Origin: Dehalococcoidia bacterium | Lineage (GTDB): Bacteria > Chloroflexota > Dehalococcoidia > Lucifugimonadales > Lucifugimonadaceae | Length of the DNA stretch: 32,000 nucleotides | Assembly (NCBI GenBank): GCA_963664995.2 | Contig: OY761846.1 | Location: forward strand, 1,775,771 to 1,807,770 | Reading direction: 5' to 3' | Shown here: one piece after another, positions 1-32,000 of the stretch | Layout of the letters: every line of letters begins with the position of its first letter | How positions within the stretch are numbered: position 1 is the stretch's first letter | Program-made: the position numbers and the translations under genes | The notes under the pieces: model-generated | The model's input: only the letters and a program-made list of their open reading frames with translations | What the model was told of the DNA's origin: nothing | Databases searched by the model: none

Positions 1-3000
1 TCACGCCCAATGACGCCTCCGTTGGAACGGGTAGATCGGGATCGCTATTCGTCGTCGCGACTCGCCAGCGAACAGCCCCTCAAACGATATCGGCACACCC
101 GCCTCATACGCTCGAGCCAAACCATCAACGAAACTTACTCCTCCCTCAACTGCCGGATTCAAGTCGTACTCGGAACTCTCTCCGATTCCGATGAGCAAGT
201 ATTCCGATTCTTCAGAGAGCGACTCAACGATCTTGACGAGACCGTCTTGTGTCGATTGCCCGCCTCGTTCCGCTATTCTCAGTCCGTCCTCCAAGCTGAC
301 CTCACCAGCAGCCTCCGCCGCTGCAAGTTCGCCGATCCCACGCGCCAACACCACATTTGGGGTCACCCCTACGTTAGTCCAAAGCGCGGTTAGAGCACAT
401 TGGAACGCGTAAGTAGCTTGTCGCACCAATTCTATGTCCGTAGCGATGGCATCCAACCCAGCGCGCCCTAGCATGACTTCTAAAAGACGCACGCCTTGCT
501 CTGTCCCGAGTATTTCGTCGCATCGATCAATTACGGACCTAAATGCCGGTTCACTCTCGTACAGTTCGCGAATTACTTTGGGCTTATAGCCGATTTCGTC
601 TGCGTATACGAACGCCACCTTTCCAGCCGCTGCTGGCTCTGGAGTTTCGGGATCAGCGTCGATATGCGAGATTACACTCAGGCCGTCTCTCAACGAATCG
701 ATGTCGCGGAACACTACGCCGCGTCGGTGCCCGAAATGGCTACGTCCAACGCTCGCCGTCCATGTCATATCGGACAGCAACTCGTCGGTAACAACATGAT
801 CGTCCGATGGTCGTGCTTCCAACCAACCCAAATACTCTTTTGCTAAATCTCGGAGTGCCGGTTCCGATTTGCCGGACAGAGGCAACAGTCGTGACTGACG
901 CGGCACATACCCGTTTTCGCTCTCTGTGAGATCTGCTTCGACATCCAGTGAGGTTCCAGAGATTGACCGCTTCAAACCCGCTGGGGCGATATAGCCGTTA
1001 CTAGCGTATCTGTCATCTGCGCCGACATCGTAACCACTCAACACGATGTGTGCGTTGGCACCAGACATCCCGAATCCGCTAATTGCCGCTAATGGTTCTC
1101 GACCATTCGAGTTTGGCCACTCTGTATTTTTAGTCGGGATCTCTATCGCGAGCCGATCCCAATCGACGTGCGAGTTCGGTTCACTAAAGTTCAGTTGTTT
1201 GGGAACAACCCCGTTCTTCATTGACAGCACGACCTTGATGATGCTCGCAACGCCGGCAGCTTTCTCAGTGTGTCCGACATTGGCCTTGACAGAACCGACG
1301 TAAAGGGGATGATCTTGCGCCCTTCCTTCGCCGTATACCGCGCCTGCCGCGTGCAACTCGATTGGATCGCCCAGCTGAGAGGCTCCGCCGTGCGCTTCAT
1401 AGTAGTCAACGTCACTAGGCTCTACCCCAGCCGCGTTGAGGGCATCCCGCATCACATTTTGCTGTGCCGACCCGTTGGGTACGGTCAAACCTGCGCTCGC
1501 ACCGTTCTGATTTACTGCTGATCCGAGTATCACACCCCAGATTCGGTCGCCATCGGCCTGGGCATCCCGCAATCGCTTCAGCACCAGCATTCCGCAACCT
1601 TCGCCGCGCACAAATCCATCTGCTCCAGCATCGAATGGTCGGCTCTCTCCGCTTGACGATAGCATCCCTAGATCTGTCATGTATTCGCTTATAGGTGGAG
1701 AAAGAACTGCATTCACACCACCTGCGAGAGCCATGTCTACTTCCTCAGTTTCCAATGAGCGTACCGCTTGATGGACAGCGGCATGTGATGCCGCGCACAC
1801 TAGGTCAACTGGTACCGCTGGTCCCTCCAATCCGAGCGCAAACGTCACCCTACCGACCGCCATACTGGAAGTAGTGCCCAAATAGTTGTCCTGAATTCCA
1901 TTCGCCGCTAGAACGTCTCGATACTCGCTTGCGCCGACACCCACGTACACACCCGTGCGACTACCTTTAAGACCGTCCGGATCAATGCCCGCGTCCTCAA
2001 GCGCATGCCAAGTCGTCTCTAGCATCATCCGCTGTTGCGGATCCATCGTGCGCGCCTCGATCGGTGAAATCCTGAAGAATCTCGAGTCGAAACTATCGAT
2101 CTCATCCACGAACGCACCTTTTCTCAAAACCTCCTGTTCAGCGTACGGGTCACCGATCGTCCCACTCCATGACCCGTTGTCCCGTCGTCCATCCGTGATT
2201 GCGTCCGAACCAGACTTTAAGAGGTGCCAAAACTCTCCGATGTCCTTTGCCTTCGGGAAACGACACGCCATACCCACGATCGCTACACCGTCTATGTCCG
2301 TTTCCGAATCGCTCGGGGCTGCCAGCTCTGGTACTTCCTGTTCAGCGACAACGGATGCAGGAATAGCGAACACTTGCTTCTGTTCCTCAACATCTCCTAT
2401 CTCATCAGAGAGATGATGCGCGAGGTCTGCGACACTGGGATAATCAAAGACGATGGTGTTCGATGCGACGTATTGCCCGGCGAATGCGCGGTTTAGTCGA
2501 TTCCTGAATTCGACGGCCATCAGCGAGTCCATACCGAGATCAAAGAATCCGGTGGTCGGGGAAGGCGCTGTTTGCAGACGCATGACGGCTTGGAGTTCTT
2601 CTTGCAGGAATGAAACCATTAAGTCTTCCCGCTCCGAGTCGGACGCGCTCCGTATTTTGGACAGCACATCTTCTGACGATTTGGCAGTATCGGCATCTTC
2701 GTCACGGGTAGACGACAGTAGCTCCTCTACCAGAGACGGGGGTTCTTCTACGGCTGCTTCAAAAACTGACCAATCGGTGGACATTACAACTGAGGTGGTG
2801 TTGTCTCGGCACGTGATTTGCTCAAACGCCTTCATTCCTTGTTCGGGCGTGAACCAACGTCCGCCGAGTGCTGCCCTGCGATTTTCGATACGCTCACGTT
2901 GTTCGGCGGCTTCTCCGATCTCGGACCATGCCCCCCATGCGATCGCCTGCCCCGGCAGACCCAATGAGCGGCGATGGGCGGCGAGTTGGTCGAGAAAAGC

Positions 3001-6000
3001 GTTGGCTGCCGCGTGGTTGGATTGTCCCGGATTACCCATTACTCCAACCCGGCTGGAGAAAAGAACGAACATATCGAGGTCTTGATTCAAAGTCGCTCGA
3101 TGCAGATGCCACGCGCCGATGATTTTGGGCCATAGCACACGCTCAAAACTCTCCCAGGTCTGGTTGGTAAGAGCGGCATCCGATAGTACCCCGACACTGT
3201 GAATGACACCTGCTAGGGGTGGAAACTTCGCATCCATTCGCTCTAACATGTCGTCGATCGCCGATGTGTCTGTCATGTCCGCCAGCTCAACCTCGATCTT
3301 CACTCCTCGGCGTCGCATTGCTGCAATCGCGTCTTCTGCCTCAGGGTCAGGATCACGACGACCGTTAAGTATGATCGTTCCGGCGCCGTGTTCGGCGAGC
3401 CATTCAGCGACCGCGATGCCGATCCCACCAAGCCCGCCGGTTACCAAGTACGTTCGATCATGCCTCAGACGGCCGGTTGAAAGCGGTTGTGGCGTAAGGA
3501 CGATCTTTCCGACGTGGCGTGCCGATCGCATGAAACTCAATGCTGCTCCAGCCTCAGCCATCGGCCATCTGCTGTGGATCAATGGTTTCAGTTCTTGTTT
3601 TGCGATTCGCTCCATGATGTCTCGCAAGACTTCCCCTACTCGCTCTGGGTCGGTCTTTTTGAGTACGTCGAGTTCCAAGATGTCGTATGAGACATCTGGA
3701 CGGATGTCTGCCATTTCCTCTTCGGTCAGGATGTCGCGCCGCGCCAACTCGACGAATCGTCCGCCATGCGCGAGGCATGAGAGGCTGGCATCAATGAAAC
3801 CTTCGCTAGTTAGGCTGTTCAACACGACATCAATACCTTCGCCACCGGTTGCTTCAAGGATTTGCTGTCCGAAATCGGTGGTTCGGCTGTCGAAGAGATG
3901 TTTGACGCCCAACGACTTTAGATACTGCCGCTTGGGTGCGCTCGCCGTGGCAAACACCTCGGCGCCTGCTGCCTGTGCAAGCTGGATGGCCGCCAGTCCG
4001 ACACCGCCAGCACCGGCGTGGATCAGGACGCGGTCGCCCGGCTCCAATCCTGAATATCGATAGGAGAGTTCAGCGGACACGAACGCGCTGGGGATAGTGG
4101 CGAGCGCAGAAGCTGAAATCCCTTCTGGCGCTGGCGCTACGAGCTCTTGGTGTGTAATCATCTGCGGACCAAAGGCCCCGAATCCGAGTCCGACGACGCG
4201 ATCTCCTACTGCTACTTTCGAAACCTCTGAACCGATTTCGAGAACGTGTCCACACAACTCTCTGCCCAGATTTCCCTCTTCGATGAATCCGAGCGAACGG
4301 AAAACATCCCAGAAGTTGAGCCCTGTGGCTTCAACCGCAACGAGAACCTCACTTGGTTCCAACGACGGATGAGGAAGTTGCTTTATCGAAGGTCTGTCAA
4401 ATACGCCGTCGGGGTCTGGCGCTAGCACCCAGTTGTTGTGATCGGGAAAAGTCAGTCGTTCGACAGCAGCGTCTGGTCTGACCAAACGTGCGCCCATTCG
4501 ACGTCCAGAGCGATATGCGATATGGTTCTCCTGGTCTGGGAACATCAACTCATCGACAAGTTTTGTTAATGTGCCCGAACCGTTGGGGTCTAAGTCGATC
4601 ATCCTAGGCTGGAAGTGTGATGCCTCTAATGCCATGACCTTACCGAGTCCCCATAGAATCGACCCGGAAAGTTCCCCTGAATTTTCACGCTCCAACACCT
4701 GCCCGCCTTCTGTCAAGAACCATACTCCCTTAGCGGGTGTCACATCCGAGTCAGCAATGCCTTGCACGAGCGTCAGCGCGGTCTGTCCGATATTTTTCAA
4801 ATCTTGTGCAATTTCATCCGTGGACGCGCCTGGTCCGTGCCCGTCTAGTGCCAAAAGATGCACGACACCGTTTACGGGGACATCCTGGGGTAAATCCTCA
4901 ATCAATGATCGCCATGACTCGCGACTAGCAAAATCGACCACCGTAGTGGTTACGTTTGAGTTCGACGCAATGGTCCGACTGTTTTCGGTAACTTCGTTGC
5001 GCGCAAGGATGACGGTCTGGTTGCGTTCGGCTAACGCTTCTGCCAGTTGTTGTCCGACATCTCCGTCATCAGCCGTCAAGATCCACGCACCTGCTGGTTC
5101 TGTGACCTTTGCTGGACCTTGTGCGACGATCACGCCCTTGTCTAGCATTTCGTGAGTGAATGAATCGTCAACGCCCAGCACTTCGAACGCCTCAAATCCT
5201 GTATCACTGAGTGCTTGACGCCACACATCAGGTCCTGCCAAAGCGTGATGGGGCCTATACTCGTCGGCGAATCGCCACCATCCGTCCAATTGACCGAAGG
5301 TCAAGTCCATCCAACCCAGTCCGCGAAGGTTTTCCAACGCGATCAAATGTCCGTCCGGCGCAAGCAACGTCAGGCAATGACCCAACGTTTCTTCGAGATA
5401 GCGCGTTGCATGTAGCACGTTCGACGCGATCAAGATGTCGTAGCCATGCGAAGCGAATCCTTGCGCTATCGGGTCCTCTTCGATGTCCAACGGACGGTAT
5501 TGGATGCTCCCGTTCGCATCACCGAATCTAGCCTCTGCTTCGGCAAAGAAACCTGCCGAGATGTCGGTGTAAATGTATTCGAAGCGTCCTTCGGGCAGTT
5601 CGGGCAATACCGACGCGGTTGCGGAGCCTGTACCTGCGCCGATTTCAAGGACACGCAAACGTCGGTCGTCCGGCAACTCTGAAACTAGTTTCGCAACGGC
5701 GTCGCCCAACATTCGGTTTGCGGCGCGCGCTACTGGTGCTTTGAGGTACAGGTCAGCAGCGGTAGGTTCGCCACTGCTGAACAGTAGAGTCAATGGATCA
5801 GCTTCTCCGCGCAGGACATCGGCAAGCGCGCCTCCGGAACGTCGGAACAGTCCAATCTCTGTCAATCCGTGCGAATACTTCTCTGCCATCCGCACATGAA
5901 ACTCTTCCGGATCGTCTCTCAATTCGACCGGCAACGCGTCGTCTTCTCCCAACGCGACAACAAAGTCATCGCCTCGCTCTTCCATTACACCCGAATTGGC

Positions 6001-9000
6001 GAGCATTTCGAATAGCCTGCGGAAGAGGCGTGCATGCTCCTCGTTTATGCCTAATCGTTGTCTAAGGTCTTCGGGATTGACGACTTCACCGGTTTGACGT
6101 TTCCAACCAAGTTTTTCAAGCGTCCGCAGCGCGTAGGCCCTTGACCACCGCTCCATGTCGGCAAGAAGGCTGTTTCGACTTTCGGGATCAACATCCGCGT
6201 CGGATAGGTAACCAGCGAATAAAGACAACCCCTTGGCCACTTCGTTCGGACTTGGCAAGAAATCGGCGGGCAATGTGGCGTTTTCAAGTTCACGTTCTCG
6301 CCAAACTACCTCATATAGGAGATCGTCAGTGCCCTCAATTGCAGAAAGCAGAGCTGCCTTTGTTGCGCGCTTAACGGTGTATCCGATGAAACCGCCGATT
6401 TGAACACCGCTTGGATCGTAGATTCTTAGTTCTCCACTCAAAACCTCCGGTTGAACGTCTGGATCAGCATCCTGCTCAGACTGATTCATAATCACATGGC
6501 AAAACACTCGGTCTGGTAGGCGTCTGTTCAGCCAGAAACGTTCCCATCCGAAAGGAAGATAGGTGGCTTCACCGGGATCCCCGGTCATGTTGCGGGCTAT
6601 ACCGACGACTTGGAAACAACCGTCCATTATGAGCGGGTGAACATCGAGTTCGTTGCGTCCGAGGGTCTCGGGCAGTATCACTTCTGCCAATGCTTGACCG
6701 GGGCCTGACCATGCCATGCCTAGCGTCCGGAAGAAGGGACCGAGATCGATACCGGTGTCCACCTTCGCGCGATAGTAATCTTGCACGTCTGCGGGCGTGA
6801 GTTGTGCTGCTAGTGCTTCTAGATCGATTCGCCCCCCTCCCCGCGTCTCTGGAGCGGTCCCGCCTGATGAAACCTTGCACTCCACATGCAAGGTCCATTC
6901 ACTCTCATTTCCTTTGCTGTAAATCTGAACGTCATGAGATCCCGACTGCTCAGACGCGTTTAATGCGACTTGCATCGTCGCGCCCTGTTGGTCAGCATCA
7001 GAATCTGAATCAGTTTTGGAAAAAACCAACGGGTTGTGGAGCTGCATGTCATCAACGAAAGTGATGCTACTTCCGCCAACTTCCTCAAGTGTTGCCGAGG
7101 TAGCCATCGCTCCATACAGCGCGCCGGGTGCTACCAATCGGCCGAAGACGCGGTGATCAACCATCCAAACAGGGTCCGACGGGAAGACCTCAGTTTCGAA
7201 AGTGACCTCACCCCGTGCCGATTCGTGCCTAACGCCAAGCAAAGGATGACCAACTATTTGGCGTCTCGGCTTGTCTTGCCTCACCCAATGCCGCTCTCGC
7301 TGAAACGGGTAGCTGGGCACTGAGATGCGACGACGTTTCTCTCCTGCGAATAATCCGTCGAATCCGATGTCCAACCCGGATTGGTATCCTTCGACGACGG
7401 CATCAATGAAGCTTGTTTCAGGTTCTGAAGTCGAACGATCACGAGGCGGTCGTCGAAGGCTTGCAATCTCAGCAGGAGTTTCGGCCCCCGGCCATGCCAA
7501 CGTTGCCATTGGACCCAGTACCGCATGGGGACCGATCTCAATTATGAGGTCCACATCGAGGTCAGCCATTGCCTGAACTCCGCTGGCGAATGCCACCGCC
7601 TCGCGCGCGTGGCGCTTCCAATAGGTGCCGTCTAATGCCATATCGGAATCGACCTGTCGACCTGTCACGTTGCTGATCACGGTCAAATCAGGAGACCCGA
7701 TCTTCACGCTTTGCAAGAATGATTCCAACTCGCCCAAAGCGGGTTCGACCAGAGCACTATGAAATGCACGTTTCGTATTTAATCGGCGCGCTCGGGTACC
7801 CTTTGATTCATAAAAGTCGACGATTTTTTCAATGTCTGCGACGGTACCGCTAACGACCTGATGTGCGCCGTTATAGCCTGCGATGCTCAATCCGGGACCT
7901 TCGGTCTTAGCATTCAGTTCTTCAATCGTTGACGTTACATCTTGGGGAGTCGCGAATATCGCTGCCATCGTCCCGGGATCGGTATTGGACAGCAGCGTAC
8001 CCCTTACGGCGGCGAAGCGCATCCCGTCTTCAATACTGAACACACCGGCGGTTTGGGCGGCTGCGATCTCGCCCACGCTATGACCGAGCACTACACTAGG
8101 ACGGATTCCAACGCTTGCCCATAGAGCAGACAACGCTGACTGCAATGCATAGAGGGCCGGCTGCTCCCAAGCGGTATCTCCTAGGTCTTCCTTTGCACCG
8201 TTGCGTCCCCACATCACGTCGAGCAGAGATTCGCCCCGTTCGCGTTGAAAAACCATCTCGCAACGGTCCATGACGGCCTTCACCACTGGCTCACTCTCGT
8301 AGAGAGACTGCCCCATACCTACCCATTGGCTTCCCTGCCCGGTGTATAGGAACGCGACCTTGCTAGCCAATTGCGGCTCGATGCTTGTCTCATCTTGGGA
8401 TAGGGCATCCAGCTTCTCGCGCAATGATTCGGCATCTTCAAACGCGATACCGGATCGGCGATCGAATTGACTCCTCCCAACTCCAGCTGTCCACGCCATA
8501 TCCGACAACAACTCATGCGCGGTGTCACGATCATGAATTAACTCGTTGGAATGTTCGTCGAGCCACGAAACGTATCTTTTGGCAAGGTCCCGGACCGCGC
8601 CTTCAGACTTTCCTGACAGAGGCAAGAAACGCTTCTGGCGTCTGCTCGAAGGCTTTTCCGTCAGAACAAGATTGGTTAAATGCGTGGGCAATGAAACGCC
8701 GATAGATTGTATAGAACCAGAAGTACCGTTTTGGTAAGCCACCAATTCGCCCTGGTCGCGATGTTCCTGCAACACGACATGAGCATTGGTTCCGGAAATT
8801 CCGAACGAGTTGATCCCCGCCAACCGAGGACGACCATCGCAACTTGGCCACTCCATCATGTCGGTCGTTACCCGTATAGGGAGATTCTCCCAGTCGATGT
8901 TGGGGTCTGGATTATGGAAGTTCAGATGTTTGGGAATTACTCCCCGTTTCACAGCAAGGGCGGCTTTTATGAGCCCGGCAATTCCCGCGGCCGATTCCAG

Positions 9001-10128
9001 GTGTCCGATATTGGTCTTGACGGAACCGATCAACAATGGCGCGTCGGTATTTCGGCCTGGTCCGTAAACGTTTGAGACAGCGTCGATCTCAATGGGGTCT
9101 CCGACCGCTGTTCCGGTACCGTGAGCTTCTAGATAATCGACCTCGGATGCTGGAACACCCGCGTCTGCGTGTGCCGCTTGGATCAACTTCTCCATAGCTG
9201 GCGCGTGTGGCACAGTCAATCCGGCACTGGCACCGCCATGGTTGACCGCCGCACCTAGAATGACTGCCCATATCGGGTCGCCATCGGCTAGTGCCTCGTT
9301 CATTCGTTTGAGAACGACGACACCGCACCCTTCACCGCGTACGTAACCGTCGGCAGATGCATCGAAAGTCTTGCACTGCCCTTCTGGGGATAACATCATG
9401 GATTCGGCGCGAAGTTCATAGACACGCGGATTAAGGATTGCCTGAACACCGCCTGCAATTGCGAGGTCGGCCTTACCCTGTTGCAAGTCTGCGACAGCAT
9501 CATGTACAGCAACTAGCGCGGATGCACACGCAGCATCGACTGCCTTTGCCGGCCCATTGAGTCCGAGAACGAATGAGACGCGGCCGGCGGTTCCGTTCAG
9601 GTTGGTACCGCTGAGCGCGTAGAGGCTTCCGGCGGCTTCCGTAGGGCGAGTCGAATCGAGAACCAGCATCCGGTATTCATCGTTGCTGATACCGCTGTAA
9701 ACGCCGGTGCGACTACCCTTAAGCGTCTCAGGATCGATGCCGGCATCTTCGAGCGCCAACCAACTCATTTCCAGCATCATGCGTTGCTGGGGGTCTAGCA
9801 GATCAGCTTCCACTGGCGAAATTCGGAAGAACCCAGCGTCGAACAGGTCAATGTCATCTACAAATGCACCGTATCGACACGCGTCTTGTGGCACCTGCTG
9901 ATCACTGAAAATCTGACCCATGCGCCCCTCTCCGGGACCGGCGTCGCTCTCGGTGACGGCGTTCCTACCTTCTTTCAGCAAGTCCCAAAACGCTTCCAAA
10001 TCACCAGCACCAGGGAACCGACATGCCATGCCGACGATTGCTATCGGCTCGTGTGTCGAAGGCGCATTTCCGTCGGATGACGATTTGCTGGTCTGACCAT
10101 AGGAGAGGGTTGGAGATGTCTGAGTCAT
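1..10128 (-). CDS. Type I polyketide synthase: fully reducing, C-methylating module plus terminal KS and vestigial AT (KS-AT-DH-cMT-psiKR-ER-KR-ACP-KS-AT0)
   Basis: A 3375-aa ORF with ATG at 10128 and TGA on bases 1-3. Domains were placed by hand-counted motifs (aa / approx nt). KS1 27-452 / 8773-10050: VDAAC201AS, EAH336GTGT, NIGH376. AT1 591-890 / 7459-8358: GQGSQW, GHS684VG, RAFHS787-791, malonyl-type. Post-AT linker YPFQRERHW. DH 960-1250 / 6379-7251: H992RVFGRLVAP, LGPFF, D1169GCFQ. cMT 1410-1625 / 5254-5901: LEIGAGTGS, SNVLHAT. ER 1895-2212 / 3493-4446: HAGAGGVGLAA. KR 2225-2405 / 2914-3456: TGGLGGIG, K2335, S2358. ACP 2500-2575 / 2404-2631: LGMDS2535L. KS2 2613-3030 / 1039-2292: C2778, H2913, H2953. 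AT remnant 3170-3375 / 4-621. Confidence 0.95.
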   Translation of the reverse strand: MTQTSPTLSYGQTSKSSSDGNAPSTHEPIAIVGMACRFPGAGDLEAFWDLLKEGRNAVTESDAGPGEGRMGQIFSDQQVPQDACRYGAFVDDIDLFDAGFFRISPVEADLLDPQQRMMLEMSWLALEDAGIDPETLKGSRTGVYSGISNDEYRMLVLDSTRPTEAAGSLYALSGTNLNGTAGRVSFVLGLNGPAKAVDAACASALVAVHDAVADLQQGKADLAIAGGVQAILNPRVYELRAESMMLSPEGQCKTFDASADGYVRGEGCGVVVLKRMNEALADGDPIWAVILGAAVNHGGASAGLTVPHAPAMEKLIQAAHADAGVPASEVDYLEAHGTGTAVGDPIEIDAVSNVYGPGRNTDAPLLIGSVKTNIGHLESAAGIAGLIKAALAVKRGVIPKHLNFHNPDPNIDWENLPIRVTTDMMEWPSCDGRPRLAGINSFGISGTNAHVVLQEHRDQGELVAYQNGTSGSIQSIGVSLPTHLTNLVLTEKPSSRRQKRFLPLSGKSEGAVRDLAKRYVSWLDEHSNELIHDRDTAHELLSDMAWTAGVGRSQFDRRSGIAFEDAESLREKLDALSQDETSIEPQLASKVAFLYTGQGSQWVGMGQSLYESEPVVKAVMDRCEMVFQRERGESLLDVMWGRNGAKEDLGDTAWEQPALYALQSALSALWASVGIRPSVVLGHSVGEIAAAQTAGVFSIEDGMRFAAVRGTLLSNTDPGTMAAIFATPQDVTSTIEELNAKTEGPGLSIAGYNGAHQVVSGTVADIEKIVDFYESKGTRARRLNTKRAFHSALVEPALGELESFLQSVKIGSPDLTVISNVTGRQVDSDMALDGTYWKRHAREAVAFASGVQAMADLDVDLIIEIGPHAVLGPMATLAWPGAETPAEIASLRRPPRDRSTSEPETSFIDAVVEGYQSGLDIGFDGLFAGEKRRRISVPSYPFQRERHWVRQDKPRRQIVGHPLLGVRHESARGEVTFETEVFPSDPVWMVDHRVFGRLVAPGALYGAMATSATLEEVGGSSITFVDDMQLHNPLVFSKTDSDSDADQQGATMQVALNASEQSGSHDVQIYSKGNESEWTLHVECKVSSGGTAPETRGGGRIDLEALAAQLTPADVQDYYRAKVDTGIDLGPFFRTLGMAWSGPGQALAEVILPETLGRNELDVHPLIMDGCFQVVGIARNMTGDPGEATYLPFGWERFWLNRRLPDRVFCHVIMNQSEQDADPDVQPEVLSGELRIYDPSGVQIGGFIGYTVKRATKAALLSAIEGTDDLLYEVVWRERELENATLPADFLPSPNEVAKGLSLFAGYLSDADVDPESRNSLLADMERWSRAYALRTLEKLGWKRQTGEVVNPEDLRQRLGINEEHARLFRRLFEMLANSGVMEERGDDFVVALGEDDALPVELRDDPEEFHVRMAEKYSHGLTEIGLFRRSGGALADVLRGEADPLTLLFSSGEPTAADLYLKAPVARAANRMLGDAVAKLVSELPDDRRLRVLEIGAGTGSATASVLPELPEGRFEYIYTDISAGFFAEAEARFGDANGSIQYRPLDIEEDPIAQGFASHGYDILIASNVLHATRYLEETLGHCLTLLAPDGHLIALENLRGLGWMDLTFGQLDGWWRFADEYRPHHALAGPDVWRQALSDTGFEAFEVLGVDDSFTHEMLDKGVIVAQGPAKVTEPAGAWILTADDGDVGQQLAEALAERNQTVILARNEVTENSRTIASNSNVTTTVVDFASRESWRSLIEDLPQDVPVNGVVHLLALDGHGPGASTDEIAQDLKNIGQTALTLVQGIADSDVTPAKGVWFLTEGGQVLERENSGELSGSILWGLGKVMALEASHFQPRMIDLDPNGSGTLTKLVDELMFPDQENHIAYRSGRRMGARLVRPDAAVERLTFPDHNNWVLAPDPDGVFDRPSIKQLPHPSLEPSEVLVAVEATGLNFWDVFRSLGFIEEGNLGRELCGHVLEIGSEVSKVAVGDRVVGLGFGAFGPQMITHQELVAPAPEGISASALATIPSAFVSAELSYRYSGLEPGDRVLIHAGAGGVGLAAIQLAQAAGAEVFATASAPKRQYLKSLGVKHLFDSRTTDFGQQILEATGGEGIDVVLNSLTSEGFIDASLSCLAHGGRFVELARRDILTEEEMADIRPDVSYDILELDVLKKTDPERVGEVLRDIMERIAKQELKPLIHSRWPMAEAGAALSFMRSARHVGKIVLTPQPLSTGRLRHDRTYLVTGGLGGIGIAVAEWLAEHGAGTIILNGRRDPDPEAEDAIAAMRRRGVKIEVELADMTDTSAIDDMLERMDAKFPPLAGVIHSVGVLSDAALTNQTWESFERVLWPKIIGAWHLHRATLNQDLDMFVLFSSRVGVMGNPGQSNHAAANAFLDQLAAHRRSLGLPGQAIAWGAWSEIGEAAEQRERIENRRAALGGRWFTPEQGMKAFEQITCRDNTTSVVMSTDWSVFEAAVEEPPSLVEELLSSTRDEDADTAKSSEDVLSKIRSASDSEREDLMVSFLQEELQAVMRLQTAPSPTTGFFDLGMDSLMAVEFRNRLNRAFAGQYVASNTIVFDYPSVADLAHHLSDEIGDVEEQKQVFAIPASVVAEQEVPELAAPSDSETDIDGVAIVGMACRFPKAKDIGEFWHLLKSGSDAITDGRRDNGSWSGTIGDPYAEQEVLRKGAFVDEIDSFDSRFFRISPIEARTMDPQQRMMLETTWHALEDAGIDPDGLKGSRTGVYVGVGASEYRDVLAANGIQDNYLGTTSSMAVGRVTFALGLEGPAVPVDLVCAASHAAVHQAVRSLETEEVDMALAGGVNAVLSPPISEYMTDLGMLSSSGESRPFDAGADGFVRGEGCGMLVLKRLRDAQADGDRIWGVILGSAVNQNGASAGLTVPNGSAQQNVMRDALNAAGVEPSDVDYYEAHGGASQLGDPIELHAAGAVYGEGRAQDHPLYVGSVKANVGHTEKAAGVASIIKVVLSMKNGVVPKQLNFSEPNSHVDWDRLAIEIPTKNTEWPNSNGREPLAAISGFGMSGANAHIVLSGYDVGADDRYASNGYIAPAGLKRSISGTSLDVEADLTESENGYVPRQSRLLPLSGKSEPALRDLAKEYLGWLEARPSDDHVVTDELLSDMTWTASVGRSHFGHRRGVVFRDIDSLRDGLSVISHIDADPETPEPAAAGKVAFVYADEIGYKPKVIRELYESEPAFRSVIDRCDEILGTEQGVRLLEVMLGRAGLDAIATDIELVRQATYAFQCALTALWTNVGVTPNVVLARGIGELAAAEAAGEVSLEDGLRIAERGGQSTQDGLVKIVESLSEESEYLLIGIGESSEYDLNPAVEGGVSFVDGLARAYEAGVPISFEGLFAGESRRRIAIPIYPFQRRRHWA

Positions 10129-10370
10129 TGGGTTCGTAACTCTCTAGCCTTGGACACTGTGCTAAACGCTAGATTCTGATCTAATCCAGCCGCCTTATCA
10201 AGCACGTACTGATATTGGAAATGGTAACTAAAAGTTCCCGATACTGCGTATCATACCCTTACCATTACTACTGCGTCAAACGAGATGGTCTTGGTGGCGG
10301 AATCGGTTCATGGATACGGCTCTCTTTTTGGATTGCATCGTAATTTCCCCGCAAGATTGTTGCTTAGCGT

Positions 10371-10376
10371 TATAAT
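10371..10376 (+). promoter_or_regulatory. Candidate -10 box (perfect TATAAT) in the divergent PKS / RdhA-like intergenic region
   Basis: TATAAT lies 38 nt upstream of the ATG at 10414. I found no convincing TTGACA-like -35 at 16-18 bp spacing, so this is weak. Confidence 0.2.
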
Positions 10377-10413
10377 CCGCTTCAATACTTGCGCGCAAGT
10401 CAAGGATATCGAG

Positions 10414-11661
10414 ATGAGTAAGTCAGTACACCACGTCGTAACTCGCCCCGGACGGAGGCATGGCGACGCTGAAACGTCAATACCGGTCGCCGAAGATTTG
10501 GTGACGGTGCCAGGGTCTCCAACAATCGATGGTGATGTTAGCTATTACAGCCGAGAATATCCCGTCGAAAGCCAGACCGTTGAGAAGTCGGCAGATCGCG
10601 AATGGGGTTGGACAGTCTACATTAAAGAGGTTTACGACTACCGCAAGAAGCATGACGAGGTGAGTGAACCTCTGATCGAGGCGGCCGCGGTATCTGGCGA
10701 TCATGACCCCACGACAGAGCCGGAAGCGGGGCGAGATGTCACGGAAGAGGTCCGCACAAAGGCTCGCGAGTTGGGTTTCGGCGAGGTTGGATTCACAAGG
10801 TATGACCGACGTTACACCTATCAGAGCAAAAAGCCGTGGGCGAAGTTCAACCACGCGATCTGCTTGGCGTTGGAGCAGGACTACTACCAGACCCAGACCA
10901 TCCCTAGCCTTGAGGCAGAATTCGCACACTTCGGCACCTACGAGATCGCCGGTGAACTCGCCCTCAAACTCGCCGAACACATCCGGTCCCTCGGATACCA
11001 CGCACAAGTCCACAGCCCGAACGACAACAGCGGCGTGTTTATTCCGCTTTTCGTGAACGCGGGATTGGGGCAGCTAGGGGCTAATGGTCAACTACTATCG
11101 CCTCATTTCGGGTCGCGGGCTCGCCTGATGATGGTCACCACCGATGCGCCAGTTACATACGACGAACCGGTTGATTACGGCATCAACAAGTTTTGCGAAC
11201 AGTGTCAGGTTTGTGTCGTGCGTTGCCCTGCCAGAGCATTGCTTCGTGAAAAGGTTTGGTACCGTGGCGTGCAGAAGAACAAGCTTGTATATGACCGATG
11301 CCGCCCGATAATGGTCACTTACGAGGGATGTGCGGTATGCATGAAGGTTTGCCCCATTCAGCGTTACGGGATGAAGCCGGTGATGGAGCATTACATCGAG
11401 ACTGGTGACATCTTAGGCAAAGGCACGCCGAACCTCGAAGGATACGAGCTTCGCGACAAGGGTTACTTCGGTCCGGGGGAGCTGCCTCACTTTGACCGTG
11501 AGACTTTTGAGTTTCCACATGGCACTAAAGAGGAGTGGTTGTTCGAGAAGTTCAAGGAAAAGCTAGAGGACAACGGTGCACCAGAGGCTGAGGAAGCTGT
11601 GGAGTTTGCAGATGAGTTGACGCGTCTAGTGAAGGCTGGCGTGTCGCGGACGGACGAGTAG
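10414..11661 (+). CDS. Reductive dehalogenase / epoxyqueuosine reductase (RdhA/QueG) superfamily Fe-S protein, cytoplasmic type
   Basis: The C-terminal half has the superfamily pattern AGLGQLGANGQLLSPHFGSRARLMMVTTDAPVTYDEPVDYGINKFC. This is followed by two ferredoxin-type motifs, CEQCQVCVVRCP (CxxCxxCxxxCP) and CRPIMVTYEGCAVCMKVCP (Cx9CxxCxxxCP). The upstream segment ELGFGEVGFTRYD...AICLALEQDY...IRSLGYHAQ also fits. There is no hydrophobic Tat/Sec leader. I moved the start from the ORF-track 10285 to ATG 10414, which has AAGGA about 10 nt upstream. Confidence 0.65.
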   Translation: MSKSVHHVVTRPGRRHGDAETSIPVAEDLVTVPGSPTIDGDVSYYSREYPVESQTVEKSADREWGWTVYIKEVYDYRKKHDEVSEPLIEAAAVSGDHDPTTEPEAGRDVTEEVRTKARELGFGEVGFTRYDRRYTYQSKKPWAKFNHAICLALEQDYYQTQTIPSLEAEFAHFGTYEIAGELALKLAEHIRSLGYHAQVHSPNDNSGVFIPLFVNAGLGQLGANGQLLSPHFGSRARLMMVTTDAPVTYDEPVDYGINKFCEQCQVCVVRCPARALLREKVWYRGVQKNKLVYDRCRPIMVTYEGCAVCMKVCPIQRYGMKPVMEHYIETGDILGKGTPNLEGYELRDKGYFGPGELPHFDRETFEFPHGTKEEWLFEKFKEKLEDNGAPEAEEAVEFADELTRLVKAGVSRTDE

Positions 11662-11712
11662 GAGCAACCAGAATCGGTTTTCGATTCGCGTAACGCGTTT
11701 GAAGGCAACACG

Positions 11713-11901
11713 ATGTTTGAGAAGGCTGCACTGGATGCTCTGTTTGGCGAGTTAGAGGTTAGCTACGGCGGTTCTGGAGATTACGGCCAGCTCTTGCGCG
11801 ATGCACATCTCGGCATCGCACTGTCTGACGCTGGGAAGGATTTGGGATCGGAACTCGACTCTAGGGTTGTGGATCTGATCGAAAAGCACAGAGTTGGGTA
11901 G
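11713..11901 (+). CDS. Small acidic hypothetical protein (62 aa)
   Basis: The ORF lies 52 nt after the RdhA-like stop, with GAAGG about 8 nt upstream of its ATG. I recognised no motif, so it may not be a real gene. Confidence 0.3.
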   Translation: MFEKAALDALFGELEVSYGGSGDYGQLLRDAHLGIALSDAGKDLGSELDSRVVDLIEKHRVG

Positions 11902-12126
11902 ATTACGATATTTGATGATTCGTTGTTGGCTTATAGATGCCCCGGTCAGCGTGCCTCGATCCAGCCCCCTGCCACGAACTCGGAGCGCACTCGTGCCTCA
12001 TTGACCTGCCAGTGTCCGACAATGGTTTGCAACGGGCGCGGTCGGATGGTTACGCCTAGACATTAGATTTGAGTTCTGCTATGGTGTTTGCAATCACTCG
12101 GCGGCAAGCCAATCTCGGAGGATAGG

Positions 12127-13158
12127 ATGTCGGTCAAGCTCTCTGGTCTTTTGAAAGACGCGCAACAGAATGCCGATGTTGCTGACACTCTTAGCAAGTA
12201 CGAGAATGGCTTCGAGAAATCCAAATTCGGGAAGATTGGGGGAGATGATGAAACGAGCGAGTTCAAGGATGTCAACAACCACTACTATGACTTGGTTACG
12301 GATTTCTACGAATTTGGCTGGGGAAGGTCATTTCATTTTGCCCCACGCGTACCTGGCGAGAGTTTCGCTGCATCGCTAGCTCGCCATGAACACTACATCG
12401 CGCACATGCTCGGCCTGGGTCCAGGGATGGTGGCGGCTGACTTAGGTAGCGGTGTTGGCGGGCCTATGGTGGAGATAGCTCGCTTTTCCGGTGCTCGGAT
12501 CGTGGGAATAAACAGCAACGAGTACCAGATCGAGCGTGCTCGAAAACTCAGCGAAGGGGCAGGGCTGTCTCATCTGACTAATTTCTTGCACTGCGACTTC
12601 CATAATGTGGATGCTCCGGACGACTCGTTTGACGCGGCATTCTCGATCGAGGCGACGTGCTGTTCGTCGGACAAAGCCAGAATATACAGCGAGGTCTATC
12701 GCCTTCTTAAACCGGGCGCTTGTTTTGCTGGTTACGAATACTGCTTGACGGATCGGTACGACGCGAGTGATCCTTACCATGTGAAGATCAAGTCCGACAT
12801 CGAGCTAGGTGGTGGTCTGCCCGATATCGCCTATAGTCACGAAATTGACGAGATTCTTAGAAGCGTGGGCTTTGAGGTATTGGAAACGCGAGACCTAGCG
12901 GAACAATCGGGTCCGTCGGTGCCTTGGTATTTGCCATTGGCCGGATCAGGACTATCATTTGCGAGCTTCCGCAGCTCATCGGTCGGGCGGTTGGTCACGC
13001 AGAGCTCATTGCGAGTGCTAGAAACACTGCGGATAGTGCCTCGAGGAACGGTGCGCGTTTCGAAAACGTTGAATCTTGGCGCGGATGCGATGGTCGAGTC
13101 GGGCCGGCTGGGCATCTTTTCGCCGATGTACTTCGTCCACGTCCGCAAACCGCTGTAA
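12127..13158 (+). CDS. Sterol 24-C-methyltransferase (ERG6/SMT) family SAM-dependent olefin C-methyltransferase homologue
   Basis: It is collinear with the SMT signature regions as I recall them from yeast ERG6 and plant SMTs. YYDLVTDFYEFGWGRSFHF matches region I (YEYGWGSSFHF). ADLGSGVGGP is the SAM motif. SIEATCCSS matches IEATCHAP. RLLKPGACFAGYEY..TDRYD, IELGGGLP and PWYLPL also align. The C-terminal GIFSPMYFVHVRKP matches the Sterol_MT_C ending. The start is set at ATG 12127, with GGAGGA 5 nt upstream; the ORF-track TTG at 12088 is less likely. Confidence 0.85.
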   Translation: MSVKLSGLLKDAQQNADVADTLSKYENGFEKSKFGKIGGDDETSEFKDVNNHYYDLVTDFYEFGWGRSFHFAPRVPGESFAASLARHEHYIAHMLGLGPGMVAADLGSGVGGPMVEIARFSGARIVGINSNEYQIERARKLSEGAGLSHLTNFLHCDFHNVDAPDDSFDAAFSIEATCCSSDKARIYSEVYRLLKPGACFAGYEYCLTDRYDASDPYHVKIKSDIELGGGLPDIAYSHEIDEILRSVGFEVLETRDLAEQSGPSVPWYLPLAGSGLSFASFRSSSVGRLVTQSSLRVLETLRIVPRGTVRVSKTLNLGADAMVESGRLGIFSPMYFVHVRKPL

Positions 13159-13196
13159 CGCAGCCGATGACGGCGTTACATATCTGCGGGTTGAAA

Positions 13197-13271
13197 TGGT
13201 GGAGCTGACGGGATTCGAACCCGTGACTTCCTGCTTGCAAAGCAGGCGCTCTCCCACTGAGCTACAGCCCC
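13197..13271 (-). tRNA. tRNA-Ala (anticodon UGC), CCA encoded
   Basis: The reverse complement folds by hand into a cloverleaf. It reads GGGGCTG TA GCTC AGTGGGA GAGC G CCTGC TTTGCAA GCAGG AAGTC ACGGG TTCGAAT CCCGT CAGCTCC A CCA. It has the G3:U70 alanine identity pair and TGC centred in a 7-nt anticodon loop. Confidence 0.95.
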
Positions 13272-13325
13272 ATAGTTTGAGTCTATAATCGCTTAAAAGA
13301 CCACTGATTCGAGAAAGCTCACTAC

Positions 13326-14765
13326 ATGAAAACAACGCAACACGACCTCCAGATGACACCGGATCAGATGCTGGATCTCGCACACATGGCGGCGGAGCTT
13401 CTGGTGGAACGCGTAGAGAATATGTCGGAAGGAGACGCTTGGGACGGTGAGTTCCGCGAGGGGCTAGAGGACTTGCTGATGGAGGACCCGCCTGAGGCAG
13501 GTCGACCTGCGAAAGAAGTCCTGGACCGAGTATCTCGCGAGATTCTGCCCTACGCTGCACGGCTCGATCACCCTCGATTCTTTGGATTCATCCCATCTTC
13601 ACCCACCTGGCCAGGCGTAATCGCCGATTTCATAACTGCCGGGTTCAACATCAATGCGGTTACTTGGCTTACTGCAAGTGGACCGAGTCAAGTTGAGTTG
13701 GTCGTCACCGAATGGTTCCGGCGCTGGATCGGCTATCCAGAAAGTGCCGGAGGGCTATTCACAAGCGGGGGGTCAGTTGCCTGCATCGATGCCTTCGTCG
13801 CGGCGCGCGAGGCAGCCGGCAACCCAGAGCGCGCTACGGTCTACATGAGCGACCAGAGTCACATTGCGCTGAACCGAGCCGCAATGATCATAGGTGTTCG
13901 ACCCGAGTGCGTCCGCGTGATCCCGAGCGACGAGAACTTTCGCTTAGACATGGCAGCCCTTGAGCGCACCATGACCGACGACCGCGCCGCGGGCTTTAAT
14001 CCCATGATCGTGAATGCAAATGCAGGAACAGGCGTAACTGGTGCCATTGATCCACTTCAAGCCATGGCCGATTACTGCGAGTCGGAAGATATATGGCTAC
14101 ACGTAGACGGGGCGTATGGTGGATTCGCAGTCGCGACCGAGAAGGGAAAAAGGTTGTTGCAAGGAATCGAACGCGCCGATTCTGTAGGGCTCGACGCACA
14201 CAAATGGTTCTTCCAACCCTACGAAGCCGGTTGCCTGATGGTCAAAGACGCCGACACCCTCGAGAAGCCATTCGGGATTAGACCAGACATTCTCCAAGAC
14301 ACAATATGGGGCGCAAACCACCCGAACTTCGGTGATCGGGGACTCCAGATCAGCCGCTCATTCAGGGCGTTGAAGGTCTGGATGTCCGTCCAAACCTTTG
14401 GCATGGCCGCGTTCCGTCGCGCCATTTCGAACGGAATGGAACTGGCACTCCAGGCACAGGAATATGTCCAAGCCAGTCAGGTTCTCGAAATGATGAGCCC
14501 CACATCGCTGGGAATCGTGTGCTTCAGGGTGAATCCCGAGGACACCAAGCTCGACGAGCAAGTTCTGGAGAAGATAAACAGGATAGTGCTCGCTCGCGTC
14601 TTCTGGGAAGAGCCGGCACTCTTCTCGTCGGCGCTTACTAAGGGGACATTCTCTCTCAGAATCTGCATCCTCAACCACACGACGGCTTGGGAAGATGTGC
14701 GCGACACCCTAGAAGCCATTGAACGATTCGGCAGGGAGGCGCTAGCTACAGAGGCTAACGCTTGA
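13326..14765 (+). CDS. Group II pyridoxal-phosphate-dependent decarboxylase (aromatic-L-amino-acid / tyrosine decarboxylase-like)
   Basis: HPRFFGFIPSSPTWPGVIADFITAGFN is the family N-terminal signature. SGGSVACIDAF also fits. DAHKWFFQPYEAGCLMV contains the PLP-lysine DxHKW motif. Size is 479 aa. Confidence 0.85.
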   Translation: MKTTQHDLQMTPDQMLDLAHMAAELLVERVENMSEGDAWDGEFREGLEDLLMEDPPEAGRPAKEVLDRVSREILPYAARLDHPRFFGFIPSSPTWPGVIADFITAGFNINAVTWLTASGPSQVELVVTEWFRRWIGYPESAGGLFTSGGSVACIDAFVAAREAAGNPERATVYMSDQSHIALNRAAMIIGVRPECVRVIPSDENFRLDMAALERTMTDDRAAGFNPMIVNANAGTGVTGAIDPLQAMADYCESEDIWLHVDGAYGGFAVATEKGKRLLQGIERADSVGLDAHKWFFQPYEAGCLMVKDADTLEKPFGIRPDILQDTIWGANHPNFGDRGLQISRSFRALKVWMSVQTFGMAAFRRAISNGMELALQAQEYVQASQVLEMMSPTSLGIVCFRVNPEDTKLDEQVLEKINRIVLARVFWEEPALFSSALTKGTFSLRICILNHTTAWEDVRDTLEAIERFGREALATEANA

Positions 14766-14774
14766 ATTGCCGCG

Positions 14775-15092
14775 CTACTGATCTCTCTCAACGTCGAGGT
14801 TCGAGCATATCCTAGCGATCGTCTTGGCCTGCGCGAGGTCTGGCGCATGGTTTTCGGACACGCCAGCGAACCCGGAGAGCATCGAGGCTGCATCGCCATG
14901 CAATCTAGCTACGACGACTGGCTGACCCAAGATAACTTGCCAAATAAGGGCAGCTGCAGTGTCGTCAAGCTATACGGTCTTGCTCAAATCCAATATGACA
15001 ACTTCATTAGCCGCTCTATCACTCCGCAAGACCCTCGCAATTTCGCGGGCTGATGCCACGGATATCGTATCGGGCAATATAACGAGTCCCAC
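14775..15092 (-). pseudogene. STAS-domain (anti-sigma-factor-antagonist-like) gene remnant with in-frame TAG
   Basis: Hand translation of the minus strand from GTG at 15092 gives VGLVILPDTISVASAREIARVLRSDRAANEVVILDLSKTV. A TAG follows at 14970-14972. The frame continues as LDDTAAALIWQVILGQPVVVARLHGDAASMLSGFAGVSENHAPDLAQAKTIARICSNLDVERDQ and ends at TAG 14775-14777. The pattern vv.LDLs.v.f.D..a...l...g..vv.a.l......l...G matches SpoIIAA/STAS topology. The stop falls where the conserved hydrophobic residue before the D(S/D) position would be. A further stop lies just upstream at 15099-15101 and there is no ATG. Confidence 0.3.
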
Positions 15093-15137
15093 TCGTGACT
15101 AGTAGAGGGCCTTGCAAAGCTCATACGAGAGTAAGGG

Positions 15138-15165
15138 TTGTAAATTGCGCGATTTTCGGTATCAT
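15138..15165 (+). promoter_or_regulatory. Candidate sigma70-type promoter for the lipoprotein array (TTGTAA-16 nt-TATCAT)
   Basis: The hexamers lie at 15138-15143 and 15160-15165, 20-30 nt upstream of the L1 start candidates. This is a pattern match only. Confidence 0.2.
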
Positions 15166-15185
15166 TCACAGAGATTGAGGGCAGT

Positions 15186-15791
15186 TTGCTATCGATGCTT
15201 GCAGCGTTCCATAAAAAGCTCGGATTCCTCGCGACGATAATGATGGTCGTCGCTTTTTGCGTTGCGTGGGTGTCGTTGGCGTGCGGCAGTGCTGACGGGG
15301 GCGATGGTAATGACTCGGAGTTGGAGTTTCAGCAAGTGATGGATATCGGGACAACTTTTTCGCCTGACCATCTCGATGGCATCGGTTTCAAGAAATCTCG
15401 TAGCTATGATCTCGAAGGATTGCCCGGAGCCAGCGAAGCAATATTCGGTTTCTGGCGCATCGCTTCAGGAGACCCGATCGATTACGAGGTGCGTTTCTAT
15501 GCTAGTCACTCAGACGCGGTGGAGTTGGGAACTGAACTTGCAGAAGAAGGATCGGGTGCTGATGCCGTTCTCGACGCGGATGATGCGAAATACAAAGAAG
15601 GTGTCAAAGACCGTCGGATGATCGTGGGATCCGGCATCGGCGGCGGGGCGCGTAGCGGCACGGGGCCGCGATATGGTTCGTATGCGATCTACGGCAATGT
15701 GGTAATGCTCTGCGGAGGTGCCGCTGGCGAGCAGGCACTTGATCGGTGCGAAGAGCTTGCGAATGCTTTGAAAGGAACCGAGGGCGAGTGA
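15186..15791 (+). CDS. Lipoprotein, unrecognised tandem-paralogue family, member L1 (2-Cys type)
   Basis: Signal peptide ending VSLAC|GSADGG, followed by an acidic G/D/S tether. Family core: YEVRFYASH, AEEGSGADAVLDADDAKYKEGVKDRR, YGSYAIYGNVVMLC-x11-C. The start is ambiguous: TTG 15186 has GAGGG 4 nt upstream, and ATG 15195 is the alternative. Confidence 0.8.
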   Translation: MLSMLAAFHKKLGFLATIMMVVAFCVAWVSLACGSADGGDGNDSELEFQQVMDIGTTFSPDHLDGIGFKKSRSYDLEGLPGASEAIFGFWRIASGDPIDYEVRFYASHSDAVELGTELAEEGSGADAVLDADDAKYKEGVKDRRMIVGSGIGGGARSGTGPRYGSYAIYGNVVMLCGGAAGEQALDRCEELANALKGTEGE

Positions 15792-16342
15792 TGGGCAAGG
15801 TGAGTTGGATGATTTTCGTATGTCTGCTAGGCATCGTCATTGTCGGTTGCGGTGGCACAACTAACGACGCCTCCGAAGATTCTGAGGATTCGAGACAAGA
15901 TGCAGAATCCCGAGTTTTAGACAGAGAGCAGATTATATCGTCCGATGACCTAGTCTCTCTGGGAATGAAATCGGGTAAGACTTACGATGTCTCGACACTG
16001 CAGGGCGGAGTCGAAGCCGGGTTGCTTTATTGGCGAGTCAACGATGTCGCGGTGGAGTACGAAGCGCGGTTCTATGCTTCGCATGATGATGCGGTAGCAC
16101 TCGGCACTGCGCCAGCGGAAGAAGGAAGCGGAGAAGACGCGATCATCGATGAGGATGTGGCGGTATATAAGGAAGGGATCCGAGACCGCAGGAAGGTTTT
16201 CAAATATCCAAATTCAGTGCTGAAACCAAAATACGGCGCGTACGCGATCTACGGAAACATGGTCGTTCTATGTGAGGGAAAAGACGATGCAGAGGGGTGG
16301 AGTAGATGTTCAGCGCTGACCGACGCTCTCGATAATCGATAA
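15791..16342 (+). CDS. Lipoprotein, same family, member L2 (2-Cys type)
   Basis: ATG 15791 overlaps the L1 TGA by 1 nt (TGATG). Signal peptide MGKVSWMIFVCLLGIVIVGC|GG. Core: YEARFYASH, AEEGSGEDAIIDEDVAVYKEGIRDRR, YGAYAIYGNMVVLCEG-x-C. The ORF-track start 15746 lies inside L1 and is rejected. Confidence 0.85.
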   Translation: MGKVSWMIFVCLLGIVIVGCGGTTNDASEDSEDSRQDAESRVLDREQIISSDDLVSLGMKSGKTYDVSTLQGGVEAGLLYWRVNDVAVEYEARFYASHDDAVALGTAPAEEGSGEDAIIDEDVAVYKEGIRDRRKVFKYPNSVLKPKYGAYAIYGNMVVLCEGKDDAEGWSRCSALTDALDNR

Positions 16343-16360
16343 AGGTCGGAACACGTCGGC

Positions 16361-16927
16361 ATGAAATTGATCGGAGTATTCAAAGGTCTCATTGCGCTTT
16401 CATTGCTTTTCATCGTGTTGGCGATGGCTTGCGGATCAAACGATGGAGGCGGAGGCGGTGCTGGTGTCTCAGACTATTCAGAGGTTGAGTCCGATACTAG
16501 GATATTCGACCGTGAGGCTACGCTCTCAGTTGACGATCTGCTCTCTCTCGGCTTGAAATCTGGCAAGAAGTACGACGTTGAAGACCTTCCCGGAGCCGTC
16601 GCCAACCGCGTCTTCTTCTGGCGTATAGACGATATCTCCGTCCAATACGAAGCCCGGTTCTACGAATCCCACGCCGCCGCAATAGAATTCGGACCTGGCC
16701 TTGCTGAAGAAGGCAGCGGTGAAGGCGCGATCCTCGACGCCGATGATGCGGTATACAAAGAAGGCGTCAGAGACCGCCGAACAGTGTTCGACTTCCGGGG
16801 TACGCCAAGACCGAGATACGGAACCTATGCCATCTACGCAAACATGGTCGTACTCTGCGAAGGCCGCGACGATGCCGAAGCTTGGGACCGTTGCACCGCG
16901 TTAATTGAAGCGCTCGACAATCGATGA
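16361..16927 (+). CDS. Lipoprotein, same family, member L3 (2-Cys type)
   Basis: Signal peptide MKLIGVFKGLIALSLLFIVLAMAC|GS, followed by a poly-Gly/acidic tether. The core is roughly 60 percent identical to L2 by eye: YEARFYESH, AEEGSGEGAILDADDAVYKEGVRDRR, YGTYAIYANMVVLCEG. Confidence 0.85.
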   Translation: MKLIGVFKGLIALSLLFIVLAMACGSNDGGGGGAGVSDYSEVESDTRIFDREATLSVDDLLSLGLKSGKKYDVEDLPGAVANRVFFWRIDDISVQYEARFYESHAAAIEFGPGLAEEGSGEGAILDADDAVYKEGVRDRRTVFDFRGTPRPRYGTYAIYANMVVLCEGRDDAEAWDRCTALIEALDNR

Positions 16928-17478
16928 AGCCAGCAGTTGCTTTAATTCTCTTGCTCGCAATCGCCGTGATGTTGCTCGCGTGCGGCAGTCAACCAGTTGC
17001 AGAAGAGTTAGCCGAACCCGAGGACGTAGGCCCGCAAACACAACTCATTAGACCAACAGATCGGACGTTTGGAATCGTAGACTTCGAAACCGCTGGACTA
17101 AAGCACTCTAAGAACTACAAGACTGAGGGATTGCCGGGCGCAACCAGAGTTTCGCTTTTCTTTTGGAAGGTCGATGGGACGCCAGTGCAGTACGAGGTGC
17201 GTTTCTATGCCTCACATGGTGAAGCTGTAGGATCAGGTTTGTCGTATGCGAAAGAAGGTGCGGGGCCAGATGCGATCATCGACCCGGATTTCGCCCGCTA
17301 CACGGAAGGGCTGCGTGATCGTCGTACTATTGTGCACACTCGCGGATCGCCGACACCTCGCTACGGTGATTTTGTAATCTATGGCAACATGATTGCGCTA
17401 TGTGAGGGGCGTGATTCGATGCAAGGATCAGAACGATGTGGGCGTTTGGTCAAGGCTTTGGATACGGCCAATCATTGA
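16924..17478 (+). CDS. Lipoprotein, same family, member L4 (2-Cys type)
   Basis: Its start overlaps the L3 stop in an ATGA. Signal peptide MKPAVALILLLAIAVMLLAC|GS. Core: YEVRFYASH, AKEGAGPDAIIDPDFARYTEGLRDRR, YGDFVIYGNMIALCEG. Confidence 0.85.
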   Translation: MKPAVALILLLAIAVMLLACGSQPVAEELAEPEDVGPQTQLIRPTDRTFGIVDFETAGLKHSKNYKTEGLPGATRVSLFFWKVDGTPVQYEVRFYASHGEAVGSGLSYAKEGAGPDAIIDPDFARYTEGLRDRRTIVHTRGSPTPRYGDFVIYGNMIALCEGRDSMQGSERCGRLVKALDTANH

Positions 17479-17626
17479 GGATGGAGACATTCCGAGTTTT
17501 AACCAGCATCCTCCCGCTTTTCTGTTTGACGAATTGAGTAACATATTTAATCAGTACCCCCAGAAGCGTCGAAGCGCCGCGATGGTTGTGTCACGGCGGC
17601 AACTCAAGTCCAAGGAGAAGGAAGAG

Positions 17627-18265
17627 ATGATACTGCGAAGATTTTCATGGCTCGGACTCCGCACGTTTGGGCTGGCAGTGTTGGTATCAACTCTGGCATT
17701 CGCTTTCGCGTGCGGCAGTGCGGACACAGATGAAGGTGATAGCGACAGCGGCGCTGGAGGCGCGCCGGCAGCAGCGGTGGAAGAAGCACCTAGTGGCCCG
17801 CCAGGCGTAGAGATAGTCTCGACGGACGCGATGTACACAGTTGACGATCTGGTCAACACCCCGAACTTCAAGAAGAGCAAGGAGTATAAGACCGAGGGGC
17901 TCGATGAAGCGACGGCGGCGATTTACGGATTTTTCGGACCTGATCCGTACGACCGTCAAGAGTTCGAGGCTCGGTTCTATCCCGATTACGACACCGCAAT
18001 TACCGTGGGAGTAGATTTCGCTGACGAAGCGACCGGACCAGATGCGGTCATAGCGAAAGATATCCAACGCTGGGACGAAGGATTGGTCCAGCGACGTGCT
18101 TGCTCAGGCAACACCCGCGGCTCGCACCACTCTGGCAAGTGCGACAACGCGAAATACGGCGACTACGTTGTGGCGGGCAATCTCGTGCTGCTTTGCCAAG
18201 GTAAAGATTCTGAAACTTCGCTTGCTAACTGCAATGATTTGATGGACGCGCTTCAATCGCAATAG
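17627..18265 (+). CDS. Lipoprotein, same family, member L5 (4-Cys type)
   Basis: The start is set at ATG 17627, behind AAGGAGAAGGAAGAG. Signal peptide MILRRFSWLGLRTFGLAVLVSTLAFAFAC|GS. Core: FEARFYPDY, ADEATGPDAVIAKDIQRWDEG. It carries an extra Cys pair, RRAC-x12-C, then YGDYVVAGNLVLLC-x11-C. The ORF-track start 17393 overlaps L4 and is rejected. Confidence 0.8.
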   Translation: MILRRFSWLGLRTFGLAVLVSTLAFAFACGSADTDEGDSDSGAGGAPAAAVEEAPSGPPGVEIVSTDAMYTVDDLVNTPNFKKSKEYKTEGLDEATAAIYGFFGPDPYDRQEFEARFYPDYDTAITVGVDFADEATGPDAVIAKDIQRWDEGLVQRRACSGNTRGSHHSGKCDNAKYGDYVVAGNLVLLCQGKDSETSLANCNDLMDALQSQ

Positions 18266-18293
18266 TGGTCGGTGTCAACCGCTGAAAACGGCG

Positions 18294-18953
18294 ATGTCTG
18301 TATACCAAGGATTGCTGGTCGCGTGTTTGGCTGCCTCCTTTAGCGCAATGGCGCTTGCATGCGGCAATGCTGATGAGGACAGCGGTTTGGACCTAGGAGA
18401 CTACGAGATTGTTGGGCGTACGCCTTTGGTCGCGCCAACTGCAACGGTGACACCAGCATCGGTCGCAAAGTCAGTTGATGTCGCAATTGAACGCAAAGTC
18501 CATATACGCTCGGCAGATGATCGTTTATCAATGATTGATTTTGAAACGCTCAAGAACTTCAAGCTGAGCAAAGAGTACGACGTTGAAGGATTGAGTAATG
18601 CAGACGCAGCGATATATGGTTTTTTCGGTCCTGATCCCTATGAGCGTCAGGAGTTCGAGATTCGTTTCTACCCGGATCACGCAACGGCTTTGGATGATGG
18701 CGTAGATTTTGCCAACGAGGCCACGGGGCCTGAGGCTGTAATTGCGAGTTCGGTTCAGCGATGGGATGTAGGCTTGAGCCAACGGCGAGCATGTGCGGGT
18801 AACACTCGCGGCTCGCATCATTCCGGAAGGTGCGACATAGCGAAATACGGTGATTACATGATCGTCGGCAATACCGTGCTACTATGCCAAGGTAAGGATT
18901 CGGAAAGTGCTCTGCATAACTGCGACGCGCTGTACGCCGCTCTGCTTCAATAG
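18294..18953 (+). CDS. Lipoprotein, same family, member L6 (4-Cys type)
   Basis: Signal peptide MSVYQGLLVACLAASFSAMALAC|GN. The n-region has no basic residue, which is slightly atypical. The core is close to L5: FEIRFYPDH, RRACAGNTRGSHHSGRC, YGDYMIVGNTVLLCQG. Confidence 0.8.
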   Translation: MSVYQGLLVACLAASFSAMALACGNADEDSGLDLGDYEIVGRTPLVAPTATVTPASVAKSVDVAIERKVHIRSADDRLSMIDFETLKNFKLSKEYDVEGLSNADAAIYGFFGPDPYERQEFEIRFYPDHATALDDGVDFANEATGPEAVIASSVQRWDVGLSQRRACAGNTRGSHHSGRCDIAKYGDYMIVGNTVLLCQGKDSESALHNCDALYAALLQ

Positions 18954-18979
18954 CGAGATTCAATCAGTTAGAGGTAACA

Positions 18980-19564
18980 ATGTCCGACACAAGCAATAGC
19001 AAGCTGGCCTACTCACTTGTGATTCTGATGGCATTGTTGGCATCAGCGTTGATTCTCGCAACAGGCATCGCGTGCGGCAGTTCCACGGGAGACGGCTCCA
19101 ATGGAGAAGCACCAGCCGAAGGTGGAGCAGATCCGAGGATACGCAACACGGAGGGGATGTACACCATAGACGACCTAAAGGCAGCGGGCGTTAAGGCGAA
19201 CAAGGATTATGATGTCGAAGATTTGCCGGGAGCGGATGCGGCTTGGAGGATCATCTTTAACCGTCTCGACTACGAGGTTCGTTTTTACCCTGATCACCAG
19301 ACGCTTTTGGATGAGGGTATACCGTATGTCGAGCACGTAACTGGGGACGATGCGGTGGTGATCGGCGATGACGTTATCTGGGAAGAAGGCGCGAAGGATC
19401 GTCGTCGTTGCAGCCGAGACGCTGATACTCCCCACTCAGGATGCTCTTATTCGCCGCGCTACTGGGATTATGTCGTGGTGGGCAACATGATCATGATGTG
19501 TGAGGGACTTGAAAGCAAGCAGTCGATCGAGAACTGCGACAATTTGCTCGCTGAGTTGGAGTGA
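18980..19564 (+). CDS. Lipoprotein, same family, member L7 (4-Cys type, divergent)
   Basis: AGAGG lies upstream of the ATG. The signal peptide ends LATGIAC|GSS. Core: YEVRFYPDH, TGDDAVVIGDDVIWEEGAKDRRRC-x10-C, YWDYVVVGNMIMMC-x11-C. Its stop is 5 nt from the convergent yhhQ-like stop. Confidence 0.8.
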   Translation: MSDTSNSKLAYSLVILMALLASALILATGIACGSSTGDGSNGEAPAEGGADPRIRNTEGMYTIDDLKAAGVKANKDYDVEDLPGADAAWRIIFNRLDYEVRFYPDHQTLLDEGIPYVEHVTGDDAVVIGDDVIWEEGAKDRRRCSRDADTPHSGCSYSPRYWDYVVVGNMIMMCEGLESKQSIENCDNLLAELE

Positions 19565-19569
19565 CGAAG

Positions 19570-20340
19570 TTAGCGTCGGGCAGTCCATCGGGCAGACCAA
19601 AAACGGGCAGCGTTGGCATCCGTCTCGTAGGATTTTCCGAAGATCCCTAGGGGGTTCAAATCTCTTGGATCGTCGAAAATGTCGATCTGCTCGCGCCATT
19701 TGAGATTGTTGACGATCAGGTATACCAAGGGTGTAGCGGCTATTTCGTAGAGAGTTTTGACTATCCATCCGAGAATTGCGCCGTTGATTGCGGCCTCCCA
19801 TCCCCAGAGTCCTGAAAGCCCGAACGCGATACCGTAGAAGAGGAACGAGTTTACGCCCTGTGCGACAAACGTGGACGAGATTGTCCGCAACCACAGCATC
19901 CTGCCGTTAGTTCGGTTCTTCAACGTCACCATAACGATGGCGTTGGAGAACTCCCCAATCGGATATGACAATAAACTGGCTCCAGCAATCCACGGTGTCG
20001 CACCTAAGATCGCTTCGTATGCAGACTGGTGACCCCAGAAATCAGCACCGGGCAATGCACCGACCAAAAAGATGAAGACGGTGAGCATAAAACTGCACGC
20101 CAATCCGAGCCAGATAGCACCGCGGGCGACCCGGAATCCATACACCTCCGTCAAGATATCGGAGATTATGAACGTGATCGGGAAACAAATAACCGATGCC
20201 GAAACGACGACGAGGTTGCTGCCCAAAAACTCGAACGGCAACTCGAGCAGCGTGACTGGCTTCCCCGAGATTGTGTTTGAAATTATGTATGCCGCGACCG
20301 AGAACGCGATGATGACTACCATTGGCCCGGAAAATCTCAA
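19570..20340 (-). CDS. yhhQ: YhhQ / VUT (DUF165) family transporter, queuosine-precursor-transporter-like
   Basis: A polytopic membrane protein with family motifs FIISDILTEVYGFRVARGAIW and WLRTISSTFVAQGVNSFLFYGIAF. The TTG start at 20340 has AGAGGGA 8-9 nt upstream. The alternative ATG at 20322 has no SD. Confidence 0.75.
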   Translation of the reverse strand: MRFSGPMVVIIAFSVAAYIISNTISGKPVTLLELPFEFLGSNLVVVSASVICFPITFIISDILTEVYGFRVARGAIWLGLACSFMLTVFIFLVGALPGADFWGHQSAYEAILGATPWIAGASLLSYPIGEFSNAIVMVTLKNRTNGRMLWLRTISSTFVAQGVNSFLFYGIAFGLSGLWGWEAAINGAILGWIVKTLYEIAATPLVYLIVNNLKWREQIDIFDDPRDLNPLGIFGKSYETDANAARFWSARWTARR

Positions 20341-20485
20341 TGGCTATCCCTCTATTCCCGTCGGTTTCATGGCGTAGTTTCTCTACTCACATAATCCGCG
20401 TTGATGTTCTCCAGCTATGCCCACACAACCTCTTTACGCCATCTTTAGACATGAAAGTACCAACACGGAGTAATCGCATTTTACT

Positions 20486-21022
20486 TCACTGGTTACCGCT
20501 TGTCGATTCAACCGATTCTACTAGCGAAACGCAATCATCAGTCGAGACTTCGCACATCATAACGAGGTTTCCGACGACGAGGAATCCGCCGTATACCCTG
20601 CGACTAGCGAACCCCGATCCGTCGTGTACGACGCGCTCTAAAGCGTCTTGAGCCGAAGTCACGCCTGAAGCCATCGCGTCTTCATGTGAGGTGTAACGAC
20701 GGATCTCTACATCTTTGCGATTAAAGAAACCGTAGCGTGCCTCAAGCGCATTTGGCAGCGTGTCAACATCGTAAATCTGGTACTGCTTCCAGCCGGCAGC
20801 AATGAACTCTTCGTATCCGAACTCCCGCTTAGGTCGCGTCCAAGCGCTTATCTCCACTCGATCCCCTATCGCGATAATCGCCGTCTCATCAATCGCCTCT
20901 GTATTGTCAGACCCACCATCTTCCGAAGCATCGCTACCACATCCGACCACGACCATGACTACGATCGGGACCACAATCGCTGGCCAAGACCGTTTCACGA
21001 GAAAACCGAAGAATCGCTTCAT
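20486..21022 (-). CDS. Lipoprotein, same family, member L8 (short, C-x6-C type)
   Basis: Signal peptide MKRFFGFLVKRSWPAIVVPIVVMVVVGC|GS. It retains YDVDTLPNA, FGFFNRKDVEIRRYTSHEDAM and YGGFLVVGNLVMMCEVSTDDC. It lacks the DA-I-D...EG..DRR segment. Confidence 0.8.
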   Translation of the reverse strand: MKRFFGFLVKRSWPAIVVPIVVMVVVGCGSDASEDGGSDNTEAIDETAIIAIGDRVEISAWTRPKREFGYEEFIAAGWKQYQIYDVDTLPNALEARYGFFNRKDVEIRRYTSHEDAMASGVTSAQDALERVVHDGSGFASRRVYGGFLVVGNLVMMCEVSTDDCVSLVESVESTSGNQ

Positions 21023-21543
21023 TGGGCGATCTGCTCCAAAAGATCGGTACAGTCGGTAACCGAGACTTCACACAACATCACTGTGTTACCAGCGACAACA
21101 TAAGCACCATACAAAGTCACACTGGAAAATCCCGCACCCCTGCCTGACAGCTTTTCAGTTTCGATCGCCGTCTCCGCAGAATCCGTGCCAGCAGCCATAG
21201 CCACGTCGTGCGATGGATAAACCCGTATCTCGATATCCTTGCGATTGTAGAAGCCAAAGTACGCACCTGTCGCCTCAGGCAAAGTATCCAGCGGCCACTC
21301 CTTGTTCTTCTTCCACCCCGCCTCGATGAAATCATCAACAGTGAACACGCGGCTCGGCCTCGTGTAAGCCCTGAGTTCAGCGCGGTCACCGATGGTTACA
21401 ACCGCGTTCTCGTCGACCGCGACAGCAGGGACACCCTCCGCTTCACCCGCCGGTTCGTCACTTGCACTGCCGCAACTAATTACAAAGCCGGCAACCACAA
21501 AAAATAGCAGTGGAACGAAGATCGATTTTGCATTGATTGACAT
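21019..21543 (-). CDS. Lipoprotein, same family, member L9 (short, C-x6-C type)
   Basis: Signal peptide MSINAKSIFVPLLFFVVAGFVISC|GS. Core: FTVDDFIEAGWKKNK, LDTLPEA, FGFYNRKDIEIRVYPSHDVAM, YGAYVVAGNTVMLCEVSVTDC. Its stop overlaps the L8 start in an ATGA on the minus strand. Confidence 0.8.
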   Translation of the reverse strand: MSINAKSIFVPLLFFVVAGFVISCGSASDEPAGEAEGVPAVAVDENAVVTIGDRAELRAYTRPSRVFTVDDFIEAGWKKNKEWPLDTLPEATGAYFGFYNRKDIEIRVYPSHDVAMAAGTDSAETAIETEKLSGRGAGFSSVTLYGAYVVAGNTVMLCEVSVTDCTDLLEQIAQ

Positions 21544-21742
21544 GATCCGGTCCCGATACAGTGTCGCTGGATTAAGCCTATCCTAACCCATCCCGGTCAA
21601 GAACCGGGATCAGCGCAATCGGCGGTTCAGACTTAAACGCGTCAAAGCGGCCGAACCCGGTTTACCAGATTCGACCGCTTCTTATCAACTTGGGTTGTTT
21701 GGTTGCCGATGTCGTTACGGCAACCGAATCAACTCAGGCTGG

Positions 21743-23671
21743 TTAGCTCTTCTCAAGCTGGTGAATGACCAGTGACCAGGTCAAGTGCCACCATGCCTCG
21801 TTAACGTAACCAGTCACGTCAAGAGCACCGACAGAGGCATCGCCTTGCGGCCAGTTCGTCCATCGCGCCTCGTTCATGATGATGCGGTGGTAGAACTCGA
21901 GGATCGGTACGTCCGGCAACTCGGTCAGCCAGATCTTGGCTGCCTGCCGCCACAGGTCGTACATCTCAGCCGTGTTGTCAGGCGAAGTCTTCGCGACCTC
22001 GTCCGTCAACGTGTCCCACTCTTCGTTTTCCCAGTGGTAGAAGTTCACCTGGTGACCGCCCGGAATGTTCACAGACGATGACTGGTAGAGCTTCATCGTG
22101 AAGTACGGGTCACGGACAGAACCGCCGTGTCCGAACATCAGGCATTCGAAGTTACCTTCTGCCATTCTGCTGGAGGCATCGGTCGGCTGACCGTAGTCGG
22201 CCTGGATGCCGTGGTTCACGAGCTGCTGTGCAACTGCGGGGCCAAGGTCAACCCATGGGTTGAAACCGACGATTTCACAGTTAACCGTGTTACCACCAGA
22301 GTCTTCCCACATACCGTCGGCGTTCTTCGTGAAGCCAGCGCCTTCCATCAACTCGTCACCGCGGTCCGGGTCGTAGTCGAGAGTAGAGCGTCCGATCTCT
22401 TCCATCACCTCGGTTGCAATGTCGAAGTATGGCTGGAGCGGCGGATACTGCGGCATCGTCAACGGGTTGAATGCCGCGGCTCCGTCATACGCAAGCTCGC
22501 GGAGCTCCGCACGGTCAAGGTAGAACGAGATCGCCCAGCGAACATCCGGGTTGTCGTACGGACCGAACTTACCGCTGGTGTTGAATGCGATAGATACCGG
22601 CCACCAGTCGACATAGCCGTAAGGCTCGCCACGACCGGAGTGCGTAACGAGGTCTTCGTTCTGATCAAGCGTCTCAGCAATTAGCGACGGAGTAGTCATT
22701 GCCGCGCCGTCGACCTGGTCGTTTATCAACGCCTGAGCACGCTGCTCTTGCGGAACGCCAGGGATGTAGATGATCCGCTTGACACGCGGCAGACGACCAT
22801 AGTCGCCCAAGTCGGCAACTCCATCGCCCCACCAAGAGTCGCGGCGGTCAAAGATCTTCTGTTCGGTCGAGGTTGTTACCTGCCACGGACCGGTCGAGAG
22901 CGGCCAGCCCTTGTCGCGATCGTAGTCGCCGAACGTCGTCCAGTCGCGGCCCTCGTAGTGGTGCTGAGGAACGATATAGACACCAATGTCGAACTTGTAG
23001 GTCAGGAGGAAGAAGAAGCGCGGGTCCGGGCGGAGCAGGTTCACCTTCGCGGTGTACTTGTCAACCAGTTCAGCGTTGTCCATCGCGGCGTCAACGTCCT
23101 TGCCCCAACGAACTTGCTCTTTGAGTTCCTTGAGGGTGTTCAAGGTGTAGACGACGTCTTCGCAGTCGAAGTCTTCGCCGTCGCTCCAAGATATTCCCTC
23201 ACGGCAGTTGATAGTCAACTCCGTGAAGTCATCGTTGTAGCTGTAGTCCTCGGCTAGCCACATGATTTCCTCGTCTGCGAAAGCGGAGAAGAAAGCCAGC
23301 GGCTCAAAGATGAGGTTCGGACCTTGCTGGTGGTTTGCACCAATTGCGTACGGGTTCCAGAGTTCGTGGTCAATGAAACGACCTTCCGAACCGCCGTGGA
23401 ACAGGGTAAGAGTATCTTCAGCAGCGACATCGCCTGGATCGAAGACGACGCCTTGGGCTTCCGCAGGTGCTGGAGGCTCGGTCGGTTCTGGTTCGGGCTC
23501 GGGAGTCGCCGTGGGCGGGACCGCGGTCGCGGTCGGCGGGACAGGCGTCGCAGTCGGCTCTTCCTCGCCACAAGCGATGATGACGCCAAGCACCATCACG
23601 CTCGCAAGGACTGCCAACAAACCGTATCGCCCTAGTTTGACAGGGAGGTTCATTGTCTTTTTATTCCTCAT
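21743..23671 (-). CDS. ABC transporter substrate-binding lipoprotein, family 5 (peptide/nickel, Opp/Dpp type)
   Basis: The signal peptide ends VIIAC|GEEEP, followed by a Pro/Thr/Glu linker. After that comes a body typical of SBP family 5 (FEPLAFF...WLAEDYSYNDDFTELTINCREGISWSDGEDFDCEDVVYT). A second possible start is ATG 23653, with GAGGAA about 12 nt upstream. Confidence 0.85.
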   Translation of the reverse strand: MRNKKTMNLPVKLGRYGLLAVLASVMVLGVIIACGEEEPTATPVPPTATAVPPTATPEPEPEPTEPPAPAEAQGVVFDPGDVAAEDTLTLFHGGSEGRFIDHELWNPYAIGANHQQGPNLIFEPLAFFSAFADEEIMWLAEDYSYNDDFTELTINCREGISWSDGEDFDCEDVVYTLNTLKELKEQVRWGKDVDAAMDNAELVDKYTAKVNLLRPDPRFFFLLTYKFDIGVYIVPQHHYEGRDWTTFGDYDRDKGWPLSTGPWQVTTSTEQKIFDRRDSWWGDGVADLGDYGRLPRVKRIIYIPGVPQEQRAQALINDQVDGAAMTTPSLIAETLDQNEDLVTHSGRGEPYGYVDWWPVSIAFNTSGKFGPYDNPDVRWAISFYLDRAELRELAYDGAAAFNPLTMPQYPPLQPYFDIATEVMEEIGRSTLDYDPDRGDELMEGAGFTKNADGMWEDSGGNTVNCEIVGFNPWVDLGPAVAQQLVNHGIQADYGQPTDASSRMAEGNFECLMFGHGGSVRDPYFTMKLYQSSSVNIPGGHQVNFYHWENEEWDTLTDEVAKTSPDNTAEMYDLWRQAAKIWLTELPDVPILEFYHRIIMNEARWTNWPQGDASVGALDVTGYVNEAWWHLTWSLVIHQLEKS

Positions 23672-23792
23672 CTGATTGGTCTGTAAGCCAAGCGAAGCAC
23701 GTATAGAGTGTTAACTACGCGTAGCCGCGTAAAGAACAACGAATCGCCTGACAACGATCAAATTTCCATTCTCTACCCTGTACTGCGAATTT

Positions 23793-23808
23793 GTCAACAA
23801 CAGTTGAC
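23793..23808. promoter_or_regulatory. Candidate operator: perfect inverted repeat GTCAAC-aaca-GTTGAC in the divergent SBP/permease intergenic region
   Basis: The palindrome is read directly at 23793-23808. Related GTTGA(C/T) half-sites occur at 23821-23826 and 24022-24027. No regulator gene is visible in the window. Confidence 0.3.
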
Positions 23809-24022
23809 TGTGAATTTTCAGTTGATTCGAGATCGACCGATCACCACACTTCCACGACTCGGGCGATACAGCTGATTGCAGATTCTCTGATCGCATCTCG
23901 ACTGATACTTGCGTATATCGGTTTCAGTGGATAAAATCGCTTGAGATGTTGGCGCGGCGTATCTTATAGAAACGTTGCGCTTGCAGAACTCGTAAACACC
24001 TGATCTCTGACTCGAAAACCCG

Positions 24023-25105
24023 TTGACAACCACCGCAACCCGGCGGAACAACCCCGCTCTTAACACCAAGCCAAACTCAGCCGTAGCGTTCATCGCGGCG
24101 TTTTTCGGCAACTTCATCGTCCAGAGATTCCTCCTCTTCTTATTGACTGTGTGGGTCGCCGCAACGGTGATTTTCATCCTGCCCCGTTTAACCGGACAAG
24201 ACCCGGTCAAGGAAAAGCTGCTACTTGAAGCTCAGCGGGGAGGCTCTGTTCAAGCCGGGATGAACGAAATGGCCAAAGAGTACTCCGCGAGACTCGGACT
24301 CGACTTGCCCATTCAAGAGCAGTACATCAACTACATGACTGACCTCGCCCAGTTGGATTTCGGATATTCCATCGCTTACTTCCCCAGAACAGTCAATGAA
24401 ATCATCTTGGATTCGATTGTCTGGTCGATCGGACTGATGACCGTGACGCTCTTTTTGGCCTTCGTTCTAGGCACTGGTGCTGGCGCGCTATTGGGTTGGT
24501 CGCGATCACCAGGCTGGTTGAGCTACGCCTTTATGCCATTGCTCACTCTTTCCGCCATACCGCAGTACATGCTCGGCCTGGTCCTTATGTTCATCTTCGC
24601 TATCATCCTGAACTGGCTACCATTTTTCGGTGCCTATAGCCCCGGAAATCTACCGGAATGGAGCCTGGGCTTTGTACTCGACGTCCTGAGACACGCCATC
24701 CTACCCGCACTGGCGATACTCTTCTCCGCGGTCGGTTTTTGGGCCATTGGCATGAGAGGCATGATGATCAACACACAAGGCGAGGATTTCATGATCCAAG
24801 CCGATGCCAAAGGTCTTAACGGCACTCGGATTTTCGTCCGCTACGCCATCCGCAACGCCTTACTGCCACAGGTAACCGGACTAGCAATCTCATTCGGCAC
24901 CCTACTCACTGGCGCCGTTCTCGTAGAGGTGCTGTTCCAGTACCCGGGTCTCGGCAACACCCTTTTCTATGCCATTAGAGTGTCCGATTTCTTCCAGATA
25001 ACCGGGATCGTGATGACCATCATCATCTCGCTGGCGATGGCCACTATGGTGGTCGATTTGGTCTATCCGCTGATCGATCCACGCGTCAAATATACGCAGA
25101 GCTGA
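24023..25105 (+). CDS. ABC transporter permease (DppB/OppB-like)
   Basis: N-terminal FIVQRFLLFLLTVWVAATVIFILPRLTGQDP matches the DppB-type TM1 and PGDP-like motif. It has multiple TM segments and a C-terminal VVDLVYPLIDPRV. The only in-frame start after the upstream stop at 24008-24010 is TTG 24023. Confidence 0.85.
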   Translation: MTTTATRRNNPALNTKPNSAVAFIAAFFGNFIVQRFLLFLLTVWVAATVIFILPRLTGQDPVKEKLLLEAQRGGSVQAGMNEMAKEYSARLGLDLPIQEQYINYMTDLAQLDFGYSIAYFPRTVNEIILDSIVWSIGLMTVTLFLAFVLGTGAGALLGWSRSPGWLSYAFMPLLTLSAIPQYMLGLVLMFIFAIILNWLPFFGAYSPGNLPEWSLGFVLDVLRHAILPALAILFSAVGFWAIGMRGMMINTQGEDFMIQADAKGLNGTRIFVRYAIRNALLPQVTGLAISFGTLLTGAVLVEVLFQYPGLGNTLFYAIRVSDFFQITGIVMTIIISLAMATMVVDLVYPLIDPRVKYTQS

Positions 25106-25112
25106 TAATCAT

Positions 25113-26159
25113 ATGGCAAGAGCGGCCGACACAAGAAACCTGACTATGAGCACCCGCGCGCGCTTGGCACGCCGACGTTGGGGTGTCTTCTACCAAGAGC
25201 GCATCGAACCGATTTTTCTATACTCGCGGCGCAACCCTTCCCTCATAGTAGGGCTAGCCATGCTTGGCACCCTACTGTTATTCACTGTCATCGGCCTGTT
25301 AGGTTACTCTCAACTGGAACCTCACACCAACGACCCATCGCAGAACTCACGTTTGGATGCCTACGTAAGCGGCGGTGCCCCGGTCGGAGATAAGCGCATG
25401 CCACCATCGTGGTGCACGTGGTGTGAGGACATCGTCGAACTTGAAGGCGATAAGAAGCCGACACTCTTCCAGTACCCTATGGGCACCGATACTCAGTCGC
25501 GCGACCTATTCGCAACCAACCTTAGAGGTATCCCCCTAACACTCGGCACCGGACTCATCGCAGGGCTATTGTCTGTCGGCATTGGTACCGTAACAGCTTT
25601 CGTTGCCGCTTACTATCGCGGCGTGCCCGACGTGGTCATTAGATTGTTGACCGACGTCGGTATTTCCATACCCGGCCTCTTGATTCTCATCATCATCAGG
25701 ATCCAACTTGGAACCGAACTGCTTTGGTGGCAGCTAGGCGCAGGCCTCGCGGCAGTCGGATGGGTCTTCTCATCACGGACCGTGCGCTCTCAAGTTCTGG
25801 TCTTGCGAGAACAGCCCTATGTCGAGATCGCCCGACAGTCAGGCATGTCCGGCCTAGCGATTATCTTCCGAGAGATGATGCCCAACCTGATTCCATACAT
25901 CACCGCTAGCTTCGTCGCTTCGGTAGCAGGATCGATACTCGCTTCGATTGGGTTGGAGGCGCTTGGATTAGGTGATTTCTCCTCACCCTCACTCGGCATG
26001 ACCGTCTACTGGGTGATCCAGTTCGGAGCCATCACACTCGGCATGTGGTGGTGGTGGCTATTCCCCTTGGCATTCATCGTCATCATCTTCGTCAGCCTCT
26101 TCCTGATCTCTGCCGGTTTGGACGAATGGTCAAACCCCAGACTACGCAGACAGGTATAA
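25113..26159 (+). CDS. ABC transporter permease (DppC/OppC-like) with extended N-terminal/periplasmic region
   Basis: LGTDTQSRDLF is close to the DppC GTDxxGRD motif. A BPD-transporter core follows (YYRGVPDVVIRLLTDVGISIPGLLILIII, EQPYVEIARQSGMSG). Confidence 0.85.
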   Translation: MARAADTRNLTMSTRARLARRRWGVFYQERIEPIFLYSRRNPSLIVGLAMLGTLLLFTVIGLLGYSQLEPHTNDPSQNSRLDAYVSGGAPVGDKRMPPSWCTWCEDIVELEGDKKPTLFQYPMGTDTQSRDLFATNLRGIPLTLGTGLIAGLLSVGIGTVTAFVAAYYRGVPDVVIRLLTDVGISIPGLLILIIIRIQLGTELLWWQLGAGLAAVGWVFSSRTVRSQVLVLREQPYVEIARQSGMSGLAIIFREMMPNLIPYITASFVASVAGSILASIGLEALGLGDFSSPSLGMTVYWVIQFGAITLGMWWWWLFPLAFIVIIFVSLFLISAGLDEWSNPRLRRQV

Positions 26160-26187
26160 CCGTAATCCTCAGCGACAAAACTCCAGA

Positions 26188-27276
26188 ATGGTTACCACCG
26201 AACAAGAAACGCATTCCTCAAATGCATCCGGAGACGAAGAGTTCGCGCTCCGCGTCGAGGATCTCAAGGTTTATTACGGTACGCCGCGAGGCACTGTAAA
26301 GGCTGTAGATGGCGTCTCGTTCAATCTGAAGCAGGGCGAACGATTCGCGCTCGTAGGCGAATCCGGCAGCGGAAAGAGCACCTTGGCGATGGCCATCATG
26401 CGCTTGACCCGCGAACCGGGCCACATCGCCGGCGGACACATCTACCTCAATGGACGCGACGTCGTTGATATGCCTGAGAGAGAGATACGTTCTATCCGCC
26501 TCCGCGAAATGGCGCTAGTGCCTCAGGGCGCTATGAACTCCCTCAACCCCGTGATGCGAGTCGGCGATCAGATAATCGACGGAATACTTGATCATGTTTC
26601 GTCAGGCGAATCGCAGCCAAACAGAGCCACACTTAACGAACGTGTGCACGATTTGCTGGTTCGCGTCGGACTCGATCCTTCGGTCGCCCGGCTACATCCA
26701 CATGAACTCAGCGGTGGAATGAAGCAACGCGTCGCCATGGCAATTGCTATTTCGCTCAACCCAAATATCATCGTTGCCGACGAACCGACCAGCGCGCTTG
26801 ATGTTGTGGTGCAACGACAGATCATGCAGACCCTCGGACGGCTACAAGAAGGCTTAGAAGCAGCGGTTCTACTGGTTGGGCACGACATGGGATTAGTCGC
26901 ACAGTTCGCCGACACCATCGGGGTGATGTATGCAGGCAAGCTCGTGGAAGTCGGTTCGGTGCCTGACGTGTTCAAAGACCCCAAGCATCCCTACACAAAG
27001 TTGCTGATCGAGAGCCTGCCATCGTTCGACATCAGCCGCAAGTTTGTCGGGATACCGGGAATGCAGCCCGCACTGTTGAACTTACCGCCGGGCTGCTCTT
27101 TCAACCCGCGTTGCCCTTCTGTGCATGAGCGATGTTTCAGTGAGATACCGGCATTCCTACCTATCGACGGACGCGGCGTGGCGTGTCACCTATACGACGA
27201 ACCCGTTATTCCGGCGGAAGTCGGCGCTTCAGCGGACGGAACGTCCATCCAAAGGGGTGAGGAGGCGACGAATTGA
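26188..27276 (+). CDS. ABC transporter ATP-binding protein (DppD/OppD-like)
   Basis: Walker A GESGSGKST, signature LSGGMKQR, Walker B IIVADEPTSALD. The oligopeptide-transporter C-terminal domain has HPYTKLL and the Cys cluster PPGCSFNPRCPSVHERC. Confidence 0.9.
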   Translation: MVTTEQETHSSNASGDEEFALRVEDLKVYYGTPRGTVKAVDGVSFNLKQGERFALVGESGSGKSTLAMAIMRLTREPGHIAGGHIYLNGRDVVDMPEREIRSIRLREMALVPQGAMNSLNPVMRVGDQIIDGILDHVSSGESQPNRATLNERVHDLLVRVGLDPSVARLHPHELSGGMKQRVAMAIAISLNPNIIVADEPTSALDVVVQRQIMQTLGRLQEGLEAAVLLVGHDMGLVAQFADTIGVMYAGKLVEVGSVPDVFKDPKHPYTKLLIESLPSFDISRKFVGIPGMQPALLNLPPGCSFNPRCPSVHERCFSEIPAFLPIDGRGVACHLYDEPVIPAEVGASADGTSIQRGEEATN

Positions 27277-28310
27277 GTGAATTCATGAAGCTCGAACACG
27301 TCACACGGACATTTGGTGGCGGCGCATTATCGACCAAGCCTCCGATCGTGGCGGTCGATGATGTCTCTCTCTCGATCAACGAGGATGAGCCGAAAATAAC
27401 AACTATCGCGGGCGAGAGCGGTTCGGGCAAAACCACTTTGGCGCGTCTGTTGATGGGCACTATCAGGCCGACCTTCGGCACGATGTACTACCGAGACAAG
27501 GACTTTTCAAAGCTGTCCCGGAAGGAGTCATGGCAGTTCAAGCAGGAAGTACAGTCGATCTACCAAGACCCGTTTGGCTCGTACAACCCGTTTTACAAGG
27601 TAGACCACGTACTAGAGACGCCGATCAGCCGCTTCAAGCTAGCCAAATCGAGGCAGGCGAAAAACGCAATGATCGAAGAAGCGTTGGCGATGGTAGGTTT
27701 GCAACCCGGCGACACGTTGGGACGTTTCCCACACCAGTTGAGCGGTGGTCAGCGTCAACGCATCATGGTTGCGCGTGCATTACTCATCAAGCCAAGGCTC
27801 ATCTTGGCGGATGAACCAGTCTCAATGGTCGACGCCTCATTGAGAGCCACGATCTTGGACAGCATCCGACGTCTTAATCGTGAGATCGGCATCTCAGTCG
27901 TCTACATCACCCACGACTTGACAACTGCCCTACAGATCAGCGACAACATCCTCGTCATGTACCGCGGCTCCGTCGTCGAATCTGGCGCCGTAGAACGAGT
28001 CATCCTAGAGCCTAAACATCCCTACACGCAACTGCTAATCGAATCGATTCCACAGCCCGATCCAGACAACAAGTGGGGCGACGAGCCACCTACCGCGCGC
28101 TTCGAAGACTTCGATACCATGTTCGGCTGCAAGTTCGCAGACCGATGCCCCCATGTCATGGACATCTGCAACGAAGAACAGCCACCCGGCTACCGTCTTG
28201 AACAGCACCGCCAAGCACAGTGCTACCTCTACCAAGACGAAGCCCAAGAAATGGAAGACCCAGACCTAGCCTCAATCTTCCAAGACCGCCGGGCTGAGTT
28301 GAACGTTTAA
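27273..28310 (+). CDS. ABC transporter ATP-binding protein (DppF/OppF-like)
   Basis: Walker A GESGSGKTT, signature LSGGQRQR, Walker B LILADEPVSMVD, then HPYTQLL and GCKFADRCPHVMDIC. TTG 27273 has GAGGAGG 7 nt upstream and overlaps the previous stop. ATG 27285 is an alternative start. Confidence 0.9.
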   Translation: MSEFMKLEHVTRTFGGGALSTKPPIVAVDDVSLSINEDEPKITTIAGESGSGKTTLARLLMGTIRPTFGTMYYRDKDFSKLSRKESWQFKQEVQSIYQDPFGSYNPFYKVDHVLETPISRFKLAKSRQAKNAMIEEALAMVGLQPGDTLGRFPHQLSGGQRQRIMVARALLIKPRLILADEPVSMVDASLRATILDSIRRLNREIGISVVYITHDLTTALQISDNILVMYRGSVVESGAVERVILEPKHPYTQLLIESIPQPDPDNKWGDEPPTARFEDFDTMFGCKFADRCPHVMDICNEEQPPGYRLEQHRQAQCYLYQDEAQEMEDPDLASIFQDRRAELNV

Positions 28311-28400
28311 CCTCGTCCCCTTCGCGAAGCGCAAGAAGACAGACGATAGGGACGCGAATGAATGAAGCGATGTTCTCACGGGGGATGCCTACATAAATCT

Positions 28401-28468
28401 CGTCATTCCCGCGCACACACTCCGTCATTCCCTAGCACACCCCGTCATTCCCGCGTAGGCGGGAATCC
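28401..28468. repeat. REP-like element array, type A: three head-to-tail CGTCATTCCC units, the last one the complete palindrome
   Basis: Units start at 28401, 28423 and 28443 (spacing 22 and 20 bp). The third reads CGTCATTCCCGCGTAGGCGGGAATCC, with a perfect 8-bp stem ATTCCCGC/GCGGGAAT (28447-28454 / 28459-28466) and a GTAG loop. Confidence 0.8.
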
Positions 28469-28530
28469 TCACAGCGGAACGCAACGGCGCAACGAGACGC
28501 AGGGGGCATACACCGAGCGTCCCACTACAT

Positions 28531-28619
28531 CATTCCGAGCATAGCCGTCTATCATTCCGAGCGCAGCCGTCTGTCATTCCGAAGGCAGCGGTCTGTCATT
28601 CCGAGCGCAGCCGAGGAAC
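28531..28619. repeat. REP-like element array, type B: four exact-period 22-bp units CATTCCGAGCGCAGCCGTCTGT
   Basis: Units start at 28531, 28553, 28575 and 28597. Only the last ends in ...GCCGAGGAAC, which restores the TTCC/GGAA inverted arms. It lies 77 nt upstream of the enolase-family ATG. Confidence 0.8.
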
Positions 28620-28695
28620 AACCCTCGTATAACCCCGCGTTGCGCTAAAATCCCATTGGTAGATCCATCCCTTAAAAACCCCCGCGGAAAACCCC

Positions 28696-29784
28696 ATGAA
28701 AATTACCGCATTCGACATCACACACCTAAAACGCGGCCGATCCCTACTACAGATCCACACCGACACCGGCATCACAGGCCTGTCCGAAGCGGATGGACAA
28801 ATCTTCGAGGCACACCTCGAATCCACCATCAAACCCCTGTTGATCGGTGAAGACCCTCGGCAGATCGACCGTCACTGGGAGACGCTCTACTTAGGTTCGC
28901 AGAAACAGATCCCGCGCGAAGCGAAGTTAAGTCCTCAAATTGTCGGGTCTGTAGACATCGCGCTTTGGGACATTTTGGGCAAAGATGCCGGACTACCGTG
29001 TCATGCGCTGATGGGCGGCGCGGCAAGGTTGGATATCCCTCTCTATTGGAGCGTGGGTAGCGGTTGGAGGAAGACACCTGAACAGATGGTCGAAGACGTC
29101 GAGGTCGGATGGAAGGCAGGTTACAAGTCGTTCAAGATCCGCATGGACTGGAAGAATTACCGTCAGGATGCTAACCCTGCGAAAGACCTTGCGATGTTCA
29201 AACTCGTCCGGGATTTTCTGCCCAATGACATATACCTCGGGTTCGACGCCAACAACGGCTATTCGGTCAGTACTGCTATTCAACTGGGGCACGCCTTTGA
29301 GGATCATGGCAGGATTGACCACTTCGAGGAGCCGTTGCCGCAATACGATTTGACGGGATTGCGGCAAGTCGTCGATGCGCTGGACGTGGCGGTATCGACT
29401 GGCGAACAGGATCGAGACCGATGGCGATTCCGAGACATCATCATGATCGCAAATCCCGACATTCTCCAGCCCGACATTCTTAATGCTGGCGGGCCTTCAG
29501 AAATCCTCAAAATCTACAAACTCGCCACGACGCACAACAAACCCATCATGCCGCACTCCCCCAACGCTGGCATTAACAGCATCGCTTCCATACACTGCTA
29601 CTCGACCATCAAAAACGCCATCCGCCCCCACGAATTCTCCACCGAATTCGCACCACCGCTCGATGACATTGCCGAGCTCTACGGGGATCATGTGGTGCCA
29701 ACTGACGGTGTGATTACTCTTACCGACAAGCCGGGTTTGGGTATCGATTTGAATGAGAGGGCATTGGCGAGGCTCGCCGCCTAA
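28696..29784 (+). CDS. Enolase-superfamily enzyme (mandelate racemase / muconate lactonizing enzyme family; acid-sugar-dehydratase-like)
   Basis: N-terminal capping domain (ITGLSEADGQ..). Barrel motifs FKIRMDWK, GFDANNGYS, FEEPLP, STGEQD and QPDILNAGG give the metal ligands D/E/E. MPHSP together with the QPD Asp suggests a His-Asp dyad of the MR subgroup. Confidence 0.8.
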   Translation: MKITAFDITHLKRGRSLLQIHTDTGITGLSEADGQIFEAHLESTIKPLLIGEDPRQIDRHWETLYLGSQKQIPREAKLSPQIVGSVDIALWDILGKDAGLPCHALMGGAARLDIPLYWSVGSGWRKTPEQMVEDVEVGWKAGYKSFKIRMDWKNYRQDANPAKDLAMFKLVRDFLPNDIYLGFDANNGYSVSTAIQLGHAFEDHGRIDHFEEPLPQYDLTGLRQVVDALDVAVSTGEQDRDRWRFRDIIMIANPDILQPDILNAGGPSEILKIYKLATTHNKPIMPHSPNAGINSIASIHCYSTIKNAIRPHEFSTEFAPPLDDIAELYGDHVVPTDGVITLTDKPGLGIDLNERALARLAA

Positions 29785-29795
29785 CAAACCATCCA

Positions 29796-29819
29796 TCATT
29801 CCGATGGAAGCCGGAATCC
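29796..29819. repeat. REP-like hairpin copy (TCATTCCG-atggaagc-CGGAATCC) just after the enolase-family stop
   Basis: It has the same CATTCC...GGAATCC ends as the upstream arrays. The stem is ATTCCG/CGGAAT. It lies 12 nt after the TAA and could double as a terminator. Confidence 0.6.
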
Positions 29820-29928
29820 AGAGGCGTGCTGAGGGGTTTCCTCCGCTGTGAAAGAGAATTTAGGGACTAGGAACAAAAACGCGAGCGGGCTTGATGTGCG
29901 GACGGATGTAAACTAGGTATCCAACGAT

Positions 29929-30870
29929 ATGGATACCGACGATTTTGAAGACTTACGGGAAGTAGACCCACGTTGCATCTGGCCGAACGAAGCCCGAGAC
30001 TTTACTCCGTGGCTGGCTGCAAATATCGAGCGTCTTACTAAGGCCCTACCCTTCGACTTAGAAACACTCCAAATCGAGACAGAGATCGATGGTCAATATG
30101 CTGACATCACCGCTACAGTGGCAGGTAGCGATACGAGAGTGATCATCGAGAATCAACTTGAAGATTCCGACGATGACCATCTCGTCCGGATACAGAGCTA
30201 CGCCGCAAAGCACGACGCGCAAGTCATCATTTGGGTGGCAAAGGATTTTAGCGAACGACATCGACAGATCGTCAACTGGATGAACAGCAATACTCTGGCA
30301 GGTGTTGCGTTTTATGGATTTCGAATCAGGGCTTTCAAAAAAGGCAAATCGAAACCTGATCCCTTCTTCGACTTGGTCATCCAACCGACTAGGCGAGTTC
30401 GCACGCGCAACCCAAACATCGCGCCCGGTAACGATCGTTACAAGGATTTCTTCCAGAGCATCGTCGATGAGCTCAGTCGGCGCAACGTTTTCGAATACAA
30501 AACTATAAGGCGTACCATAAGCTGGTGCGAATTTCAGGCTGGCATTAGCGGTGTAACCTACGTTGCCGCTTTTACACCTAGAACCACAGCCCGAGTTGAG
30601 GTGCACATTCGGTGCTGGATTGGATCAAACCACCAGATATATGAATATCTGGTGGACTGCAAGCAGGAAATCGAAAACGAACTAAGTGAGCCACTCAAAT
30701 GGGAACAGAGGGATCGACACTACGGACATTGGCACTTGATCGCAATCTACAAACCCGGATCGATAGACGGCACTGAAGACGAATTGTCGGAATTAAGCGA
30801 TTGGATGATTGAGAAGCTAGCCGAACTCAAGCAAGTCTTCGATCCGTATCTAGACGACGCAACCACTTGA
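29929..30870 (+). CDS. Hypothetical protein, PD-(D/E)XK-like nuclease-fold N-terminus plus DUF4268-like C-terminus
   Basis: The N-terminal segment YADITA..VIIENQLEDSDDDHLVRIQSYAA matches my recollection of the iENQLE..DhdHLgQ..tYaa block seen in DUF4268-annotated proteins. The C-terminal half has RYKDFFQSIVDEL...PLKWEQ. No search was run. Confidence 0.5.
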   Translation: MDTDDFEDLREVDPRCIWPNEARDFTPWLAANIERLTKALPFDLETLQIETEIDGQYADITATVAGSDTRVIIENQLEDSDDDHLVRIQSYAAKHDAQVIIWVAKDFSERHRQIVNWMNSNTLAGVAFYGFRIRAFKKGKSKPDPFFDLVIQPTRRVRTRNPNIAPGNDRYKDFFQSIVDELSRRNVFEYKTIRRTISWCEFQAGISGVTYVAAFTPRTTARVEVHIRCWIGSNHQIYEYLVDCKQEIENELSEPLKWEQRDRHYGHWHLIAIYKPGSIDGTEDELSELSDWMIEKLAELKQVFDPYLDDATT

Positions 30871-30983
30871 CAAACGCACTAGAAGATCATGTTCAAACTT
30901 GGCTGTCCCCCATCGATAAAAGACGTGTACACCAAGTGTAGCGTCTCCTACAAACATCCCTTCTATTCGCGTTAGAACCGACA

Positions 30984-31012
30984 CATGTTGCTACGGACAT
31001 GTTTGCAACATG
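30984..31012. promoter_or_regulatory. 8-bp perfect inverted repeat CATGTTGC-13 nt-GCAACATG upstream of the 31079 gene
   Basis: Read directly. The spacer repeats ACATGTT. It sits 67 nt upstream of the ATG at 31079 and 114 nt downstream of the previous stop. The function (operator or hairpin) is unknown. Confidence 0.25.
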
Positions 31013-31078
31013 GTAGACTTTCATCAATAGCCCTGCACAGTGATGCTAGGAATGTCTACAAAACTCTCCAAGGGAGGT

Positions 31079-31594
31079 ATGATGAACAAGCGTAAAGCCA
31101 ACAACATCAACCAACTGCATCGCACCTCGCATTCGCTTGAAAGTGCTTTGAGATCTCTGAATAGTGCTCTCCGAGCGCGCCCGACGAACGAGAATTCACA
31201 AAATCTGTTCAGACAAAGCCGAAAAGCGACGTTACCACTGCCTAATCGAGACATCGCACCAACGATCCCGAAACCACCGCCGCCGTCCATAAGCGATCTG
31301 AGTAAGTTAAACATCGCACCATTGATCCCGAAACCGCTGACTCCACCAAGAATCGATCTGAGTACACTGGATCTCCGGCCGAGCGTCCCGAAACTGCCCC
31401 ATATACCCAGACTCGACCTGGGTGTTATGAATGCTGTTTCGCAACAAACCTCCCGAATACGCGCACTGCAAAGCGAAGTCGATCAGTTACGCGATGAAAA
31501 CGCTTGGCTAAACAACCGAATCGAAGCGGTTGAAGCGGGGCAATGTAGCCACCGCTACGGTGAGCGCAACGTATTCGGTTGCTACTACTGCTAA
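31079..31594 (+). CDS. Hypothetical protein with three 20-aa proline-rich repeats, a coiled-coil segment and a Cys-rich tail
   Basis: GGGAGG lies immediately upstream of the tandem ATGs at 31079 and 31082; the ORF-track GTG at 31040 is less likely. The repeats follow IAP(T/L)IPKP..PP.I.DLS.L. These are followed by SRIRALQSEVDQLRDENAWLNNRIEAVE and then CSHRYGERNVFGCYYC. Confidence 0.5.
   Translation: MMNKRKANNINQLHRTSHSLESALRSLNSALRARPTNENSQNLFRQSRKATLPLPNRDIAPTIPKPPPPSISDLSKLNIAPLIPKPLTPPRIDLSTLDLRPSVPKLPHIPRLDLGVMNAVSQQTSRIRALQSEVDQLRDENAWLNNRIEAVEAGQCSHRYGERNVFGCYYC
31251..31430 (+). repeat. Intragenic 60-bp tandem repeat, three imperfect copies
   Basis: ACATCGCACC occurs at 31251 and 31311, exactly 60 bp apart. 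Both copies share GATCCCGAAACC and CGATCTGAGTA. A third, degenerate copy starts at about 31371 (GCGTCCCGAAACTGCCCC). Confidence 0.75.
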
Positions 31595-31615
31595 ACCCAA
31601 TCCCTTTCGGTTGCA

Positions 31616-31879
31616 ATGAAATCAACAATCGATCTACAAACTGCGACTCTGGTCGACGTAGTGCGCTACGCTATCCTACAAAGCATTGATCTAGGATTGG
31701 CGGATAGACAGCTCGGCATGTCCATTGAAGATGTTGAGAGACGTATCACTCACATGTTTGAAGAAGCGAGTGTCCAGCGACGAGTGACGGATGTGGGAAC
31801 CGTCCTAGCCGACCACACTGGCCAAAAAGGTCACGGATATTTCCGACGGGTTAAGCGAGGCGTTTACACAATTGCGTAG
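31616..31879 (+). CDS. Small hypothetical protein (87 aa), possible winged-helix tail
   Basis: The ORF starts 22 nt after the previous gene. The C-terminal GHGYFRRVKRGVYTIA resembles the G.Y.R...RGVY.L ending of several wHTH modules. This is a weak pattern call. Confidence 0.4.
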   Translation: MKSTIDLQTATLVDVVRYAILQSIDLGLADRQLGMSIEDVERRITHMFEEASVQRRVTDVGTVLADHTGQKGHGYFRRVKRGVYTIA

Positions 31880-32000
31880 CCGTAGCCTAGTCGGTCTACA
31901 ATAACTCGGTTGACTCGTTAGTGGCACAGCTGGCAATAGTATAGACGTTGGATAGTATACGTCCATGGAGTTTGATGCAAACTCGCCGGATGGTGTCCCG

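Follow-up and report, generated by a model that had tools for sequence, protein, structure and literature searches.

The window analysed, a stretch of 32,000 nucleotides, contained a complete supA-like gene for a type I polyketide synthase (PKS) on the minus strand (nt 1-10128), collinear with 30 full-length homologues sharing 54% to 70% identity. The ORF was uninterrupted and encoded 3375 aa, starting with an ATG at nt 10128 and ending with a stop codon on bases 1-3, where the original prediction had placed it; no record matched the protein exactly. Its genomic home is most likely a Dehalococcoidia (Chloroflexota) sponge symbiont. Pfam searches and motifs gave the domain series KS-AT-DH-cMT-ER-KR-ACP, followed by a complete second KS (KS2) and a truncated, serine-less AT (AT0). 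The protein began with a KS at aa 27, and no loading AT/ACP, CoA ligase, GNAT or thioesterase domain was detected by Pfam in the ORF, in agreement with the earlier description of a KS in first position.

The first domain, KS1 (aa 27-405, nt 8914-10050, minus strand as for all features below), was matched by PF00109/PF02801 in two stretches with a family E-value of 1e-158. Residues C201, H336 and H376 were intact, and the motifs DPQQR and HGTGT were present and kept in 31/31 aligned sequences. AT1 (aa 593-871, nt 7516-8352, PF00698) possessed GHSVGE (S684) and RAFHS and is predicted to be malonyl-type by the established HAFH/YASH rule; all 31 family members had GHSxG, with xAFHS/AFHC in 23 and GYHS in 8. 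The DH (aa 961-1260, nt 6349-7248, PF21089/PF14765) had H961 in HPLLG, GPFF, and D1169 in DGCFQ, which were conserved in the family, and the C-methyltransferase (aa 1477-1647, nt 5188-5700, PF08242/PF13489) had the SAM motif EIGAGTG, the His of NVLHAT and the Glu of LIALEN. The segment between cMT and ER (aa 1648-1924, nt 4357-5187) is plausibly a structural psiKR, lying where such a segment occurs in FAS/PKS reducing loops. The ER (aa 1925-2211, nt 3496-4356, PF08240/PF00107/PF13602) carried the NADPH motif HAGAGGVG, and ACP1 (aa 2508-2573, nt 2410-2607, PF00550) carried LGMDSL with S2535, DSL being found in 31/31. A CurL-like linker domain, PF22621, occurred twice in the PKS. The motifs read in these domains and their conservation in the family bore out the original prediction that DH, cMT, ER and ACP were intact and AT1 malonyl-type. 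Of the DH-cMT-psiKR-ER-KR loop that it had proposed, DH, cMT, ER and KR were matched by Pfam, whereas the psiKR segment gave only sub-threshold Rossmann-type matches (Epimerase, E 0.003).

The C-terminal ~760 aa consisted of the complete KS2, a KS-AT linker and an AT remnant. KS2 (aa 2613-3031, nt 1036-2292) covered positions 4-252 of 252 and 2-118 of 119 of the Pfam profiles and had C2778, H2913 and H2953 intact, with HGGAS replacing HGTGT. The remaining region, nt 4-1035 (PF22621 and PF00698), coded for the linker, AT0 ('ARGIGE') and a conserved post-AT linker, ...PIYPFQRRRHWA. AT0 matched only positions 17-113 of the 319 in the PF00698 profile, ARGIGE being located where GHSxGE was expected, and this second AT (AT2) spanned 194 aa versus 348 aa for AT1. 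The Cys-His-His triad of KS2 was retained in 31/31 sequences, and the active-site Ser of AT2 was missing in 31/31.

The nearest solved structure to KS1 was CurL (4MZ0), with which KS1-AT1 scored 640 bits, compared with ~500 for DEBS, 453 for mycocerosic acid synthase (MAS), 381 for LovB and 300 for FAS; CurL was also the nearest match of KS2 (508 bits). The label FAS/HR-PKS-like given previously is therefore apt for the domain order, whereas by sequence KS1 and KS2 are closest to bacterial cis-AT modular PKSs of the CurL type. A neighbour-joining tree was built from 138 KSs, including 70 from actinomycete and other modular PKS loci and none from FAS, HR-PKS or PUFA references. In this tree, KS1 grouped with the KS1s of 33 related loci, and the KS1 and KS2 clades were sisters that together excluded the 70 ordinary modular-PKS KSs. 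KS2 is probably a paralogue of KS1 and is predicted to be catalytically intact.

The family was studied as 30 MAG loci with collinear full-length homologues, which together with the query made 31 aligned sequences, and as a wider set of 40 related loci. The 30 homologues were 3281-3540 aa long and came from MAGs of five phyla, with sources in Dehalococcoidia/SAR202, Dadabacteria, Thermodesulfobacteriota, Gammaproteobacteria (including 'Ca. Porisulfidus') and Nitrospirales; relatives were also found in Vicinamibacteria MAGs. The bin names suggest that these MAGs are of sponge origin. One sponge genome note names Porisulfidus. The closest matches to the PKS shared at most 70% protein identity in the species-representative genomes searched, and a metagenome contig, L081, shared 86% DNA identity. 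A homologue search with the MT-psiKR segment yielded only unnamed fragments of up to 1075 aa, none of them bearing the name 'SupA'. The end point of the gene was identical in the 30 collinear full-length homologues and in several fragmented ones.

A discrete ACP gene of ~90 aa flanked the PKS in 36 of the 40 related loci, usually 30-150 bp downstream. These ACPs were missed by an HMM built from the in-line ACP (E ~1) and were found through a Pfam check of weak, position-recurrent matches, scoring 41-44 bits against the Pfam PP-binding profile (cutoff 20.8). The typical order after the PKS was ACP, then usually a PPTase, an alpha/beta-hydrolase and often a permease, with the hydrolase present at ~30/40 loci, the PPTase at ~26/40 and the permease at ~14/40. 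In the hydrolase a plausible Ser-Asp-His triad could be read, and comparison with solved structures gave only weak, generic alpha/beta-hydrolase matches. The absence of a thioesterase, as predicted originally, holds in cis, whereas a hydrolase clusters with most of the related genes. On contig L081, the PKS was followed by an ACP fragment and then a PPTase. Locus L001 (69% identity) had a cupin and an MMPL transporter downstream and no ACP within 10 kb. At locus L034 the ACP looked fused to the PKS tail; this was rejected, as there was only a long open frame and the ACP started at its own Met. The window reaches no further than the stop codon of the PKS, and the partner genes (ACP, PPTase, hydrolase) probably lie beyond its base 1, as placed by the loci of the relatives.

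Upstream of the PKS, no further PKS modules were present in the window. No conserved loading enzyme was found nearby, the upstream genes in other lineages coding for FtsK, GyrB and permeases. Hence neither a conserved loading protein nor additional PKS genes, which the original prediction had named as evidence against itself, were encountered at the related loci, with one exception downstream (L036, see below). A reductive-dehalogenase-like gene upstream was rejected as a cluster member. It was also divergent from the PKS in L003, L004, L013 and L081, was absent from the other 35 loci, and was 84% to 87% identical where present, though the PKSs of L003, L004 and L013 were only ~57% identical; these observations indicate a lineage-specific neighbour.

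Judged from sequence, the ORF very probably encodes a SupA-type ('sponge symbiont ubiquitous') type I PKS with a two-KS mechanism. The unit would consist of one reducing module and a split minimal second module, in which KS2 is paired with the free-standing ACP, and the clustered hydrolase is a probable trans-acting release enzyme. The retention of the KS2 triad throughout the family, together with a discrete ACP at 36/40 loci, points to a second, non-reducing extension step and speaks against the single reducing module proposed earlier. KS1, having no loading module, would take its primer, an acyl thioester, straight from primary metabolism, and AT1, to judge from its motifs, would put malonate on ACP1. 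After condensation, the cMT would methylate the alpha carbon, and the B-type KR (a His variant), DH and ER would carry out full reduction, such that the intact domains of module 1 would deliver a 2-methyl-acyl-ACP1. The chain would then be handed to KS2, whose own AT appears to have decayed to a scaffold, for condensation with malonate on the free-standing ACP that is encoded beside the PKS in the relatives and that may be loaded in trans by AT1 or FabD. Both ACPs would be activated by the cluster-encoded Sfp-type PPTase. The original product, a saturated chain with an alpha-methyl branch, fits the intact domains as far as the extension by module 1 is concerned, whereas after an extension by KS2 the branch would no longer be alpha.

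A more specific proposal can be put forward only tentatively and with low confidence, namely that this is a two-KS/two-ACP Sup device ending in a 4-methyl-3-oxoacyl thioester instead of a plain alpha-methyl fatty acid, with the His-KR serving as cMT partner. The 4-methyl-3-oxoacyl thioester could then enter type II fatty-acid synthesis, or the hydrolase could set it free in the form of a beta-keto acid or a methyl ketone.

Alternatively, the protein might be a lone iterative module similar to FAS/HR-PKS or MAS that runs several cycles to give multi-methyl-branched saturated chains, with KS2-AT0 as a vestige or dimerisation scaffold. In favour of this, only one complete reducing module and a single in-line ACP were present, the KR had MAS (9D2Y, 168 bits) as its closest solved relative, AT2 was clearly decayed, and L001 had no discrete ACP nearby. 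This reading is nevertheless unlikely, since KS2 has kept its Cys-His-His residues in 31/31 proteins that are 54% to 70% identical, with the AT beside it serine-less in every one of them, and since a dedicated ACP gene adjoins the PKS across phyla. Preservation of the triad and of a private carrier protein is not as expected of a vestigial KS. Within the two-KS mechanism, module 1 may still iterate before hand-over to KS2.

The KR (aa 2226-2403, nt 2920-3453, PF08659) retained TGGLGGIG, K2335, S2359, N2376 and the LSD characteristic of the B-type. At the position of the catalytic Tyr in the solved KRs of MAS and AmphB, it had H2372 (codon 3013-3015). The KR was absent from the list of motifs in the original prediction. 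His occupied this position in 37 of 40 family KRs, versus Tyr in 53/53 KRs from unrelated PKS loci; exceptions with Tyr included L033, with the same full-length architecture, and L034, a protein of 3102 aa outside the 31-sequence alignment. If His cannot replace the canonical Tyr, the reductive loop would not run. Module 1 would then halt at the 2-methyl-3-oxo stage and yield a beta-keto or ketone-type lipid in place of a saturated chain, a reading in keeping with the family-wide His and with the inactivity of Tyr-to-His mutants of classical SDRs. A dead KR is nonetheless highly improbable, because the family has kept the KR's NADPH motif, Lys, Ser and Asn and also the catalytic residues of DH and ER, two domains that would be useless behind a dead KR, and because Tyr is found at the same position in members L033 and L034. 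In addition, the active-site tyrosine of the KR is, according to a review of modular PKSs, 'sometimes replaced by histidine' (PMC7327777), a record that also tempers any novelty of the variant. Nothing was found in the literature on a HAAAN/YAAAN motif. In the same lineage, 11 of 17 His-KRs lay in cMT modules versus 1 of 328 Tyr-KRs, and the His variant of the KR seems specialised for pairing with an in-line C-methyltransferase.

That the protein is one part of a larger multimodular cis-AT assembly line, with KS2-AT0 as the first half of a split module continuing downstream, is hardly credible: a C-terminal KS-AT-type didomain devoid of an ACP is indeed seen in split modules, both KSs are closest to modular cis-AT PKSs such as CurL and DEBS, and some related His-KR/cMT modules reside in multimodular proteins, e.g. 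P0121 (5547 aa) and P0125, but the 30 collinear full-length homologues all end alike and are followed by the ~90-aa ACP, PPTase, hydrolase or housekeeping genes, never by a further PKS gene within 10 kb downstream (L036, of different architecture, is the exception to this pattern), and the nearest relative, L081, continues with ACP and PPTase.

In PKS surveys of high-microbial-abundance sponges, Sup genes predominate and hinder the search for drug-type PKSs; their enzymes are candidate producers of the mid-chain-branched fatty acids that serve as lipid markers of sponges and symbionts. No experimentally shown product of any Sup PKS was found in the literature surveyed. The window contributes an intact allele whose probable source is a Dehalococcoidia symbiont, and the 40-locus comparison adds a minimal conserved unit of PKS, discrete ACP, PPTase and hydrolase. 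If neither the two-KS/two-ACP device nor the pairing of His-KR with cMT has been reported for Sup, the two would give the hunt for the Sup product a new direction.

The sup cluster and SupA were reportedly described by Fieseler and colleagues in 2007 and by Hochmuth and colleagues in 2010. Besides the permease SupE, the accessory sup genes probably code for a carrier protein, a PPTase and a hydrolase. Sup enzymes are described as small PKSs of a single module, with mid-chain-branched fatty acids as their proposed products, and supA is recovered from sponges with degenerate DPQQR/HGTGT primers (PMC4245539, PMC3908369). KS1 fits these primers, with MDPQQRMM and EAHGTGT, and KS2, with HGGAS, would not amplify. 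SUP gene-cluster families show no dependence on the taxonomy of their bacteria, occurring in sponge MAGs of Chloroflexota, Proteobacteria, Acidobacteriota and Spirochaetota (PMC9426513), a statement matched by the cross-phylum spread of the homologues; 'SupE, permease' is listed for clone pAPKS18 (PMC3908369). Published SupA sequences are those of clones pSW1H8, pAPKS18 and pAE27P20. The PKS resembles Sup in being a small stand-alone type I enzyme with one fully reducing, C-methylating module, in the primer motifs of KS1, in having relatives in several phyla, in the permease of the relatives' clusters, and in the methyl-branched fatty acids proposed as product class. No features contradicting Sup membership were found, and the likeness to small Sup-type PKSs of sponge consortia, suggested from the beginning, gained support. 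The probable assignment to Sup draws on the architecture of the PKS, the spread of its homologues over taxa, the primer motifs of KS1 and the permease comparable to SupE.

MAS is similar in having no loading module and a KS presumably primed by a fatty acyl thioester, in its fully reducing KS-AT-DH-ER-KR-ACP loop for methyl-branched lipids, in being the nearest solved relative of the KR, and in the MMPL transporter beside the L001 homologue. It differs in deriving its branches from methylmalonyl-CoA with no cMT, whereas a malonyl-type AT1 and an in-line cMT are present here, in lacking a second KS and a private free-standing ACP, and in the lower score of KS1 (453 bits versus 640 for CurL). 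The order DH-cMT-ER-KR occurs in cyanobacterial cis-AT modules of the CurJ/JamJ type. Likeness to these cMT-containing reducing modules extends to the KS-AT regions, both of which score highest to CurL 4MZ0, and to the two copies of PF22621; however, those modules sit in long, colinear assembly lines that have docking domains and end in a TE, and the present protein stands alone, with 1.5 modules and a discrete ACP. SwfA is likewise a mono-modular PKS associated with sponge symbionts and has no loading module; it has KS-AT-DH-ER-KR-ACP without a cMT, DP(I/V)QR and HATGT in the KS and GHSSGE in the AT, and the genes after swfA are swfB, for a reductase and sulfotransferase, and swfC, of the radical SAM kind (PMC3908369). 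In contrast, the query has DPQQR, HGTGT, GHSVGE and an in-line cMT, and the distinguishing features of SwfA were not seen in it. Animal FAS and fungal HR-PKSs share only the order DH, (psi)MT/cMT, psiKR, ER, KR and ACP; their similarity is lower (LovB 381, FAS 300 bits), they possess no second KS, and FAS has a TE whereas the query PKS has none; its gene is bacterial, as is the operon context. The PKS is very probably an intact copy of the described Sup kind, ordinary for its family and no new kind of system.

The supA-like type I PKS was encoded by a single unbroken minus-strand ORF of 3375 codons (nt 1–10128), with the ATG at nt 10128 and the stop codon at bases 1–3. Pfam searches assigned to it a ketosynthase (KS1, aa 27–405), an acyltransferase (AT1, aa 593–871), a DH (aa 961–1260), a methyltransferase (cMT, aa 1477–1647), an ER (aa 1925–2211), a KR (aa 2226–2403) and an ACP (ACP1, aa 2508–2573); chance is not an issue for these assignments, because E-values reached 1e-158. 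The motifs read in the original prediction were all found in the sequence: AT1 has GHSVGE and RAFHS, which the HAFH/YASH rule assigns to the malonyl type, DH has HPLLG and DGCFQ, cMT has EIGAGTG, NVLHAT and LIALEN, and ACP1 has LGMDSL. As had also been predicted, Pfam detected in the ORF neither a loading AT/ACP nor a CoA ligase, GNAT or thioesterase domain. The feature is genuine.

With the last 799 residues of the protein as query, a scan of species-representative genomes identified 39 close loci in MAGs of Dehalococcoidia/SAR202, Dadabacteria, Thermodesulfobacteriota, Gammaproteobacteria (including 'Ca. Porisulfidus'), Nitrospirales and Vicinamibacteria, the next matches being ordinary actinomycete PKSs (35% to 40% identity). 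Single-ORF homologues of 3281–3540 aa, collinear with the window PKS over its full length and sharing 54% to 70% identity, were encoded by 30 of the 39 loci. When these were aligned with the window PKS (31 proteins), the KS1 triad, AT1 GHSxG, DH Asp, ACP DSL, cMT GxGxG, and the NADPH motifs of ER and KR were kept throughout, and the DH His was present in 28.

The final ~760 residues contained a complete second ketosynthase (KS2, aa 2613–3031, a full-length Pfam match), followed by a KS-AT linker and then by the remnant of an AT (AT2), which matched only positions 17–113 of the 319-position AT profile and had ARGIGE at the place expected for the active-site GHSxGE. All 31 aligned proteins retained the KS2 Cys-His-His, and none had the AT2 active-site serine; AT2 measured 194–282 residues versus ~350 for AT1, the only parts retained being the N-terminal portion and the post-AT linker (…FEGLFAGESRRRI.LP.YPFQRRRHW). 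In a neighbor-joining tree of 138 KS domains, the KS1s formed one clade and the KS2s its sister clade, jointly excluding 70 KSs of ordinary modular PKS loci. The sister relationship, the kept KS2 triad and the lost AT2 serine identify the tail, as judged from sequence, as an old internal duplicate of KS1-AT1 with a decayed AT and a KS predicted to be still catalytic. Among solved structures, CurL was nearest for both KS regions (640 and 508 bits), and KS1-AT1 scored 453 bits with MAS, 381 with LovB and 300 with animal FAS; thus, the FAS/HR-PKS likeness proposed originally holds for domain order but not for sequence.

Genes past the stop codon, that is, beyond base 1, were read from the relatives rather than from the window. 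At two related loci, L003 and L004, the PKS was followed by genes for a Sfp/HetI-type PPTase, an alpha/beta-hydrolase, and, on the opposite strand, a xanthine/uracil-family permease; over 40 loci, the hydrolase occurred in ~30, the PPTase in ~26 and the permease in ~14. Conservation of the HG, GxFHSxS, GADP and C-terminal His motifs makes a Ser-Asp-His triad plausible in the hydrolase. A first carrier-protein search at these loci, using an HMM of the in-line ACP, missed discrete ACPs; recurrent weak hits at one position led to Pfam PP-binding matches of 36–44 bits (cutoff 20.8) and then to a dedicated HMM, by which a discrete ACP gene (~80–95 aa) was found adjoining the PKS in 36 of the 40 loci, usually 30–150 bp downstream of its stop codon (nt 12665–12910 in L003, 12747–13013 in L005 and 12681–12956 in L026). 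The phosphopantetheine serine was kept in nearly all copies, the exceptions being frameshifted fragments such as that of L017. This gene is easily overlooked, as ORF lists with a cutoff of at least 100 aa omit it. At L081, the nearest DNA relative (86% identity over window nt 1270–10061), an ACP fragment (nt 16224–16376) and then a PPTase gene followed the PKS. The discrete ACP was not found at L035, where the contig ends, at L036, which has another architecture, or at L001, the one close relative that also had no PPTase or hydrolase gene nearby. At L001 (nt 14285–16501), a cupin gene, an unknown ORF of 246 aa and an MMPL-family transporter gene came after the PKS; MMPL is the lipid-export family found alongside lipid PKSs in mycobacteria.

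The original description of a single module without partners is therefore incomplete, given the conserved KS2 triad and the discrete ACP. The same two features disfavour the weightiest alternative, that the protein works iteratively as one MAS-like module whose tail is vestigial, since neither a kept triad nor a private ACP would suit it. Next in weight is the reading that the protein is one subunit in a long assembly line, which is disfavoured by the related loci: none of the 30 collinear full-length relatives had a further PKS gene within 10 kb downstream, and no loading enzyme was conserved at these loci, the upstream genes in other lineages being FtsK, GyrB or permeases.

In the KR, His2372 (codon nt 3013–3015, minus strand) lay exactly at the catalytic Tyr of the solved MAS and AmphB KRs. 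This replacement was shared by 37 of 40 family KRs and by none of 53 KRs of unrelated PKS loci. Among the best 150 representatives of a library-wide KR search (P0121–P0270), His occurred in 17 of 348 KR motifs; 11 of these 17 belonged to cMT-bearing modules, compared with 1 of 328 Tyr-KRs, and five multimodular proteins had a His-KR in the cMT module and a Tyr-KR in the other. The association could reflect functional coupling or plain inheritance of a DH-cMT-(ER)-KR cassette. That the KR is dead is the least favoured alternative, since DH and ER are conserved, L033, a family member with the same architecture, bears Tyr, and the KR tyrosine of modular PKSs is sometimes replaced by histidine (PMC7327777).

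From the parts list and its conservation, which are what was observed, we infer all of the following chemical steps, in the sequence ranked most likely. KS1 would be primed directly with a fatty acyl thioester, AT1 would load malonate on ACP1, and condensation followed by alpha-C-methylation and full reduction would yield a 2-methylacyl-ACP1. The chain would then be handed from ACP1 to KS2 and condensed with malonyl on the free-standing ACP, itself presumably loaded in trans because AT2 is dead. The resulting 3-oxo-4-methylacyl-ACP might pass to the enzymes of type II FAS; alternatively, the hydrolase might release or transfer it. In the former case the methyl group would end up mid-chain, consistent with the hypothesis on 'sponge symbiont ubiquitous' (Sup) PKSs.

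Module 1 was nearest to L005 and L001, and KS2 equally near to L003, L004 and L013; relative to L081, identity dropped to ~40% at the protein level in the tail (end of KS2 and the AT remnant, window nt 1–1270, L081 nt 14364–15829). These differences make the PKS look mosaic and suggest recombination among sup alleles. Upstream and divergent from it, a plus-strand gene (nt 10285–11661) encoded an Fe-S protein resembling reductive dehalogenases (TIGR02486, E 3e-32, short of the family cutoff; nearest solved structure catabolic NpRdhA 4RAS, E 8.5e-29). It shared 84% to 87% identity with its counterpart in L081 and with the genes occupying that position in three Dehalococcoidia loci (L003, L004 and L013), whose PKSs were only ~57% identical to the window PKS, suggesting a Dehalococcoidia host; found with these four loci, it falls outside the conserved sup neighbourhood.

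The rest of the window was not conserved with the PKS elsewhere. It comprised a sterol methyltransferase homologue (nt 12088–13158, plus strand; Pfam Sterol_MT_C 80.6 bits, cutoff 21.7), a PLP-dependent decarboxylase, nine DUF6810 paralogues and an Opp/Dpp-type ABC transporter. The methyltransferase homologue stood in an apparently bacterial context, probably that of a Dehalococcoidia sponge symbiont, with no other sterol genes in the 32 kb window, and was missing from the otherwise 86% identical L081; sterol side-chain alkylation by bacterial sterol methyltransferases from sponge metagenomes has been described (PMC10070321). The decarboxylase (nt 13326–14765, plus strand), located between this gene and the DUF6810 array, most closely resembled L-2,4-diaminobutyrate decarboxylase (NF052646, E 9e-61, short of the cutoff). 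Seven DUF6810 genes were arranged head-to-tail (nt 15186–19564, plus strand) and two, on the other strand (nt 20486–21543), matched the N-terminal half of the domain only; DUF6810 genes were present on L081 too.

The likeness to Sup PKSs noted in the original prediction was supported by the architecture, the KS1 primer motifs DPQQR and HGTGT, and, on the side of the relatives, the cross-phylum spread and the permease in the cluster. A carrier protein, a PPTase and a hydrolase are the presumed products of supB to supD. Sup PKSs are unusually small and mono-modular, dominate KS amplicons of high-microbial-abundance sponges, and are candidates for making fatty acids that are branched mid-chain (PMC4245539, PMC3908369); a 'SupE … permease' from clone pAPKS18 has been tabulated (PMC3908369), and Sup occurs independently of bacterial taxonomy in MAGs of Chloroflexota, Proteobacteria, Acidobacteriota and Spirochaetota (PMC9426513). 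Identity with Swf, another sponge-associated PKS type, was rejected, since Swf lacks the methyltransferase and differs in its KS and AT motifs (DP(I/V)QR, HATGT, GHSSGE). The window PKS, the main value of which is that it defines a conserved expression unit and residues to test, fits as a probable further member of the known Sup family.

Follow-up and report, generated by a model that had tools for sequence, protein, structure and literature searches.

When expressed, sterol C-24 methyltransferases (SMTs) from sponge symbionts and from other uncultured bacteria formed 24-methyl, 24-ethyl, and 24-isopropyl sterols (PMC10070321; bioRxiv 10.64898/2025.12.19.695621, hereafter the preprint). [quoted passage not shown] Such propylation needs Gly249 together with a phenylalanine at position 81 and/or 83, a combination that is necessary and not sufficient (bioRxiv 10.64898/2025.12.19.695621). 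When 10 further sponge-metagenome SMTs were tested (9 with Gly249 and 1 with a gap), C30 sterols were obtained from only one of them; of the bacterial SMTs assayed, 11 showed no activity with desmosterol and 24-methylenecholesterol, and 4 of these 11 had kept the conserved residues (bioRxiv 10.64898/2025.12.19.695621). Another propylating SMT was described in a Chlamydiae drinking-water MAG that has no other sterol genes, and its authors proposed that it modifies host-derived sterols (PMC10070321; bioRxiv 10.64898/2025.12.19.695621). At the annotation level, the SMT1/ERG6 genes of Ircinia symbionts were found to be enriched in MAGs from many phyla (Dehalococcoidia among them), often to lie away from the ERG24-CYP51-LSS operon, which itself occurs in sponge Dehalococcoidia, and to show evidence of horizontal transfer (Kelly et al., 2022; PMC9531527).

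Family membership and conserved residues of the SMT

The SMT gene occupies positions 12127..13158 on the forward strand of the analyzed stretch of 32,000 nucleotides (the window) and encodes 343 amino acids followed by a stop codon; its best homologs are named sterol 24-C-methyltransferase family protein. The surrounding open reading frame extends over 12088..13158 (+), with an upstream candidate start, TTG, at 12088. However, a GGAGG Shine-Dalgarno sequence, read at 12117..12121 (+), lies 5 nt upstream of the ATG and favors the start at 12127 over the TTG, and the homologs start with MxVKLSxxLKD. The gene starts at the ATG at 12127. A consensus scan also revealed a weak promoter-like site at 12057..12085 (+), TAGACA-17-TATGGT with a TG element and 9 of 12 matches, which could possibly serve as the gene's own promoter.

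The Pfam analysis identified the Sterol_MT_C domain (PF08498) at residues 278-342 (12958..13152, +), with a score of 80.7 bits against a cut-off of 21.7 and coverage of profile positions 1-65 of 66. Methyltransf_11, Methyltransf_25, and Methyltransf_31 each scored above their own cut-offs, with Methyltransf_11 spanning residues 105-199, and no NCBIfam model was passed by the protein. The class I methyltransferase domain contains the DxGxGxxGP SAM motif as DLGSGVGGP (Region II; 12439..12465, +; residues 105-113, ERG6 125-133). Sterol-binding Region I, of the general form Y/F-E-Y/F-GWGxxFHF, reads YEFGWGRSFHF; it is encoded at 12307..12339 (+) and aligns with ERG6 positions 81-91, so that its residues in ERG6 numbering are Y81, F83, G84, W85, G86, F89, H90, and F91 (motif as defined in bioRxiv 10.64898/2025.12.19.695621). 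Region III, IEATC, at 12646..12660 (+), contains E175, the counterpart of ERG6 E195, and the codon of Gly229, which aligns with ERG6 position 249, lies at 12811..12813 (+). The ERG6 sequence used for this alignment gives a numbering that matches every residue named in the preprint. The motifs listed in the sequence-only reading were all present in the translation, as YEFGWGRSFHF, DLGSGVGGP, IEATC, GYEYC, and PMYFVHVRKP.

A search for related sequences yielded 1779 homologs at E<=1e-10, the best of them 64-70% identical, and 393 representative clusters matched the SMT at E<=1e-30, which places the Pfam-supported assignment far past chance. Identity was ~40-41% with yeast ERG6, 48% with a rice SMT1-like protein, and 49% with a chytrid SMT, whereas the best non-SMT matches, MitM, RebM, and TleD, reached ~72 bits and 17-24% identity. 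The alignment showed that 25 of the 25 residues conserved in functional SMTs are present (list from bioRxiv 10.64898/2025.12.19.695621). Taken with the Sterol_MT_C score, these comparisons bear out the earlier claims of a eukaryote-type enzyme and of similarity beyond that of generic class I methyltransferases. A placement among the tocopherol, phosphoethanolamine, or CFA-synthase methyltransferases would have spoken against this; by these identities, together with a neighbor-joining (NJ) tree without an outgroup, the protein falls in the SMT family instead. The gene encodes a eukaryote-type member of the sterol C-24 methyltransferase family.

With eukaryotic ERG6, SMT1, and SMT2 the protein shares full-length collinearity, Regions I-IV, and the C-terminal domain. 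Unlike them, it branches with bacterial sequences and its gene lies in a bacterial context of tRNA, ABC transporter, and PKS genes. In addition, yeast ERG6 has an aspartate at position 249, whereas this SMT has a glycine. The AlphaFold model of the protein was of moderate quality (pLDDT 73), and Region I was poorly modeled. The PDB held no canonical SMT structure with a Sterol_MT_C domain, and a fold search gave generic relatives, the nearest solved folds including TleD, a GPP C-methyltransferase, and a CFA-synthase-like enzyme. The entry 6f5z ("24-sterol C-methyltransferase," 231 aa) was a weak match (34 bits).

Phylogenetic position and organization of the locus

On the NJ tree without an outgroup, this SMT clustered with L003 SMT1 in a bacterial SMT clade supported by 100 of 100 bootstraps, and within it the subclade of the Chloroflexota and Acidimicrobiia SMTs and their relatives received 85 of 100. 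These values refer to trees built without the truncated sequence P0261, which shifted within the clade; with P0261 included, the support of the clade was 0. The neighbors of L003 SMT1 are SdmA, SdmB, a CYP51-like P450, an SSD transporter, and a second SMT, and more distant bacterial SMTs adjoin OSC in three loci (L018, L019, and L030). The closest relatives, 61-70% identical, were found in Chloroflexota, Acidimicrobiia, and Bryobacterales MAGs and in sponge metagenomes, their sources being Petrosia ficiformis (PetF), Aplysina metagenomes, "Ca. Poriferisocius," and Chloroflexota/Dehalococcoidia MAGs. Judging from these relatives, the SMT belongs to a bacterial clade circulating among sponge-associated bacteria, and its host is probably an uncultured, sponge-associated bacterium. 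None of the 14 loci listed from metagenomes was a biochemically tested contig, and no tested enzyme could be matched to its immediate 64-70% subclade.

Comparison with the characterized bacterial enzymes showed ~53-55% identity to the propylating Aplysina aerophoba symbiont SMT and ~47-48% to the propylating Chlamydiae SMT; both values come from frameshift-tolerant alignments to error-bearing published DNA, for which plain tblastn gives underestimates. The Aplysina enzyme has the same domain architecture, length class, and 25 conserved residues, the Region I phenylalanine, G249 within the shared GGGLPDIA sequence, and, likewise, sponge-metagenome relatives. However, its gene is part of a complete sterol cluster (SE-OSC, CYP51, ERG24, SdmA/B), whereas the gene studied here stands alone beside a tRNA gene and its product falls in a separate, tighter subclade of Chloroflexota, Acidimicrobiia, and Bryobacterales sequences. 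The Chlamydiae enzyme has the identical Y81/F83/G249 configuration and is also an orphan, MAG-wide in that case and within 32 kb here; it belongs to an obligate intracellular member of another phylum, whereas the host of this SMT would be an extracellular sponge symbiont. Both residues of the propylation signature are present in the alignment to ERG6 (G229 = G249 and F63 = F83), and glycine occupies position 249 in 97 of the 100 clade members in which it could be resolved. The G249 and F83 pocket may be permissive for propylation in this enzyme.

The sequence-only reading had noted no sterol genes in view, and this was confirmed across the 32 kb. Searches with tblastn at E<=1e-3 gave no match to bacterial OSC, SE-OSC, SE-SQS, HMGR, CYP51, or ERG24 queries, nor to SdmA, SdmB, amine oxidase, or MMPL/SSD transporter queries, and Pfam scans of all large open reading frames revealed no sterol genes. 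Likewise, none of the 8 distinct contexts of its clade relatives contained a gene of sterol synthesis, demethylation, or transport in the 10 kb on either side of the SMT. Since SMT genes elsewhere are scattered off sterol operons, their absence from a 32-kb view is uninformative.

The gene lies in a strain-variable segment at 11835..13196. In a close relative (locus L032, 86% nucleotide identity), the blastn homology stops at 11834 and resumes at 13197, and a MacB/FtsX gene and an ABC ATPase gene occupy the SMT site instead. The resumption point coincides with a tRNA-Ala(TGC) gene at 13197..13271 (-), detected by ARAGORN in both the window and L032 and 97% identical over 97 nt. A second variable segment at 13294..15325, containing a PLP-dependent decarboxylase gene (13326-14765), also has no counterpart in L032, which retains the PKS, an RDH-like gene, the tRNA-Ala, and a DUF6810 array in synteny. 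No convincing direct or inverted repeats were found at the borders of the SMT segment. The SMT forms an accessory cassette of one gene next to tRNA-Ala, a tRNA-adjacent presence/absence polymorphism that Kelly et al. (2022; PMC9531527) did not describe.

Possible function of the SMT and rival explanations

The combined data make it probable that the gene encodes a functional-looking sterol C-24 methyltransferase of a sponge-associated bacterial clade, carried as a lone cassette and functionally unrelated to the neighboring PKS. Its catalytic activity and sterol substrate are predicted from the family. The enzyme would bind SAM at the DxGxGxxGP Rossmann site and hold the sterol side chain between Region I (Y81/F83) and Gly249. 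A methyl cation would then be added to the delta-24(25) or delta-24(28) double bond, and the resulting C-25/C-24 carbocation would be quenched through deprotonation. The F83 and G249 pocket may permit a second and a third methylation, leading to 24-ethyl and 24-isopropyl sterols. The gene stands alone, has its own ribosome-binding site, and lies in a ~1.4-kb strain-variable cassette of a Chloroflexota-like genome of ~2.7 Mb. As for the source of the sterol, host or exogenous sterols are slightly favored over sterols self-made by an operon elsewhere on the chromosome, although the two are close to evenly balanced.

It had also been proposed that the SMT fold was recruited to methylate an isolated olefin, either in a fatty acid or in what the adjacent PKS makes, giving mid-chain methyl branches. 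The sup-like PKS (3375 aa) is only 2 kb from the SMT, olefin C-methyltransferases (TleD, GPP C-methyltransferase) are among the nearest solved folds, as is the CFA-synthase-like enzyme, and a role in making methyl-branched fatty acids has been proposed for Sup-type PKSs (PMC4245539). However, the two genes are divergent, with the RDH-like gene between them, the PKS already has an in-line C-methyltransferase domain, and the SMT has kept all of its sterol-binding residues. Moreover, the 8 distinct contexts of SMT relatives showed no PKS in the 10 kb on either side of the SMT, L002 has no large PKS-sized open reading frame, and no SMT occurs near the PKS homologs in L032 (89-90% amino acid identity), where the MacB/ABC genes stand at the SMT site, and L033 (70%). 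The adjacency of the SMT and the PKS is accidental and is missing in every relative examined; the proposal is contradicted by the comparative evidence, and PKS tailoring is extremely improbable. Sterol methylation by a bacterial SMT, the other proposal of the sequence-only reading, is the best supported; the surprise attached to it did not hold, since bacterial SMTs of this kind were published in 2022-2025 (PMC10070321; PMC9531527; bioRxiv 10.64898/2025.12.19.695621).

Two further explanations concern the SMT itself. An SMT-family enzyme could act on another substrate or with another regiochemistry, that is, on a linear or other non-sterol triterpenoid, on the sterol nucleus (C-4), or on side-chain C-26. 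The family includes the SMT-like squalene/botryococcene methyltransferases (TMTs) of Botryococcus. These TMTs are the subject of Niehaus et al. 2012, as cited in PMC3533583. A nematode 4-SMT also belongs to the family (PMC6997595). Several SMTs from sponge metagenomes showed no activity on either of the two sterols assayed although their motifs are intact, the gene travels unaccompanied by sterol genes, and no enzyme is known for the synthesis of 26-methyl sterols. Nevertheless, this explanation appears unlikely in view of the 25 of 25 residues common to C-24-active SMTs, the NJ nesting (100 of 100) beside an SMT of a sterol cluster, and the 53-55% identity to a proven C-24 enzyme. The SMT could also be a horizontally acquired, inactive or decaying passenger with no current function in the host genome, given that the cassette is strain-variable and missing from the same site in L032, and that in vitro tests found no activity for about one third of the bacterial SMTs assayed. 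This is quite improbable as well: the 343-aa frame is intact, the Shine-Dalgarno sequence is strong, and every functionally conserved residue is kept. In addition, the gene persists at 61-70% identity in sponge-associated bacteria of several phyla and its catalytic columns are invariant, which argues for purifying selection on the SMT.

Meaning for sponge symbionts and sterane biomarkers

The side-chain-alkylated C28-C30 steranes, especially 24-isopropylcholestane, are used as biomarkers of eukaryotes and sponges in Neoproterozoic rocks, and each further bacterial lineage with a competent SMT erodes the exclusivity of these biomarkers. The existence and activity of bacterial SMTs and their implications for biomarkers have already been published, and the locus opens no new question. 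It adds one SMT, probably of a sponge-associated Chloroflexota-like bacterium, that carries the sequence features published for propylation candidates, and it shows the gene as an accessory cassette of its own at a variable site next to a tRNA gene. Such cassette behavior agrees with the way near-identical SMTs have spread across the phyla of sponge symbionts.

A more speculative suggestion, to which we give little credence at present, is that a horizontally mobile lone SMT cassette lets a sterol-nonproducing, sponge-associated Chloroflexota-like bacterium alkylate the sterols of its host, possibly, given the Y81/F83/G249 pocket, up to 24-isopropyl (C30) products. If this were true, part of the "sponge" 24-isopropylcholestane signal would derive from host sterols modified by symbionts and not from sponge enzymes.

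Family membership of the methyltransferase

The ORF encoding the sterol C-24 methyltransferase (SMT) was called at 12088–13158 (+); the biologically sensible start is the ATG at 12127, since aligned homologues begin with MxVKLSxxLKD and GGAGG precedes that codon at a distance of 5 nt. All motifs quoted in the sequence-only reading were found in the 343-aa product. In Pfam, Sterol_MT_C matched with 80.7 bits (gathering score 21.7) over the whole model, together with class I methyltransferase domains; the protein passed no NCBIfam model. It aligned at about 40–41% identity with yeast ERG6, whose numbering as used here matches every residue named in the preprint cited next. All 25 residues reported as conserved across functional SMTs were present, including five that yeast cannot do without: H90, D125, G129, P133, and E195 (Brown and Welander, 2025, bioRxiv 10.64898/2025.12.19.695621).

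A search of 1.84 billion representatives returned 393 clusters at E ≤ 1e-30, with a rice cycloartenol-C-24-methyltransferase-1-like protein (48%) and a chytrid SMT (49%) among the named representatives; the nearest cluster (61%) comprised Acidimicrobiia MAGs and “Candidatus Poriferisocius.” In a larger database, the best 120 matches were all bacterial, 341 aa long, and 64–70% identical, the named ones being Chloroflexi/Chloroflexota or Bryobacterales MAGs labelled “sterol 24-C-methyltransferase family protein.” Genome representatives carrying the gene included MAGs of Dehalococcoidia (63–70%), Thermodesulfobacteriota (58%, one MAG), and Chlamydiae (44–48%). The observation of a eukaryote-type SMT homologue was confirmed, and grouping with tocopherol, PEAMT, or CFA methyltransferases did not occur. 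The PDB has no solved canonical SMT with a Sterol_MT_C domain; its one entry named “24-sterol C-methyltransferase” (6f5z, 231 aa) matched only weakly (34 bits). The AlphaFold model was of moderate quality (pLDDT 73), and its nearest folds were generic relatives (TleD, RebM, SpnF, and GPP C-methyltransferase).

Phylogeny, sterol source, and predicted product

On a neighbor-joining tree of 84 sequences, the SMT clustered with SMT1 of locus L003 and with Chloroflexota, Acidimicrobiia, and related SMTs (100/100 bootstraps), and fell within a Chloroflexota-plus-Acidimicrobiia subclade (85/100). The neighbors of L003 SMT1 form a bacterial sterol cluster: a second SMT, Rieske/KshA_C (SdmA-like), 3-beta-HSD (SdmB-like), P450, and an MMPL/sterol-sensing transporter. 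Inside this cluster, a 677-aa protein fuses GPP34 (Golgi phosphoprotein 3-like) to a cytochrome P450 (L003 17348–19381). More distant bacterial SMTs directly adjoin OSC in three loci: L018, where two SMTs occur with SE-SQS, HMGR, and OSC; L019; and L030, which carries the canonical cluster SMT-SdmA-SMT-SdmB-ERG24-CYP51-SE/OSC-MMPL. Gene fusions were observed in such clusters: squalene epoxidase–OSC (L030 10001–13390, 1129 aa), very common among the matches, squalene epoxidase–squalene synthase (L018 661–3876, 1071 aa), and HMG-CoA reductase–polyprenyl synthase–squalene synthase (L031 4492–8766, 1424 aa).

The exact protein sequence was found on a 2,683,615-bp contig. A close homologue (68–69%) lies on JGI contig PetF_10021770, and PetF identifiers denote a Petrosia ficiformis sponge metagenome (Brown et al., 2023, PMC10070321). 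The metagenome-scan loci Ga0209754 and Ga0209544 share metagenome identifiers with the Aplysina aerophoba samples of the preprint. From these homologues, rather than from direct classification, we infer that the gene belongs to a sponge-associated, Chloroflexota-like bacterium. After the SMT, two Dehalococcoidia MAGs encode very large proteins with cadherin/fibronectin-III repeats (L004 11545–19107; L001 11490–19109), a eukaryote-like type that is typical of sponge symbionts.

The earlier statement that no sterol genes were in view held for the 32 kb, where neither Pfam scans of all large ORFs nor tblastn with 13 bacterial sterol-pathway proteins gathered from related loci found any. Published data on the sterol source for such SMTs point both ways. 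About 20% of the MAGs from sponge symbionts, among them Dehalococcoidia and a Chloroflexota MAG from Aplysina, carry ERG24-CYP51-LSS operons, and the SMT genes are often scattered elsewhere on the chromosome (Kelly et al., 2022, PMC9531527). However, one Chlamydiae MAG has a propylating SMT with no other sterol genes, for which modification of host sterols was suggested (PMC10070321). Because the gene moves alone between phyla and strains, we slightly favor host sterols, which would be a common resource within the sponge.

Most of the 24 metagenomic SMTs assayed by Brown et al. (2023) alkylated desmosterol, and two from Aplysina aerophoba symbionts and one from Chlamydiae made 24-isopropyl sterols (PMC10070321). 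Codon-optimised DNA of two of these propylating enzymes was taken from the supplement of the preprint (bioRxiv 10.64898/2025.12.19.695621) and, as this source contained OCR errors, aligned with frameshift tolerance. The Aplysina symbiont enzyme was about 55% identical to the SMT (159/289; 52.9% with MAFFT) and shared the GGGLPDIA context around G249, and that of Chlamydiae was about 48% identical (135/279; 47.3% with MAFFT) and had the same Y81/F83/G249 configuration (ERG6 numbering). In the clade, G249 is nearly universal (97/100 resolvable members), whereas the 81/83 pair varies (YY 39, FY 37, YF 23, FF 14). The published criteria for propylation are Gly at 249 plus Phe at 81 and/or 83, which are necessary but not sufficient, and a Region I phenylalanine has an increasing effect; of 10 further sponge-metagenome SMTs, nine with Gly at 249 and one with a gap, only one made C30 sterols and six were inactive (bioRxiv 10.64898/2025.12.19.695621). 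The SMT is thus a candidate for sequential methylation, no more. The proposal of a bacterial SMT acting on sterols was therefore supported in substance but is not new, as bacterial SMTs had already been published (PMC10070321), and the enzyme joins those of known type.

The neighboring polyketide synthase and the tRNA-adjacent cassette

The SMT had alternatively been read as a tailoring enzyme for the product of the adjacent PKS or for a fatty acid. The complete type I PKS (1–10128, −; 3375 aa) is organized as KS-AT-DH-cMT-ER-KR-ACP plus a C-terminal KS-AT pair, which is probably non-catalytic because its motifs are degenerate (HGTGT to HGGAS; AT GHSxG to GIGEL). Its closest named relatives are from Chloroflexi/Chloroflexota MAGs (67–70%), with others in Dadabacteria, Bryobacterales, Gemmatimonadetes, and further taxa, a distribution that is typical of the “sup” PKS family of sponge symbionts (PMC4245539, PMC3908369). 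In the close relative L032, located on a circular 2,595,913-bp contig and 86% identical in nucleotides over the PKS, the synthase is followed by ACP, PPTase, alpha/beta-hydrolase, and permease, a set resembling the “sup” cluster; a GPP34 gene lies at the end of this locus. PKS orthologues are split into several ORFs in L032 (9331–19574) and L033 (10001–22022), which could reflect real decay or long-read frameshift errors; a DDE transposase interrupts the gene in L033.

The PKS (−) and SMT (+) are divergently oriented, and a C-methyltransferase domain is already built into the PKS. Between them lies a gene for a reductive-dehalogenase (RDH)/QueG-like Fe-S protein (10285–11661, +; TIGR02486, 112 bits, under the cut-off of 160), 94% identical in amino acids in L032. 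No PKS or sterol genes were found near the clade SMTs in eight distinct genomic contexts (L001/L004, L002, L007/L008, L009, L010/L011, L012/L014, L013, and L015), where the neighbors differed each time, and no SMT was found near the 70% PKS homologue of L033. In L032, the PKS, RDH-like gene, tRNA-Ala, DUF6810 array, and Vut_1 follow one another as they do in the window; however, in place of window segment 11835–13196, which carries the SMT, this relative has MacB/FtsX and an ABC ATPase, and segment 13294–15325, with a diaminobutyrate-decarboxylase-like PLP-dependent decarboxylase (13326–14765), has no counterpart there. Synteny thus contradicts the tailoring reading.

The tRNA-Ala(TGC) between both variable segments is 97% identical to that of L032 and forms a conserved anchor flanked on both sides by genes that vary between strains (window 13197–15325; L032 4736–5199). 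The conserved array consists of seven tandem DUF6810 paralogues (15186–19564, +) and two copies with partial domains on the other strand (20486–21543, −), which flank the queuosine-precursor transporter Vut_1 (19570–20340). No SMT at 71–89% identity occurred among the matches listed. This suggests, without proving it, that an orthologue is missing from the L032 genome, whose assembly has frameshifted genes. From the replacement in L032 and its varied contexts elsewhere, the SMT is a cassette of one gene that varies between strains at a hot spot next to a tRNA, and it lies near the PKS only incidentally. What is new here is small: in this lineage, the SMT is shown to be a tRNA-adjacent accessory cassette.

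Follow-up and report, generated by a model that had tools for sequence, protein, structure and literature searches.

Here, we show that a nine-gene tandem array of secreted lipoproteins in a Dehalococcoidia bacterium consists of members of a single protein family, DUF6810. The window, a stretch of 32,000 nucleotides, holds seven of the paralogous genes on the plus strand at 15195-19564 and two on the minus strand at 20486-21543, and the locus is an ancient, vertically inherited array. That it is an array of DUF6810 lipoproteins is almost certain. As for its role, the best explanation that we can offer, and only tentatively, is that the lipoproteins are tethered surface ligand-capture or receptor modules serving solute uptake.

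Genes and proteins of the array

All nine proteins match one profile, Pfam PF20650 (DUF6810, function unknown), with scores of 53.2-173.3 bits and E values of 3.8e-14 to 3.3e-51, where membership was judged by comparing the whole protein with the family HMM at the gathering score of 25 bits. The initial annotation had been unable to place the core in any family and suggested a Pfam search; the family proves to be catalogued, although no function or named family explains the core. All listed database homologues also match PF20650 above the gathering score, some via a precomputed domain. At the level of sequence the nine genes are plain DUF6810 members that do not differ from the family, and the array organization and the four subtypes described below fall outside its existing definition. 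DUF6810 has no assigned function or structure, and we found no mention of it in the literature searched. It is a small family, with 435 clusters at 50% identity in a set of 1.84 billion representatives, and was found here only in SAR202/Dehalococcoidia (Chloroflexota), all named genome matches being Chloroflexota.

The first four genes form subtype A. L1 (15195-15791, plus strand; 198 aa; lipobox SLAC|GS; PF20650 E 3.3e-51), whose start is backed by a 198-aa gene call in locus L101, corresponds by orthology to the single-copy form that is widespread in SAR202, and free-living single-copy genes match it best, at ~48% identity. L2 (15791-16342, plus; 183 aa; lipobox IVGC|GG) has a start codon that overlaps the L1 stop codon by 1 nt, and L3 (16361-16927, plus; 188 aa; lipobox AMAC|GS) overlaps L4 (16924-17478, plus; 184 aa; lipobox LLAC|GS) by 4 nt (ATGA). 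Subtype B consists of L5 (17627-18265, plus; 212 aa, as in a gene call in L102), in which an additional Cys pair lies either side of a conserved TRGSHHSGKC loop, and L6 (18294-18953, plus; 219 aa). L7 (18980-19564, plus; 194 aa) represents subtype C, with an additional Cys pair in an ADTPHSGC loop; L2 to L7 likewise match PF20650. Subtype D is formed by L8 (20486-21022, minus; 178 aa; 53 bits against the 25-bit cutoff) and L9 (21019-21543, minus; 174 aa; 66 bits), which overlap by 4 nt. Both match PF20650 in two separate stretches because a loop has been deleted; in the alignment of L8 this shortens the core between helix 2 and the last hairpin.

All nine open reading frames exist where the initial annotation had placed them, but three of its start codons were wrong: L1 starts at ATG 15195 (not TTG 15186), L2 at ATG 15791 (not GTG 15746) and L5 at ATG 17627 (not TTG 17393). 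The corrected starts match gene calls on near-identical public contigs (198, 183, 188, 184, 212, 219, 194, 178 and 174 aa). The earlier coverage of 5.4 kb refers to the longest possible reading frames, and with corrected starts the nine genes span 5217 of 6358 nt. Between the plus and minus blocks lies a gene for a Vut_1 (YhhQ-type) membrane transporter (19570-20340, minus; PF02592 E 8.7e-46), absent from the initial annotation. This gene is unrelated to DUF6810 and is an optional insert, present in loci L001, L004, L007-L009 and L100 and missing from L002, L006 and L010-L014.

Each of the nine proteins starts with a signal peptide of 20-32 aa whose end is a lipobox of the PROSITE style, [hydrophobic]x2-[AGS]-C, with G as the next residue. 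Using a regular expression of the PROSITE PS51257 type ([LIVMFWSTAG]2-[LIVMFYSTAGCQ]-[AGS]-C, Cys within ~15-35 residues of the start), the lipobox was found in 9/9 window proteins (Cys at residues 20-32), as the initial annotation had described, and in 128/137 homologues in related loci; the nine that fail this strict form comprise seven with a near-lipobox Cys, one fragment that lacks its N-terminus and one with a poorer VVCG site. Neither lgt nor lspA is present within the window. The tether, defined as the N-terminal stretch before the last 118-135 residues, is flexible and disordered, 27-61 aa long (longest in L6) and rich in D, E, G and S, and its measured pI of 4.1-4.4 agrees with the acidic character ascribed to it earlier.

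The core of 118-135 aa that follows is the conserved part. Thirteen columns are invariant (the lipobox C-G, K, L, E-x-R-x-Y, G, Y, N, two C-terminal Cys and L), of which the three core motifs proposed initially are a fair description. The polar set common to all subtypes consists of K, E-x-R-x-Y, a near-invariant H, Y and N, and distant free-living forms with a single copy have retained the invariant residues as well.

Subtypes, descent and selection

The four subtypes are old and differ in their loops, which in subtypes B and C contain His and are bounded by the extra Cys pairs. Loop sequences are specific for each slot and conserved across the 9-18 sequences available per slot, consistent with the diversified, retained paralogues that the initial annotation had described. 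Versions of the array with seven to nine genes are found in many public MAGs and in at least 14 Dehalococcoidia species, where they are orthologous slot by slot: array slots in 14 other species are 58-91% (mostly 65-90%) identical to the same window slot, compared with about 38-72% for the next-best paralogue, a margin that vanishes for the W5/W6 and W2/W3 pairs.

The duplications are old, as paralogues have reached saturation at synonymous sites (dS undefined or at least 1.6). The initial annotation had reached the same view from codon strings, which recur exactly as quoted at 16058 and 16115 (L2) and at 16646 and 16703 (L3). Its proposal that the core is under purifying selection is likewise upheld: core dN/dS between orthologues is 0.03-0.14, indicating strong purifying selection, and the tethers evolve faster than the cores.

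Predicted fold and genomic neighbourhood

Structure prediction and Foldseek searches, which had been suggested as a check, were run on L3 and L9 and yielded confident models without a PDB match at E 0.001 or below. The AlphaFold2 model of L3 (md693874c0b14) has a pLDDT of 81 with most of the core above 90, and that of L9 (mf91ef51dec02) has a pLDDT of 87.9 and a pTM of 0.84; the latter supports a fold common with the rest of the family despite the split PF20650 match. The core is predicted to be a compact single alpha/beta domain with the topology beta-alpha-beta3-alpha-beta2(4)-alpha, in which the family-invariant Cys pair, located in the last strand and the C-terminal helix, probably forms a disulfide. 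The best Foldseek alignments of both models are to the protein-kinase N-lobe and to T3SS-chaperone/YbjN-like folds (E at least 0.096, TM at most 0.36, identity 7-17%). The kinase N-lobe (beta1-3, helix C, beta4-5) and the alpha-beta3-alpha-beta2-alpha T3SS-chaperone/YbjN-like folds have their secondary-structure elements in the same order as the models, but both are resemblances in topology only and no evidence of kinship. The PknH_C-like extracellular sensor domain (PDB 4esq), for which significant superposition on the PknH sensor would be expected, was considered as a further candidate. PDB profile matches for DUF6810 proteins covered only the signal and tether region.

Two other assignments were considered and rejected. 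DUF6810 proteins match no substrate-binding protein family in Pfam or NCBIfam, and the models are single small alpha/beta domains, not two-lobed as expected for an ABC substrate-binding protein. Known inhibitor and immunity families (Ivy, PliC/MliC, BLIP, DUF576/TilA) gave no match in Pfam, NCBIfam, PADLOC or the Foldseek search of the PDB, and the window holds no toxin gene.

Next to the array is a gene for a family-5 ABC substrate-binding lipoprotein, SBP (21743-23671, minus; PF00496 E 2.6e-45; lipobox IIAC|GE), which among solved structures is closest to the mannoside binder 4pfu and the chitin-oligosaccharide binder 1zty. L9 lies 199 nt downstream of it on the same strand, followed by L8. 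Two permease and two ATPase genes of an Opp-family ABC importer (24023-28310, plus; BPD_transp_1 twice, ABC_tran with oligo_HPY twice) are transcribed divergently from the SBP gene, and the ABC operon ends in a gene for an enolase-superfamily (MR_MLE) enzyme (28696-29784, plus) that resembles acid-sugar dehydratases. SBP_bac_5 and Opp-type ABC genes adjoin the array in every sufficiently long array locus. This synteny is kept in L001-L014 and also in L020; in L011 and L012 the cluster is contiguous across an inversion and the MR_MLE gene moves together with the ABC genes. Even in NP954, where the SBP is only 68% identical, the array lies beside SBP_bac_5/Opp genes. In L016, a distant two-copy lineage, a different SBP_bac_5 gene with its own permeases is found ~1.4 kb away, with one unannotated gene between. 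The SBP is thus the array's conserved neighbour and its putative functional partner.

Outside the array clade, the genomic context is not above background (MR_MLE 0.040 per kb far from DUF6810 genes versus 0.034 near them), and the excesses of sulfatase, MFS and epimerase genes near DUF6810 genes rest on 6-8 genes each. The single-copy gene of OSU_TB34 has no adjacent Opp system, which, like the background comparison, counts against a role in uptake. In favour of such a role, translational coupling of DUF6810 genes to transporter or catabolic genes (for an ABC-2 membrane protein, MFS, sulfatase and epimerases) is frequent in free-living SAR202.

Candidate functions and comparison with known systems

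What could such an array do at the cell surface? With low confidence, and mainly because of the conserved linkage to the ABC importer, we consider ligand capture the most plausible function. A lipid anchor would fix the proteins to the outside of the single membrane of a cell without a wall, and the cores, swinging on their tethers, may serve solute uptake as small modules that capture ligands or work as receptors. A chemical group common to the ligands would be recognized by the shared polar patch, with specificity tuned by the subtype loops; E-x-R-x-Y may, however, be either surface-exposed or a buried salt bridge. In the array clade, the modules may serve the adjacent Opp-family importer, whose SBP looks like an oligosaccharide binder and whose operon ends in the acid-sugar-dehydratase-type enzyme. 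Nonetheless, the adjacency of array and ABC genes within the clade could be inherited synteny and not functional coupling, which counts against ligand capture, as does the fact that we know of no accessory lipoprotein of such kind for ABC importers. The DUF6810 domain is also far smaller than any classical substrate-binding protein.

A structural role is rather unlikely. Here the four subtypes would join one another, or binding proteins, in a hetero-oligomeric layer or docking scaffold of fixed make-up on the outer membrane face of a peptidoglycan-free cell, for example to organize or anchor an S-layer or pseudo-periplasm instead of binding small ligands. That the set of four subtypes keeps its order across species at very low dN/dS is a pattern typical of the subunits of one complex, and the cores are uniformly acidic (pI 4.3-4.8), L4 excepted. 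SAR202 genomes lack peptidoglycan synthesis genes (PMC6306507), so another surface organization would be needed, and the neighbours of DUF6810 genes differ among free-living lineages, which argues against one dedicated pathway. However, genomes carry between 1 and 9 copies, some of them a single one, so an obligatory four-part complex is not universal; invariance of the polar set in all subtypes would be more usual for a common binding or catalytic site than for heterotypic interfaces; and no S-layer or anchoring gene was found nearby.

If that polar set were instead an active site, the proteins would be small extracytoplasmic enzymes that modify or cleave surface substrates before import, their invariant K/E/R/Y/H/N being catalytic and their loops setting specificity. 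The strict invariance of these residues from single-copy free-living forms to the nine paralogues, the strong purifying selection and the coupling of some genes to catabolic genes for carbohydrate-like substrates are in line with this. We nevertheless regard it as improbable: no resemblance to an enzyme family was found in sequence or structure, the domain is as short as 118-135 residues, and the invariant set persists in subtype D although a whole loop is missing there. In addition, inspection of the sulfatase checked in the neighbouring clusters (that of L037) revealed no obvious signal peptide, suggesting that processing follows uptake.

Judging by their names, the MAGs with the largest arrays may come from sponges or corals, presumably their hosts, and together with the putatively disulfide-bounded, His-containing loops of subtypes B and C this would fit immunity, inhibitor or host-interaction lipoproteins that neutralize secreted toxins or enzymes or engage an animal host. 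This reading, modelled on the architecturally analogous tandem paralogous DUF576 (Lpl/Csa/TilA) lipoproteins of S. aureus (PMC10730906) and close to the inhibition of host or competitor enzymes put forward in the initial annotation, is very unlikely, since the array shows no arms-race signature, its stable slot-by-slot orthology and dN/dS of 0.03-0.14 contrast with the rapid copy-number change and recombination of DUF576 arrays (PMC10730906), the window has no toxin, secretion-system or defence gene and no PADLOC match, 1-7 copies are found in open-ocean free-living SAR202 too, peptidoglycan in need of protection is absent (PMC6306507), and in Foldseek neither of the two models matched the fold of Ivy, PliC, BLIP or another inhibitor.

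The DUF576 proteins, which are immunity proteins against the T7SS lipase TslA (PMC10730906), remain a useful point of comparison. In both systems, a bacterium with a single membrane has many paralogous lipoprotein genes side by side, and their products are exposed on the outside of that membrane, a location that is predicted for DUF6810 (PMC10730906; see also PMC5020093). There is no sequence relation between them; DUF576 genes lie beside a toxin gene and vary fast, whereas the DUF6810 array lies beside an ABC importer and is positionally stable and strongly constrained. Within the locus itself, the cluster-C/family-5 SBP_bac_5 protein at 21743-23671 shares the type of export signal and the style of acidic tether, but such SBPs are two-lobed proteins of about 500-640 aa without similarity to the single-domain DUF6810 cores.

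With regard to ligand capture, a parallel is offered by the surface glycan-binding lipoproteins (SGBPs, SusE/F type) of polysaccharide utilisation loci in Bacteroidota. These are non-catalytic lipoproteins encoded as diverged paralogues beside an uptake system and catabolic enzymes and are thought to capture substrate at the surface; the analogy is functional only, and binding by DUF6810 is putative. SGBPs, whose domains are beta-sandwiches, sit in the outer membrane as lipoproteins and feed TonB-dependent transporters, whereas DUF6810 proteins would present a small alpha/beta domain from a predicted cytoplasmic-membrane anchor, next to an ABC system.

Identity and architecture of the gene array

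The locus is a genuine array of DUF6810 genes, ancient and under strong constraint, whose products carry lipoprotein-type export signals. All nine proteins, encoded by L1-L7 on the + strand and L8-L9 on the - strand, match PF20650 (DUF6810, 'family of unknown function') at E values of 3.8e-14 to 3.3e-51, with scores of 53-173 bits against a 25-bit gathering score, and the genes are ordinary members of this already catalogued DUF. The initial annotation had stressed an unrecognisable family, which is half true: the family is in Pfam, but it is known only as a DUF and has no recognisable solved structural relative. In a multiple alignment, the nine proteins are homologous along their whole mature length, with pairwise identities of 26-68% between the mature proteins and 13 invariant columns: Cys-Gly of the lipobox, one Lys and one Leu within the core's N-terminal half, the E-x-R-x-Y motif, a Gly, a Tyr and an Asn, and two C-terminal Cys with one Leu. 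NCBIfam and PADLOC scans of the array proteins returned no match, a PDB sequence-profile search matched the signal and tether region and nothing in the core, a Pfam scan of 95 aligned family members at E up to 10 gave no recurrent second family, and no paper in the library searched mentions 'DUF6810' or 'PF20650'. An exact look-up of the L9 protein (P0271) gave no gene on record.

The family is small. Its profile matched 435 clusters at E ≤ 0.001 among 1.84 billion 50%-identity representatives, and 556 matches were obtained among 8000 scored candidates from a 5.8-billion-protein collection, where the names among the matches listed are absent or read 'hypothetical protein'. A fusion survey of the 435 clusters yielded one apparently chimeric sequence and two lipoproteins with an extended N-terminus, P0127 (391 aa) and P0128 (404 aa), in which a Cys-rich region of ~240 aa that matches no Pfam family precedes a DUF6810 domain resembling that of L5-L6 (subtype B, see below).

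An ORF listing of 14000-23000 contains all nine ORFs originally claimed, seven on the + strand within 15186-19564 and two on the - strand within 20486-21543. Their extents hold for six genes, whereas L1, L2 and L5 had been overstated as longest ORFs; signal-peptide logic and gene calls on near-identical public contigs place their starts at 15195, 15791 and 17627, respectively. Corrected in this way, the genes form a close-packed series, overlapping by 1 nt (L1/L2) or 4 nt (L3/L4 and L9/L8), with remaining intergenic gaps of 18-148 nt. The codon strings quoted in the initial annotation recur exactly at their positions, and the ~0.8 kb for which it gave no account is taken up by an unrelated gene of a Vut_1/YhhQ-type transporter (19570-20340, -) between the + and - blocks. 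Among orthologous arrays on other contigs, this gene is present in L001, L004, L007-L009 and L100 and missing from others, so it seems to have been inserted into the array and not to be a component of it.

Each of the nine proteins starts with a signal peptide of 20-32 residues that ends in a lipobox. A PROSITE-style lipobox pattern is passed by all nine and by 128 of 137 homologues, and the substrate-binding protein encoded next to the array has a lipobox signal of the same kind. The lipobox Cys is followed by a D/E/G/S-rich tether of 27-61 residues with a pI of 4.1-4.4, which AlphaFold predicts to be disordered (pLDDT < 50 for residues 5-21 of L3). The core is acidic as well (pI 4.3-4.8), with the exception of L4 (pI 7.1).

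The L3 model has a mean pLDDT of 81 and exceeds 90 over most of the core. Its predicted elements are a helix (34-39), three strands (43-47, 56-66 and 69-78), a helix (81-95), a conserved loop modelled at low confidence (96-118), four strands (119-122, 125-128, 130-136 and 139-144) and a final helix (148-163). The prediction for L9 (pLDDT 87.9, pTM 0.84) repeats this plan but lacks the long loop and has a single C-terminal hairpin, as beta-alpha-beta3-alpha-beta2-alpha. In the predicted structure, the third main strand carries the invariant E-x-R-x-Y, alternating with hydrophobic residues, and the long helix begins with a near-invariant His. The invariant Cys pair is split between the last strand and the helix at the C-terminus, and we take this to suggest a disulfide staple. 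Aligning the two domain halves with hhalign revealed no internal repeat or duplication. Foldseek searches of 350,542 PDB chains with the L3 and L9 models found nothing at E ≤ 0.001. The best alignments were to protein-kinase or pseudokinase N-lobes (best E 0.096, TM ≤ 0.35), and there was one weak match each to the extracellular domain of PknH (E 0.34, TM 0.36) and to YbjN. These alignments have a common order of secondary structure and do not amount to evidence of relationship.

Distribution, subtypes and selection

As far as sampled, DUF6810 is confined to Chloroflexota. Scanning L1 against one genome per GTDB species returned 20 loci, all titled Dehalococcoidia, Dehalococcoidales, SAR202 or Chloroflexota/Chloroflexi MAGs, nine of them on chromosome-scale contigs of 2.25-2.83 Mb. 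Copies were counted with a family HMM over six-frame ORFs of these loci: 14 MAGs have the same layout, with 5-7 copies on one strand and then two on the opposite strand, whereas five copies were counted in NP954 and a single copy each in OSU_TB34 and NAT172. Marine metagenomes add 80 loci, of which 54 are single-copy, 17 are two-copy and a few have up to seven copies scattered among other genes; a complete nine-gene array occurs in one locus of the 80 (L100).

Within the array clade, every slot is orthologous to its counterpart in the window: genes are 58-91% identical (mostly 65-90%) to the gene in the same slot of the window, against ~38-72% for the next-best paralogue, with overlapping ranges for the closely related slot pairs W5/W6 and W2/W3. 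We therefore see no sign of concerted evolution or recent turnover. Since NP954 already carries L1-like, L5-like, L7-like and L9-like copies, four old subtypes can be distinguished: A (L1-L4, where L1 corresponds to the single-copy gene that is widespread), B (L5-L6, in which a further Cys pair flanks a TRGSHHSGKC loop), C (L7) and D (L8-L9, with a shortened core).

The proposal that the duplications are old is borne out by saturated synonymous sites between paralogues. Purifying selection on the core with diverging tethers, also proposed at the outset, agrees with the orthologue comparisons, in which cores show dN of 0.03-0.24, dS from 0.5 to saturation and dN/dS of 0.03-0.14, and tethers evolve several-fold faster. 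Slot-specific loop sequences are kept within each slot (9-18 sequences assigned per slot). Together, saturated paralogue dS, low orthologue dN/dS and slot-conserved loops indicate long-standing subfunctionalisation and not an arms race.

Importer linkage and genomic surroundings

In its clade, the array is physically tied to an Opp-family ABC importer, its one robust genomic association. On the - strand, the gene of a family-5 substrate-binding lipoprotein (SBP_bac_5; 21743-23671, -) is separated by 199 nt from L9 downstream of it, after which come L8 and the Vut_1 gene; two permease genes, two ATPase genes and an MR_MLE gene run divergently from 24023. Substrate-binding protein and ABC genes adjoin the array in all array loci long enough to show neighbours, and the adjacency is kept in NP954, though its binding protein is only 68% identical. 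L011 and L012 have the permease-ATPase-MR_MLE block across the array from the binding-protein gene (~4000-16700 in each locus), an arrangement consistent with an inversion of the array-plus-binding-protein segment whose breakpoints left the whole cluster contiguous. In a distant two-copy lineage (L016), a stretch of ~1.4 kb with one unannotated gene separates the DUF6810 genes from a different SBP_bac_5 gene, which is accompanied by permeases of its own.

Among solved structures, the window's binding protein comes closest to a Thermotoga mannoside binder (4pfu, E 8e-27) and a Vibrio chitin-oligosaccharide binder (1zty, E 1e-23), with nickel binders and the remaining peptide binders ranking behind, and the MR_MLE enzyme of the operon resembles acid-sugar dehydratases. 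In free-living SAR202, DUF6810 neighbours are diverse and include transporters or binding proteins of the PBP_like_2, MIP and MFS types, an ABC-2 membrane protein gene that ends 30 nt upstream of the DUF6810 gene on the same strand, and NAD-dependent epimerases, a GlcNAc-2-epimerase, an amidase, an amidohydrolase and sulfatases. At 4083-12052 of locus L037, DUF6810 genes bracket a series of genes for SDR, epimerase, amidohydrolase and ABC-2 membrane proteins; an MFS gene comes next, and a sulfatase gene lies opposite. At 4443-6795 of locus L090, a DUF6810 gene overlaps a sulfatase gene downstream of it. These numbers are too small to demonstrate enrichment. A near-versus-far control rejected MR_MLE enrichment (0.034 per kb within 4 kb of DUF6810 versus 0.040 further away), and the excess of sulfatases, MFS proteins and epimerases was too small to count (6-8 genes each).

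No riboswitch or any other RNA element was found ahead of the array or of the ABC operon, the L1 upstream region and the divergent binding-protein/permease region have no operator motif in common, and a promoter and terminator scan gave signal at chance level. The 199-nt gap before L9 holds two perfect hairpins with 8-bp stems, ATCCCGGT-N5-ACCGGGAT (21590-21610) and GGTTGCCG-N9-CGGCAACC (21701-21725). Neither is followed by a T-run, and they could form a transcript-stabilising or attenuating element after the binding-protein gene. A perfect palindrome, GTCAAC-AACA-GTTGAC (23793-23808), lies between the divergent binding-protein and permease genes, overlapping a -35-like TTGACA, and is a candidate operator; it was not found upstream of L1.

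The remainder of the window holds other genes. A type I polyketide synthase ORF of > 3375 aa (1-10128, -), extending past the window end, has the domain order KS-AT-DH-cMT-ER-KR-ACP-KS-AT, which we take to resemble the 'Sup' polyketide synthase of sponge symbionts, the maker of methyl-branched fatty acids; in a close relative (L101), it is called as two ORFs. An Fe-S protein gene (10285-11661, +), whose product resembles QueG as well as reductive dehalogenases (TIGR02486, E 3e-32, below cutoff), is kept upstream of the array in L003, L006, L007, L008, L009 and L014 at 82-87% identity. A methyltransferase gene with a Sterol_MT_C domain (12088-13158, +; PF08498, 80.6 bits against a 21.7-bit cutoff) adjoins a tRNA gene (13200-13271, -). 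The closest relative contig, again L101, has a MacB-type ABC pair in its place, so the methyltransferase gene is variable. Bacterial sterol side-chain methyltransferases of unidentified sponge symbionts bear on the 24-isopropylcholestane biomarker debate (PMC10070321), and the gene seen here is carried by a Dehalococcoidia/SAR202-type chromosome of 2.68 Mb. No further sterol-pathway genes were seen within the window.

Possible functions of the array products

Peptidoglycan synthesis genes are missing from SAR202 genomes (PMC6306507), and we infer that the array products would be lipid-anchored at the outer face of the sole membrane. There, DUF6810 proteins may act as tethered ligand-capture or receptor modules. 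We favour this reading tentatively, because a set of polar residues is invariant across all subtypes and lineages, because the loops beside it are subtype-specific and conserved within each subtype, and because the array is linked to uptake genes. A bolder version, which we consider unlikely as a whole, is that DUF6810 has a fold not seen before and founds a new class of accessory receptor, tethered in wall-less Chloroflexota and serving solute import. At the cell surface, each of the four ancient subtypes would then capture its own carbohydrate-like or acidic organic molecules and pass them to ABC, perhaps also MFS, importers, and the 7-9-copy expansion would mark a host-associated SAR202 clade. 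To our knowledge, an accessory receptor of such a kind has no counterpart among known ABC import systems.

SAR202 bacteria are among the most abundant in the dark ocean and in sponge microbiomes, and little is understood of how they obtain organic matter. It is common for a DUF to expand in a single lineage, and many public MAGs already contain this array in 7-9-gene form; still notable are the four-subtype organisation, the importer linkage and the lack of a solved structural relative in an ecologically dominant uncultured group. As a clade-restricted, strongly conserved surface lipoprotein family that is multiplied up to nine-fold and tied to an importer, DUF6810 offers a concrete target for how uncultured SAR202 cells meet their substrates.

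Set against ligand capture, a structural or scaffolding role, in which the four subtypes would build one complex, is the less probable reading, and a small surface enzyme is more doubtful again; part of the probability remains for something else. That the array encodes immunity, inhibitor or host-interaction proteins appears quite improbable: the DUF576 arrays of S. aureus are a striking parallel in architecture, but they differ from the DUF6810 array in being copy-number-unstable, recombining and toxin-linked (PMC10730906).
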